Shown here: positions 1-64,000 of the stretch, one piece after another
Layout of the letters: every line of letters starts with the position of its first letter
How positions within the stretch are numbered: the stretch's first letter is position 1
NCBI GenBank assembly: GCA_043228905.1
Contig: JBHGNT010000004.1
Span: 5,828,001-5,892,000 of the forward strand
DNA: 64,000 nucleotides
Direction: 5' to 3'
From: Azolla caroliniana
Taxonomy: Eukaryota; Plantae; Polypodiophyta
Made by a program: the position numbers and the translations under genes
The notes under the pieces: model-generated
Told to the model about the DNA's origin: nothing
The model's database searches: none
What the model saw: the letters and a program-made list of their open reading frames with translations, nothing else

Positions 1-255
1 ACACAACGATTCGGCACTGAAAGGCCGACAACGCATTGCACACAGTTGTAACGAAAGTTTCCCACGAAGGGGGGAGACTACTCATAAGCAACATTGCTCT
101 TAGTTCATCCTCGATAGTCATCCCCTGAACCGCAATTTGGGAACTTAAGCTTTCGTACTCGTTAAGGTGTGCCTCGACCGAGTCAGATTCTTTCATCCGA
201 GATTATAAAGGCGCCGAATCAGATATATCTTGGTGGCGTCTACCTTCTTCTCATA
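1..255 (-). pseudogene. Ty1/copia gag (UBN2-like) fragment, degraded
   Basis: Manual minus-strand translation gives YEKKVDATKIYLIRRLYNL..MKESDSVEAHLNEYESL..DELRAMLLMSSLPPSWETFVTT with frameshifts. Confidence 0.7.
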
Positions 256-279
256 AATGAAATTCATAAAAATAGACTT

Positions 280-3200
280 TCATGGCTTGGTTGGAGGTGG
301 TAATGGTTGTAACAAGCCATAAGGATGATGCCTGGGTATTTTGGCTCGACAACAGGTGTCAAATGTACGAACGTAATCATCGACAAAGTTTTGCAAATGA
401 AGCCACCAAAACGAGCACTTCACCAACTCCATGGTCTTGGCAATATCAAAATGTCCAGCCATAGGGGCATCATGACAATGTTCTAATACTTGAAGGCGGG
501 GTGATCCATCAGGGACGTAAAGGAGATTCTTGTAAAAGAGTAAGCCATCTTGCCACTTCAAGTCCTAATAGTGTTGAGATGACCCTTGCAATGTGGAGCA
601 AGATGCATGGATTGGAATAATATGGGCCAAGACATCCTTAGCGAAATCATCAAAGTGAAGGTGTTTTTGAATAGTATCAACAAGGCGTGAATGAAGTGGC
701 ATGACATAAACTATTGTTGCTTGTAGCTTTGATGGTCCTAGGAGAATTTGCTTTTGATTGTCGAAGCCCGGATCTCTAGGTCAAGGTGCGAGATATGAAT
801 GCTGAGGTAGGGCATCTGCCTTCCCTTGTTGTTTCCCCAAGCAGAAAATGATCTTGAAATCAAAACGAGTTAGAAATTGTGCCCACCGAGCTTGTCTCTT
901 ATTTAACACTCGAGTCATTTGAAAATACGTAAGATTTTTGTGATCACTATAAATGATGATTCGATGAGGCGATCCTTCCAAGAAATGTCGCCATTGCTTG
1001 AAAGAATTGATCACAACTAGTAACTCCTTGTCATGCACCTCGCAGTTTATCTCCGCAACAACAAATTTTCTCGAGGGAAACGCGACTGGATGGGACTGCC
1101 CATCCTTGCCTGGTTGTGAAAGTATACTCCCCAATGCAAAGTCTGACGCATCTGCCTCAATGGTAAATAGCTTTTCGGGATCAATATGCGCTAAGATAGG
1201 GTTTGATGTGAATGCCTCTTTGAGTTGAGTAAAGGTTGTGTCCGCTTCAATAGTCCAAACAAACGCTTGATTTTTCTTGGTGAGTTGAGTGAGACACAAT
1301 ATGATCTTTGAATAATTCCATATGAATTTGCGATAGAAGTTAGCAAATCCGACGAAACATTGGACGTCTCGAATAGAACGTGGGGGTTGCCATGTTCCAA
1401 TATTGTTATGACTTTTGCTAGATTCATGAAGATACCCTTGGATGAAATAGTATAACCCAAGAATTCGACTTGTTCACTATCAAAACTGCACTTCTCAAGT
1501 TTGGTATACAGACCATACTTTCGTAAGCGTTCAAGTACTTTCCGGACATGTATATCAGGCTCCTCCTGTGTTTTAGAGTAAATCAACAGATCATCTAAGT
1601 AGATGATGAGAAAGAGATCTAGAAAATCCCGGAAAATGTCATTTTCCATATGTTGGAAAATTGCGGGTACATTTGTGAACCTGAATGGCATGACTGTATA
1701 CTCGAAATGACCATACCAAGTGCGAAATGCAGTTTTCCACTCATCTCCAGGTCGATGCAAACAAGATTATATGCACCCCTTAAATCAATCTTTGTAAAAT
1801 GCTTTGCCCCACTAATGCCCTCTAAAACACTGGAGATTAAAGGTAGAGCATACGTATTTCTTATGGTGACTTTATTTAATCCCCGATAGTCCATGACGAA
1901 ATGAAGCAAACCGTCCTTTTTCTTCACAGAAAATATAGGAGCACCAGCGGGAGACTTTGAATGTCGAATAAACCAATGTGCAAGATTCTCCTTGATGTAT
2001 TCTCGAAGAACCTCAGCTCAATTGGTGATAGATTGTAGATCGGACCCCATGGTGGCTCTATTCCTTGTTGGAGGTCAATGGGACTATCGTACGACCAATG
2101 CTTTGGAAGTACACTAGCTTTGACTTTGTCGAAAACATCAACATATTCTTGATATTTTTCGGGAATTTGGATGTTTGAATTCCCTTGAATGGCACTAGAA
2201 GGTGTCACTGATACTGCAAATAAGAAAAGTTCCTTGTTTCCTCCCATTTGGAAGAATTGTTGCAATGTGATGGTTAAGGTTTGATGAAAAGGAGATGGTG
2301 CATTGGTAGAACTATATTCTTTAAGGGAATAGTCTTGGGTTCGATCCTTAGCAATGATGTTTTCTGCTGAAGGGCACCAAATTTCTCGCCTCCTCCAATA
2401 GATTCTTCAGTTATGTAGCTCGAACCATGGCAAACCAAGTACAATTGGATGCTCGGGTCTATGGATTATGTTAAAGGAAACTACACATCCTAAATCACCT
2501 AAGAGTATTTTTATTGGCTCAAACTCTTTGAATATCTTCTTGGAAGCTATGGGACGTCCATCGATCACTACTACGGAAATTGGGCAAGGATTCAGGGCAT
2601 GCAATGATATTTGATGTTTTTGGGCAAAATCTCTATCCATGAAACAAGAATTGGCTCCAGTATCTAAGAGGGCTTGGACTTGAAGTTGACAACTTGGTGT
2701 CCTAACTTGTACTTGGGCTGAGAAGACTCTACTAACATTCTTGGATGAAATGAGACCTACACTAGGTTGTACAGATCTAGGGTTGTCCAACCAAATGACT
2801 ACTATTTTGGCCGAACTTATTCGTTTGGCTCCTCTTCTAGTTGTCTTAGGACTTCAAACTTATTGGAGAAGGGTGGATTATTCATGATATTAGAACCACC
2901 AAGTGCTTCTAAAATGTTAGACTCATTTTTATTGTCATAGTGAATTTGATTTACCTGACATCTCGGCCTATGGTAACAATGAAGGGCTATATGTCCTAGA
3001 CCTCCGCAATATAAGCACAAATAGTTTGCTCGGCGTCGTTGCTTCTCTTCGTCTTACAATGGTCCTCATCGTTGGGTTATATCGATCTCCATGGGTGTAG
3101 GCCTATCCATTGGGGTTGGACTATGTTTTTGCCTTGGAGTTGGAGCAGGGCTATATGTTTGCCTTGGAGATGATTGTGCCGTTGCTTATGCATAAGTTGG

Positions 3201-3975
3201 TGTGAATCTTGATCTTGTTATTTGTTGTTGTCGCTCACATAGACGCTCCAAAAGATGATTATCACATCATATTGCTCGACTAATAGCTTCTGTAAGTGAT
3301 TTTGGATCCTTGGGGAAGCTAAGAAGTAAGTCCTTCACATCACTATGAAGACCGGAACAAAATTGCTCCATTAGGACTTGTGCATCCCAAGGAATATGGC
3401 TTGCGATGAGACGGAAATTGGTTGCATATGTCGATGTTGGCTAATCACCTTGACGTAGTGTATGAATTTGATTGATTGTTGTTATTGCCCCATCTGTACT
3501 TCTCGAAATTATGTAGTAGAGAAGAATTTGTCTCTAGTAATGGAGCAAACCATGACAACGTTATGCAGTCAATAAGGTGCCCACTAACCCGACTAGTGAC
3601 GCATCTGTCGGATAAAGCGTGGGATGCATTTGAATTACCAACCGCACTTCATTCAAGAAACCTCTAAAATGCACCTCGAACCATCAAATTTAGCTGGGAG
3701 GCTAATTTTGAGCTCCTTGTTAAATCCTTGACCTTCGACACTTTGTTGTTGTAAAACTACGATTGCCGATTCTAATTGTTGCATCTGTCGCGTAAACTCC
3801 TCTTGTTGTTGTTGCTCCTCCACAATAACCTTTTGTAGACATCCAAGAAGACGTTGATTCTCTAATTTGAGAGATGCAAACTTGGATTTAAGATTCTCCA
3901 TTTCTGCAACAAGGGTGAGATATTCTTCTGAGTTGATGGTAGCCATGGTTTCGTGATGTTTATAAAGGAGGATAA

Positions 3976-4039
<64 letters not shown>

Positions 4040-4158
4040 AAATCAAATTGTCAGAACCAACAGAACAGATAGAGTGGCGGAAAAGAGAGGAATGAAGTGA
4101 TAAGAGAAGAATGAATGTATTAAGATAGAATGAGAATGATGTTTATGTATTCATGACA
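280..4158 (-). mobile_element. Decayed chromovirus-type (Tcn1-like) Ty3/gypsy element, 3'-truncated in integrase
   Basis: Fragmented gag (3946-2817), protease LLDTGA (2407-2790), RT YLDD (1191-1927), RNase H EADAS (781-1299), integrase HHCC (280-561); homologous to 31695-37337; short TG..CA LTR remnant 4049-4158. Confidence 0.9.
3978..4036. repeat. (GA)n microsatellite in the element leader
   Basis: Uninterrupted GA run of about 59 bp. Confidence 0.95.
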
Positions 4159-4169
4159 GGTAGTCCTTT

Positions 4170-4745
4170 CTAAAAATCCTCCCAACGTTCGCCGTTGAGA
4201 GAATCTCGATTCTGCTTGTGGTTTGGCCGGACTCTTAAGAATTGGACGGAGTGTCGTTCATCCTGGCTCTTGACCCGTGCGTATGCCTAACCGTTGTATA
4301 GAACCTTTGTCTCCATCCAATCCGCCATGATGTATGGTTCGCCGAGGATGACCAGATGGGAGGATGTCTCCTACACGAAGAAGTGTTGGTCAATCTCGAC
4401 ATCGCCGACCTTCAGTCAGACATTCGGGCACACCCCGTGAAGCTCTTCCGTGGCGTGAGTCGCCGTGTGTATCTTCCACCCATGCTTGGTGTTGATCGGC
4501 CACTTACCTTCTTATAAAGTTCATCGACATTAAGTAGATCTCCGATCCGTGGTCGATATGCATTGTGACTTGCTCCTTCACGTCCCCAATCTGGACTAGG
4601 GTCTCCGTCGTTCCCTCGCACAGTGTGGCTTCAAGAAATAACTATCCGGGACTTCTTCCTCCATCACCCCCTCTTCGATGTGGGCAGACTTTACCTCCAC
4701 CGGCTTCTTTGGCTCTGGCTCCGATAAGAGCCGCTTTCTGTACCC
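4170..4745 (-). pseudogene. Retrotransposon aspartic protease fragment ending at the stop of a gag-protease ORF
   Basis: Manual translation: ..TTETLVQIGDVKEQVTMHIDHGSEIYLMS..WPINTKHGWKI..ELHGVCPNV..DQHFFV..VILGEPYI..METKVL..QFLRVRPNH..EDF*; internal stops and frameshifts. Confidence 0.7.
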
Positions 4746-4831
4746 ACCATAACAAACCCAATAAATTGTGTTTTCTTTTTTAGATTACTCATTTCGAATT
4801 TGTGTGATGAATAAATCAAAACATTACCAAT

Positions 4832-4906
4832 GGGGTGGTGGCGTACTTGGCTAGCTTGTACGTCTCCTAGCTTCGAGATATCCTGAGTTTGAGCCTCTCT
4901 CACCCA
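4832..4906 (+). pseudogene. tRNA-Met pseudogene, copy 1
   Basis: Anticodon changed to CCT; deletion in variable loop/T arm. Confidence 0.85.
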
Positions 4907-5017
4907 GTCTCAAGAATGCTAGGTGTTTTTTCTTTCCTATTAGGAAACGTTTGTCGACCGGATTCACCAGCCCTATTCTCAATATTTACGTGATAGGACA
5001 AATGACACTCAGGAATT

Positions 5018-5103
5018 GGGTGGGTGGTGGTACTTTTGGCTAGCGCATAGGTCTCATAGCTTCGACAATCATGAGGTTGAGATTTTGAGCCCATCTCAAT
5101 CCA
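5018..5103 (+). pseudogene. tRNA-Met pseudogene, copy 2 (B subtype)
   Basis: GGTACTTTTGGCTAG D-region variant; degenerate T loop GATTTTGAGC. Confidence 0.8.
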
Positions 5104-5433
5104 TTCATACCAAACCCAGTAAACTACATCTTCTGTGTTAGATGGCTCATTTAGAATTTGTGCGATGAACAATGGAAAACATTCACATCATAGTAGAAAT
5201 TCTTTTGAAAAATAGTATTATACACTTCTATACCACTTAACAAACCCATTAAACTACGTCTTCTTTTGTAAATTCCTCATTTCGAATTTGCGTGATGAAG
5301 AAATTAAAACATTTATAGGATAGTAGAAACTCTGAATCTCAAAACAAGTTGCATACACTTCTCTAGTTTATGTTGAAACACTTATATCACACATTTAGTT
5401 TCTGTTAATTAGAATGAAATCACACTCATCAAT

Positions 5434-5517
5434 GGGGTGGTGGCGCATTTGGCGAGTGCGTAGGTCTCATAGCTTTGAGATATCTTGAGGTCGAGAGTTC
5501 GAGCCTCTCTCACCCCA
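5434..5517 (+). tRNA. tRNA-Met(CAT) elongator with 10-nt intron, near intact (copy 3)
   Basis: Full 84 nt; acceptor GGGGTGG/TCACCCC; intact T arm GAGAG-TTCGAGC-CTCTC; D-loop substitutions; upstream CAA. Confidence 0.7.
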
Positions 5518-5628
5518 TTCTCAAGAATGTTAGGTGTTTCTTCCTTCCTATTAGATAAAGTTTGTCGGCCGGATCGACCAACCCTATTCGTAACATTTAC
5601 ATAATAGTACAAATGACACTCATGAATT

Positions 5629-5715
5629 GGGTGAGTGGTGGTAGTTTTGGCTAGCGCGTAGGTCTCCTAGCTTCGACAGATCCTGAGGTTGAGATTTTGA
5701 GCCCGTCCCACTCCA
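5629..5715 (+). pseudogene. tRNA-Met pseudogene, copy 4 (B subtype)
   Basis: B-subtype diagnostics; anticodon CCT. Confidence 0.8.
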
Positions 5716-6026
5716 TTCATAACAAACCCAGTAAACTACATCTTCTGTGTTAGATGGCTCATTTAGAATTTGTGTGAAGAACAATGTAAAACATTCACAT
5801 GATAGTAGAAATTCTTTTGAAAAATAGTATTATACACTTCTATACCTCTTAACAAACCCATTAAACTACGACTTCTTTTTTAAATTCATCATTTCGAATT
5901 TGCGCGATGAAGAAATTAAAACATTTATAGGATAGTAGAAACTCTGAATCTCAAAAATAGTTTGATACACTCCTCTTGTTTATGTTGAAACACTTATATC
6001 AGACATTTAGTTTCTACTAGCTATAA

Positions 6027-6105
6027 TGGTGGCGCAGTTGGCGAGCGCGTAGGTTTCATAGCTTCGAGAAATCCTTCGATCAGGAGTTCAACATTCTCTC
6101 ACCCA
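6027..6105 (+). pseudogene. tRNA-Met pseudogene, copy 5 (C subtype)
   Basis: 5' acceptor strand truncated; GGCGAGCG and GGAGTTCAACATTC variants. Confidence 0.8.
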
Positions 6106-6310
6106 ATTCTTAACAAACCCATTATTAAACTACTATATATAAATATGACTCAATTAGTATATTTGTGATATACAAATCAAAACATTCTCATGGTAGTAGA
6201 AGTTGTGTGAAAACCCATTAAATTATGTCCTCTCTTTGGGATTGGTTTGTCCGAATTTGTGTGACTAATAAATCAACACATTTACATTATATAAAAGTGC
6301 ACTCATCATT

Positions 6311-6394
6311 GGGGTGGTGGCGCAGTTGGCTAGCGCATTGGTCTCATAGCTTCGAGAAATCCTAAGGTCGAGAGTTCCAGACTCTTTCGCCCCA
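6311..6394 (+). tRNA. tRNA-Met(CAT) gene or pseudogene with intron, copy 6
   Basis: Full length, intact D arm and CAT anticodon; T loop TTCCAGA altered. Confidence 0.55.
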
Positions 6395-6727
6395 TTCAGA
6401 AGAAATCCATTATTAAACTACATTTTCTCTATGTAAAGATGACTCATTTAGAATTTTTGTGATGAACAAATCAAAACAATCACATGGTAGTAGAAGTTGA
6501 TTCGAAAATAGTTTCATACACTTCTATCCTACTAACTCATTTAATATATGTGTGCAATACAAATCAAAACATTCTCATGGTAGTAGAAGTTGTTTTGAAA
6601 AAGTTTCATACACTTTAATCCTACTTAACAAAACCCATTAAATTACGTCCTCTTTTTTAGATTATTCCGAATTTGTGTGATGAATAAATAAACCCATTTA
6701 CATTATATAGAAATTGCACTTATCACT

Positions 6728-6811
6728 GGGGTGGTGGTGCAGTTGGCTAGCCCGTAGGTCTCATAGCTTTGAGAAATCCTGACTTTGAGATTTCGAGCCT
6801 CTCTCACTCCT
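6728..6811 (+). pseudogene. tRNA-Met pseudogene, copy 7
   Basis: Full length with several stem mismatches. Confidence 0.8.
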
Positions 6812-6922
6812 TTCTCAAGAATGTTAGGTGTTTTTTCCTTCCTACTAGGAGAAGTTCGTTGACCGGATCAACCAACCCTATTCTTAACATTTACGTGATA
6901 GTACAAATGACACTCATGAATT

Positions 6923-7004
6923 GGGTTGTGGTACTTTTGGCTAGCTCGTAGGTCTCATAGCCTCGACAATCATGAGGTTGAGATTTTCAGCCCGTCTCAA
7001 TCCA
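6923..7004 (+). pseudogene. tRNA-Met pseudogene, copy 8 (B subtype)
   Basis: B-subtype diagnostics. Confidence 0.8.
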
Positions 7005-7331
7005 TTCATACCAAACCCAAGAAACTACATCTTTTGTGTTAGATGGCTCATTTAGAATTTGTGTGATGCAAAATGGAAAACATTCCCATGATAATAGAAA
7101 TTCTTTTGAAAGATAGTATTACACTTCTATACCACTTAACAAACCATTAAACTACGTCGTCTTTTTTAAATTCCTCATTTCGAATTTGCATGATGAAGAA
7201 ATTAAAACATTTATAGGCTTGTAGAAACTCTGAATCTAAAAAAATGTTTGATACACTCCTCTTGTTTCTGTTGAAACACTTATATCAGATAATTCGTGTC
7301 TGTTAAGTATGATGAAATCATGATCATCAAT

Positions 7332-7413
7332 GGGGTGGTGGCGCAGTTGGCTAGCGCGTAGGTCTCATAGCTTCGAGATATCCTGAGGTCGAGAGTTCGA
7401 GCCTCTCACCCCA
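7332..7413 (+). tRNA. tRNA-Met(CAT) with intron GCTTCGAGAT, consensus except a 2-nt deletion at the T-stem/acceptor junction (copy 9)
   Basis: Matches the plant elongator tRNA-Met consensus through the T loop; CAA upstream; T6 run at 7433-7438. Confidence 0.65.
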
Positions 7414-7524
7414 ATCTCAAGAATGCCATGTGTTTTTTCCTTCCGATTAGATAAAGTTTGTCGACTGCATCGACCAACCTTATTCTTAACATTTACATGA
7501 TACTACAAATGACACTCATGAATT

Positions 7525-7608
7525 GGGTAGGTGGTAGTTTTGGCTAGCACGTAGGTCTCATAGCTTCGACAAAGCCTTAGGTTGAGATTTTGAACCCGTC
7601 TCACTCCA
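7525..7608 (+). pseudogene. tRNA-Met pseudogene, copy 10 (B subtype)
   Basis: B-subtype diagnostics. Confidence 0.8.
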
Positions 7609-7938
7609 TTCATAACAAATCTAGTAAACTACATCTTATGTGTTAGATAGCTCATTTAGAATTTGTGTGATGAACAATGGAAAACATTCACATGATAGTA
7701 GAAATTCTTTTGAAAAATAGTATTATACACATCTATACCACTTCACAAACCCATTAAATTACGTCTTCTTTTCTAAATTCCTCATTTCGAATTTGCATGG
7801 TGAAGAAATTAAAACATTTATAGGATAGTAGAAACTCTGAATCTCAAAAATAGTTTGATACACTCCGCTTGTTTATGTTGAAACATTTATATCACACAAT
7901 TAGTTTATGTTAAATATGATCAAATCACACTCATCAAT

Positions 7939-7994
7939 GGGGTGGTGGCGCAGTTGGTTAGCGCATAGGTCTCATAGCTTCGTGATATCCTTAG
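7939..7994 (+). pseudogene. 3'-truncated tRNA-Met pseudogene, copy 11
   Basis: 5' half and intron present, then fused through TTAG to the spacer sequence TTAGATGGCTCATT. Confidence 0.8.
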
Positions 7995-8404
7995 ATGGCT
8001 CATTTAGAATTTGTGTGATTAAAAATGGAAAACATTCACGTGATAGTAAAAACTCTTTTGAAAAATAGTTTCATACACTTCTATACCACTTAACAAACCC
8101 ATTAAACTACATCGTCTTCTTTTTTAAATGACTCATTTCGAATTTGTGTGATGAATAAATTAAAACATTTATAGGATAGTAGAAACTCTGAATCTCAAAA
8201 ATAGTCTGATATACTTCTCTTGTTTATGTTGAAACACTCTCAATACAGTCGGAATAAAAAATAGTCGGAATCAAAACATTCTCATGGTAGTAGAAGTTGT
8301 GTGAAAACCCATTAAATTACGTCATCTCTTTGAGATTAGTCATTCCGAATTTGTGTGACGAATAAATCAACATGTTTACATTATATAAAAGTGTACTCAT
8401 CATT

Positions 8405-8488
8405 GGGGTGGTGGCGTAGTTGGCTAGCGCGTAGGTCTCATAGCTTTGAGAAATCTTGAGGTCGAGAGTTCGAGACTCTCTCACCCCA
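8405..8488 (+). tRNA. tRNA-Met(CAT) with intron, best candidate functional copy (copy 12)
   Basis: All stems can form (substitutions give G-U pairs); A and B boxes retained; TATA-like TTATATAAAA upstream. Confidence 0.7.
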
Positions 8489-8652
8489 TTCTTAAGAAAC
8501 CCATTATTAAACTACGTATGTAAACAGATTCATACACTTCTATCCTACTTAACAAAACCTATTAAATTACTTCTTTTTTAGATTAGTCATTCCGAATTTG
8601 TGTAATGAATAAATCAACACGTTTATATTATATAGAAAGTGAACTCATCATT

Positions 8653-8736
8653 GTGGTGGTGGCGCAGTCGGCTAGAGAATAGGTCTCATAGCTTCGAGAA
8701 ATCCTGAGGTCGAGAGTTCAAGACTATCTCACCCCA
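8653..8736 (+). pseudogene. tRNA-Met pseudogene, copy 13
   Basis: Full length, CAT retained, D stem broken. Confidence 0.8.
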
Positions 8737-9054
8737 TCCTTAACAAACCCATAAAACTACGTCTTTTGTTTGTCTTTTGTTTGTAATGATGACTCATTAA
8801 GAATTTTTGTGATGAACAAATCAAAACATTTACATGGTAGCAGAAGTTCTTTTGAAAAAAGTTTCATAGACTTCTATCGTACTCATTTAGAATTTCTGTG
8901 ATGAACAATTGAAAACATTCACATGGTAGTAGAAGGTATTTTGAAAATAGTTTCATACACTTCTATCCTACTTAACAAACCCAGTATATTGCGTTTTCTT
9001 TTTTAGATTACTCATTTCGAATTTGTGTGATGAATAAATCAAAACATTACCAAT

Positions 9055-9138
9055 GGGGTGGTGACGTACTTTGCTAGTGTGTAGGTCTCATAGCTTCGAG
9101 ATATCCTGAGGCTGAGAGTTCGAGCCTCTCTCACCCCA
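9055..9138 (+). pseudogene. tRNA-Met pseudogene, copy 14
   Basis: Intact 3' half, degenerate D arm; upstream flank matches that of copy 1. Confidence 0.8.
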
Positions 9139-9249
9139 TTCTCAAGAATGCCAGGTGTTTTTTCCTTCCTATCAGATAAAGATTGTCGACCGGATCGACC
9201 AACCCTATTCTTAACATTTACATGATACTACAAATGACACTCATGAATT

Positions 9250-9336
9250 GGGTGGCTGGTGGTACTTTTGGCTAGTGCGTACGTCTCATAGCTTCGACAA
9301 ATCCTGAGGTTGAGATTTTGAGCCCTTCTCACTCCA
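9250..9336 (+). pseudogene. tRNA-Met pseudogene, copy 15 (B subtype)
   Basis: B-subtype diagnostics. Confidence 0.8.
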
Positions 9337-9663
9337 TTCATAACAAACCCAGTAAACTACATCTTCTGTGTTAGATGGCTTATTTAGAATTTGTCTGATG
9401 AACAATGCAAAACATTCACATGATTGTAGAAATTCTTTTGAAAAATAGTATTATACACGTCTATACCACTTAACAAACCCATTAAATTACGTCTTCTTTT
9501 TTAAATTCCGCATTTCGAATTTGCGTGGTGAAGAAATTAAAACATTTATAAGATAGTAGAAACTCTGAATCTCAAAAATAGTTTGATACACTCTTGTTTA
9601 TGTTGAAACTCTTATATCACACAATTAGTTTCTGTTACGTATAATGTAATCACACTCATCAAT

Positions 9664-9747
9664 TGGGTGGTGGCGCAGTTGGCGAGCATGTAGGTTTTAT
9701 AGCGTTGAGAAATCCTTAGATCGGGAGTTTGACATTCTCTCACCCCA
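9664..9747 (+). pseudogene. tRNA-Met pseudogene, copy 16 (C subtype)
   Basis: GGGAGTTTGACATTCTC T-arm variant; anticodon mutated. Confidence 0.8.
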
Positions 9748-9985
9748 TTCTTAACAAACCCATTACTAAACTATTGTATGTAAATATGACTCATTTATTA
9801 TATTTGTGATATACAAATCAAACCATTCTCATGGTAGTAGAAGCTGTTTTGAAAAAGTTTCATACACTTTAATCCTACTTAACCAAACCCATTAAATTAC
9901 GTCCTCTTTTTGAGATTAGTCATTCCGAATTTGTGTGATGTATAAATTAACACGTTTACATGATATAGAAAGTGCACTCATCAAT

Positions 9986-10069
9986 GGGGTGGTGCTGCAG
10001 TTGGCGAGCGCGTAGGTCTCATAGCGTTGAGAATTCCTTAGGTCGGGAGTTCGACATTCTCATAGCCCA
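9986..10069 (+). pseudogene. tRNA-Met pseudogene, copy 17 (C subtype)
   Basis: GGGAGTTCGACATTCTC T-arm variant; CAT retained. Confidence 0.8.
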
Positions 10070-10103
10070 TTCTTAACAAACCCATTATTAAACTATTGTT
10101 ATA

Positions 10104-12395
10104 TTGTTAACAACGTTTCTGCTCGACCGAAAAATTACGTTCCATGTCGATCACTCGGCGTTACTATATCTAGTCCACAAATTGCCACTGAATGGCCCAT
10201 TGGTACAATGGATGTTACTTCTCCAAGAATTCAAATTTGACATACACCATCCGCCAGAGGTAGAGCACGCAGTTGCAGACTATCTGAGTCGGCTCGAATG
10301 AGGGGAACTAGCCGAAACCGTATATGATGGTCTGCTCGATGCAAACATATTCAGTATTGACCCTACGACACCACATACCGAAATCGAGGATGATGGATAA
10401 ATGACATGTTTCACTTCTTCAGCACAGGACTTCCACCAGACCATTTGCCCCTAGATGCCAAGAAGCGGTTAGCAGTTTGCAGCCAGAACTTTTGCCTGTT
10501 CATTGATACGCTCTACCAGAAGGGCTCAGACGGCATTTGGCATCGCGTAGTGCAGCAGTTCGAAAAAGGCGCTATCCTACGGAAGCACATTACAATATAG
10601 CCAGGGGACACTATGCCGGAGATGCCACAGCTCGAAAAATTTGGCAGAGCGAGTTATGGTGGCCCACCACGAAAAAAGAGGCCCACGAATTTTGTAGGCA
10701 ATGCGATTCATGCCAGTGCATGGGCCAGGCCACAGAGCAAGCCCGAATGCCGCACCAATCAGTTCTTCCGTTAGAACCTTTCCAAAAGTGGAGGTTGGAT
10801 TTCATCAGCCCATTCCAATCGACCGTGACTCGAACCGGAAATTAATATATCATCGTGGCAACCGATTATTGCACAAAATGGGTTGAAGTGAATGCACTTC
10901 ACGAAAACACAACCATGTCTATGACCAAATTTGTTTATGAATATCTATGGTGTCAATTTTGCTGCCCAATCGAGCTAGTCAGCGACCAAGGCGGTCATTT
11001 TCTCAATCGACTTATTCGAGATCTCGCCACCCACTACGCGGTGTTGTAAAGGGATACGACTGACTACTGCCACCGTGATTCCCTACTTGCCTCAACTACA
11101 ACCACACATCTTGACTTGGTTCGATGATCCAACATTCCTTGGAGATCAACTTCATTCGACTTGACATTGGAGTTTATTTACATTCTAGACTCGAGTTTCT
11201 TTAGTATTATTGTTATTAGGGATTTATATGCATTATTTTATAGTCGAAATCATGTAATGTATTGCATGTGCACCATATAATACACATGCAAAGCTTCTCT
11301 ACGTGTGTGCCACATGGCCCACATGGCCCACATGGTCCACATGTTTTTTTATAACGCACATGCACAAGCTTCTCTAGGGGGTGCCACGTGGCCCACATGT
11401 AAAAGCATCCATTTATTATAAGAGGGGAAGATTATTGTCATGAGGGGGGGGGACAATCAAAGAGACATATTTTGTAAAGGGTTTTTTTTCTTCTCGAGGA
11501 AATAGAGATTTTCTATTTGGCATTCTTTCTTCTTCCGTGCTTGAGGGGTAGCTATGTATGGTGTTTTATTCATAACTCTCAATTCTAATGTCCGTTTTCA
11601 ATGTTCTATAGTTCGTTGGAAAACTCTTTCTAAGGGCTTTCAAATCTGTATCTGCACGCTTAATTTCGTTACATCAGTGGAACGATACAAGGATTTTTGT
11701 CTTCACGAGTACGGCTGCAAGCTACTCGTGGCTATTGGGATACTTTCGGCTCGGCTTCCAACTCTTCCCTTCCTTCTTATTTTCACTCTCTTAGTTCAAA
11801 ACCCCACTTGTTCCGCCTAGCCATACCAATTTTTTTTGACGCGGCATGCTTTGACACGACAATGGTAAGGCATAAGAAAAGCACGTCGTATTATCCTCAA
11901 GCCAACGACTTGGCGGAGTCAACGAATAAGATACTGCAAAACATCCTCAAGAAAATCGTGAACGAAAATCGAACCGATTGGGATGACAAGCTCCACAATG
12001 CACTTTGGGCATATCGGACGACGTTTAAGACCAGTATCAAATACACCCCTTTTCGCCTGGCTTACAGTTTGGAGGCAGTAATGCCTATTGAATTCCAGGT
12101 ACTAAGTGTACGGGTCTAGATCACCACACGACTTTCCAAGTCCAAGTTAGAGAAGAAACTATTCAAGCAATTATTTGAACTCGGCGAACATCGAATCGAT
12201 CGCTAGTTTGGGCCGATTAGAACACAATCAGCGGCAATGGAAAGCCTTTGTCGATCGACATCGAAAAGACTCAAAGAAATCATTCGAAATAGGCAAACCA
12301 GTCCTCTTGTTTCAAACTCGGCTTGGCTCGATGCCAGGAAAGCTCCGTTTTCAGTGGACATGGCCCTTATGGATTATCGACGAATTTAACGAAAT
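10104..12395 (+). mobile_element. Decayed non-chromovirus Ty3/gypsy RNase H-integrase, left part (continues at 28166)
   Basis: WMLLLQEFKFDI..ADYLSR, HHCC (GHYAG..CDSCQ), LDFI, SDQGGHF, YYPQAN..AES, ALWAYRT..TPFRL; many stops. Confidence 0.9.
11045..11861 (+). mobile_element. Probable solo LTR inserted in the integrase
   Basis: TGTAA...GACA ends interrupt the reading THYAV|VRHKKS; internal TATA-like box; target-site duplication degenerate; orientation tentative. Confidence 0.65.
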
Positions 12396-13488
12396 TGTAA
12401 AGAATCGGGTATGATTCTTGTGTAGCGGAAGAGATGTGTGTTATGTGTATGTGTGAGAGGAATTAGAGGAGAGATGAGAGAACACTAGATAGATAGACAA
12501 GAGAAATAAAATACTCAAGAAGGTGTATATTTCACAAGTAGAATAAGAATTACAAAATGTAGCATAATAAGGAGTCACAACCGACTTTGTATGAAGTATG
12601 AGGAGGGTGCTTTATATAGAATCGCCCTCTCTCTTCATTAACTTTACAACAACCACTCTCTCTCTTGGGGAATGTGAAGACTCATAGTCATGGGGAATAT
12701 GTAACTCATTAGTTATGTGTCATGGAATATGATTCTATGACACATAGTTAATGTGTAGAGAGTAGTGATGTGACTCTTGACCTTTGAGTAATCATGGATT
12801 CTCAAAAGGTGTGTTCACACGTGGCACTATGTTGAGCTTGATTCTCAACAGGCCCCCTCAAGCTCAACTCGGATGATCTCCGGTGTCCGCTTCGGCTCGT
12901 ACCCGGTTCGGACGGTATTCAGTTCTCGCTTGTACTCCCCCTCAAGCTTGGCAACTCAGGGATCGTCAATCCAAGGCCTGACATGAATTGCCGAAGCTTG
13001 TCGGCTCCTAAGGCTTTGGTGAAGATGTCGGTCTTCTGAAGATTCGTGTTGATGTGTTGAAGGTCGACATCTCCGGCCTGTACATGCTCTTGAATGAAGT
13101 GATAGTGCACTTCGATGTGTATTGTGCGCGCATGGAACATTGGGTTGCGAGCCAGATATATACTGCTCATATTGTCGCAGTAAATGGGAGTTGGATCCTT
13201 GATGGGGATGCCCAGATCCTTCAAAATCCTCTTGAGCCATACGGCTTCACATGCGGCTACTGCTACACCCTTGTATTCAGCCTCCGTATTCGAAAGGGCG
13301 ACGGTAGGCTGCTTCTTACTACTCCAAGATATTGCTCCGCTACCGAGCGAGAAGACAAATCCGGAGGTCGATCGTTGATCGGCTTTGTAGCCTGCCCAGT
13401 CCGCGTCTGTGTACCCTTCGAGTCATATTGGTGTGGCCGATGCATAGAGAACGTCGTAATCCATTGTGCCGCTCACGTATCATAATAC

Positions 13489-14727
13489 TCACTTAGCGCA
13501 ATCCAAGTGAATGTGGCGTGGTTTTTGCATGAATTGGCTGAGGAGTCCGACTGGATAGCTAAGGTCAGGTCGAGTGATCGTGAGATAGATGAGGCTCCCG
13601 ATCAGTTGACGATATTGGGTCGGCTCGCACTCATCTGTGCCGGAGTCAGCATCTAGTTTGAGGTTTCGATCGAGAGGCGTAGCGACCAATTTGCACTCAA
13701 TCATCCAGAACTTGTATAACAAGTTGAGAATGTAGTGCCGTTGAGAGATCATAATGCCGGCTGGAATCCGAATTACTTCGATGCCAAGGAAGTAATGGAG
13801 CTCCTTCATGTCCGTCATCTCAAATTTTCCAGAGAGGAGGGACTTGACCTTGTTGATGTCGACTAGACTTTCACCGCCAATGACCAGATCATCCACGTAT
13901 AGGATGATAACAATTAAGCTTCTAGAGTCATGTCGTACGTAGAGGGAGTTGTCGGATTTCGACATTTGAAAGCCGATTTGATGAAGATATTGCGTAATCT
14001 TCGAATGCCAAGCACGTGGTGCTTGCTTGAGGCCGTAGAGAGGCTTCTTGAGTTGGCATACGGCTTTTGGATGACTGCGCGATTCGAAGCCAGTTGATTG
14101 GACCATGTACACCTCACCTAATTCTCCTTGAAGAAAGGCGTTCTTGATGTCCATTTGGTGGAGGTGCCATCCTTTTGCTGCTGCAAGTGCGATCACGGTC
14201 CGCATCGTCGTCATCTTTGCCACCGGGGCAAAGGTCTCTTCGTAGTCGACGCCATGTGTTTGTGCGTATCCTTTCGCTACGAGTCGAGCTTTATAGCGAT
14301 TGACGGAGCCATCGGCATTATACTTCACCTTGTAGATCCATTTGCAGTCTATTGCCTTCTTGTGCGATGAGTGGGGAACGATATCCCATGTGTCGTTCTT
14401 GCGTAGTGCACGCATCTCCTCGTTCATTGCTTCGATCCATCGGGGGTCCTTCGCGGCTTCGGAAAATGTTTCCGGCTCCCGTACTGTTGCAACCTTCATC
14501 ATAAAGGTGTAATAGTACGCCATGTACTCATCGTAGCTGAAGTGGTTTACAGGGTTCTTTGCATGGGTGGATCGACGTAGCTTCTCGTTTGCGGATTCTA
14601 AGGCTTTCTTCACTCCATTTGTCTGGATATCAAGGCCTTCGAACTCACTATCGAGGGAATGAGTCAATTCGTTGCCATCGAAATGAGCGTCTTCATACTC
14701 TGGCATTTTGGCCTTACCTTTGTCCAA
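13489..14727 (-). pseudogene. Copia A reverse transcriptase segment
   Basis: [36 protein letters not shown]; flanked by disrupted frames. Confidence 0.9.
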
Positions 14728-15956
14728 CTTCGGACTTGGTCGAGATGTGCTTTGATCGTAGGCTCTTGTGGTCTGCTCAGTTAGGTTGTGATCGGACTTT
14801 CTTCGAACATGCGCGTAAAACGATCTTCATCCTCTATCTCTTGTTCAGCGGATTCCGGGTCGAGCGGAATCGGAGTCGAAGTTGTCTCTGGTGCGTACCA
14901 GGATGCGAACTCGTCAAAAACGACGTCTCGACTTACTCGAGATTTTCGAGTTGAGGGGTTGTAGCATTTATACCCCTTTTGCTCCAGTGAGTATCCTACG
15001 AGGATACATTTCTCTGACTTTGGGTCAAGCTTTTGACGCTTCTCATCGGGGATGTGCACGTACGCAAGGGAGCCGAATATCCGAACATGTGATATGTCCG
15101 GCTTCTTTTTGAAGAACTTCTCGTGCGGAGTAAGTTCGTGCACACCCGATGTTGTACACTGATTCATGAGATAGACGGCCGTGTTAGCTGCTTCCGCCCA
15201 ATACGATTTTGGCATGTTCTTTTCGTTAAGCATAGCCCGTGCCACTTCGAGGATGTGTCGATTCTTGCATTCAGGCCACTCCGTTTTGTTGTGGCGTATG
15301 TCGACACGAAAACTCTCGTCGTATTCCTTCTTTTCGTAGAAATGTTGTAAATTCGTCGGAGAAGTACTCCTTGCCTCCATCCGACCGAAGACATCGTACA
15401 TGTCGGCCCGTGCCTTTCTCGACTTCATTCTTAAATTTTTGGAAGTGTCTGAACACTACGCTCTTTTGTCGCATTGGGTAGATCTAAGTGTGCCTAGAGA
15501 AGTCGTCGATGAAGGTCATGTAGTATTGGCATCTACCGAATGTCGTCGTTTGAGCCGGTCCCCATACATCGGAATGAATTACGTCGAGTACGCCTTTGCT
15601 CATGTTCCGCTCCTTCGGAAATGGGTGCTGATTTTGCTTGCCGAATTGGCAAGCAACACACGCGCCTTCAATCTCTTTCTTTGTGAATGTCAGGAGCCCG
15701 ATGACGACTCCTTTCGATTACATTGCCTTGAGCTTTTGGAGGTTGATATGGCCAATCCGCTTGTGCCATAACTCTATGTCGGAATCGGCTTTCACGCCCT
15801 TTGCAAACATGACCGATTTCATCTTGTGTGAGTCGAGAATGAACATTCGGCCCTCTCTTCGTCCGCATGCGATGAGTCGGCCCTCTTTTCGATGAAGCAA
15901 CTGTTGGGATTACGGTCCCTCCGGATGGGATGGTCAGATGTCCGGGAATCGGGAAT

Positions 15957-16040
15957 GAAGACCCCGGCTACGGAGCCGGATGATGAAGACCCCGGCTACG
16001 GAGCCGGATGATGAAGACCCGGTTTCGGAGCCGGATGACG
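15957..16040 (+). repeat. ~27-bp tandem repeat in the copia B LTR U3
   Basis: GAAGACCCCGGCTACGGAGCCGGATGAT-like unit about three times; repeated in the 3' LTR at ~20649-20732. Confidence 0.85.
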
Positions 16041-16535
16041 AATGTACCCGGAAGAGATCCGGATGCGGGGACATATTTGTGAATATGTTTGCCAAGGGCC
16101 CTCGAGGCTATACTTGTAAATAGCCCGAAAGTCATATGTGTATAAATATGACTTAGGGCAAACAGTTTTAATGTTGTTGCTCATTTTTCTGGTTTTCCAC
16201 TTAGAGGGAGCTAAGTGAGCAGCCGAGAGAGAGAGAGAGACGAAGAGGTTGTTGCCTCTGTGTATTACCGCCGCCTGTGGCGAAGACAGTGAGCTCAAGG
16301 TTGTTGCCTTGTAGCTTCACCATTGTACATCTCTGTTTATAGTGATAGTTGGAGTTTGAGGACTCCCGTGGTTTTTCCCATTTAGGGTTTTCCACGTAAA
16401 ACATCCTATGTACTCTTCTCTCTATTGTCTTCGTGCATTTTGTATTTCCTGTTTTCTGTGAGTTGATCCTATTCCTCGGTGGTGGCCGAGCACTGTGGTC
16501 AGCAAAGTGGTATCAGAGCGACGGTAACACAGAAA

Positions 16536-19500
16536 ATGGAAGGCGGCGGTAGTGGGCCTCCGGGCATGATGGTGTTGAACTCACAGAACTACGCCGACTG
16601 GAAGATAAAGATGGAAGACCTTCTCATCGTCCGAGACCTGTATGAACCGATCGACAATGCCGAGATACCCAAGGGGGTAATAGAGTCGGAGTGGAAGCTC
16701 CTGAACCGGAAAGCCGTAGCGACGATCCGGCAATATGTCGATGTAAGTGTTCTGCAACATGTGGCGAACGATACGAATGCCTATGAGATGTGGCAGAAGC
16801 TGTCCGGACTGTATGAGAGGAAGAATGCTCTGACCCGGACCTCCCTGATGAGGAAGATAGTGAATCTTAAGTACCGGGACGGCGAGAGCATGGTCGAACA
16901 CGTCAGCACGTTCATGGGATTCGTGAACCAGCTTGCGGCGATCAAGTTCCCGTTGGATGACGCAATGCAAGCCATCATGCTGATGTGTACCCTTCCGGAG
17001 AGCTGGGAGAACTTGGTAGTTACTCTCAGCACCTCCTGTAAGGAAGAGAACTTGTCTTTACTAACGGTAAAGACAAGTATTCTAAATGAAGAAGCGCGTC
17101 GGAGAGACAAAGAACCGGCCTCCGACTCGAAGGCGCTGCTTACCGAATCGGAACGGGGAAGACAACGGAACCGGAGTCTGCAAAGACGGGAGAAGTCGGG
17201 GACACGGTCGCAGTCGAGGGGAAGACCTACATGCTTCTACTGTGGGAAGCCGGGGCACTTCCAGAAGAACTGTCGGCATTTCCGGAAAGACAATGGAACC
17301 GACGGTACCGATTCGAAGAAGTCACCGGAGCGAAACGGTGCATACCGGGGAGCCACGGACCGGAGAGGTCCGGATCGGCGAGGGCAGGACCGGAAAGGAA
17401 CGACGGCACTCGCGGCAAGTGAAGAAGAGATAATGCTCATTACCGAAGAAAGGGAGCTGAACCTTGCCGGTGAAGAGATGACCTGGGTGGTCGATTCCGG
17501 AGCGTCGTTCCACCTGACCCCGGAGAAGAAATACTTCTCATCCTACACAGCCGGTGAGCACGACTGTGTCCGGATGGGAAATGAAGGTACATGCCGGATT
17601 GCCGGCATAGGAGACGTGTGGCTGATGACATCAACCGGATGCAAAATGTTGCTGAAGGATGTCCGACACGTTCTGGAGGTTCGATTGAACCTGATTTCGG
17701 CCGGGAGGCTAGACGATGAAGGCTACACAGGTAGCATCCGGAACGGCGTAATGAAGTTCAGCAAGGGGAGCCTGATAGTGGCTCGGGCCCGGAAAGTCAA
17801 CACACTGTACCTTATGAATGCATGGTTGTGTCCGGAGGAGTTGAACGTGGCAGCCGACACTGCTGGTGAGCTGTGGCACAAGAGACTGTGCCACATGAGT
17901 GAGAAGGGGATGAAGAGGCTTGCAGAAGACAACCTTATTCCAGTGAAGCACGTGCACCTAGAGAAGTGCACCGATTGCCTGGCCGGTAAGCAGAACCGAA
18001 CCTCCTTCCACTCAAGGCCACCGACGAGACGTAGCGCACCATTGGAGTTGGTGCACACTGACGTGTGTCAAGTAGAAACGAAGTCACATGGCGGAGCCCA
18101 GTACTTCGTGACATTCATTGATGACCACAGCCGGAAGCTGTGGACGGCACCGTTGAAGACAAAGGACCAAGTGTTGTGCGTTTTCAAAGAACTCCACGCG
18201 AGAGTGGAAAGGGAATCCGGCAAGAAGCTGAAAGCGATACGAGCGGATAACGGAGGGGAATACCGGGGGCAGTTCGAGGAGTACTGTCGCTCGAAGGGAA
18301 TCCGGCTCGAGTTTACTGTGCCGAAGACGCCGGAACTGAACGGGCTGGCCGAGAGGATGAACCGGACCATAATGGAGAGGGTCCGGAGTATGCTGGCGCA
18401 TGCGAAATTACCCAAGGGGTTTTGGGCTGAGGCAATGTCGACGGCGACATACGTGATAAACAGATCTCCCTCAGTACCTTTGGACGGAGACACGCCGCAG
18501 AGAGTGTGGACCGGTAGGGAAGTATCCTACCGGCATCTGAAGGTGTTCGGGTGTCTCGCATATGTGGATGTGGCAAAGGACCGGAGAGGAAAGCTAGATC
18601 CAAAGACCCGGCCATGCATATTCCTCGGTTACGGCGATGACGAGTTCGGCTACCGAGTATGGGACCCGGTCGACAAAAAGATATTCCGGAGTCGTGATAT
18701 CATCTTCATGGAGGACAAGACACTCACCGACTGGGAGTCGGAGAAGAAGATGAAGAGCTCCAGGTCGACCGGTGAGGATCACCTCTACAAGGAGCAGTCC
18801 CGACCGGCAAGGGACCGGTTAGCACTCGAGGATCCGGCCGAAGACGATGAAGAAACAGAAACGGCCGAGGAAGATGAAACTGATACCGGAACCGGCCCCG
18901 ATCCCGAAATGGATTCGGATGAAGAGGAAACGGAGGAGCCGGTTACCGAAGCTCCGGAACGGAGATATCCTCTAAGAGAGAGAAGGGCCCCCCGGAGATT
19001 TCCGGAACCAGAGCACGTGCTGCTAACCGACGAGGGGGAGCCGGAGAGTTTTGAAGAAGCAAAGCTTGACACCCATAGCCGCAGGTGGTTAAGTGCCATG
19101 CAGGAGGAGATGGATTCCCTGCATGAGAACCACACATATGAACTTGTGGAGTTGCCGAAAGGAAAGCGGGCACTTCGAAACAAGTGGGTATTCAAGCTGA
19201 AACCGGGAGATGCCGGAAACCCCCCAAGATACAAAGCCAGGATCATGGTGAAGGGGTTCCAGCAGAAGAAGGGCGTCGACTTCGACGAGATATTTGCCCC
19301 GGTAGTGAAGATGACCTCCATCCGGACGGTGCTGAGCATAGCGGCAAGCATGGACCTCGAGGTAGAACAGATGGACGTGAAGACGGCATTCCTTCACGGT
19401 GACCTCGAAGAAGAGATCTACATGCAGCAACCGGAAGGATTCGAGAAGAAAGGGAAGGAGCACCTGGTATGCCGGTTGAAGAAGAGCCTTTACGGACTGA

Positions 19501-20583
19501 AGCAGGCTCCCCGGCAATGGTACCGGAAGTTCGACTCTTTCATGACCGACGAAGGGTACCACAAAACGCAGTCCGATCGCTGCGTGTTTGTGAAGAAGTT
19601 CGAAGGAGGAGACTTTCTAATACTCCTCCTGTACGTGGACGACATGTTGATCGTCGGACGGGACCAGGTCAAGATATGGATGCTGAAGAAAGCGCCTGGG
19701 TCCGGCGAGGCAAATACTAGGGATGCACATCATCCGGGACCGGAAGAAGAAGCAGTTGTGGCTGTCACAGGAGAAGTACGTGACAAAGGTGCTTCACCGG
19801 TTCAACATGTCGGAAGCAAGACCGGTCGGGTCAACCCTCCCGGCAAACTGCAAGTTGTCCAGCAAGCAAAGCCCCAAGACAAAGGCTGAGAAGGAGGACA
19901 TGATGAAAGTACCATATGCCTCTGCCGTCGGAAGCTTGATGTACGCAATGGTGTGTACAAGACCGGACATAGGATATGCAGTCGGAGTGGTGAGCCGGTA
20001 CATGAGCAATCCCGACAAAGAGCACTGGAACGCGGCCAAGTGGATACTCCGATACCTGAAGGGCACGGCAAACGTGTGCCTCCGATTCGGCTCCGGTAAG
20101 CCCGAACTCGACGGCTTTACCGATTCGGATATGTCGGCTGATGCAGATACCAGCCGGTCCACATCAGGGTATGTGATGACGTATGCAGGGGGAGCTGTTT
20201 CGTGGCAGTCGAGGCTGCAGAAGACGGTTGCATTGTCAACCACGGAGGCGGAGTACATGGCGGCTGTTGAAGCCGGCAAGGAAATGATATGGATGAAGGA
20301 CTTCATTAGAGAGCTCGATATCCGGCAGGAGGAGTACCGACTCTACTGCGACAGTCAGAGTGCCATCCACCTTGCGAAGAATGCGGCCTATCACTCCCGG
20401 ACGAAGCACATCCAGCGAAGATATCACTGGATCCGGGAAAGGATAGAAGACCAGGAGTTCGTGCTGACGAAGATCCACACGGACGAGAACGGGTCAGATA
20501 TGCTGACCAAAGTGCTCACACCCGACAAGCTGGAAGCGTGCCGGAAGAGGGTCGGACTGGAAAGACATCCCATGCCGAAGTGA
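16536..20583 (+). pseudogene. Copia B gag-pol polyprotein, frameshifted by a ~26-nt deletion near 19694
   Basis: CCHC zinc knuckle, DSGA protease, integrase, RT YVDD, RNase H SDMLTK; lacks the LHRTFSMKD codons present in the 46286-50362 copy. Confidence 0.93.
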
Positions 20584-22104
20584 AGGGGGAGTTTGTTGGG
20601 ATTACGGTCCCTCCGGATGGGATGGTCAGATGTCCGGGAATCGGGAATGAAGACCCCGGCTACGCAGCCGGATGATGAAGACCCCGGCTACGGAGCCGGA
20701 TGATGAAGACCCGGTTTCGGAGCCGGATGACGAATGTACCCGGAGAGAGATCCGGATGCGGGGACATATTTGTGAATATGTTTGCCAAGGGCCCTCGAGG
20801 CTATACTTGTAAATAGCCCGAAAGTCATATGTGTATAAATATGACTTAGGGCAAACAGTTTTAATGTTGTTGCTCATTTTTCTGGTTTTCCACTTAGAGG
20901 GAGCTAAGTGAGCAGCCGAGAGAGAGAGAGAGACGAAGAGGTTGTTGCCTCTGTGTATTACCGCCGCCTGTGGCGAAGACAGTGAGCTCAAGGTTGTTGC
21001 CTTGTAGCTTCACCATTGTACATCTCTGTTTATAGTGATAGTTGGAGTTTGAGGACTCCCGTGGTTTTTCCCATTTAGGGTTTTCCATGTAAAACATCCT
21101 GTGTACTCTTCTCTCTATTGTCTTCGTGCATTTTGTATTTCCTGTTTTCTGTGAGTTGATCATATTCCTCGGTGGTGGCCGAGCACTGTGGTCAGCAGCA
21201 ACTGCCTTGATTAAATTGTACTTGCATTCCTTGCTCTACAATTTGGCCAACAGAGACCAAATTCTTCGTGATAGTTGGTACATGCAAGACATTTTTAATA
21301 TAAGTGTGCTTACCTTCTTCTCCGAACGAAACATTGCGGATGTGCCGAATCGGGTGCGTAGTATCGTCTCCGGTTTCGACATAGTTGGGTCGGTCCGGCT
21401 CTTGAAGTTCTCGGAACCATTCTTGATGCGACGTCATATGGTTCAAGGCACCGGAATCGACGAACCATATGTCCTCCGAACCAGAGGCATTAGTAGAGGT
21501 AGAAGCCGACATAGATTTCGCTCTGTCTCATCACGAACATTCCACCGCGATCGTCATAAGCGGAGTTGATGGCACACTTGGTGAGTTGTCAGCTAGTGGA
21601 AGCCGACTCGCGTATCTTCTTACGGAATTCTTCTTCGTGGTGGCCGATTTTTCTGCAATATCCGCATTCGACCGAGCTTTGTCGGTTCGGACAGGATTGG
21701 AAGCTCCCCCTTCTTCCGAAGGTTCCTCGATGGCTTCCGTCTTGATGCCGAAATTGCGAATTGTTTTTGTAAACCGGGCCTTGTCCGCCTCATCCGCCAC
21801 GTCCTTGGCCGAATCGGCCTCTTCTTGCACGGTCGCGTCCTCTTCCTTCGTCCGAATGCGTGTAGAGCACTTGGTGTCAGGAATCGACGGGTTCCCAAGT
21901 GCGTTCGCTCGGACTATAACCAACCCAATCGACCAAATAATAAAGTTTGTTGCGAATAAGTTTGGAATCGAGGATGGCCGCAACTTCATACTCCGGGCCG
22001 GCGTCCAACTCCAGCGGGGGCGGCGGTGGTGTAACACGATCGGCAATGGTGTTTGCTTTATAAGGTTCAAGAAGAGAACAATGGAAAACCGGATGTATCT
22101 GAAG

Positions 22105-25100
22105 CTACGGAGGGAGATCAAGGAGGAATGTGACATCATTAACTTTACCCGTAATACAGAAAGGACCGAGCCGTCGATAATCCAACTTGTTGCACGGTCG
22201 AGTAGTCTTGATGTGACGACGTAAGAGCCATACTCGATCTCCGATGGCAAAAGAGGAGGGAAGTCGATGGCGATCCGCGTAAGTCTTCTGTGTTTGTTGA
22301 GCATGACGAAGATGAGTCGAGAGATCTGTCTGGATCTTGCGTAGTCTCTCCAAATGATCCCCGGCACGAGGATTGGTAGGTAGCTCAGGGGTGTCGATCA
22401 CCAACCAGCGAGGATGAGAACCAGTATAAGCATAGAATGGGGAGACTCGAGTCGAGGAGTGAACAACATTATTATACGCAAACTCCGCAAAGTGGAGAAT
22501 CTCGGCCCAATCGTCTTGTTGATAACTCAGGAAACACCGGAGATATTGCTCCAACATTTGGTTTGTTCCTTCTACCTGCCCATCGGTCTGAGGATGGTAG
22601 CCGGAGGAGAGGTTGCAAGAGACCTTGAGCATCTTGAAGAGATGCTGCCAAAATTCGGAGACAAATTGCAGTCCTCGGTCCCTGATGATACTGTCTGGGA
22701 GGCCATGATGCCGAAATACCTCACGTATGACTAGGGCGGCGGTTTCCTCGCTAGTGATGGCCTTAGTACACGGAACAAAATGTGCCATCTTCGTATATCG
22801 ATCGACGACGGTTAAGATAGCATCGAACCCCTGCGAGACCGGCAGATCTGTGATAAAATCAAGACAAATAGACTGCCACGGCTTACTTGGAATCGGTAAG
22901 GGTTCCAACAAGCCATATGGATGGTGTCGTGGCATCTTTTCTCGGCAGCAAGCATCACAAGTCCGAACGTAGTCGTCGACAAAACGGCGCATGTGGGGCC
23001 ACCAAAAAGATCGTTGCACTAGCTCCAACGTCTTAGTACTACCGAAATGTCCCGCCGTATGGGTGTCGTGACAATGCTGGACGATTTGAAGGCGACAGGA
23101 GCAATCGGGGACATATACACGCTTTTTAAAGAATAACAAACCATCATGATATTCGAATTGTCGGTAGTCAATACCTGGTTGTTGAGACTGAGAACAGGAT
23201 GCCCGAGAAGTATCAATGTGCGCCAGGATGTCTTGAGCAAAACTATCCGTCTTCAAGTTTGCACGTATGTCATCGGTAATCCGTGTTGGTCCCAAGATTA
23301 CTTGCTTTTGATTATCAAATGTTGGATCACCAGGACGAGGTGCAAGATATGAACGCCGTGATAGTGCATCTGCTTTTCCTTGCTGCTTCCCCGGTCGATA
23401 TGTGATTTTGAAGTCGAAACGTGTGAGGAATTGCGCCCACCGAGCTTGCCGTCGATTTAGTACGCGAGCGTTCTGGAAATAAGCAAGATTTTTATGATCA
23501 CTAAAGACAACGACCTTATGTGGAGAGCCCTCTAAGAAATGCCGCCATTGCACAAATGAATCCACGATGGCTAATAACTCCTTGTCATGTATTTCGTAGT
23601 TGATTTCCGCAACATCGAATTTGCGCGAATGGAAAGCCACCGGATGCAACTCTTCTTTATCTCCTTGTTGAGAAAGGATGCTACCGAGGGTGAAATCTGA
23701 AGCATCAGCCTCCATGATGAATGGTTTGCTAGTATCCACATGAGCTAGAATCGATGCTGATGTAAAGGCTTTCTTAAGATGCCGAAAAGCCATATCTACT
23801 TCAATGGACCAAAGAAATGCTTGGCCCTTCTTCGTAAGTTGTGTGAGGGGTAGGATAATCTTCGAGTAATCCTGTATAAACTTACGGTAGAAGTTAGCAA
23901 AACCTAGAAAACATTGTACATCTCGTACCGACCGTGGAATTTGCCACTCTAGTACAGTTTGGACTTTAGCTGAATCCATGGCGATGCCCTTTGAGGAGAT
24001 GACATAGCCTAGAAATTCCACTTGCTTGCAGTCAAAGCTACATTTTTCTAGCTTGGCATAAAGACCATTCTCGCGGAGTTGCTTTAGTACTAATAGTACA
24101 TGAGAATCGTGCTCTTGATGGGTCTTCGAATAAATCAATAGATCATCAAGATAGATGATCAAACAGATATCCAAGAGGTCTCTGAATATATCATTTGCCA
24201 TGTGTTGGAAGACTGCGGGTCCATTGGTTAGGCCGAACGGCATAACAGTATACTCAAAATGCCCATACCGCGTGCGAAAGGCGGTCTTCCATTCATCTCC
24301 CGGTCGGATCCGCACGAGGTTATACGCTCCTCGTAGATCGATTTTGGTAAAAAAATTGGCACCATTAACTTGCTCTAAAAGACTTGATATAAGAGGAAGT
24401 GCATACCTATTCCAGATGGTGACCTTATTCAATCCGCGATAATCAACGACGAGACGAAGTGAGCCATCTTTCTTCTTGACAAAGAAGATGGGTGCACCTG
24501 CGGGAGATTTCGAATGACGGATGAACCTGCTTGCCAAGTTCTCCTCTATGTAGGCTCGAAGGACTTCTAACTCGGTGGGTGACAAGTTGTAAATTGGTCC
24601 CCATGGTGGCTTGGTTCCTGGTTGTAAATCGATGGGACAGTCATAGGGACGGTGATGAGGAAGGGTACCGGCTTTTACCTTGTCAAATACATCGGCATAA
24701 GGATGATATTTTGCCGGAAGTTGTATTGAGGAGACCTTCTTAATAGTGCTAGAAGGATGTACTGATATTGCAAATAGGAACATTGCCTCCTTGTGTCCTT
24801 CTTCGCGTATTTGATGGAGTGAAATGGTCGAAACTCGGTGAGTAGATTCTTGGGGTGGTCGATATCGGACTTCTCTTGTTCTCCAATCTATGGTTGGATT
24901 ATGTAATTCAAACCAAGGTAATCCTAGGACAATGGGATGCTCTAGACTACTAATTATATTAAATGATATTACACACACAAAACTACCTAGGACAACTTGA
25001 ATGGGTTCTGATTCTTCTACAATATTCCCGGAAGCAATGGGACGACCATCAATGACTACTATAGATGCGGGACAAGGAAGTTTTCTTAGGGATATCTGAG

Positions 25101-25311
25101 AAGCTTGGGCAAAATTTCGATCCATGAAACAGGAATTAGCTCCGGAATCTAAGAGTGCTAGGACGGGTACTGGGGGAGTACTTTTAGTACTAACAATGAC
25201 TTGGGCTAGGAACACATTGCTAACTTGCTTGGAAGGAATGGAACCACTAATGGGCTGTACAGATCTAGGGTTGTTGTCCAACCAAACGGCTCCTATTTTG
25301 GCTGGACTCAA
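22105..25311 (-). CDS. Element C pol (protease-RT-RNase H-integrase), frameshifted before the chromodomain
   Basis: LLDSGA, YLDD, EADAS, HHCC, core integrase, LGPF motif; probably reached by -1 frameshift from gag. Confidence 0.88.
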   Translation of the reverse strand: MSPAKIGAVWLDNNPRSVQPISGSIPSKQVSNVFLAQVIVSTKSTPPVPVLALLDSGANSCFMDRNFAQASQISLRKLPCPASIVVIDGRPIASGNIVEESEPIQVVLGSFVCVISFNIISSLEHPIVLGLPWFELHNPTIDWRTREVRYRPPQESTHRVSTISLHQIREEGHKEAMFLFAISVHPSSTIKKVSSIQLPAKYHPYADVFDKVKAGTLPHHRPYDCPIDLQPGTKPPWGPIYNLSPTELEVLRAYIEENLASRFIRHSKSPAGAPIFFVKKKDGSLRLVVDYRGLNKVTIWNRYALPLISSLLEQVNGANFFTKIDLRGAYNLVRIRPGDEWKTAFRTRYGHFEYTVMPFGLTNGPAVFQHMANDIFRDLLDICLIIYLDDLLIYSKTHQEHDSHVLLVLKQLRENGLYAKLEKCSFDCKQVEFLGYVISSKGIAMDSAKVQTVLEWQIPRSVRDVQCFLGFANFYRKFIQDYSKIILPLTQLTKKGQAFLWSIEVDMAFRHLKKAFTSASILAHVDTSKPFIMEADASDFTLGSILSQQGDKEELHPVAFHSRKFDVAEINYEIHDKELLAIVDSFVQWRHFLEGSPHKVVVFSDHKNLAYFQNARVLNRRQARWAQFLTRFDFKITYRPGKQQGKADALSRRSYLAPRPGDPTFDNQKQVILGPTRITDDIRANLKTDSFAQDILAHIDTSRASCSQSQQPGIDYRQFEYHDGLLFFKKRVYVPDCSCRLQIVQHCHDTHTAGHFGSTKTLELVQRSFWWPHMRRFVDDYVRTCDACCREKMPRHHPYGLLEPLPIPSKPWQSICLDFITDLPVSQGFDAILTVVDRYTKMAHFVPCTKAITSEETAALVIREVFRHHGLPDSIIRDRGLQFVSEFWQHLFKMLKVSCNLSSGYHPQTDGQVEGTNQMLEQYLRCFLSYQQDDWAEILHFAEFAYNNVVHSSTRVSPFYAYTGSHPRWLVIDTPELPTNPRAGDHLERLRKIQTDLSTHLRHAQQTQKTYADRHRLPSSFAIGDRVWLLRRHIKTTRPCNKLDYRRLGPFCITGKVNDVTFLLDLPP

Positions 25312-26449
25312 TCGTTTAACTCTTCATCTAATTGACTAAGGATTTCAAATTTGTTTGAGATACTTGGGCTATTAGTACTATGAATACTATCTGACACTCT
25401 ATTAGTACTATTAATACTATCAGACACTCCGAAGGGAAGAATTGACTCGGATTTAGTACAAGCGACGATTTGATTTACCTGTCTTCTTGGCCTATGGGGA
25501 CAATTGATGGCGATATGCCCTGGTCCACCGCAATAAAGACATAATCGATTGGCACGTCATCGTTGCTTTTCTTCTTCCGATAACGGGCCGCGTCGACGCA
25601 TGGTGTCGGAATATTGGCTTGGGGTACATCGCGTGCAAACGGTTTAGCCGTGACTGAGGCGTATGTGGGTTCCGGCCGAGAGCGTGGTATTTGTAACTGA
25701 CGCTCCGAACGCCGTTCGAAAAGGCGGTTGTCGCATCGGACCACTCGACTAATTGCCTTCGTAAGAGACTTTGGTTCTTCGGGGAAGGTTAAAAGCAGAT
25801 CTTTGACATCATTGCGCAAGCCGTAGTGAAACTGCTCCATGAGGGCCTGATCATCCCAGGGAATATCTAAGGCGAGTAGACGGAAATCCGCCGCGTAGGC
25901 AGAGGCTGGACGATCACCTTGACGCAATCTTCGGATCTTGTTGATCGTCGTCCTGATGATGTCGGTATCTCCAAAGCAGGCTTTAAACTCACCAATAAAA
26001 TCTTCAAAGTTATTAAGCAAGGGTGATTGTTTTTCTAGAAGCGGAGCGAACCATGCCAAGGTTGAGCCGCTAAGTAACGTGCCTATTAGGCCGACTCGAG
26101 ATGCATCAGTGGGATATCGGGAAGGATGCATCTGGATGACTAAGCATACCTGATTAAGGAATCCCCTGAATTGTGATCGCGTTCCATCAAATTTCACAAG
26201 AAGTTCAATCTTGGGCTCTTTATGAAATCCTTGGGGACTTGATCCTTGTTGTTGCAACGCTGCTTCGAGTTGTTGTACCCGTAATGCTAACTCCCCATGT
26301 TGTTGTTGCGTTTGTTGTTTTTCGAGAGCGATTTGTTGCAGATCCCCTATCAACCGTTGGTTTTCTTGTTCCAGGGCAACAAACTTTTCTTTTAGGCATT
26401 GTAACTCGGAGAAAACGGATTGATATTCTTGGGCGCTAACAGTAGCCAT
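25308..26449 (-). pseudogene. Element C gag, frameshifted near 25600
   Basis: MATVSAQEY.. homologous to the intact gag at 35697-36848; small deletion before the zinc knuckle. Confidence 0.88.
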
Positions 26450-28165
26450 AGTATAGGGAAAAGAGTAGGAGGATGAGGGAGAACGACAAGTAGGCTGGAG
26501 GAAAGGAAAAAATTGGTTCAAACTGTCAGGAATAATACTAAAGCAGAGATGGAATTAGTACTAAGAAGAGTAGTACTATTAGTACTAAGAGGACGGGACT
26601 ACATACGGTTCCCGAGAGAGGAAGTGAGAAGAGGAGAGAGAGATAGCAAGGATGAGAGAGAGAGAAAGATGATGACAGCAGCTAATATATTATGTGAAAA
26701 GATAAGTACAAAGCGGCTGAGAGGCTTAAGACTGGCGTTGAACCAATTTGGTTCAACATAATGCCTAGTGCCTTCTTTTATAGTGTTGTCAGGAGTAATC
26801 CTGAAACTTCTAGAATGTTCCAGAGAAATTTGGAATATACATTACTTTCTTATAATAAAACATAAATGAAAATAATATCCTATGAATTAAGAGCTCGACC
26901 CATATACCATAAGGTCATGGGTTCGAGTCTTGCCATATCATGACACTTGGCCTTCCGAGGCGTTGTTCCATGTTCGAACATGATTCTCTTCGACCAACAA
27001 CATGGATTGAAGGTCAAAGAAGGAGGGTGGATTCTACCGTGCTAGTACGGCGGTCCGCATCACGCCGAATCGTGGTGCAAGGCCGCCGAAACATATTTGC
27101 ACCATCTCATCATCCTCCACGTTTACGCTTATCGAGCCGAGCGAATCACAAAGCTCCTTGATCTTCAAGGTGTAGCTCGTGACGGACGTATCCCTTTGTT
27201 GGATATTATTCAACTCTTGGCGGAGTTGAAGCTTTCTCGCGATAGTGTTGGCGGCGAAAATCTTTCGTAGAATCTCCCACGCTTCCTTCCGTGTCCTGGC
27301 TTCTCGAATGTACCCGAGCATGTGGTCGTGAACACATGTCGCCAAGCAATACATCACTCGGCTTGCCGCTTGCTCCCACGTTGCATAGTCAGCGTTTTTC
27401 GGGTTGGGCCAATTTTCTTGTGCTCCTTTGATGTAGCTCCAATAGCCTTGGCCGACAAGGTATTAGTGCATCTTGTACTCCCAAGATGCAAAGTTGTTGC
27501 GATCCAACTTCTCGCTAGGGAGAGCGCTCCCCATTTGAGTATTCATTGTCGATGTAGATTTCTTCCTTTTCCTTCTCTCTCGAACACGAGCTATGTAGTC
27601 GCACTACGATAGCGATGAGCCGGTTCTTCTTGAACGTCGGCGTAGAGCACAACACACGATCACAATGAGGCGAGTGGGCTAGATCGAGCTACCAAATTGC
27701 TCTGATACCATATAAAGAATCGGGTATGATTCTTGTGTAGCGGAAGAGATGTGTGTTATGTGTATGTGTGAGAGGAATTAGAGGAGAAATGAGAGAACAC
27801 TAGATAGATAGACAAGAGAAATAAAATACTCAAGAAGGTGTATATTTCACAAGTAGAATAAGAATTACAAAATGTAGCATAATAAGGAGTCACAACCGAC
27901 TTTGTATAAAGTATGAGGAGGGTGCTTTATATAGAGTCACCCTCTCTCTTCATTAACTTTACAACAACCACTCTCTCTCTTGGGGAATGTGAAGACTCAT
28001 AGTCATGGGGAATATGTAACTCATTAGTTATGTGTCATAGAATATGATTCTATAACACATAGTTAATGTGTAGAGAGTAGTGTTGTGACTCTTGACCTTT
28101 GAGTAATCATGGATTCTCAAAAGGTGTGTTCACACGTTGCACTATGTTGAGCTTGATTCTCAACA

Positions 28166-30420
28166 GAAACATTCCAACTCGGTACATTGGCTGGCAACAT
28201 CTTGAGAAAGTGGGTCAATGGGTTTCGGTTAAAACCGTACCTCGTCCATACCCAACCCAACCCTTTCGTTGGTAAACAACACGATTGAGACCCGCCCGCA
28301 GTAGGTGAAATGGAGGATGTCGAGGTTTACTCGCCCCAATTCTGGTAATTACTCTACCTACCGCCCGAAATTGTATACTATGTGAAAAAAAAGGAGACCC
28401 ACTAAGTAAATATTTAAGGAGCATGCACAACTCACGGAAAAGAAAGTACAAACGGTTTTTCGTTGCGTGGTCTTTACACCTTATTATAGCAGGCAAGATT
28501 CTTAATCTAGGGCACAAGGCCACACCTCAAGAACTGAGGTACACACATAAAGGAAGGCATCATAAGCATAACACTCACTCACTCACAAGCACCCAAAGCC
28601 CTCAATCTCTCTTGCCTTTTGCTCAAACGCTCTCCCACTCTCAGACTCTCTACAGAGAAGCTTCTACTCGTTTCCTGTCTCCTTACCCCCACACCCACTG
28701 GAAGCATCCAAAGAACTCCACACCTAGTTAAATAGGCACGGCCTAGGTAGTTACCTCCGCGTTGTGGATGCACCTCCCAACCCCGAGGCAAAGGAGATAG
28801 GACATCGAGTGCATCCGGACACCATCACCAACAATCAGATCTGGTAGGTGCTAGGATTGCAAAGAGGAGGTGAACATGACATTGAGGCTCCGCCTCAGAG
28901 TATCCTTGAAGAACATCTTGGGGAATACTTGGTGTTTGCAAAAGCCTACCGCACACTTGGAGGGCCCAATGAATTTTTTGGAGATTTGGCACGCTTTCTA
29001 TTAGAGTTTGGTTGCATGCATGCAAACGCATACGCATGCCAAAGAAGAAGGCATGGATCATCATCGCGACATACAAAGGTGGTGCCATCGATTGGGGCAT
29101 CATCAAAGGGGAAGGAGTTCGTGTTGGCTTGTGTGCCTTTCAGGCAGGAAAACAGTTCTTGCCTGCCTTAGCACACTACCTAGTTGTGCTTTACCCTCCC
29201 CAATCCATGGCCACACCCCGCCGAACTCTCACCCTCCCCGCGTCACCCACCCATGCGAAACGCCAACGAGCTCTTTAGTTAACTCATGAGGAATGACAGG
29301 ATGACACACCGGTCTGGACCCCTACATCGCCACAGTCGATACCCAATGCCAAGACCCAGGAAGCTGAAGACAGTATCACCATTAGAGTGCATGAAAAACC
29401 TAAGTCATCTGCCTTGGTGGATAAACCGAAACTAAAATTGGCCAGCCCGCGACCGGACCACCAGGAGGTGACTCGGACAACCATGGGCAATAGCAGATAA
29501 TCCTCCGTGGAGCAACCCAAACGGCTCCACAAAGAATCAGCGGACATGCAGAGGAGCCCTGCTAAGAAACGCCGCAAGTTACAATGCCATAATGAAGATT
29601 CGGCCAAGAACCGGCCACTAGTCGTCGCTCCCAACAAAACCATAGTTGTCGTCATGGACAAGGCCTTGTCCTTAATAGGAAATACAGAGCAAGGGAAATC
29701 TTCCCGGTTCTAAGAGGAGGAAGTAATGACCTTCAAGGACTTGACCGCCAAGTCCTACAAGCTCGGTGTGATCTTACAACACGGCACGGCATACGAGCTA
29801 ATCGACTTCCTCGCTCACCTCTAGATTGTTGTCACGGCACGCATGGCTCAAGACCATGCCGAACAACAGATGATCCAACAGGCGACATCCAACAAGCTCG
29901 AATTAGACGAGGAGCCGCAACTACAAAAGATCGGCCGGAAACACGTAACCAAAACCCGATGTGCTTGGATCGAGGTACCGGACCTCAACACGGCCTTGGT
30001 CGAGGTTTACCGCGAATTGGAGAAAGCGACCCACATTTCCAAAGACATGGCGGTCAGCAGCAAACAAGCCAAAACAGCCATGGAGTTATGGCAGGCCTCG
30101 AAAAGCCGCCTGACTGAGCTTCAACACCAACTCCACAATACCGGCAACCCAACTTTCTCACCTTACCACCCCTTGTTTCCAATCCTGTCAAGGTGTCCAC
30201 ATAAACAGAGGAGCCCAACCCTCCCAAGCCAGCGGATGTGTCCACACAAACCCGACGAGCCAAACGACTCGGTACCGGCCACGGTACGGGCCCCAACCCA
30301 CAATTATGACGAAGATCTTGCGGTGCAAAGGGAGGTAGCCGAGAAAGCCAAGGAACGCTACAAAGCGACCAAAGCAAACGCAGAAACTGAAACCGGGAGA
30401 TGGCGAGAATCCACCAAGGT
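28166..30420 (+). mobile_element. Right part of the non-chromovirus gypsy relic: integrase C-terminus plus degraded extra ORF
   Basis: Removing copia A rejoins DEFNE|TFQLGTLAGNILRKWVNGFRLKPY; downstream same-strand ORF fragments at 28848-29278 and 29507-30424. Confidence 0.75.
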
Positions 30421-30612
30421 ATAAAGCCCGATTTGTAGTGAAAGGCTTTCTGCAAAAGAAGGGTGTGGATTTCGACGAAATATTTTCCCCGATTGCCTTT
30501 CTCCATGGAGATCTAGAGGAAGAGATTTACATGCAATAGTCGGAGGGATTCGTGAAGAAAGGGAAGGAGAACCTAGTATGCGGACAAAGGAAAAGCTTCT
30601 ATGGATTGAAGT

Positions 30613-31051
30613 TGTCATGATATAGCATGGTATGGCTTCAAAAAGATTTGAACCCATGACCTTGTGTCACAGGGGTTGAAGCCCTACCATTAAGCTATAC
30701 ATTGTATTATAAAGAATATTGTTTTCATTTATTATTTCACTTAGGAAATCCATGTATATTGTAGATTTCTCTGGAACATTCTAGAAATGTCAAGAGTACT
30801 TCTAAGCACACTATAAAAAGAGGCACAAGGCATTATTGAGAACCAATTCGGTTCAACGCTAGTCTTAAGCCTCTTAGTTGTTCTTGTATCCTTCTTCATA
30901 TAACATAATATACTTCTCATTGTCAACATTCTCTCTCTCTCTCTCTCTCTCTCGTGATTCTCATACTCTCTTTCCCTTCTTAGCACTAATCCTCATTCTC
31001 CTCCTCTATCTTTAGTACTAATTCTCCTTGCCTCTAGTACTATCCTTGACA
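30613..31051 (+). mobile_element. Solo LTR of the chromovirus C/D family
   Basis: TGTCATGA...TGACA ends; TSD GAAGT/GAAGC; reverse-complement homology to the C and D LTRs. Confidence 0.92.
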
Positions 31052-32112
31052 GAAGCAAGCATCTCGGCAATGGTACCAGAAGTTCAAATCCTCCATGGTG
31101 GATCACAGCTTCAACAAGACACAAGCTTATCATTGTGTCTTTGTTAAGAAATATGATGGAGAAGACTTTCTCATCCTCCTATTGTATGTTGATGACATGC
31201 TAATTGTTAGACAGGACTTGAAGAAAATTGGATGCGTGAAGAAGGCCTTGAGCAAATCTTTTACCATGAAGGATATGAGTACGACAAAGCAAATCTTGGG
31301 AATGCACATTGTCCGAGATAGGAAAAAGAGATTGTTGTGGTTGTCACAAGAGAAGTATGGGACGAAGGTGCTCTAGTGATTTAGCATGGAAAACGTGAAA
31401 CCGGTCAGCTCGACACTGCTGACAAACTACAAGTTGATTAGAGGCCAATGTCCAAAGACGAAAGCGGAGAAAACTAAGATGAACAAGATCCCATATGCCT
31501 CAACGGTCAAAAGCCTAATGTATGCAATGATGTGCACTAGGCTGGAAATTGCTTACGTTGTCGTAGTTGACTGGTTCATGAGCAACCCCAGAAAGGAGCA
31601 CTAGGCCGCAATAAAATGGATATTTCAGTACCTGAGAGGCACCTCGAGCGTGTGCCTCTGATTCAGTTCGGGTAACCCCACATTAGAAGGATTCTGTCAG
31701 GAACAGTACTAAGACAGAGAAGGAATTAGTACTAAAAGAAGTATTAGTACTAAGAGAGGTAAAGAACTCTCGAGAGAAGGAAAGAGTGAGTGAGAGGGAG
31801 GGGGAGAGAGAGAGAGTGAGAGAGTGATGATAAGAAAAGATATATATTATGTGAAGAAAATGTACAGTAGCTAGGAGGCTTAAGACTGGCGTTGAACCGA
31901 TTTGGTTCGAAATAATGCCTTGTGCCTCCTTTTATAGTGTTCTAAGGAATACTCCTGAAGTTTCTAGAATGTTCCAGAGAAATCTAGAATATACATCAAT
32001 TTTCTATAATAAAACATAAATGAAAATAATATTCTATGTATTACAATGTATAGTCTAATGGTCGAGACCTCGACCCATGTAGTATAAGGTCATGGGTTCG
32101 AGTCTTGCCATA

Positions 32113-35100
32113 TCATGACACTATCCCCCCTTTAAAACGATGAGTGTAACGAGTCGTTTTGGATTGAGAACCCGGTTTGTCTGCATATTGACGATGGAAG
32201 TCTTCAAGAAGAGCACGAGCATTGGTGACATTCTCTATCGGTTCCCAAGTACGCTCGCTGGGACTATATCCTAGCCAGTCGACTTGATAGTAGAGCTTGT
32301 TGCGAACAAGCTTGGAATCAAGGATGGCGGCAACCTCATACTCAGGTCCAACTTCAAGCTCGATCGGGGGTGGAGGCTGTGTAATACGTCCTAGGATGGT
32401 GCTTTCTTGATAGGGTTCGAGGAGAGAACTATGAAACACCGGATGTATCCGAAGTTGTGGAGGTAGATCAAGACGAAAAATGATATCATTAATCTTTCTA
32501 ATAATACGGAAAGGACCTAATCGCCGATAATCCAACTTCTCGCATGGGTGAGTAGTCTTGATGTGTCGTCGGAGTAGCCATACCCGATCTCCAATGTTAA
32601 AACTAGATGGGAGTCGATGACGATCCGCATAAACCTTGTGTGTTTGTTGAGCTTGTTGGAGATGAGTAGATAAATCCGCTTGTATCTTGCGTAACCTCTC
32701 CAAACGATCCTCTGCGCAAGGATTTGTGGACACCTCTGGGGTTTCAAGTACACACCACCGGGGGTGACATCCCGTATAAGCATAAAATGGTGTAACTTTC
32801 GTGGATGCGTGGATAGAGTTGTTATAGGCAAATTCGGCGAAGTGGAGAATATCTGCCCAGTCATCCTGATGATAGCTGAGAAAGCACCGCAGATACTGCT
32901 CCAGCGTTTGATTGGTTCGTTCAGCTTGGCCGTCGGTTTGTGGGTGGTAGCCGGAGGAGAGGTTACAAGTGACCTTGAGCATGTTAAAAAGGTGCTTCCA
33001 GAATTTTGACATGAACTGGGGTCCACGGTCGCTGATGATACTATCGGGAAGTCCATGATGCCGACATACTTCACGCATGACAATTTCGGCAGTGTCTTCA
33101 CTGGAGATCTCCTTAATACATGGCAAGAAATGAGCCATCTTCGTATATCGATCGACCACCGTTAGAATCGCATTGAACCCCTTAGAGACTGGAAGATCTG
33201 TGATGAAGTCTAGAGCAATGGATTGCCACGGCTTGCTTGGAATTGGTAATGGTTCTAATAAACCATATGGATGATGCCTTGGCATTTTCGCTCTGCAGCA
33301 TGTATCACAAGTCCGAACAAAATCCTCGACAAATTGTCGCATACAGGGCCACCAGAAAGATTGTTGTACTGAATGTAGTGTTTTAGTACTACCAAAATGC
33401 CCAGCTGTATATGTGTCATGACAGTTTTGTACTACTTGAAGGCGGCAACAACCATTAGGAACATACAAAAGTTCTTTAAAGAAGAGTAATCCATCATGGT
33501 ATTTGAATTGCCGATAGTCCGTACCTGATGGTTGCGACTGTGAACACGACGCTCGAGAGGGATAAATTTGTGCTAGTATAGCTTGGGCGAATGCATCTGT
33601 CTTCAAGTCTTTGCGTATGGTATCGATAACGCAGGAATCCATGGGCATGTCAAATATCTTTGTTGCTTGTAGTCGTGCCGATCCCAAGATGACTTGTTTT
33701 CTGTTATCGAAAGCTGGCTCGCCGGGACAGGGTGCTAGGTACGAACGTTGTGATAATGCATCGGCCTTCCCTTGGTGCTTCCCCGGACGATATGTAATTT
33801 TGAAGTCGAAACGCGTGAGGAAGTGGGCCCACCGAGCGTGACGTCGATTCAACACACGAGCATCCTGAAAGTAAGTAAGGTTCTTGTGGTCACTAAATAC
33901 GGTGACCGGATGAGAGGATCCCTCCAAAAAATGCCTCCATTGCATAAAAGAATCCACTATTGCCAATAGCTCCTTATCATGAATTTCGTAGTTGATTTTG
34001 GCAGCGTCAAACTTGCGTGAGTGAAAAGCTACAGGATGTGGCTTCTCATCATTCCCCTGTTGTGACAGAATGCTCCCCAATGCAAAATCCGATGCGTCAG
34101 CTTCGATAATAAATGGTTTTTCTGGATCGACATGAGCTAGAATTGGAGCCGATCTAAATGCCTTTTTCAAACTCTCGAAAGCCACGTCCGTTTCTTCAGA
34201 CCAAATGAACGGTTGTCCCTTCCTGGTAAGTTGTGTGAGAGGTAGAACGATCTTTGAGTAATCTTGTGTGAACTTCCGGTAAAAATTGGCAAAGCCTAGG
34301 AAGCATTGCACATCTCGCACCGAACGTGGAGTCTGCCATTCTACCACCGTTTTGACCTTAGCTGGGTCCATGGAGATGCCTTCTGACGAAATGATGTAGC
34401 CGAGAAATTCCACTTGGTTGCACCCGAAACTACATTTTTCCAGCTTTGCATATAGACCATGTTCTCGAAGTCGTTTTAGTACTAATAGTACATGAGAATC
34501 ATGTTCTTCTTGGGTCTTTGAATAAACCAGTAGATCATCCATATGGATGATCAAACAATCATCCAATAGATCTCGGAATATATCATTAGCCATGTGCTGG
34601 AAGACTGTCGGTGCATTAGTGAGGCCGAACGGCATGACCGTATACTCGAAGTGCCCATATCTGGTGCGAAACGCGGTCTTCCATTCGTCTCCTGGTCGGA
34701 TCCATACGAGGTTATATGCTCCCCATAAGTCGATCTTCGTGAAGAACCTGGCACCATTGATCCGTTCTAAAAGACTTGAGATAAGGGGAAGAGCATACCT
34801 ATTCCTGATTGTAACCTTATTCAGGCCACGGTAATCTACAACAAGACGAAGCGATCCATCCTTTTTCTTGACGAAGAAAATGGGCGCGCTGGCTGGATAT
34901 TTCGAATGCCGGATGAAACCATTTTCCAAATTCTCCTCTATATAGGCCTGAAGGACTTCTAGCTCGGTTGGTGACAAATTGTAGATCGGTCCCCATGGCG
35001 GCTCTTTTCCCGGTTGTAAATCGATGGGGCAATCGTACGGTCGATGATGAGGAAGTGTGTTGGATTGTACTTTATCGAACACATCGGCGTAATGACGATA

Positions 35101-35670
35101 CTTCTCGGGAAGTTGAACGGTGGATCCTTCTTTAGTGGTGCTGGAGGGGTTTACTGATATTGCAAAGAGGAACATTTCCTCCTTGTGCCCTTCTTTACGC
35201 AACTGACGTAGCGAAATGGTTGCCATCTTCTGAGTTGACCCTTGGGTTTGTCGACACCGGATTTCTCTTGTTCTCCAATCTATGTCTGGGTTATGTAACT
35301 CGAACCACGGTAATCCTAAAACTATGGGATGTTCTGGGATACTAATAATATTAAATGATACTACACATGCTAAGTTATCTAGGACAATATTAATGGGCTC
35401 TGACTCTTCTATGATATTTACAGAAGCAATGGGATGTCCATCAATGACTACTATAGAGGCTGGACACTGGAGTTTTCTTAGGGATATCTTATGAGCTTGA
35501 GCAAATTTCTTATCCATAAAGCAAGAGTTAGCTCCGGAATCTAGGAGTGCTAGGACATATACTAGAGGGGTACTTTTAGTACTAACTATTACTTGGGCTA
35601 CGAACACATCACTAACTTGCTTAGAGGGAATGGAACCACTAATGGGCTGCACAGATCTAGGGCTGTCCAA
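32113..35670 (-). CDS. Element D pol polyprotein (protease, RT, RNase H, integrase, chromodomain)
   Basis: Open 1185 codons; LLDSGA, RT motif reads HMDD, EADAS, HHCC, DDE, LGPF, EYEVAAILDS..WLGY..TWEP; frame stays open upstream to the slippery site at 35709. Confidence 0.93.
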   Translation of the reverse strand: MDSPRSVQPISGSIPSKQVSDVFVAQVIVSTKSTPLVYVLALLDSGANSCFMDKKFAQAHKISLRKLQCPASIVVIDGHPIASVNIIEESEPINIVLDNLACVVSFNIISIPEHPIVLGLPWFELHNPDIDWRTREIRCRQTQGSTQKMATISLRQLRKEGHKEEMFLFAISVNPSSTTKEGSTVQLPEKYRHYADVFDKVQSNTLPHHRPYDCPIDLQPGKEPPWGPIYNLSPTELEVLQAYIEENLENGFIRHSKYPASAPIFFVKKKDGSLRLVVDYRGLNKVTIRNRYALPLISSLLERINGARFFTKIDLWGAYNLVWIRPGDEWKTAFRTRYGHFEYTVMPFGLTNAPTVFQHMANDIFRDLLDDCLIIHMDDLLVYSKTQEEHDSHVLLVLKRLREHGLYAKLEKCSFGCNQVEFLGYIISSEGISMDPAKVKTVVEWQTPRSVRDVQCFLGFANFYRKFTQDYSKIVLPLTQLTRKGQPFIWSEETDVAFESLKKAFRSAPILAHVDPEKPFIIEADASDFALGSILSQQGNDEKPHPVAFHSRKFDAAKINYEIHDKELLAIVDSFMQWRHFLEGSSHPVTVFSDHKNLTYFQDARVLNRRHARWAHFLTRFDFKITYRPGKHQGKADALSQRSYLAPCPGEPAFDNRKQVILGSARLQATKIFDMPMDSCVIDTIRKDLKTDAFAQAILAQIYPSRASCSQSQPSGTDYRQFKYHDGLLFFKELLYVPNGCCRLQVVQNCHDTYTAGHFGSTKTLHSVQQSFWWPCMRQFVEDFVRTCDTCCRAKMPRHHPYGLLEPLPIPSKPWQSIALDFITDLPVSKGFNAILTVVDRYTKMAHFLPCIKEISSEDTAEIVMREVCRHHGLPDSIISDRGPQFMSKFWKHLFNMLKVTCNLSSGYHPQTDGQAERTNQTLEQYLRCFLSYHQDDWADILHFAEFAYNNSIHASTKVTPFYAYTGCHPRWCVLETPEVSTNPCAEDRLERLRKIQADLSTHLQQAQQTHKVYADRHRLPSSFNIGDRVWLLRRHIKTTHPCEKLDYRRLGPFRIIRKINDIIFRLDLPPQLRIHPVFHSSLLEPYQESTILGRITQPPPPIELEVGPEYEVAAILDSKLVRNKLYYQVDWLGYSPSERTWEPIENVTNARALLEDFHRQYADKPGSQSKTTRYTHRFKGGIVS

Positions 35671-35696
35671 CCAAATGGCTCCTATTTTGGCTGGAC

Positions 35697-36848
35697 TTAG
35701 TCGTTTAACTCTTCTTCTAACTGACTAAGGACATCAAATCTATTTGCTAGATCTGGGCTATTAGTACTATTAGGACTATCAGATATCCCTACTGAAATAG
35801 GCTCGGGTTTAGTACAATTAGAACTAGCGACTATTTGGTTTACCTGTCTTCTTGGCCTATGGGGGCAATTTATTGCAATATGTCCTGGTCCACCGCAGTA
35901 AAGACATAGTCGATTTGTACGGCGTCGCTGCTTTTCTTCTTCAGATAATGGCCCTCGACAACGTGTAGTGTCAATCTCCATCGGAGTCGGAGTATTCGCT
36001 GGAGGCGCATTATATGACTCCCTTGGAAAAGGTCTTGCTACCACTGAGGTGTAGGTGGGCTCTAATCTTGCCCTCGGCATCTGTAGTTGTCGTTCCGAAT
36101 GTCGCTCAAAGAGGCGGTTGTCACATCTCACCGCGCGACTGATTGCTTCTGTTAAGGACTTTGGCTCTTCGGGGAAGGTCAAGAGTAAATCATTGACGTC
36201 GTTGCGTAAACCATAACGGAATTGCTCCATCAACGCTTGATCATCCCAAGGGATATCAGCGGCGAGTAGGCGAAAATCTGCAGCATATGCGGAGGCTGGA
36301 CGGTCACCCTGGCGTAATCGCCAAATTTTGTTGATTGCGGTCCTGATGCTGTTAGTATCTCCGAAACATGCTTTAAACTCACCTAGAAACTCTTCAAAAT
36401 TGTTGAGTAACAGGGATTCCTTTTCTAATAGTGGAGTAAACCATGCCAACGTTGAGCCACTTAACAAAGTGCCTACTAAACCCACTCGTGATGCATCGGT
36501 GGGATATCGGGAAGGATGCATTTGAATAACTAATCGTACTTGGTTAAGGAACCCTCTAAATTGCGATCGCGTTCCATCGAACTTCGTGGGAAGGCCAATC
36601 TTGGGTTCTTTATGAATCCCTTGTGTTCCGAGCCCTTGTTGTTGCATCGCTACAATGGTTGCTTCGAGTTGTTGCACGCGTAACGCAAGTTCCCCATGTT
36701 GTTGTTGCGTTTGCTGCTTTTCTAAGGAGATTTGTTGAAGATCCCCCAACAACCGTTGGTTTTCTTGTTCCAAAGCATGGAACTTCTCTTTCAAGCATTG
36801 AAATTCCGAGAAAACAGATTGATATTCTTCAGCGCTAACAGTGGCCAT
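35697..36848 (-). CDS. Element D gag (coiled coil, capsid, CCHC knuckle)
   Basis: 383 aa; KFDGTRSQFRGF, QFRYGL, PTPMEID, CLYCGGPGHIAINC. Confidence 0.93.
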   Translation of the reverse strand: MATVSAEEYQSVFSEFQCLKEKFHALEQENQRLLGDLQQISLEKQQTQQQHGELALRVQQLEATIVAMQQQGLGTQGIHKEPKIGLPTKFDGTRSQFRGFLNQVRLVIQMHPSRYPTDASRVGLVGTLLSGSTLAWFTPLLEKESLLLNNFEEFLGEFKACFGDTNSIRTAINKIWRLRQGDRPASAYAADFRLLAADIPWDDQALMEQFRYGLRNDVNDLLLTFPEEPKSLTEAISRAVRCDNRLFERHSERQLQMPRARLEPTYTSVVARPFPRESYNAPPANTPTPMEIDTTRCRGPLSEEEKQRRRTNRLCLYCGGPGHIAINCPHRPRRQVNQIVASSNCTKPEPISVGISDSPNSTNSPDLANRFDVLSQLEEELND

Positions 36849-37651
36849 GGGATGAAAGAAAAGAGGAATAAGAGATTAGTAGGAAATGAGAGAGACAGAA
36901 GGTAGGAAAACCGGTTCAAACTGTTAGGAACAGTACTAAGATAGAGAAGGAATTAGTACTAAAAGAAGTATTAGTACAAAGAGAGGTGAAGAACTCTCGA
37001 GAGAAGGAAAGAGTGAGTGAGAGGGAGGGAGAGAGAGAGAGTGATGATAAGAAAAGATATATATTATGTGAAGAAAATGTACAGTAGCTAGGAGGCTTAA
37101 GATTGGCATTGAACCAATTTGGTTCGAAATAAGGCCTTGTGCCTCCTTTTATAGTGTTCTAAGGAATACTCCTGAAGTTTCTAGAATGTTCCAGAGAAAT
37201 CTGGAATATACATCAATTTTCTATAATAAAACATAAATGAAAATAATATTCTATGTATTACAATGTATAGTCTAATGGTCGAGAGCTCGACCCATGTAAT
37301 GTAAGGTCATGGGTTCGAGTCTTGCCATATCATGACTGATTCACTAATTAAGACATGTCAGTTGATGAGGATACCAGCCAATCCACATCCGGATATGTGA
37401 CAACGTTTGTAGGAGGAACCATTTCGTAGCAGTTGTGGCTCTTTTAAGCACATAAGCCGAATACATGGTTGTCGTCGAAACCGGCAAGGAAGTTATATGG
37501 ATGAAGGAGTTTATCGAAGAGCTGGGAATTCGGCAAGAAGAATTCTGACTCTACTATGATAACCAAAGTGCCATCCACCTTGTGAAGAATGTCGCCTACC
37601 ACTCGAGGACCAATCACATCCAGAGGAGATACCATTGGCTTCGGGAAAGGG

Positions 37652-37867
37652 TGTCATGGACATGACAACAGACATGTCATTATTCGAACTCTTGAACTAT
37701 TGTATTGTAATTAATTGATATGTTTTAACCAACAGATCCAATACATAGTCATGTTACCTTAGTAGTATCTAATCTATCTTGTGTTTCTCCTCTTCTCTCT
37801 TTCCTCTCACTCATACACATAACATACATCTCTTTCGCCACACAAGAATCATACCCGATTCTTTACA
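37652..37867 (+). mobile_element. LTR remnant related to the copia A LTR U5 end, opposite orientation to A
   Basis: Ends ACACAAGAATCATACCCGATTCTTTACA, the reverse complement of 12396 onward. Confidence 0.7.
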
Positions 37868-38684
37868 GGTAGCAACTATGCAACTCTTGCCATTGACCGA
37901 TGTAATGGGGTGCAAGCAAGTGGTAGTTTCCATAGATTCCTAAACCCTTACTAATTGTGGCTATAATTATATTCATGAAGATGGGTTGTTGGAAGGGCAA
38001 GCAAATTGGCTATCTAGCTCATCATCACTTTAGAATTATTCATGATGTATTACCTTTGCCATGTTTGATAAGTGGAATGAAAGATGGAAATGCATTCATT
38101 CTGGAACCATTGGCAAAAAGTAGGAAAATGGAATCAAAATTGCCAATGTTTTTTTAAATCCAAGTGATGTCATGGAATGTTTTGGAGTTAGACGACCCCT
38201 TATATAGATGATACAAAAAATGGTCTCTGACAAGAAATTACTAAATGTTTAGTGGGAGGATGTCTAGACTTTCTTTTATTTAACCAACATCACTTAAATG
38301 CTTTCAGAATATCCCATTATGGATCTCTTCTTTCAAGAAATTGGGACGGGATTGGGACATGTTTTGGTTCCCACAATAGGTGACTCGGAAGTCTGTGGTG
38401 GTGTATGTATGGCTATTGCCTAGAGGCAGGTTCCATTCATTATCCAAAAGCAATTGAATATCAATGGCAGGGCCCAATTTATTATTGTACAAAAAGAAGA
38501 AAGTACTTGGGGACCCTTGAATGTATATGATCCTAATATTGCATGTGCTTGAAAACAATTTTGGCAAGATTTACTAAATACTTTACCTCCACTTCATCAT
38601 TGGTGTATCACTGGTGATTTCAACATGATTGAGGATCCCCTTGATAGAGTGGGAGGTAGCTCAACATTGATACATGGACATGAA

Positions 38685-39887
38685 TGTTAAAGACAAAAGT
38701 AAAACTAAACTACAAGAACTTACTAGTAGGAGCAATGACGTGATTGGCAAACGCAAAAGAGCGAATATCATTAATTGGTGTTGTTCACCTTGAATTCATT
38801 CAAGGTGAACTCAAATATTTTTACTAAGTGGCATGCATACATGTTGCAAGCATGTGATACAATAGAGCATGTATGGTTATCACAATGTACTGCCTGTGTT
38901 ATCACTTTGTTCATTGAGGTTGGATTTGGAAAATTTAATAATAATTTTTTTATGTCACCTCTCAATCCCCAACGGAATTGATCATGTAGGGCTTGGTCGC
39001 CCCACCCCACGTCATAGGAAATTTGTCGGAGGTGTAGGTGGATGACTCCTGATTACCTTGCTATACTGAATAGATATTCGCGAGAGCAGCTCATTGTTGA
39101 TCCGTCTCCCCAAAAGTAGCTTCAAACTCAATGAGAAAAGCGGTGATGTCGTTTCCAACAAGGGAGTGAACCACGCCTCTGCTAGTCCCGTCAATAGAGA
39201 ACCCAAGAGACCGACCTGGTGGGAACTTGTGGTGTAACGACGGGGTTATAGGCGGATGATGAGGCAGATTTGATTAAGGACCCGTGAGCGTGTTCCATCG
39301 AACTTATCGGGAAGGCTGACCTTGGGTTCATAGTAGGGTGTCTTGGTATGGTGGTGGTGGGTTGAGTGTGATAGTTGGGGTAAGCGAGGATGTGGCAAAC
39401 TAAAGCTCAAGTAAGGGTAGCATTCTTGGCTTGGAGTTGTTCCGAAGCTGCGAGTATTTGAGGTAGGCTATCGGTAGGATCATCCATGGCTTTCGATGTG
39501 AGGTTAACTGAGAGAACGATAAGGAAGGTGAACAAATTGTTAAAGATAGAAGTAAAACGAAACTAGAAAAACTTACTAGCAAGAGCAAGCGCAGAAAAGC
39601 GAATATCATTAATTGGTGTTGTTCACCTTGAATTCATTCAAGGTGAACTGAAATATTTATACTAAGCGGCATGCATACTTGTTGCATGCATGTGATACAA
39701 TAGAGCATGCATGTGCCAAGTGTAAATAATACAAGGGAGCAATTATGCCATGATGCTAGCTAAAAAACTATAAGGAGCAATTGTACATGACTGTATACTG
39801 GATATGTTGGTTAACACATAACACTTGATTATAACACAAGAGCCCAAGAGTTTGAATCTTGACATGTCCGCTGGCATGTCCGTAACA
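38685..39887 (-). mobile_element. Internally deleted chromovirus-like gypsy element F (second family)
   Basis: Perfect TSD ATGAA; 5' LTR 39538-39887; partial 3' LTR 38685-~38870 fused to gag; gag fragments WGDQALHDQFRWGLRGDIK and LPDKFDGTRS. Confidence 0.85.
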
Positions 39888-40044
39888 ATGAATTGGCAAT
39901 TTGGGAACAATTAGTGTTTTCTTTACAATTGTGAGATGTTTGCCATGCTCTATTTGGTTCGTACCAAATCTTCACTCCATTTTTCACGATCAAATAGGCA
40001 TTTAAGTGGTACCAATTTATCTCGATTAGGTAGATTTTATGTAT

Positions 40045-43000
40045 TGTGGTGTCCCTTGGATGAAAGTTCATGCCTTCATGTTGGGTATGCATGTGTTCCT
40101 TTGTGCCCCTTTTAGCATACCCTTGTTTAGCATGCATGCCTTCATGCTATGGTGCACATGTGTTCCGTTGAGCCACCCTTTTAGCATACCCTTGTTAGGA
40201 CGCATGTAGCTAAGTAAAGCCAACCCAAATGGGTACCTTTGTACGACTATAAATTGAATAGGAAGTAAGAAGCTAAGCAAGCTGGTTTGGATTCCATTTA
40301 TGTGCATTTCACATAATTGGTGGAGAAGCTGAGTAAAATTTTAGCCACTATCACCTCGTTCATGGCGTCCCAATTCCCTCCCGTTGTTGTCGAAGTCGAT
40401 ACCCCTATGTAATCTGAGCTCCCGCAACCTCTTGAGCGGCCACCCCCCTTCCAAATGGAGCAACTCCTTCAAGTCCTCTCCAACGTCATGCTTCAAATCA
40501 GCCACACGAACCAAGCTATGCTCTCCTTCCTCTCCGCTATCAACGATCGGTCTCCACATCAGCCAGATTCCAAGGTTCGCCCAAAGTCCTTCTCCGGCTT
40601 GCCCTTTGAGGACGTCTTAGCATGGTTGGATCAATTTGAGATGATCTCAAGTTACCACAAATGGTTTGACGAGCGCAAGGCTTTGGAAGTTCGCACCTTG
40701 CTGGAAAATGTCGCCGCCACTTGGTACGTACAACAAGCCAACGAAGTGACGGAGAACTGGATGATCCTTTGGGATCTCCTTGTGCAAAACTTCGCCCATC
40801 AAAATTCGGCCCAGACGGCATTACAACAACTCGAGATGTTGCAGCAGCAAGCGCACAAACCAGTAGGCCAATTTGGTGTTCGCCTAAATCAGCTCCTTGT
40901 CTGTGCCGATCCAACCATGCCTGAGCATGTCAAGCTTTTCTTCTTATGGCCCCGTATGCGCCCTAACATCACTCGTCGTGCCCGGGACCAAGGTCCCAAG
41001 ACCTTCAACGATGCGATCCTCATTGCCCAACACATCGAAGCTTGTACGCTATCTTACTCCCAACCACGATGGCCCCCTCCACCATCGACCGACTTGCGCG
41101 CGCAATACCAAGGAGCAACCCCATGGACATTGACGTCCAAAACGTGCAGACGCAGACTCACCGAAACCTTCCTAATCATGACGCCCAAGGACGCCCGAAG
41201 TGTTTCTACTGCCACAATTATGGACACGTCCGATGTTATTGCCGGAAATTGCAACAACAATCTCACAAGCAGCAAGCCCAGATAACCATGGCTGACACAA
41301 CATCATTGGCTGAGCTTTCGGGAAACTAACTTCCGAGGTACTGATGGAAGAGCCAGCCCCCCACATCCAAGCATCCGCCTCTTCTAGTTCACAGGTATGC
41401 ACCACTCTCACCACCATTAATCACTCCACACACACCATCCTATTAGACTCTAGTAGTAGTATCTCTTCAATTAGCACCGCCTTAGTTCACCAATTAGGCC
41501 TCTCCCCACAACCACCGCTCCTTCCATCCAAGTCCTTTTTTGCGATCACCAACATCTATACCACTCTCGCATGCAAGCCATGCACCGTTACCTTAGGCAC
41601 TCTCACATTCTCACACCACTTTTATGTCTTGCCCCACCAACTCTTCCCCCTCACCTTAGGTTGCGATTGGCTCCTCAAGCGTCACACTATGATTGATTTC
41701 GATGCTCACAAACTGATTGTCCCACAAGCTCCCCCTATCCCTCTCCTACACAATAGCCCCCATGTCCCCCACCTCAACCAAGTCTAGGTGGCCCTCAATC
41801 CCAAGGAGCGGTTAATCTCCGTCCGCCAATTGTTAGCTCGTTTTCTGTCACTAGCCCCCCAACCCACGCATGCCGCTACTGTCTCTTTCCCGGTACAACA
41901 TATCATTCGTACCGGGGACACCGCTCCCATCCGCATGGCTACACGCCGACATTCCCCCCTCGACCACAATCGCATCGATGCTACCGTCACCGATATGCTC
42001 ACCAAAGGTATTATCTGTCATGAAGACAACATTTTGGTTATCAAGAATCGAACCCACAGCTTCTTGGTCTATGTGTTGAACCCTTAACCATTGTAATAAC
42101 ATATATGTTGTGTGATTATAATAATTATGTTTCTAGTTATTACAAGATATTAGAATATTCTAGAACATTCTTGATTATTCTAGAACATCCTTTAATATTT
42201 CATGATTATATTTCTTATCATAAAATATAAAATATTTTAGAACATTCTAGATTACTCCATAAGGACCTATAAATAACTGTCTATACATTCGTTTCAACTC
42301 ATTCAGTTCAACACCAGTCTTTAGCCCTTAGCCTACTCATTGTAATCTTGTTTCATCATAATATAATCTCATTTCTATTTCAAGTCTTATCTCTCTCACT
42401 CTCTCTCTCTTTCACACGCACACACACACACCCTCTCTCTTTTGCTCTCACTCTTGCTCTCACTCTATCTTCTACCCACGAGTCTCGACATTATCATTCC
42501 TTCCACCAGCGATTGGGTTTCGGAACCCCGCCTCATCAAGAAGGATGATGGCACCTTCCGCTTCTGCATTGACTTTAGGCCTCTCAACAAAGTGACGATC
42601 CATGACCTCTACCCACTCCCTCGCGTGGACGACCTCTTGGACCAGCTCAGGGGCTCCCGTTATTTCACCTCCCTTGACTTAGCCTCGGGATATTGTCAGA
42701 TCCCCTTAAAGTCATCTAACGCCCACAAGACCGCATTCCGCACACAACGCAGGTTGTTCCAGTTCACCCGCATGCCGTTTGGCCTGTCTAATGCCGGCAA
42801 CACATTCCAACGCATGGCAAACTCCATCTTTGCCAGCCTTATCAGTAAAGGCGTCCTCCTCATTTATCTCGACAACATCCTTATCCACACTGCCACTTGG
42901 GAGGATCATCAACAAACTCTCGCTGAAGTCCTCGCTTGCATAACTAAGCATAACTTGCAACTCCAATGGAAGAAGTGTCGATGGGGAATCCGTATGGACC

Positions 43001-45213
43001 CTGCAAAGGTAGCTACCATCACCGACTACCCCCGCCCCACCTCAATAAAAACATTGCAACGTTTTTTGGGCATGATCACCTTTTCCCTTCGCTTCATCCC
43101 GAACCTCGCCTTGGTCACTTTCCCTCTCCGTCATCTCCTGAAGAAAGGTGTGTCATTCTTTTGAGATCCTGCTTGCGAAGACAACTTTCGTCGCCTCAAA
43201 ACAATGGTTCAGGAATCAAGGTTGCTCACCCATCCTAACTTTGACCAACCGTTTACGTTGCAAAAAAATGCCTCTAACCATGGGTTAGGAGCCATCCTCC
43301 TGCAAACCGATTGCCATGGGCAAGAGAAGGCGGTCGCCTTCATTACCTGAACTCTCACGCCGGTTGAACAGAACTACTCAACCACTGAGAAGGAACTACT
43401 TGCAATCGTCTAGTCTTTCCAGCGTCTTCACCCATACCTTCATGGCGGGCAGGTTACGGTTAAGACTAACCACCAACCCTTACTTTCTCTTATTCATCGA
43501 CCTCACCCCCGGGCCGCTTGTTGCAATGGACGTTGGCACTTCAAGATTATTAGTTTACCCTCTCCTATCAAAAAGGTGGAACCAATTTGGTCACTGATAG
43601 TCTCTCTCGCGCCGATTTCAAAGCTGTCCAATTTCTACCCGCGACGTCTGACCTTCCACTTCCACTACCACAACTCGCTACACTTCAGTAACATGACCCC
43701 GCCATCCGAGAGATAACCCATCAGTTGCGCTCCCTCCAACCATTTCCCTCACAACGATGGTTCATGCTCTGCGATAACTTGGTGTTCTTCATTCAGGTGC
43801 ATCACGAGCCGCGTCTCTACACCCCTCAAGCCCTACAACAGACGTATCTATCACGATCACCCATTGTCGGGTCATCTGGGTTTCCACAAGGTTCTTGAAA
43901 AATTACGTCTCAAGTATTATTGGCCCAACATGTGACACTCTGTCTCTACCTACATCAACCAATGTGCTTTGTGTCAACACATCAAACCCGCGAGCAAGTC
44001 TGCCGAAACGCTCCAACCCATCACTGTCACATCGCCTTTCGAGCTCGTCGGATGGGATTTCATGGGACCTTTTCCCGAAACCCCCAATGGCAACAAGTAT
44101 ATCCTGGTCATAACAGAATACCTCACCAGATGGGCTGAAACTGTTGTCATCCCTAACGTCATTGCACCAACAATCGCATCCCAACTTTTGCACAAGGTAA
44201 TTTTTCAGCGTGGTTGCCCTGTCCAACTCTTATCTGATCAGGGCCGCCAGTTCCATGGGGACGTCCTCAACGCGGTTGCAACTCAACTAGGTGTCTAGCT
44301 AGTGTTTACATCCCTGTACCATCCGCAAACAAACGACCTCACCGAACGCCTCAACAAGACCCTCAAGTAGGAGATTGCCATTTACATCGATCCATGACAC
44401 AAAACCTGGGATCAAATCTTGCCTTTCGTCACCCATGCCTACAATACATCCGTTCAAGCATCAACACGGATCAGCCCTTTTCGAGCACTCTATGGGCGTG
44501 ACCCTCGGCTCCCACCAGAATCGTCCATTGACGTCCATTCCAAACCCACCAACATGGATGGTGCCACTTGGGGGCTCTATCTCCAACAACTGCTACCTCT
44601 CCTTTGACAAGCAAGCTCTCGAAACCTACAAGTCGCACAACAACGCCAAAAGCGACACTACGACGTGGGTCGAATTACCCCGACTTATGATGATGGAACC
44701 AAAGTCCTTGTTTACTTCCTGGTCCGGCGACGAGGTCTCAGCGAATCACTCATGCACCGATGGATCGACCCATTCACCGTGGTTTGTGCAATCAAATCCA
44801 CGACTTACTTGCTCTGACGCGATTCCAATGGTCGATTCACCTCCGCCCATGTTGCCCGCATCAAGTGTTATGCTACCCCAAGCCCATCTTCTAGCGCTCC
44901 TCCTTTCCCCATGTCGTAAAACTCCTTGTTTCTCTCAGGGGGGAAATGTGGTGTCCCTTGGATACAAGTTCATGCATTCATGTTGGGTGTGCATGTGTTC
45001 CTTTGTGCCCCTTTTAGCATACCCTTGTTTAGCATGCATGCCTTCATGCTATGGTGTACATGTGTTCCGTTGAGCCACCCTTTTAGCATACCCTTGTTAG
45101 GACGCATGTAGATAAGTAAAGCTAACCCAAATGGGTACCTTTGTATGACTAAATTGAATAGGAAGTAAGAAGCTAAGCAAGCTGGTTTGGATTCCATTTA
45201 TGTGCATTTCACA
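40045..45213 (+). mobile_element. Ty3/gypsy element G, non-chromovirus, decayed
   Basis: LTRs 40045-40313 and 44947-45213; 4-bp TSD GTAT; PBS TGGTGGAGA at 40318; PPT AGGGGGGAAA; gag with CCHC, protease, RT, RNase H and integrase fragments. Confidence 0.93.
42016..42490 (+). mobile_element. Solo LTR (divergent relative of the C/D LTRs) nested in element G RT
   Basis: TGTCATGA...CGACA ends; perfect TSD TTATC; shared CTAGAACATTC repeats and GTTCAACACCAGTCTT motif. Confidence 0.9.
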
Positions 45214-45669
45214 GTATCGCGAAAATTTCTTTCATCTATTGGTACAATATCCATAATGTCAAGAACTACCTTTTTAGATCATGCTCATGTTATCATTCCA
45301 TATTGAATGAACGTTATCATGACTTATCAATTCTGAAGATTTCAAAATTTTTGTTGTTAGACAATAGCTTTTGATTGCAACTTGGTGAATTATGGTCTCA
45401 AAAAAATGTTTTAGGGAACTCAATGGCAATGAAGGTAGCTAGTGCCTTATGGGAAATCTCAAAAAAAATTGGGCGTAAATCTAAGGAAAGGTTTTGTATG
45501 CTTCAACAATTGGAGAAGTGGTGTCATACTTCTCTAGTTTCCTTACAATGGTTACGTGAACGTTATCCACAATGTGTTTGGATAGCTAAGCAACTTGGGG
45601 TAACAAAGCGAGAACTTGTTATACTTCTAGAAATGCGACCAGAATTCCATTATCATCGCATGGCATCTA

Positions 45670-48600
45670 TGTAAGGAATAGACCCTTCTATTCGCCTTCT
45701 CACTCAGCCACGACCGAGTAATCGCGAATCAATGGAGCAGAAAATAGGAACCACACGGAGAAACAAAACGCGAGTACACAAGGATTAACGTGGAAAACCC
45801 TATACGGGAAAAACCACGGGAGTGCGAGACTCCAAACCAAACTATGCACAGAGAAATATACAATGGCGAGCTGCAAGGCAACGACCTTGAGCTCGCTTTC
45901 TTCGCCACAGGCGGCGGTATTACACAGAGGCGTCGACCTCTTCCTCTCTCACGCTCTCTCTCTCTCTCACGGCTGCTCTCTCTTCACTCCTCTAAAGTGG
46001 AAAAAACAGAAAAATGAGAAGCAACATTAAAACTGTTTGCCCTAAGTCATATTTATACACATATGACTTTGGGGCTATTTACAACTGTGGCCTCAGGGGC
46101 CCATAGCGAACATATTCACGGATATGTCCCTGCATCCGGATCGCTCTCCGGGTACATTCGTCATCCGGCACCGAAGCCGGGGTCTTCGTCATCCGGATCC
46201 GAAACCGAAACCGGGCTTGTCGGCATTCATCTCCGACATCCGACCATCCCATTCGAAGGGACCGTAATCCCAACAAACTCCCCCTTCACTTCGGCATGGG
46301 ATGTCTTTCCAATCCGATCCTCTTCCGGCATGCTTCGAGCTTGTCGGGTGTGAGCACCTTGGTCAGCATATCCGACCCGTTCTCGTCCGTGTGGATCTTT
46401 GTCAGCACGAACTCCTTGTCTTCTATCCTTTCCCGGATCCAGTGATATCTTCGCTGGATGTGCTTCGTCCGGGAGTGATAGGCCGCGTTCTTCGCAAGGT
46501 GGATTGCACTCTGACTGTCGCAGTAGAGTCGGTACTCCTCCTGTCGGATACCGAGCTCTCTAATGAAGTCCTTCATCCATATTATTTCCTTGCCGGCTTC
46601 AACAGCTGCCATGTACTCCGCCTCCGTGGTTGACAACGCAACCGTCTTCTGCAGCCTCGACTGCCACGAAACGGCTCCCCCTGCATACGTCATCACATAC
46701 CCTGATGTGGACCGGCTGGTATCTGCATCAGCCGACATATCCGAATCGGTGAAGCCGTCGAGTTCGGGCTTACCAGAGCCGAATCGGAGGCACACGTTTG
46801 CCGTGCCTTTCAGGTATCGGAGTATCCACTTGGCCGCGTTCCAATGCTCTTTGCCGGGATTGCTCATGTACCGGCTCACCACTCCGACTGCATATCCTAT
46901 GTCCGGTCTCGTACACACCATGGCGTACATCAAGCTCCCGACGGCTGAGGCATACGGCACTTTCATCATATCCTCCTTTTCAGCCTTTGTCTTGGGACTT
47001 TGCTTGCTGGACAGCTTGCAGTTTGCCGGGAGAGTCGATCCGACCGGTCTTGCTTCCGACATGTTGAACCGGTGAAGCACCTTCGTCACGTACTTCTCCT
47101 GTGACAGCCACAACTGCTTCTTCTTCCGGTCCCGGATGATGTGCATCCCTAGTATTTGCCTCGCCGGACCCAGGTCCTTCATTGAGAAGGTTCGGTGAAG
47201 AGCCTTCTTCAGCATCCGTATCTTGACCTGGTCCCGTCCGACGATCAACATGTCGTCCACGTACAGGAGGAGTATTAGAAAGTCTCCTCCTTCGAACTTC
47301 TTCACAAACACGCAGTGGTCGGACTGCGTTTTGAGGTACCCTTCGTCGGTCATGAAGGAGTCGAACTTCCGGTACCATTGCCGGGGGGCCTGCTTCAGTC
47401 CGTAAAGGCTCTTCTTCAACCGGCATACCAGGTGCTCCTTCCCTTTCTTCTCGAATCCTTCCGGTTGCTGCATGTAGATCTCTTCATCGAGGTCACCGTG
47501 AAGGAATGCCGTCTTCACGTCCATCTGTTCTACCTCGAGGTCCATGCTTGCCGCTATGCTCAGCACCGTCCGGATGGAGGTCATCTTCACTACCGGGGCA
47601 AATATCTCGTCGAAGTCGACGCCCTTCTTCTGCTGAAACCCCTTCACCACGATCCTGGCTTTGTATCTCGGGGGTTTTCCGGCATCTCCCGGTTTCAGCT
47701 TGAACACCCACTTGTTTCGAAGTGCCCGCTTTCCTTTCGGCAACTCCACAAGTTCATATGTGTGGTTCTCATGCAGGGAATCCATCTCGTCCTGCATGGC
47801 ACTCAACCACCTGCGGCTCTGGGTGTCATGCTTCGCTTCCTCAAAGCTCTCCGGCTCCCCCTCGTCGGTTAGCAACACGTGCTCTGGTTCCGGAAATCTC
47901 CAGGGGGCCCTTCTCTCTCTTTGAGGGTATCTCCGTTTCGGAGCTTCGGTAACCGGTTCTTCCGATTCTTCTTCTTCATCCGAATCCATTTCGGGATCGG
48001 GGCCGGTTCCGGTATCATTTCCATCTTCTTCGGCCGGTTCTGTTTCTTCACCGTCTTCGGCCGGATCTTCGAGTGTTAACCGGTCCCTTGCCGGTCGGGA
48101 CTGCTCCTCGTAGAGTTTATCCTCACCGGTCGACTTGGAGCTCTTCATCTTCTTCTCCGACTCCCAGTCGGCGAGTGTCTTGTTCTCCATGAAGATGATA
48201 TCACGACTCCTGAATATCTTCTTGTCGACCGGGTCCCATACTCGGTAGCCGAACTCGTCGTCGCCGTAACCGAGGAATATGCATGGCCGGGTCTTCGGAT
48301 CTAGCTTTCCTCTCCGGTCCTTCGCCACGTGCACGTATGCGAGACACCCGAACACCTTCAGATGCCGGTAGGATACTTCCCTACCGGTCCACACTCTCTG
48401 CGGTGTGTCTCCGTCCAAAGGTACTGAGGGTGATCGGTTTATCACATATGTCGCCGTCGACATTGCCTCAGCCCAAAACCCCTTGGGTAATTTCGCATGC
48501 GCCAGCATACTCCGAACCCTCTCCATTATGGTCCGGTTCATCCTCTCGGCCAGCCCGTTCAGTTCCGGCGTCTTCGGCACAGTAAACTCGAGTCGGATTC

Positions 48601-50997
48601 CCTTCGAGCGACAGTACTCCTGGAACTGCCCCCGGTATTCCCCTCCGTTATCCGCTCGTATCGCTTTCAGCTTCTTGCCGGATTCCCTTTCCACTCTCGC
48701 GTGAAGTTCTTTGAAGACGCACAACACTTGGTCCTTTGTCTTCAACGGTGCCGTCCACAGCTTCCGGCTGTGGTCATCAATGAATGTCACGAAGTACTGG
48801 GCTCCGCCATGTGACTTCGTTTCTACTTGACACACATCAGTGTGCACCAACTCCAATGGTGCGCTACGTCTCGTCGGTGGCCTTGAATGGAAGGAGGTTC
48901 GGTTCTGCTTACCGGCCAGGCAATCGGTGCACTTCTCCAGGTGCACATGCTTCACTGGAATAAGGTTGTCTTCTGCAAGCCTCTTCATCCCCTTCTCACT
49001 CATGTGGCACAGTCTTTTGTGCCACAGCTCACCGGCAGTGTCGGCTGCCATATTCAGCTCTTCCGGACATAACCGGGCATTCATCAGGTACAGTGTGTTG
49101 TCTTTCCGGGCCCGAGCCACTATCAGGCTCCCCTTGCTGAACTTCATTACGCCGTTCCGGATGCTACCTGTGTAGCCTTCATCGTCTAGCCTCCCGGCCG
49201 AAATCAGGTTCAATCGAACCTCCGGAACGTGTCGGACATCCTTCAGCAGCATTTTGCATCCGGTCGGGGTTGTCAACCACACGTCTCCTATGCCGGCAAT
49301 CCGGCACGTACCTTCATTTCCCATCCGAACACAGCCATGCTCGCCGGCTGTGTAGGATGAGAAGTATCTTCTCTCCGGGGTCAGGTGGAACGATGCTCCG
49401 GAATCGACCACCCAGGTCGTCTCATCGCCGGCAATGTTTAGTTCACCTTCTTCGGTGATGAGCATGATTTCTTCCTCACTTGCCGCGAGTGCCGTTGTTC
49501 CTTTCCGGTCCTGCCCTCGCCGATCCGAACCATTCCGGTCCGTGGCTCCTCGGTATGCACCGTTTCTCTCCGGTGACTTCTTTGAATCGGTGTTGTCGGT
49601 TCCATTGTCTTTTCGGTAATGCCGACAATTCTTTCGGAAGTGCCCCGGCTTCCCACAGTGGAAGCATGTGGGCCTTCCTCTTGACTGCGACCGGGTCCCC
49701 GACTTCTCCCGTCTTTGCGGACTCCGGTTCCATTGTCTTCCCCGATCCGATTCGGTAAACAACATCTTCGGGTCGGAGGCCGGTTCTTTATCTCTCCGAC
49801 GCGCTTCTTCATTCAAAATACTTGTCTTTACCGTTTGTAAGGACAAGTTATCTTCAGTGCAGGAGGTGCTGAGAGTCACCACCAAGTTCTCCCAGCTTTC
49901 TGGCAATGTACACATCAGGATGATGGCTTGCATTGCATCCTCCAACGAGAACTTAATCGCCGCAAGCTGGTTCACGAATCCCATGAACGTGCTTACGTGT
50001 TCAACCATACTCTCGCCGTCCCGATACTTGAGGTTCACTATCTTCCTCATCAGGGAGGTCCGGTTCAACGCATTCTTCCTCTCGTAGAGGCCCGACAGCT
50101 TCTTCCACATCTCATATGCGTTGGTGTCGTTCGCCACATGTTGTAGGACGCTTACATCGACATATTGTCGGATCGTCGCTACGGCTTTCCGGTTCAGGAG
50201 CTTCCACTCCGACTCAAGTACCCCCTTCGGTATTTCCGACCTGTCAATCGGTTCGTACAGGTCCCGAACAATCAGAAGATCCTCCATCTTGATCTTCCAG
50301 TCGGCGTAATTCTGTGCATTCAGCACCATCATCCCCGGCTGCCCGCTGCCGCCGCCTTCCATTTTCTGCAACAGTCGCTCTGATACCAGTTTGTAAGGAA
50401 TAGACCCTTCTATTCGCCTTCTCACTCAGCCACGACCGAGTAATCGCGAATCAATGGAGCAGAAAATAGGAACCACACGGAGAAACAAAACGCGAGTACA
50501 CAAGGATTAACGTGGAAAACCCTATACGGGAAAAACCACGGGAGTGCGAGACTCCAAACCAAACTATGCACAGAGAAATATACAATGGCGAGCTGCAAGG
50601 CAACGACCTTGAGCTCGCTTTCTTCGCCACAGGCGGCGGTATTACACAGAGGCGTCGACCTCTTCCTCTCTCACGCTCTCTCTCTCTCTCACGGCTGCTC
50701 TCTCTTCACTCCTCTAAAGTGGAAAAAACAGAAAAATGAGAAGCAACATTAAAACTGTTTGCCCTAAGTCATATTTATACACATATGACTTTGGGGCTAT
50801 TTACAACTGTGGCCTCAGGGGCCCATAGCGAACATATTCACGGATATGTCCCTGCATCCGGATCGCTCTCCGGGTACATTCGTCATCCGGCACCGAAGCC
50901 GGGGTCTTCGTCATCCGGATCCGAAACCGAAACCGGGCTTGTCGGCATTCATCTCCGACATCCGACCATCCCATTCGAAGGGACCGTAATCCCAACA
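45670..50997 (-). mobile_element. Intact Ty1/copia element H (Tork/Tnt1-like)
   Basis: 606-bp LTRs 45670-46275 and 50392-50997 with no difference seen by eye; TSD ATCTA; iMet PBS 50377-50388; PPT adjacent to 46276. Confidence 0.98.
46286..50362 (-). CDS. Copia H gag-pol polyprotein, uninterrupted (1358 aa from the first ATG after the PBS)
   Basis: CFHCGKPGHFRKNC, VDSGAS, HHCC and DDE integrase, LYVDD, SDMLTK. Confidence 0.97.
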   Translation of the reverse strand: MEGGGSGQPGMMVLNAQNYADWKIKMEDLLIVRDLYEPIDRSEIPKGVLESEWKLLNRKAVATIRQYVDVSVLQHVANDTNAYEMWKKLSGLYERKNALNRTSLMRKIVNLKYRDGESMVEHVSTFMGFVNQLAAIKFSLEDAMQAIILMCTLPESWENLVVTLSTSCTEDNLSLQTVKTSILNEEARRRDKEPASDPKMLFTESDRGRQWNRSPQRREKSGTRSQSRGRPTCFHCGKPGHFRKNCRHYRKDNGTDNTDSKKSPERNGAYRGATDRNGSDRRGQDRKGTTALAASEEEIMLITEEGELNIAGDETTWVVDSGASFHLTPERRYFSSYTAGEHGCVRMGNEGTCRIAGIGDVWLTTPTGCKMLLKDVRHVPEVRLNLISAGRLDDEGYTGSIRNGVMKFSKGSLIVARARKDNTLYLMNARLCPEELNMAADTAGELWHKRLCHMSEKGMKRLAEDNLIPVKHVHLEKCTDCLAGKQNRTSFHSRPPTRRSAPLELVHTDVCQVETKSHGGAQYFVTFIDDHSRKLWTAPLKTKDQVLCVFKELHARVERESGKKLKAIRADNGGEYRGQFQEYCRSKGIRLEFTVPKTPELNGLAERMNRTIMERVRSMLAHAKLPKGFWAEAMSTATYVINRSPSVPLDGDTPQRVWTGREVSYRHLKVFGCLAYVHVAKDRRGKLDPKTRPCIFLGYGDDEFGYRVWDPVDKKIFRSRDIIFMENKTLADWESEKKMKSSKSTGEDKLYEEQSRPARDRLTLEDPAEDGEETEPAEEDGNDTGTGPDPEMDSDEEEESEEPVTEAPKRRYPQRERRAPWRFPEPEHVLLTDEGEPESFEEAKHDTQSRRWLSAMQDEMDSLHENHTYELVELPKGKRALRNKWVFKLKPGDAGKPPRYKARIVVKGFQQKKGVDFDEIFAPVVKMTSIRTVLSIAASMDLEVEQMDVKTAFLHGDLDEEIYMQQPEGFEKKGKEHLVCRLKKSLYGLKQAPRQWYRKFDSFMTDEGYLKTQSDHCVFVKKFEGGDFLILLLYVDDMLIVGRDQVKIRMLKKALHRTFSMKDLGPARQILGMHIIRDRKKKQLWLSQEKYVTKVLHRFNMSEARPVGSTLPANCKLSSKQSPKTKAEKEDMMKVPYASAVGSLMYAMVCTRPDIGYAVGVVSRYMSNPGKEHWNAAKWILRYLKGTANVCLRFGSGKPELDGFTDSDMSADADTSRSTSGYVMTYAGGAVSWQSRLQKTVALSTTEAEYMAAVEAGKEIIWMKDFIRELGIRQEEYRLYCDSQSAIHLAKNAAYHSRTKHIQRRYHWIRERIEDKEFVLTKIHTDENGSDMLTKVLTPDKLEACRKRIGLERHPMPK

Positions 50998-53006
50998 ATC
51001 TAAGTGAACCCAAATGGGAGATAAAGGAACAACATAATTTTTCATGTTACGAGAACCCATCATAATGTTGTATCAATCGAACAACTACAACATGAGAATG
51101 GTACCATCATGTCAGACCCACATGTCATGAGAGCGATAGTCATGCACTACTATTCCAATTTACTATCATTGAAGACCTTTTTCACTAAAGATTTAACATT
51201 TCAATCCCATGTTTGGAATATGTTGGAACAAAAAATAACATCATACATGAATGCTCAACTTCAAGAAGTATTTTCTTATGACAAAATGAGTGAAGCACGT
51301 CAAGCTTTGCTTAAACATAGATGCCCATGTATGGATGGTTTAACCCCAACATTCTTCCTTATTGGGACTTGTTCAAGGGAGATTTATGTACAACCTTCCA
51401 ATGAATTCTTTCTAGTGATGGTTGTATGCCTCAACATTTAAAGAAAGACTAATTTACCTTATGCCTAAGTCAGAGGCTCCCTTCACTTGACATCAAGAAA
51501 TGGTGCCCTATTACAATACTCAACACGGTTAATAAAATCTTGGCTAAAGCAATTGGTATATGCTTTCGAACTATATTGCATATAGTTATCCACTCAGTCC
51601 AAACAAGTTTCATTCAAGAATGAAGTACATCGAATAATGGGATTTGTTACACTAGCATCCAGATCTAAATAAAAGTTGGCAATTGGTATGCTAGATTTTT
51701 AGAAAGCTTATGACCTTGCTATTTGGGACTTTTTGCAAGGTGCATTAGCTAGGTCAAGAATGGATTATTACAAGCATTTCCTCCTTGTATAGCTCAACTC
51801 AAAGCCAAGTTTTATTGGCTAGAAATTATAACTCTCTTTTTATTATTACACAGTCAATTAGACAAGGTTGCCTTTGGCTCCTTTCTTATTTCTGTTTTTT
51901 GCTTAGGTAATGATTTTCTTTTTGAATGCTAGTAACATTGGTTTACATGGACGACATATCCCATTCTCAAATGCAAAATTAAGGGAAGCTGAATTTGCAG
52001 ATAAAACCGCCTTATATTTACATGGTGATTTGGATAACCTCCATAAAACTGAAATGGCCCTAGGTACATTCTATAAGGCTTCTGGGGTATTGTTAATTGG
52101 AACAAATACATGGCATTTTGGGTTGGGGATGAAGACCCTACATTATGGAATCTGCATCCACAAATTTGTTGGATCCTACGAGTTACCCCAGTTCAGTATA
52201 TAGGATGTACAATAGGTATTGATTCATCAACAAAAATCAAGTGGCACCTGCACCCCTCTTACTAACATTAAGGAAAAAGTTATTATTATGGAGTTCAGCC
52301 AAGTTGTCTTTTGTAGGATGCATCATAGTTGCCAACCAAGTATTATTGTCAACAACATGGTATGTTTTGTCTTGTTGGATCTTTTTCCAAGTCACGCATC
52401 TAGTTTGCTTCATAATTGCCAACCAACCTTGTGTCCTTCATTCAACAAAAGTTTCACCCACACCCTTCTCTATGAAAGAAGGCCAAAGCTCTGTATTTTG
52501 AACCAAAGATTCCCTAGTTGGACGATTATTTGAATACAAAGGTCTTGTGGCTCCATTTGGCTTTCAACAAGTTCAAGTCTCTAGAAGGCGGCAATACATA
52601 GATTGATTCGAAATTTCTAGTGGTCTAAAAAAGTTGAGGGTCATGCTTGGTCTAAAGTTAAATATGGTCATTACCTTACCTCGTTCTGAAGGAGGACTAG
52701 GTATTATTGGTCTAGTAGACTAGTTTAGAGCATTGTTAACTAAATTGATTATTAGAGTATTTACTCCTGGCTAGAGTAATTATTGGTCGATCATTGTTTG
52801 GAATGCTTTCCTTGCTTAGGTGCTCCCTAGTCGATCGATGTAAACGGGATATTTAGGGGAAAATCGGAATACCTTCATCTTATGGATGGGATGACAAATT
52901 TATTTGAGCTATTTTTCCAGCATGGAAACAAGTTCTTACGTAGCTTGTTCCACAATAAACCCAAACCTACTCTTTATGATGAGTATTTAAGACAAATGTT
53001 ATTATG

Positions 53007-56000
53007 TGAAAAGAATGGCGTGCGGAAGCAATATAGGAAACCGAACAATAGAAAACGCAGGTTTAATGGAAAGCTTAAGTTTGCATAGTACGCACGGGAG
53101 AGACAGAGAGAGAGTAAAAACCATAAGTATGTTCAAAAAATAATACTCGATCTGTACATACATCGTGCTCAGTGAGCACCTTTTATACAAGCCCTAACAA
53201 TCGTGCTCAGTGACACAAGTACTGACAGTACTTGATTGCTCATAAATGAGCCTCGACACTCACTCCCAAAATTATTCTTTTACGAGGAATATCTCTCTAA
53301 CGGCCTTTCGGTTTATGCACCGATACTATTAGAGATTAGGTACTAAAGTAAGCATAAAATAAGGATATATCAATGATAGATCTAGAAAGAATAGAGAGAA
53401 AAGAGAGAAAGAAGGGTGCCGATCCACCCGACCACCCCCGAGCGAAGGGATCGAGACGGACTCGAGCCTCGATCGGCGTCCCATACCACCGCCTTGGCGT
53501 CGAGTCGTACCTGGACGATAGCGCGCTTGCTACAAGAGTCGTTCCACTCACGGACAGAGTCTCGACGTAGTCAATGCATGCCCCAATGAGGGTAGCTAGG
53601 CCTCTTATTTATAGTAATTCTCAAGGCCCCCAGCCATGTTCACACTTGGCCTCATGGGTTGTCTCAATCCCGAGGATTAAAAGTAATCCTCCCCTTCTTT
53701 AGACTCTTTGTTTAACCCTCACACTTATCCACGTGTATAGAATACTACGACAATTCTCACCACGGGATATTATATGGTCATGCCCGTAACAGATACGGCC
53801 TCTCATTACGCACCGGTTTGCGTACCGGTTTACGTACCGGTTTACGCATCCGTTTTACGCACTGGTCCGGCCTAACCGATCGGTCCCAACCGATCCGGTC
53901 CCCGGCTTGCTCAACCAATCCAACCGATGTTGAGCTTGTCTCTCAACACTCCCCCTCAAGCTCAACTTGAGGCTCTTCGGGATCTTCCGGATCACCGCTC
54001 ATGTTCCTCCTGGCTCCACGCTTCGCTCGCCCTCCTCGGCTTGTTCGACTCCACGCGCTTCGACCCTTCCGGTCGGCTTGTCTGCTCCCACGACCCTTCA
54101 TAGCTCCCTTGTTGTCGTGGTGTTGGCGCTTCTCCTATTGCCTTCTTATCCGCTTGGCCCTCGGTTGATTCAGTGTATCTGAATCAAACATCCGAACCGA
54201 CTCGGCTACCTCCGATCGGTTTTCGCTCTCGTCCGAGTTGGTTGTCTCCAACTCGTCTTCGGTCTTCTTGCCCTTGACGGCGTCATCTCCCCCATGCTTG
54301 GTTGACTTCGGCTCTTCCTTTCGGCTGCTCCCTTTATGTCCGCTTCAGGATTCTTCCGCGGATCCGCCCTCGGCTTCTTCAGCCGATCCGAAGTCAAATT
54401 CGTCATCTGACTCGGCGTCGTGATCTTCTCTGCTCCTTTCTTGCTTCCTTCCATGGTCATTCAAAACATCTCTCCCCCTCAAGTTTGGCATGTCGAGGTG
54501 ACGCAACCCAAGCGCACCCGAGAATTGTCACAACTTGTCTAGTCCAAGAGGCTTGGTGAAGATGTCGGCGGTCTGCCGATCCATCGGAACATGTTGAAGT
54601 TCAACTTTACCAAAAAGGACATGCTCACGGACGAAATGGTAGTGCACCTCAATGTGCTTGGTCCGTGCGTGGAAGATGGGGTTCTTCGTAAGCTGGATGC
54701 TGCTGAGGTTGTCACAGTAGATCATCGTTGGATCAGACACCTCTACTTGCAGATCCTTAAGTAGCCACTGCAACCATATGGCTTCGCATGTCGCGACAAC
54801 TGCTCCTCAGTACTCGGCTTCGGTGCTCGACAGTGCAACTGTCGACTGCTTCTTACTGCTCCACGCTACCGCAGCACTCCCAAGAGAGAACGCGTATCCG
54901 GACCTGGATCGGCGATCGGTAGCGTTGCCGGCCCAATCAACATCGGTGTAGCCGACCAACTGCGAGATTGTACCAGTCCGATATAGCAGTCCCCGGTCCT
55001 TAGTGCCGCTTACGTATCGCAATACGCATTACACACATTGAAGGTGCTCCTCAGTAGGTCGCGCCATGAACTGACTGATCACCCCGACCGGATAACTGAG
55101 ATCGGGCCGGGTGATTGTCAAGTAGATAAGGCTTCCGACAATTTGTCGGAACCTCGTCGGGTCACATACCTTGTCGGAATTAGGGCGAAGCTTGACGGTT
55201 CTATCTAGAGGAGTCGAGACGGACTTACAATCGGCCATCCCGAATTTGAAGAGCATATTCAACGTGTAATGACGTTGGCTGATCAGTATGCCTTCGGATG
55301 TGCGGATCACTTCGACCCCGAGGAAGTAATGAAGGTCTCCCAGATCCTTCATGTCGAATGATGCCGCAAGCTGGAGCTTCACGCGATTGATTTCACTTAG
55401 GTCGGCGCCGGTGATGACCAAGTCATCAACATAAAGTAGAATACTAATCGGCCCGAGTCGACCTTTCCGGATGAATAGTGATGAGTTCGATTTCGACGTC
55501 ACAAAGCCCATCCGACGCAGTTGTTACGTGATCTTCCTGTTCCAAGCACGCGGAGCTTGCTTTAGTCCGTAAAGGGACTTCTTCAATCGGCACACCGCCG
55601 AAGTGTTCATTCCGAAGTGAAATCCGGGGGGTTGTACTATGTACACCTGTTCTTCAAGCTCACCTTGCAAGAACGCATTCTTTACATCCATCTGATGTAA
55701 GTGCCACACCTTTCCCGCATCTACCACAAGCAAAACACGAGCGGTCGTCATCTTCGCAACCGGCGCAAACGTCTCATTGTAGTCGATGCCGTGTTTCTGG
55801 AGGAGCCTTTTGCCACTAACAGACCTTGTATCGGTTGACCGAGCCATCGGTGTTGTACTTGACCTTGTACACCCACCTACATCCGATCGGCTTCACACCC
55901 TTCGGTGTGTCAACCAGGTCCCAGGTCGCGTTTTCCACCAATGCGTGCATCTCTTCCTCCATCGCGGCGCGCCAATTCGCGTCCTTAGCCGTTTCTGCGT

Positions 56001-59000
56001 AGCTCTCCGGCTCACGCACTTCCGCTACACGGGTCATGTACGCATAATGATGTGCCATGTACTCGTTGTGTCTGAACCGCACCACTGGGTTCTTCTGGCG
56101 GGTAGATCGGCGTAATTGGTCATTAGCCGATGTCGAGGTCTTCTCGGCCGACGCGGACTTCGCTCTTGAAGACCCGTCACCGCTTCCCTCGGAGTCGAAC
56201 TCACGTCGGTCTGACTCGTTCCTATCCGTGCCGGAATTCGACACCTTCTCCTTCCCTTTCTCTTTGCGCATAAGCCGTCTCCTCGGCTTCCTGCACGGGG
56301 AATGCATGGCTGAGTCTCCACTACTCACCAGCTCTTCATCGGACTGGTCGAACCGACTCAATCGTCCATGCAATCCACTTAACCAAAACGAAATCGGACT
56401 CTCTTCGCGGGTCCCGATTTCAGGCTTATCCGGAGGCATCTCAGTCTCACTGACCGCATTGTTAGAGCTCGGATTGGAGTTGAGGTCCGGAGTCGGAGGC
56501 AAGTATCAGGGCACGGACTCGTCAAACACAACGTCGCGGCTCATGTGCGTTTGTTTGGTGCGTGGGTTATAACACTTATAACCCTTCTGCTCGTCCGAAT
56601 AACTGACCAAGATGCATTTCTTGGCCTTTGCGTCCAGCTTCCTCCGTTTCTCCTTCGACACATGCACATACGCAATGCTACCGAAAACTCGTAAGTGTCG
56701 CAAGTTCGGCTTCGTTTCGAAATATAGCTCATGCGCCGACACTTTGTCTCCGATCCGGTTTTGGATGTATACTGCGGTCCTTACCGCCTCGGCCTAGTAG
56801 AACTTGGGCAAGTTCTTCTCCTCCAGCATTTCCCGTGCCACTTCCACAACCATCCGATTTTTACTCTCGGCCACGCCGTTTTGCTCCGGCGTGTATCTAC
56901 AACTGAATTCGCGCTGAATTCCCATATGTTGTAGATAACTGTTGAATTGACTGGAAAAGTATTCTTTTCCGCCATTCGACCGCAGGCACTTGATCTTCCT
57001 TCCTGTTTCTGTTTCCACGAACCCTTTGAGGTCCCGAAAATAGTCGAAGACTTCGCTCTTCCTCTCAATGAGGTAGATCCACGTGTGCCGCATGTAGTCG
57101 TCGATGAAGGAGACGAAATATCGGCTCCCGCCAAGACTAACGTTTTGTGCTAGCCCCCACACATCGGAGTGTATCAAGTCGACCTTGTTCCGGCTCCGAT
57201 TACGCTCGTTGGGGAAGGGAAGTCGGTGTTGCTTCCCAAGCTAGCAGGCTTCACAAATTTGTGCCTTCCAGCCACTAAATTTGAGCAATCCGAACACCAC
57301 CTGTTTCGATTGCAGGTCCTGAAGTCGTTGGTAGTTGACGTGGCCTATCCGCTTGTGCCATAAGTCGATGTCCGACTCAACTTTTTGTCCCTTCGTGAAC
57401 ATTGCGGTGCCACCATCAGTAGAGTCGAGGATGAACATCCTCCCATCTTTGCGCCCTTGCGCAATAATATGGCCTTCTTCCTCAATGAAGCACCCGAGGT
57501 GTGTAAACCGGACCTCCATCCCTTGGTCGACGATCTGTCCGACCGACACCAAGTTCTTCGTGATTGTCAGAACGTGTAACACGTTCATAAGTTTCCCTTT
57601 CTGCCCGACATGGCTCAAGGGAACTTCACCGTCATTCGCGATCGGATGCGGAGTGTCGTCTCCGGTTGCGACTACTCTTGGTTGCATCGGTTTCTCAAGG
57701 TATGAAAACCACTCCTTGTGGCACGTCATGTGGTTTGACACGCCGGAGTCGACGTACCACACCTCGTCCAATTTCGGGGCGGACTGCTTCATTGAGTTTG
57801 TTTCCTGTCTCATCACGAAGACTGACCCTTTTCCGGCTTCTCCGGATCCTTCGGCATAGTGCGATAGTTGCCGATTTCCTTTGTCGGTCTATTTGGAACC
57901 TGTTCCGGACCCGGTTCTCTCCGAACCGGCGCGTTTTTTCCAGCACTCGCTCTCCCTATGGCCTTTCTTGCCACAGTACCAGCATTCCGCGGCGGATTTC
58001 CCTTGCCGGTTCTCGTCACCTCGACTCCCCCTGTTTCCGGAGGGTCCGGAATTGCTGTCGGCATCACTTCGGTGCCTTCTTCCTTGATCCCGTCGGCCGC
58101 CTCCATTGCGTACCGACTCGCCTCGTCCACCACGATCACGGGGCCTATCTCCCTCCGTGTACAACATCTTGCTATCGGCATGCGTGCTTGTCGACGCACC
58201 CACGTGGTTCTCCTCTATAAGGAGCATCGACTGTAAGTCGAAAAACGACGATGTATTCTCCCGTGTACACACAACAATTTGGAACGCTCCGAACTTTGAC
58301 GCCAAACCCCCGAGACAGACCTGGACCATCTCGCTTTCCTCGATGTTCACATCGATGGAGGCTAAGGAGTCGCATATGTCCTTGATCTTCGAGGTATAGT
58401 TAGCCACCGACAAATCGCGTTGTCATAGGTTGCTCAACTCCTATTGGAGCTAAAGCTTCCTGGCTATGGTGCTTGCGGCGAAGTTCTTCTTCAGATTTTC
58501 CCACGCACCCTTCGGCGTTTTTGCATCCCAAACGTAGCTTAATAGTTGTTCGCCCACACAAGACGCGAAACAGTACAACACTCTGCTCGCCGATTGTTCC
58601 CACACCGGGAAGTCTTTGTGTGTCGAATCGGGTGCTGTGTCATTTGCTCCATCGACATAACTCCAGTAACCGTGTCCGAGCAGGTACTGGTGCATCTTGT
58701 AGGACCAAGATGCGTAGTTGGTTCTGTCGAGCTTCTCCGTCGAAAGCGAGCTAGCCATTCCTCTGTCCATCGGTTTTCTTGTTCTTCTTCGTTGGTTTTT
58801 CCTTCAAGCAAAGTCGGCTGCAGAGGTTCTCAACCCTCACGCTTTGATACCATGAAAAGAATGGTGTGCGGAAGCAATATAGGAAACCGAACAACAGAAA
58901 ACGCAGGTTTAATGGAAAGCTTAAGTTTGCATAGTACGCACGGGAGAGACAAAGAGAGAGTAAAAACCAGAAGTATGTTCAAAAAATAATACTCGATCTG

Positions 59001-59300
59001 TACATACATCGTGCTCAGTGAGCACCTTTTATACAAGCCCTAACAATCGTGCTCAGTGACACAAGTACTGACAGTACTTGACTGCTCATAAATGAGCCTC
59101 GACACTCACTCCCAAAATTATTCTTTTACGAGGAATATCTCTCTAACGGCCTTTCGGTTTACGCACTGATACGGCCTCTTGTTACGCACCGGTTTATGCA
59201 TCCGTTTTACGCACCGGTTCGGCCTAACTGACCGGTCCCAACTGATCCGGTCCCCGGCTTGCTCAGCCAATCCGGCTGATGTTGAGCTTGTCTCTCAACA
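53007..59300 (-). mobile_element. Ty1/copia element I (coding region related to A), decayed
   Basis: LTRs 53007-53948 (with insertion) and 58853-59300; TSD TTATG; PBS TGGTATCAAAGC 58841-58852; fragmented gag-pol 58770-54480. Confidence 0.95.
53327..53791. mobile_element. Solo LTR nested in the 3' LTR of element I
   Basis: Absent from the 5' LTR; TA(TG)...CA ends; perfect TSD GATAC. Confidence 0.88.
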
Positions 59301-59474
59301 TTATGGAACCCTTTGTTCACAACATCAAATGGGTTGGTGCTAGGTTCTAAACAATGGTTGGCTTGGGGAAAATGGCAAAAGGTCTTGCTAACTCAATCAA
59401 GACCTAATAGGTTTTTTTATTGGGCTCCTAGGAGGAACAAAAGCAAGGACTAGCTAGGATGCATAGAGGACAAA

Positions 59475-61648
59475 TGTTAACTCTTAGGGCCGGACAATGG
59501 CCTAACACAGGGTGTCTACGGAAGACACTTCACCAAAGGGGTGTTACGGCAATAGGATTAGACTCAATGATTAATCCGACTTAATTAGGCTACTTAACAA
59601 GATCGTCCTTAATAATCACACGCGTAAGATATAACAATGAATGCAGAATGGCAATTAACACAGAGAGATAACAACACTAAGCTTTATTAATTAACCGCTC
59701 CTCATTACATTGTATCCGGGCCTTTAAATAGGTTTCCGGTCTGTAGTACAAAACGGTGCCATCCGCACCTATTCGGGATCGGTCCGGATCCAGAACGGCC
59801 TACCGATTCCGGTCCGTCCGTCCACACTCATAGCTTACATACAACCATTCCTAATAATTAAATAACTCCTTCGTTTCACACTCTGGACTCCTTTGCCGGC
59901 CAGTAACACATGGCACGCCCATGGGACAGTACTTTGTACGTCGAATCCACCATCCAACCCTTGCTATTCTTCGTCCAAAATATCCAGAATGCTTTGTTCG
60001 AGAGTCTCCAATGGTTCATCTGGAATTGGTTGTTGTTGTTGTTGTTGTTGTGGTTGCTATTGCTGCTTTGTTGATTGCTGCTGCGACTAGTCCTTTGGTG
60101 GCTGTTGCGGCTGCTCCTCCGTTTGTTCCTCTGACACCGGCGTTTCCGTCGTAGCGGTCTCTGGTTGATTGGTTCCGGCCTGGCCCTCGACCGGCGACGG
60201 TTCCTCATCACTAAGGTTAACCGTTGTCGCTTCCCGTGCTTTTTCTTCCCGAACCCGGGACCGCTCGTAACTTTCAAACTAGATTTGAGCGTCCAGCCTA
60301 TCATCGTCTAGCTGAGCTACGAGTTGTCGAACCTGCGCCAGCTGTTCATCCGCTAGGACTTGGAAGTCTTCGGCCAACTCATCCCGTATGGCGGTGAAGT
60401 CCTCGGAAGTCAACGTGTAACAATCATCTCCTTCCTTCCGCCGGTTTGCCACGTTTGCCCGTAGCAATTGGAGTTCCGCCGCATTTTGTGCCCACTTTGT
60501 CCACCATCTTACGGAGCTTTCGTCAATCCAGCGTTTTGTGTAATTCAGCCATGCCTGGAGGATGCACTGAATCCGGCCTGTTCCCAATTGCGATTTGATC
60601 TCCGCCGCTTGCCGTTCCTCCTTCAATTGCTTGATGATTTTGACGTTGTCTTCCGCCTGCTCCTTGTAATGCATCAATTGCCTTTGATATGTGCTTTGTA
60701 ATTTTTGCAATACCGTTCACGCTCTCTCCTTTTCTTCCTATTGTTGCCTCTGGAGCTCCATCTGGACCTTCTCCGCCTCGTCAACCGTCTTGTATTTTCC
60801 GCACGTTCGTCGGCGATTGCCGTCGCGGCCCGATCAACTTCCTGCTGGAGCTCGGCCATCCATTCCTTATGCTCCGTTTCCAGCCGTTTGTAGTCCCGGT
60901 GCAGGTGCTCAAAATCATCTGTCTTTTGCTTGAGCCGTGCGTTGATCTGTCGACGGGCCCGGTCCTCGCGGTCCTTCTGCTGGCGAAGCTCTTCCTTTAG
61001 ACGTTCAATTTCCGTTTCCGCCATCTTCCGTAGCTTGTCCTTTTCCTGCAGCACTTTGTCTTTTTCCTCCCTTAGCCGGTCGTACGCTTGATGGCCTTTT
61101 CGGAGGCTCTCCTCTGCCCGGCGGAGGTTCTCAGCAGTCTTCTTTAATTCTGCTTCGGCCGTTGTCTTCAATTCCCGTTCCCGGCTCCTTAGCGCTTCTT
61201 GTGCGGCAAGTTCATCTCTCAATTCCACAAGCTCCTGGACTTGCGCCGCATCTCTCTCTAGAACGGTTTCCGTTGTCGGGGTCTTATTGGTATGTAAAGG
61301 TTGATCTGTTTCTTTATTCTGTACACTTACCGGAGTCACTGGTGTTTGGATCTGTGTTGCCGTTAAGGCCATTTTGGCCATCTCTACCGTGACCTAATCC
61401 AAGTCTTTTTCAAGGCACCGGATTCTGGACCGGGCCGTCTCTAGTTGTGCGGTTGTGACGAGAAATCGTTCGCTTTGCGCTCTTTCTTCCGCCTCAATAT
61501 ACCCCACTACTCCGGCAATCTATTTGCCTATCCACCGGAGCCACAGGCTACCGGTGCATTGTTGTTGTGCTTGCACGGTGGTTTGACAGATGGGCTTGCT
61601 TGTAGATGGGTGGTCCTGCCTGATTGCGCCGAGTTGCAATTCCATTTC
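59475..61648 (-). mobile_element. 3' end of an unclassified LTR element K: probable LTR 59475-59880 plus extra coiled-coil ORF
   Basis: TGTTAAC...TTTCACA ends; purine-rich GGCAAAGGAGTCCAGAG precedes it on the minus strand; second LTR lies outside the window, so boundaries are tentative. Confidence 0.55.
59876..61381 (-). pseudogene. Frameshifted coiled-coil protein with a CAA-repeat (Q/N-rich) tail, function unknown
   Basis: Three overlapping same-strand ORFs (60674-61381, 60279-60710, 59876-60304); E/K/R/Q/L heptad-rich. Confidence 0.65.
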
Positions 61649-64000
61649 TGTAAGGAATCGACGCTTCGATTCACCTTCACCACTCGGCCACAACCGAGTA
61701 AGCGCGAATCAATGCAGCAGAAAATAGGAACCACAGAGAGAAACACACGAATACACAGGGATTAACGTGGAAAACCCTAGACGGGAAAGACCACGGGAGT
61801 ACAAGACTCCAAACCAAAACTATACAGAGAAGTATACAATGGCGAGCTGCAAGGCGACGACCTTGAGCTCGTTGTCCTCGCCACAGGTGGCGGAAATACA
61901 CAGAGGCGTCGTCCTCTTCCTCTCTCACGCTCTATCTCTCTCTCTCTCTCACGGCTGCTCCCTCTTCACTCCTCTTGAGTGGAAAAACAGAAAAATGATC
62001 AGCAGCAATAAAACAGTTTGCCCTAAGTCATATTTATACATATATGACTTTGGGGCTATTTACAACTATAGCCTCAAGGGCCCTTAGCAAACATATTCAC
62101 GGATATGTCCCCGCATCCGGATCTCTCTCCGGGTACATTCGTCATCCGGCTCCGAAGCCGGGGTCTTCATCATCCGGTTCCGAAACCGAAACCGGGCTCG
62201 TCGGCATTCATCTCCGACATCCGACCATCCCATCCGAAGGGACCGTAATCCCAACAAACTCCCCCTTCACTTCGGCATGGGATGTCTCTCCAATCCGATC
62301 CTCTTCCGGCATGCTTCCAGCTTGTCGGGTGTGAGCACCTTGGTCAGCATATCCGACCCGTTCTCGTCCGTGTGGATCTTTGTCAGCACGAACTCCTTGT
62401 CTTCTATCCTTTCCCGGATCCAGTGATATCTTCGCTGGATGTGCTTCGTCCGGGAGTGATAGGCCGCGTTCTTCGCAAGGTGGATTGCACTCTGACTGTC
62501 GCAGTAGAGTCGGTACTCCTCCTGCCGGATACCGAGCTCTCTAATGAAGTCCTTCATCCATATTATTTCCTTGCCGGCTTCAACAGCTGCCATGTACTCC
62601 GCCTCCGTGGTTGACAACGCAACCGTCTTCTGCAGCCTCGACTGCCACGAAACGGCTCCCCCTGCATATGTCATCACATACCCTGATGTGGACCGGCTGG
62701 TATCTGCGTCAGCCGACATATCCGAATCGGTGAAGCCATCGAGTTCGGGCTTACCGGATCCGAATCGGAGGCACACGTTTGCCGTGCCCTTCAGGTATCG
62801 GAGTATCCACTTGGCCGCGTTCCAATGCTCTTTGCCGGGATTGCTCATGTACCGGCTCACCGCTCCGACTGCATATCCGATGTCCGGTCGGGTACACACC
62901 ATTGCGTACATCAAACTCCCGACGGCAGAGGCATATGGTACTTTCATCATGTCCTCCTTCTCAGCCTTTGTCTTGGGACTTTGCTTGCTGGACAGCTTGC
63001 AGTTTGCCGGGAGGGTCGATCCGACCGGTCTTGCTTCCGACATGTTGAACCGGTGAAGCACCTTCGTCACGTACTTCTCCTGTGACAGCCACAACTGCTT
63101 CTTCTTCCGGTCCCGGATGATGTGCATCCCTAGTATTTGCCTCGCCGGACCCAGGTCCTTCATTGAGAAGGTTCGGTGAAGAGCCTTCTTCAGCATCCGT
63201 ATCTTGACCTGGTCCCGTCCGACGATCAACATGTCGTCCACGTACAGGAGGAGTATTAGAAAGTCTCCTCCTTCGAACTTCTTCACAAACACGCAGTGGT
63301 CGGACTGCGTTTTGAGGTACCCTTCGTCGGTCATGAAGGAGTCGAACTTCCGGTATCATTGCCGGGGAGCCTGCTTCAGTCCGTAAAGGCTCTTCTTCAA
63401 CCGGCATACCAGGTGCTCCTTACCTTTCTTCTCGAATCCTTCCGGTTGCTGCATGTAGATCTCTTCATCGAGGTCACCGTGAAGGAATGCCGTCTTCACG
63501 TCCATCTGTTCTACCTCGAGGTCCATGCTTGCCGCTATGCTCAGCACCGTCCGGATGGAGGTCATCTTCACTACCGGGGCAAATATCTCGTCGAAGTCGA
63601 CGCCCTTCTTCTGCTGAAACCCCTTCACCACGATCCTGGCTTTGTATCTCGGGGGGTTTCTGGCATCTCCCGGTTTCAGCTTGAACACCCACTTGTTTCG
63701 AAGTGCCCGCTTTCCTTTCGGCAACTCCACAAGTTCATATGTGTGGTTCTCATGCAGGGAATCCATCTCGTCCTGCATGGCACTCAACCACCTGCGGCTC
63801 TGGGTGTCATGTTTTGCTTCTTCAAAGCTCTCCGGCTCCCCCTCGTCGGTTAGCAGCACGTGCTCTGGTTCCGGAAATCTCCGGGGGGCCCTTCTCTCTC
63901 TTAGAGGATATCTCCGTTCCGGAGCTTCGGTAACCGGTTCTTCCGATTCTTCTTCATCCGAATCCATTTCGGGATCGGGGCCGGTTCCGGTATCAGTTTC
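61649..64000 (-). mobile_element. Ty1/copia element J (same family as B and H), 3' part, truncated by the window edge
   Basis: 3' LTR 61649-62256; RT-RNase H nearly identical to H, with a TGG>TGA nonsense change at 63356-63358. Confidence 0.96.

Follow-up and report, generated by a model that had tools for sequence, protein, structure and literature searches.

At both ends of element D, an LTR retrotransposon in the analysed stretch of Azolla caroliniana DNA (64,000 nucleotides, here called the window), the LTR tip carries sequence resembling the internal promoter of a tRNA gene, facing away from the element. The locus raises the question of what this module is: a tRNA gene, a promoter, a binding site or a relic.

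Element D and its mode of priming

Element D was intact, and its parts are given below.

31695-37337, minus strand: element D, a chromovirus of 5.6 kb with gag and pol open, flanked on both sides by the target-site duplication GATTC
31695..32120, minus strand: 3' LTR
31930..31936, minus strand: TATA box of the Pol II promoter; the tip is 184 nt away
31957..31974, minus strand: four alternating GAA/TTC units between the module and the TATA box, which we take to be heat-shock-element-like
32113..35724, minus strand: pol open reading frame (protease, RT, RNase H, integrase, chromodomain)
32121..32133, minus strand: polypurine tract (PPT), overlapping the end of pol
35697..36875, minus strand: gag open reading frame, with a CCHC knuckle
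36904..36921, minus strand: primer site of the self-priming type; 12 bp of it are complementary to R of the element itself, 26-45 nt beyond the TATA box
36922..37337, minus strand: 5' LTR, with the module on the plus strand (A-box 37268, B-box 37312) facing flanking DNA

The domain order of D was that of Ty3/gypsy elements, with the chromodomain C-terminal. This domain is of the group I type; its Y/W/Y aromatic cage residues aligned with those of Clr4, and its nearest relatives were Clr4/SUV39H1/HP1-type domains. Named homologues of D were fungal and vertebrate Tf1/sushi-type elements. D is called Tcn1-like on the basis of its features, the 30-row tree having held no named Tcn1 reference.

A duplex of 11-12 bp between the site for primer binding (PBS) and R was predicted in five of the six elements tested (D, C, F, L002 and L004; the sixth was A, whose LTR is deleted there). 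The matching changes in these duplexes were family-specific. Judged from such pairing, D-clade elements are self-priming and a tRNA primer is not needed. Use of the module as a tRNA primer in cis was ruled out by this self-complementary PBS.

The tRNA-like module at the U3 tip of D

The existence of tRNA-like boxes at the U3 tip was confirmed. In the 3' LTR of D the module consists of the following parts.

32006..32050, plus strand: stretch rich in A+T (87%), upstream of the A-box; the putative TFIIIB position
32051..32061, plus strand (antisense to the element): A-box-like motif, tRNA positions 8-19, agreeing at 7 of 7 scored positions
32087..32091, plus strand: AGGTC, equivalent to tRNA variable-loop positions 44-48
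32095..32104, plus strand: B-box-like motif, tRNA positions 52-61, 16 nt from the tip (32120)

A preliminary description of this DNA had reported the module at six places, at the U3 tip and directed away from the element, with about 16 nt between B-box and terminus in D. All six were present in the sequence, and the orientation, position and distance were as claimed. The same description had noted a paired GTCT/AGAC D stem. This stem exists in the copy at 32044..32120, but is copy-specific: it depends on a C at 32068 that is absent from the other LTR of D, and that was the minority letter in two of the three sequencing runs covering the position (another letter made up 99% of the depth in X1, 93% in X17, which is probably a DNA run, and 34% in X11).

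The spacing between the boxes of D (G19 to G53) was 35, as in an intron-less tRNA. On a score built from near-invariant tRNA positions, the D module reached 25.1 bits in the antisense direction versus 5.8 in the sense direction; two genuine tRNA genes among the fetched loci (L051 and L121) equalled it in both score (25.1) and spacing (35). Matches of at least 24 bits numbered three in the window (both LTRs of D and the solo LTR at 30613), which represent two independent insertions; 20 shuffles of the window gave 0.05 per window. When the LTRs were dinucleotide-shuffled one by one (150 shuffles, floor 0.007), p was at most 0.033 for nine of 11 module-bearing tips; the C and F tips were not significant in this comparison.

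Other LTRs carrying the module

The module recurred in seven LTRs of the window, and its orientation was antisense in all 11 module-bearing tips. The copies outside D were as follows.

26524..26945, minus strand: 5' LTR of element C; B-box retained at 26920-26929, A-box deleted
30613..31051, plus strand: solo LTR; module on the minus strand, 30697-30645
37652..37780, plus strand: F/L005-type LTR, truncated; module on the minus strand, 37740-37681
39538..39887, minus strand: 5' LTR of the deleted element F (38685-39887, target-site duplication ATGAA); module 39799-39858, box spacing 40
42016..42490, plus strand: divergent solo LTR (target-site duplication TTATC); module on the minus strand, 42098-42045

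The A-box had been described as lost in C, and only the B-box at 26920 was indeed found there. The F module, previously called weak, scored 25.1 bits with the Rfam tRNA model, below the gathering score of 29 (E 0.72). The LTR at 37652 is a seventh copy, absent from the earlier list. Three module-bearing insertions lie within one Copia copy, 643 and 314 nt apart. The window also holds an array of tRNA-Met genes.

Among loci chosen by pol protein alone, the module was found in 4 of 14 scored LTR tips. A 20.9-bit match in locus L106, 135 nt past the end of pol, lay in non-LTR-looking sequence and was taken as chance. The module probably originated by antisense capture of a tRNA gene, or of a tRNA-derived SINE, into U3.

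Search for a tRNA, a fold and a terminator

ARAGORN, run on the window and 54 loci, did not call the modules as tRNAs, nor did the Rfam tRNA model, run on the window, nine loci and 32020-32135. The preliminary description had proposed a tRNA-model search as a check, and the D module (32020-32135) went uncalled in it. Stem positions paired in 18/63 (acceptor), 24/36 (D), 22/45 (anticodon) and 19/36 (T) cases, none above 2000 shuffles (p 0.98, 0.32, 0.72 and 0.10, respectively). A functional tRNA gene was ruled out, because the acceptor, D, anticodon and T stems do not pair into a cloverleaf. A long non-cloverleaf hairpin was also rejected, the RNAalifold consensus of seven sequences (-2.2 kcal/mol) being too weak.

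Some sequence features of a type 2 Pol III promoter were present: an A-box and a B-box at tRNA spacing, and A+T-rich DNA upstream. The 45 nt upstream of the A-box were 67-87% A+T, exceeding the rest of U3 in eight of nine assessable copies. A CAA start motif was visible by eye in D-type copies only, and was dropped as a conserved feature. No conserved oligo(T) terminator was found in the 10 copies: the first T4 occurred at +0, +12, +19 (inside the LTR), +52, +58, +70 and +120, and none lay in the stretch read in three copies.

These observations bear on the view that the module is a working Pol III promoter. Antisense RNA from the 3' LTR would then cross the PPT and the end of pol and damp or time transposition, or Pol III traffic would damp the divergent Pol II promoter. 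Both boxes and the A+T-rich upstream DNA are kept, as a transcribed gene requires, and the first T4 of D (32157, in agreement with the earlier reading) lies 36 nt outside the LTR, beyond the PPT. The cross-family conservation given below fits this view equally well. Neither the position of the terminator nor the RNA fold is conserved, however. The antisense-RNA variant put forward in the preliminary description is weakened, because the distance from the B-box to the first T4 is anything from 0 to more than 120 nt, or no T4 occurs in the stretch read. We regard a selected Pol III product as unlikely.

Conservation of the boxes across families

The module was compared among five pol-linked families (D and L002-L005), giving 10 pairs that are not independent. 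A-box positions were identical in 40/50 comparisons and B-box positions in 56/60 (80-93%). AGGTC (positions 44-48) matched in 50/50 and is identical in all five families. The controls were far lower: 7/30 at positions 11-13, 36/120 and 39/140 (28-30%) in inter-box DNA compared in ungapped registers, and 66/200 upstream. The T-stem positions between AGGTC and the B-box were identical in 25/70. Fourfold-degenerate pol sites, at 463/1351 (34%; random 0.27), were near saturation. Between D and C, identity was 48% at fourfold sites versus 77% over the LTR; synonymous sites therefore overstate LTR decay, and inter-box DNA is the fairer control.

When 10 LTR tips were aligned with gaps, the columns without variation were almost confined to TGGT, GTT-A and the LTR end. 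The spacing from G19 to G53 was 34-35 in eight of 10 copies, so it does not vary freely, as had been allowed for; the distance from B-box to tip ranged over 16-40.

The contrast between boxes and flanks, on which the preliminary description had made its idea depend, was clear across the five families and missing within the D family. There, subject to contig-edge and mapping bias, positions with a variant of at least 4% numbered 4/11 in the A-box, 2/10 in the B-box, 11/33 between the boxes and 0/16 tipward. In this young family the boxes are thus not visibly more conserved than neighbouring positions. The B-box variants were those of its CpG (11% C>T in run X1). Depth peaks over the B-box were discarded as evidence, since contig edges and copy-specific differences confound them.

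Plant-like related families without the module were also found (L006, the sister of L005, and L007, L009, L011 and L100), so the module is not essential. Such sister families, the decayed C and F copies and the lack of contrast within the D family would suit a relic under no selection, left by a SINE or tRNA gene that inserted into U3 long ago. Yet the boxes remain 80-93% identical in the very families whose flanking and inter-box DNA is at random level, and we consider a relic very improbable. The earlier statement that the boxes, unlike the arms, persist is supported by these figures. Since the boxes are conserved, the inter-box DNA is at random level and the stems pair like shuffles, the pattern speaks for selection at the level of DNA, on a TFIIIC site, and not on a tRNA fold.

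A putative outward barrier at the LTR tip

The explanation that we prefer, tentatively and at somewhat less than even confidence, is that these LTRs carry outward-facing, tRNA-derived A/B boxes kept as a TFIIIC/TFIIIB site, which would act as a chromatin barrier between the flank and the Pol II promoter. The boxes are likely to bind the tRNA-gene transcription factor, and they may protect the promoter of the element itself against silencing. TFIIIC would bind the A/B boxes at the U3 tip, and the bound complex would maintain a patch poor in nucleosomes upstream of the TATA box, at a distance of 100-200 nt. Such a patch could keep a copy transcribable after the chromodomain has steered it into heterochromatin; a short Pol III transcript, if any, would be a by-product. 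In yeast, tRNA genes and TFIIIC sites are barriers, a function "not described in plants" according to the accessible part of one source (PMC13578239). The likeness lies in an A/B-box site bordering a unit that would need shielding from heterochromatin. The yeast barriers described in the available text sit at fixed loci and consist of host tRNA genes or B-boxes, whereas those proposed here are mobile, element-borne and putative (PMC13578239, PMC9540200). The C copy without an A-box counts against a barrier. The perfect conservation of AGGTC, outside the textbook B-box, is also left unexplained by it.

AGGTC is better accommodated by pairing than by a textbook promoter. On the sense strand, the 3' U3 of the genomic RNA would be complementary to the T and D arms of a host tRNA, and could bind it for packaging, dimerisation or strand transfer. 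In Ty3, as far as the accessible text goes, the bipartite primer binding site includes a complement to the T-psi-C and D arms of the primer tRNA in U3 of the genomic RNA, which leaves an antisense tRNA-like imprint as seen here (PMC5371799). L005 and the tRNA-Met genes of the window also have 15 nt in common, from variable loop to T loop. Ty3 is tRNA-primed, whereas the present elements are self-primed and retain only promoter-type positions; priming on their own RNA (PMC6317226, in the part available) leaves no attached tRNA to bridge. Moreover, the free T-stem positions between AGGTC and the B-box would break a long duplex with any single tRNA, and pairing needs no fixed spacing of 34-35. 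We hold tRNA pairing to be quite improbable.

A role in integration is improbable as well. Here the module would be a TFIIIC/TFIIIB landing pad for Pol III-targeting elements, of its own family or others, or would tether the cDNA end to Pol III-rich chromatin. Ty3, Ty1 and Tj1 do insert upstream of Pol III genes (PMC7175516, accessible part), and the clustering within the Copia copy is in keeping with such a role. But no LTR terminus stood upstream of the A-box in any of the 11 module-bearing LTRs, the LTR at 37652 is joined at a point other than an LTR end, and neighbouring insertions had no fixed upstream distance. The window LTR families had no match inside the tRNA-Met array, and the flanks beyond the tip were diverse (agreement 0.36-0.37).

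Extending the barrier explanation to the wider group is a possibility that we hold with more doubt. Autonomous chromoviruses of non-seed plants would each carry their own outward tRNA-type barrier at the LTR tips, gained perhaps twice, which would reconcile aiming at heterochromatin with transcription.

Comparison with known elements

The preliminary description had called the module a candidate for an undescribed system. This is too strong, because tRNA-derived A/B boxes in LTRs have been published for the Helenus TRIMs, which it did not name (TRIMp3; Kojima 2024, PMC10886601). In the part of that paper available to us, as here, the tRNA-derived sequence occupies both LTRs, the tRNA is neither functional nor the primer, and Pol III activity is inferred only. 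Conservation centres on the A-box (TRGCY, YGG) and the B-box (GGTTC), in likeness to the present module. The differences are several. Helenus elements are non-autonomous and about 0.3-1.3 kb long, as against autonomous 5.6-kb gag-pol carriers with their own TATA box, and their PBS is tRNA-primed, as against a self-complementary one. For Helenus-1_SMo and two ToGe families, the tRNA-derived part lies in the middle of the LTR in sense orientation, and transcription of the element is ascribed to it; the present module occupies the U3 tip in antisense and is unable to make genomic RNA. The Helenus screen covered only TRIMs below 1000 bp, and "not a few LTRs" in Repbase are said there to have tRNA-like parts.

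The same source, in its accessible part, describes the Cassandra and Ajax TRIMs, which likewise have carried a captured Pol III promoter in their LTRs over the long term. That promoter is of type 1 (5S rRNA) and sense, in non-autonomous elements, and in Cassandra it drives the element's own transcript (PMC10886601). The Tcn1 clade (Tf1/sushi group) resembles D in its Ty3/gypsy order, aromatic-residue chromodomain, self-priming and LTRs of about 440 bp; its plant members are known from mosses and Selaginella, and a tRNA-like LTR promoter is not among the features described in the accessible portions of the sources (PMC6317226, PMC2864245, PMC3350952).

An antisense tRNA promoter at the U3 tip of autonomous elements was not found in print in the searched literature, which was thin on subscription journals, Repbase notes and bioRxiv supplements. 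A mosquito "tRNA-like" match proved to be a SINE-like insertion at the PBS (PMC3286476). Contigs of prokaryotic genomes yielded 41 stray loci of retrotransposons; none belonged to the D clade, and a clear module at the tip was seen in none. A viral protein scan gave one distant locus; seven matches to the PPT/LTR-junction pattern in viral contigs were taken as chance and not used.

The module runs counter to the expectation, in the accessible part of the Helenus paper (PMC10886601), that autonomous partners are driven solely by Pol II promoters, and it bears on how heterochromatin-seeking retrotransposons escape silencing. If the wider form of the barrier explanation is true, a Pol III barrier would have been demonstrated in plants for the first time, and thousands of such sites, solo LTRs included, would be scattered through the genome. 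Direct testing is made possible by a high-copy LTR with a compact, selected A/B pair, together with natural copies (C) and sister families (L006) that lack boxes.

Detection of the antisense module

Tips were scored at 15 near-invariant tRNA positions, with the D loop and the spacing left flexible. The tRNA consensus behind this score agrees with the motifs in PMC10886601. All coordinates at which the preliminary description had placed the module (a tRNA-type A-box and B-box at the outer U3 tip of the LTRs, facing away from the element) were confirmed in the sequence, and a seventh copy was found at 37652, in a truncated LTR. The maximum score, 25.1, was reached by both LTRs of element D, the solo LTR at 30613 and the relative L004; real tRNA genes in two fetched loci (L051 and L121) likewise scored 25.1. 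In the window, three matches scored 24 or more and five scored 19 or more; the corresponding figures per shuffled window were 0.05 and 0.75. The sense strand of module-bearing tips scored at most 5.8. The module is thus real. The paired D stem once ascribed to it does not hold as a general feature: the 5' LTR of D has G at the equivalent of 32068, a position at which another letter made up 99%, 93% and 34% of the depth in sequencing runs X1, X17 and X11, respectively.

Element D and its probable clade

The window consists of nested plant LTR retrotransposons adjoining a tRNA-Met gene array.

31695-37337, minus strand: element D, with a GATTC duplication on both flanks
4049-4158: 5' LTR of element A, only ~110 bp, with module, TATA box and self-primer all deleted
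4830-10100: tandem intron-containing tRNA-Met genes and decayed copies, four called by ARAGORN and Rfam; no match to the window LTR families inside the array
30384-37870: the solo LTR at 30613, D and 37652, three module-bearing insertions lying within ~1 kb of a single Copia RT/RNase H region

The gag and pol frames of D are open, and alignment of its two LTRs shows 13 differing positions. The aromatic residues are present in the C-terminal chromodomain, which is closest to Clr4, SUV39H1 and HP1-type domains. Just behind their 5' LTR, D, C, F, L002 and L004 have a sequence complementary over 11-12 bp to the R region of the same element, ~26-45 nt beyond the TATA box, and the duplexes carry matching changes specific to each family. 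No such duplex was found in A, whose LTR is deleted at that place. According to the available parts of PMC6317226, PMC2864245 and PMC3350952, a chromodomain and self-priming mark the Tcn1 clade of mosses and club-mosses. D-type elements carry these marks, a placement by features, the tree having no named reference. The D family is high-copy, with 2755-4853 contigs per run over 321 nt in all four DNA runs, under three organism labels.

In the available parts of PMC10886601, Helenus, Ajax and Cassandra, short non-autonomous TRIMs, have Pol III promoters in their LTRs, and other Repbase LTRs are also said to hold tRNA-like parts. The tRNA-like part of Helenus is sense and mid-LTR in the entries compared, whereas that of D is antisense and at the U3 tip; D falls outside Helenus on autonomy, orientation and priming. 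The suggestion of an undescribed system therefore stands only in part: Pol III promoters in LTRs are known, but the antisense U3-tip form in autonomous elements was not found in the incompletely covered literature (including parts of PMC4551931, PMC3832253, PMC9540200, PMC7175516, PMC3286476 and bioRxiv 10.64898/2026.03.01.708851). Comparisons by sequence turned up nothing similar.

Spread among families

Relatives were fetched by pol protein only, so that LTR content was not a criterion; they comprised 79 metagenome loci (from the best 80 of 592), one viral locus and 41 loci from genome contigs. The 3' LTR tip was placed and scored in 14 of the metagenome loci (from the best 80 of 592). Among these, four carried the antisense module (L002, p 0.007; L003, 0.026; L004, 0.007; L005, 0.007; per-LTR dinucleotide shuffles) and ten did not (p 0.07-1.0). 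The tips of L006, L007 and L100, read after the 14, also lacked it. When all 121 loci (822 kb) were scanned with a threshold of 17 bits, tip matches appeared in L002, L004 and L005 and scattered matches elsewhere.

A 30-row RT-RNase H tree placed D, C, A, L002, L003 and L004 in one starred group (100/99), in which at least the B-box was present in all five assessable members. L005 lies in a different group, with the module-less L006 as its sister and L007 and L011 next to them; the base of the tree is open. This separation would fit either a single gain and later losses or two gains. In L007, L009 and L011, plant-like relatives without the module, short tandem repeats fill U3 instead.

It may be noted that an antisense A/B-box-like match of 21.9 bits lies inside pol of A and a close relative (window 2290-2347, plus strand; L002:6343, minus strand). 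It is absent from D and C, and is probably due to chance or driven by the protein. The fungal-type locus L069 has a 20.9-bit A/B-like match twice (1574 and 2111, 537 nt apart). Short contigs with eukaryotic Ty3/gypsy pol occur in many prokaryotic genome records (L088-L128), probably through binning contamination.

Conservation of the boxes

In 10 pairs among D and L002-L005, which come from few families, are not independent of one another and were anchored on the boxes, identity was 80% at A-box and 93% at B-box positions, 100% at positions 44-48 (AGGTC) and 83% at the LTR end. It was 23% at positions 11-13, 30% and 28% in the inter-box DNA, 36% at T-stem positions, 33% in the upstream 20 nt, and 34% at fourfold-degenerate pol sites (random, 27%). 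Across families the boxes are far more alike than the DNA flanking them, and a gapped alignment of 10 tips gave the same pattern. Eight of 10 copies had a G19-G53 spacing of 34-35, and in F and 37652 it was 40; the B-box lay 16-40 nt from the tip. Stems in nine copies paired no better than shuffles and the consensus fold was weak, in keeping with the earlier view that the boxes persist while the arms do not. A selected, putative TFIIIC-type site at the LTR tips is therefore quite probable, and a neutral relic scarcely credible.

The comparison with pol is limited by the faster decay of synonymous sites than of LTRs generally: D and C were 48% identical at the former vs 77% over the LTR. Within the D family, positions varying at 4% or more showed no contrast between boxes and neighbours (A-box 4/11, B-box 2/10, inter-box 11/33, tip side 0/16); CpG decay in the B-box reached 11% in X1. 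Such a result would be expected if copies mostly decay after insertion and selection acts via active lineages only, and does not count as support.

Promoter context and proposed role

In the 5' LTR the module separates the flanking DNA from the Pol II promoter, whose TATA box lies 184-277 nt from the LTR tip. Between module and TATA box, 7 of 10 module-bearing LTRs examined have 3-6 alternating GAA/TTC units, which we take to be heat-shock-element-like (e.g., window 31957-31974, L002, L005); such runs occurred in none of three module-less LTRs. The Pol II promoter of these LTRs may be induced by heat or stress.

Upstream of the A-box, A+T content was 67-87%, richer than the remaining U3 in 8 of 9 assessable copies; in plant tRNA genes TFIIIB binds such a stretch (PMC13578239, in part). 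What is kept is thus the TFIIIC-read positions, the box spacing and the A+T-rich upstream stretch. The terminator is not conserved: the first T4 lay at +0 to +120, and none occurred within the stretch read in 3 of 10 copies. With neither fold nor terminator conserved, a functional antisense RNA or damper is unlikely. The module cannot make genomic RNA, since it is antisense and lies outside the TATA box; nor is it needed for priming, as the elements self-prime. An integration landing pad or tether is quite improbable, since no upstream LTR terminus was present in 11 module-bearing LTRs read.

Retention of boxes, spacing and A+T-rich stretch, loss of fold and terminator, no role in genomic RNA or priming, and placement outside the Pol II promoter together lead us to favour, tentatively, occupancy over a product. 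TFIIIC/TFIIIB would be bound at the 5' LTR tip, between flanking DNA and the Pol II promoter, and could act as a barrier or nucleosome-poor anchor outside the TATA box and the GAA/TTC units. A group I chromodomain directs MAGGY to heterochromatin (PMC3350952, in part). The barrier model does not account for the invariant AGGTC. Pairing of the sense RNA with a tRNA, as in the U3 of Ty3 (PMC5371799, in part), is the sole reading that would easily explain it, and by this analogy is conceivable though quite improbable. AGGTC also occurs in Helenus-1_SMo, as far as its source was available, and in the L051 tRNA.
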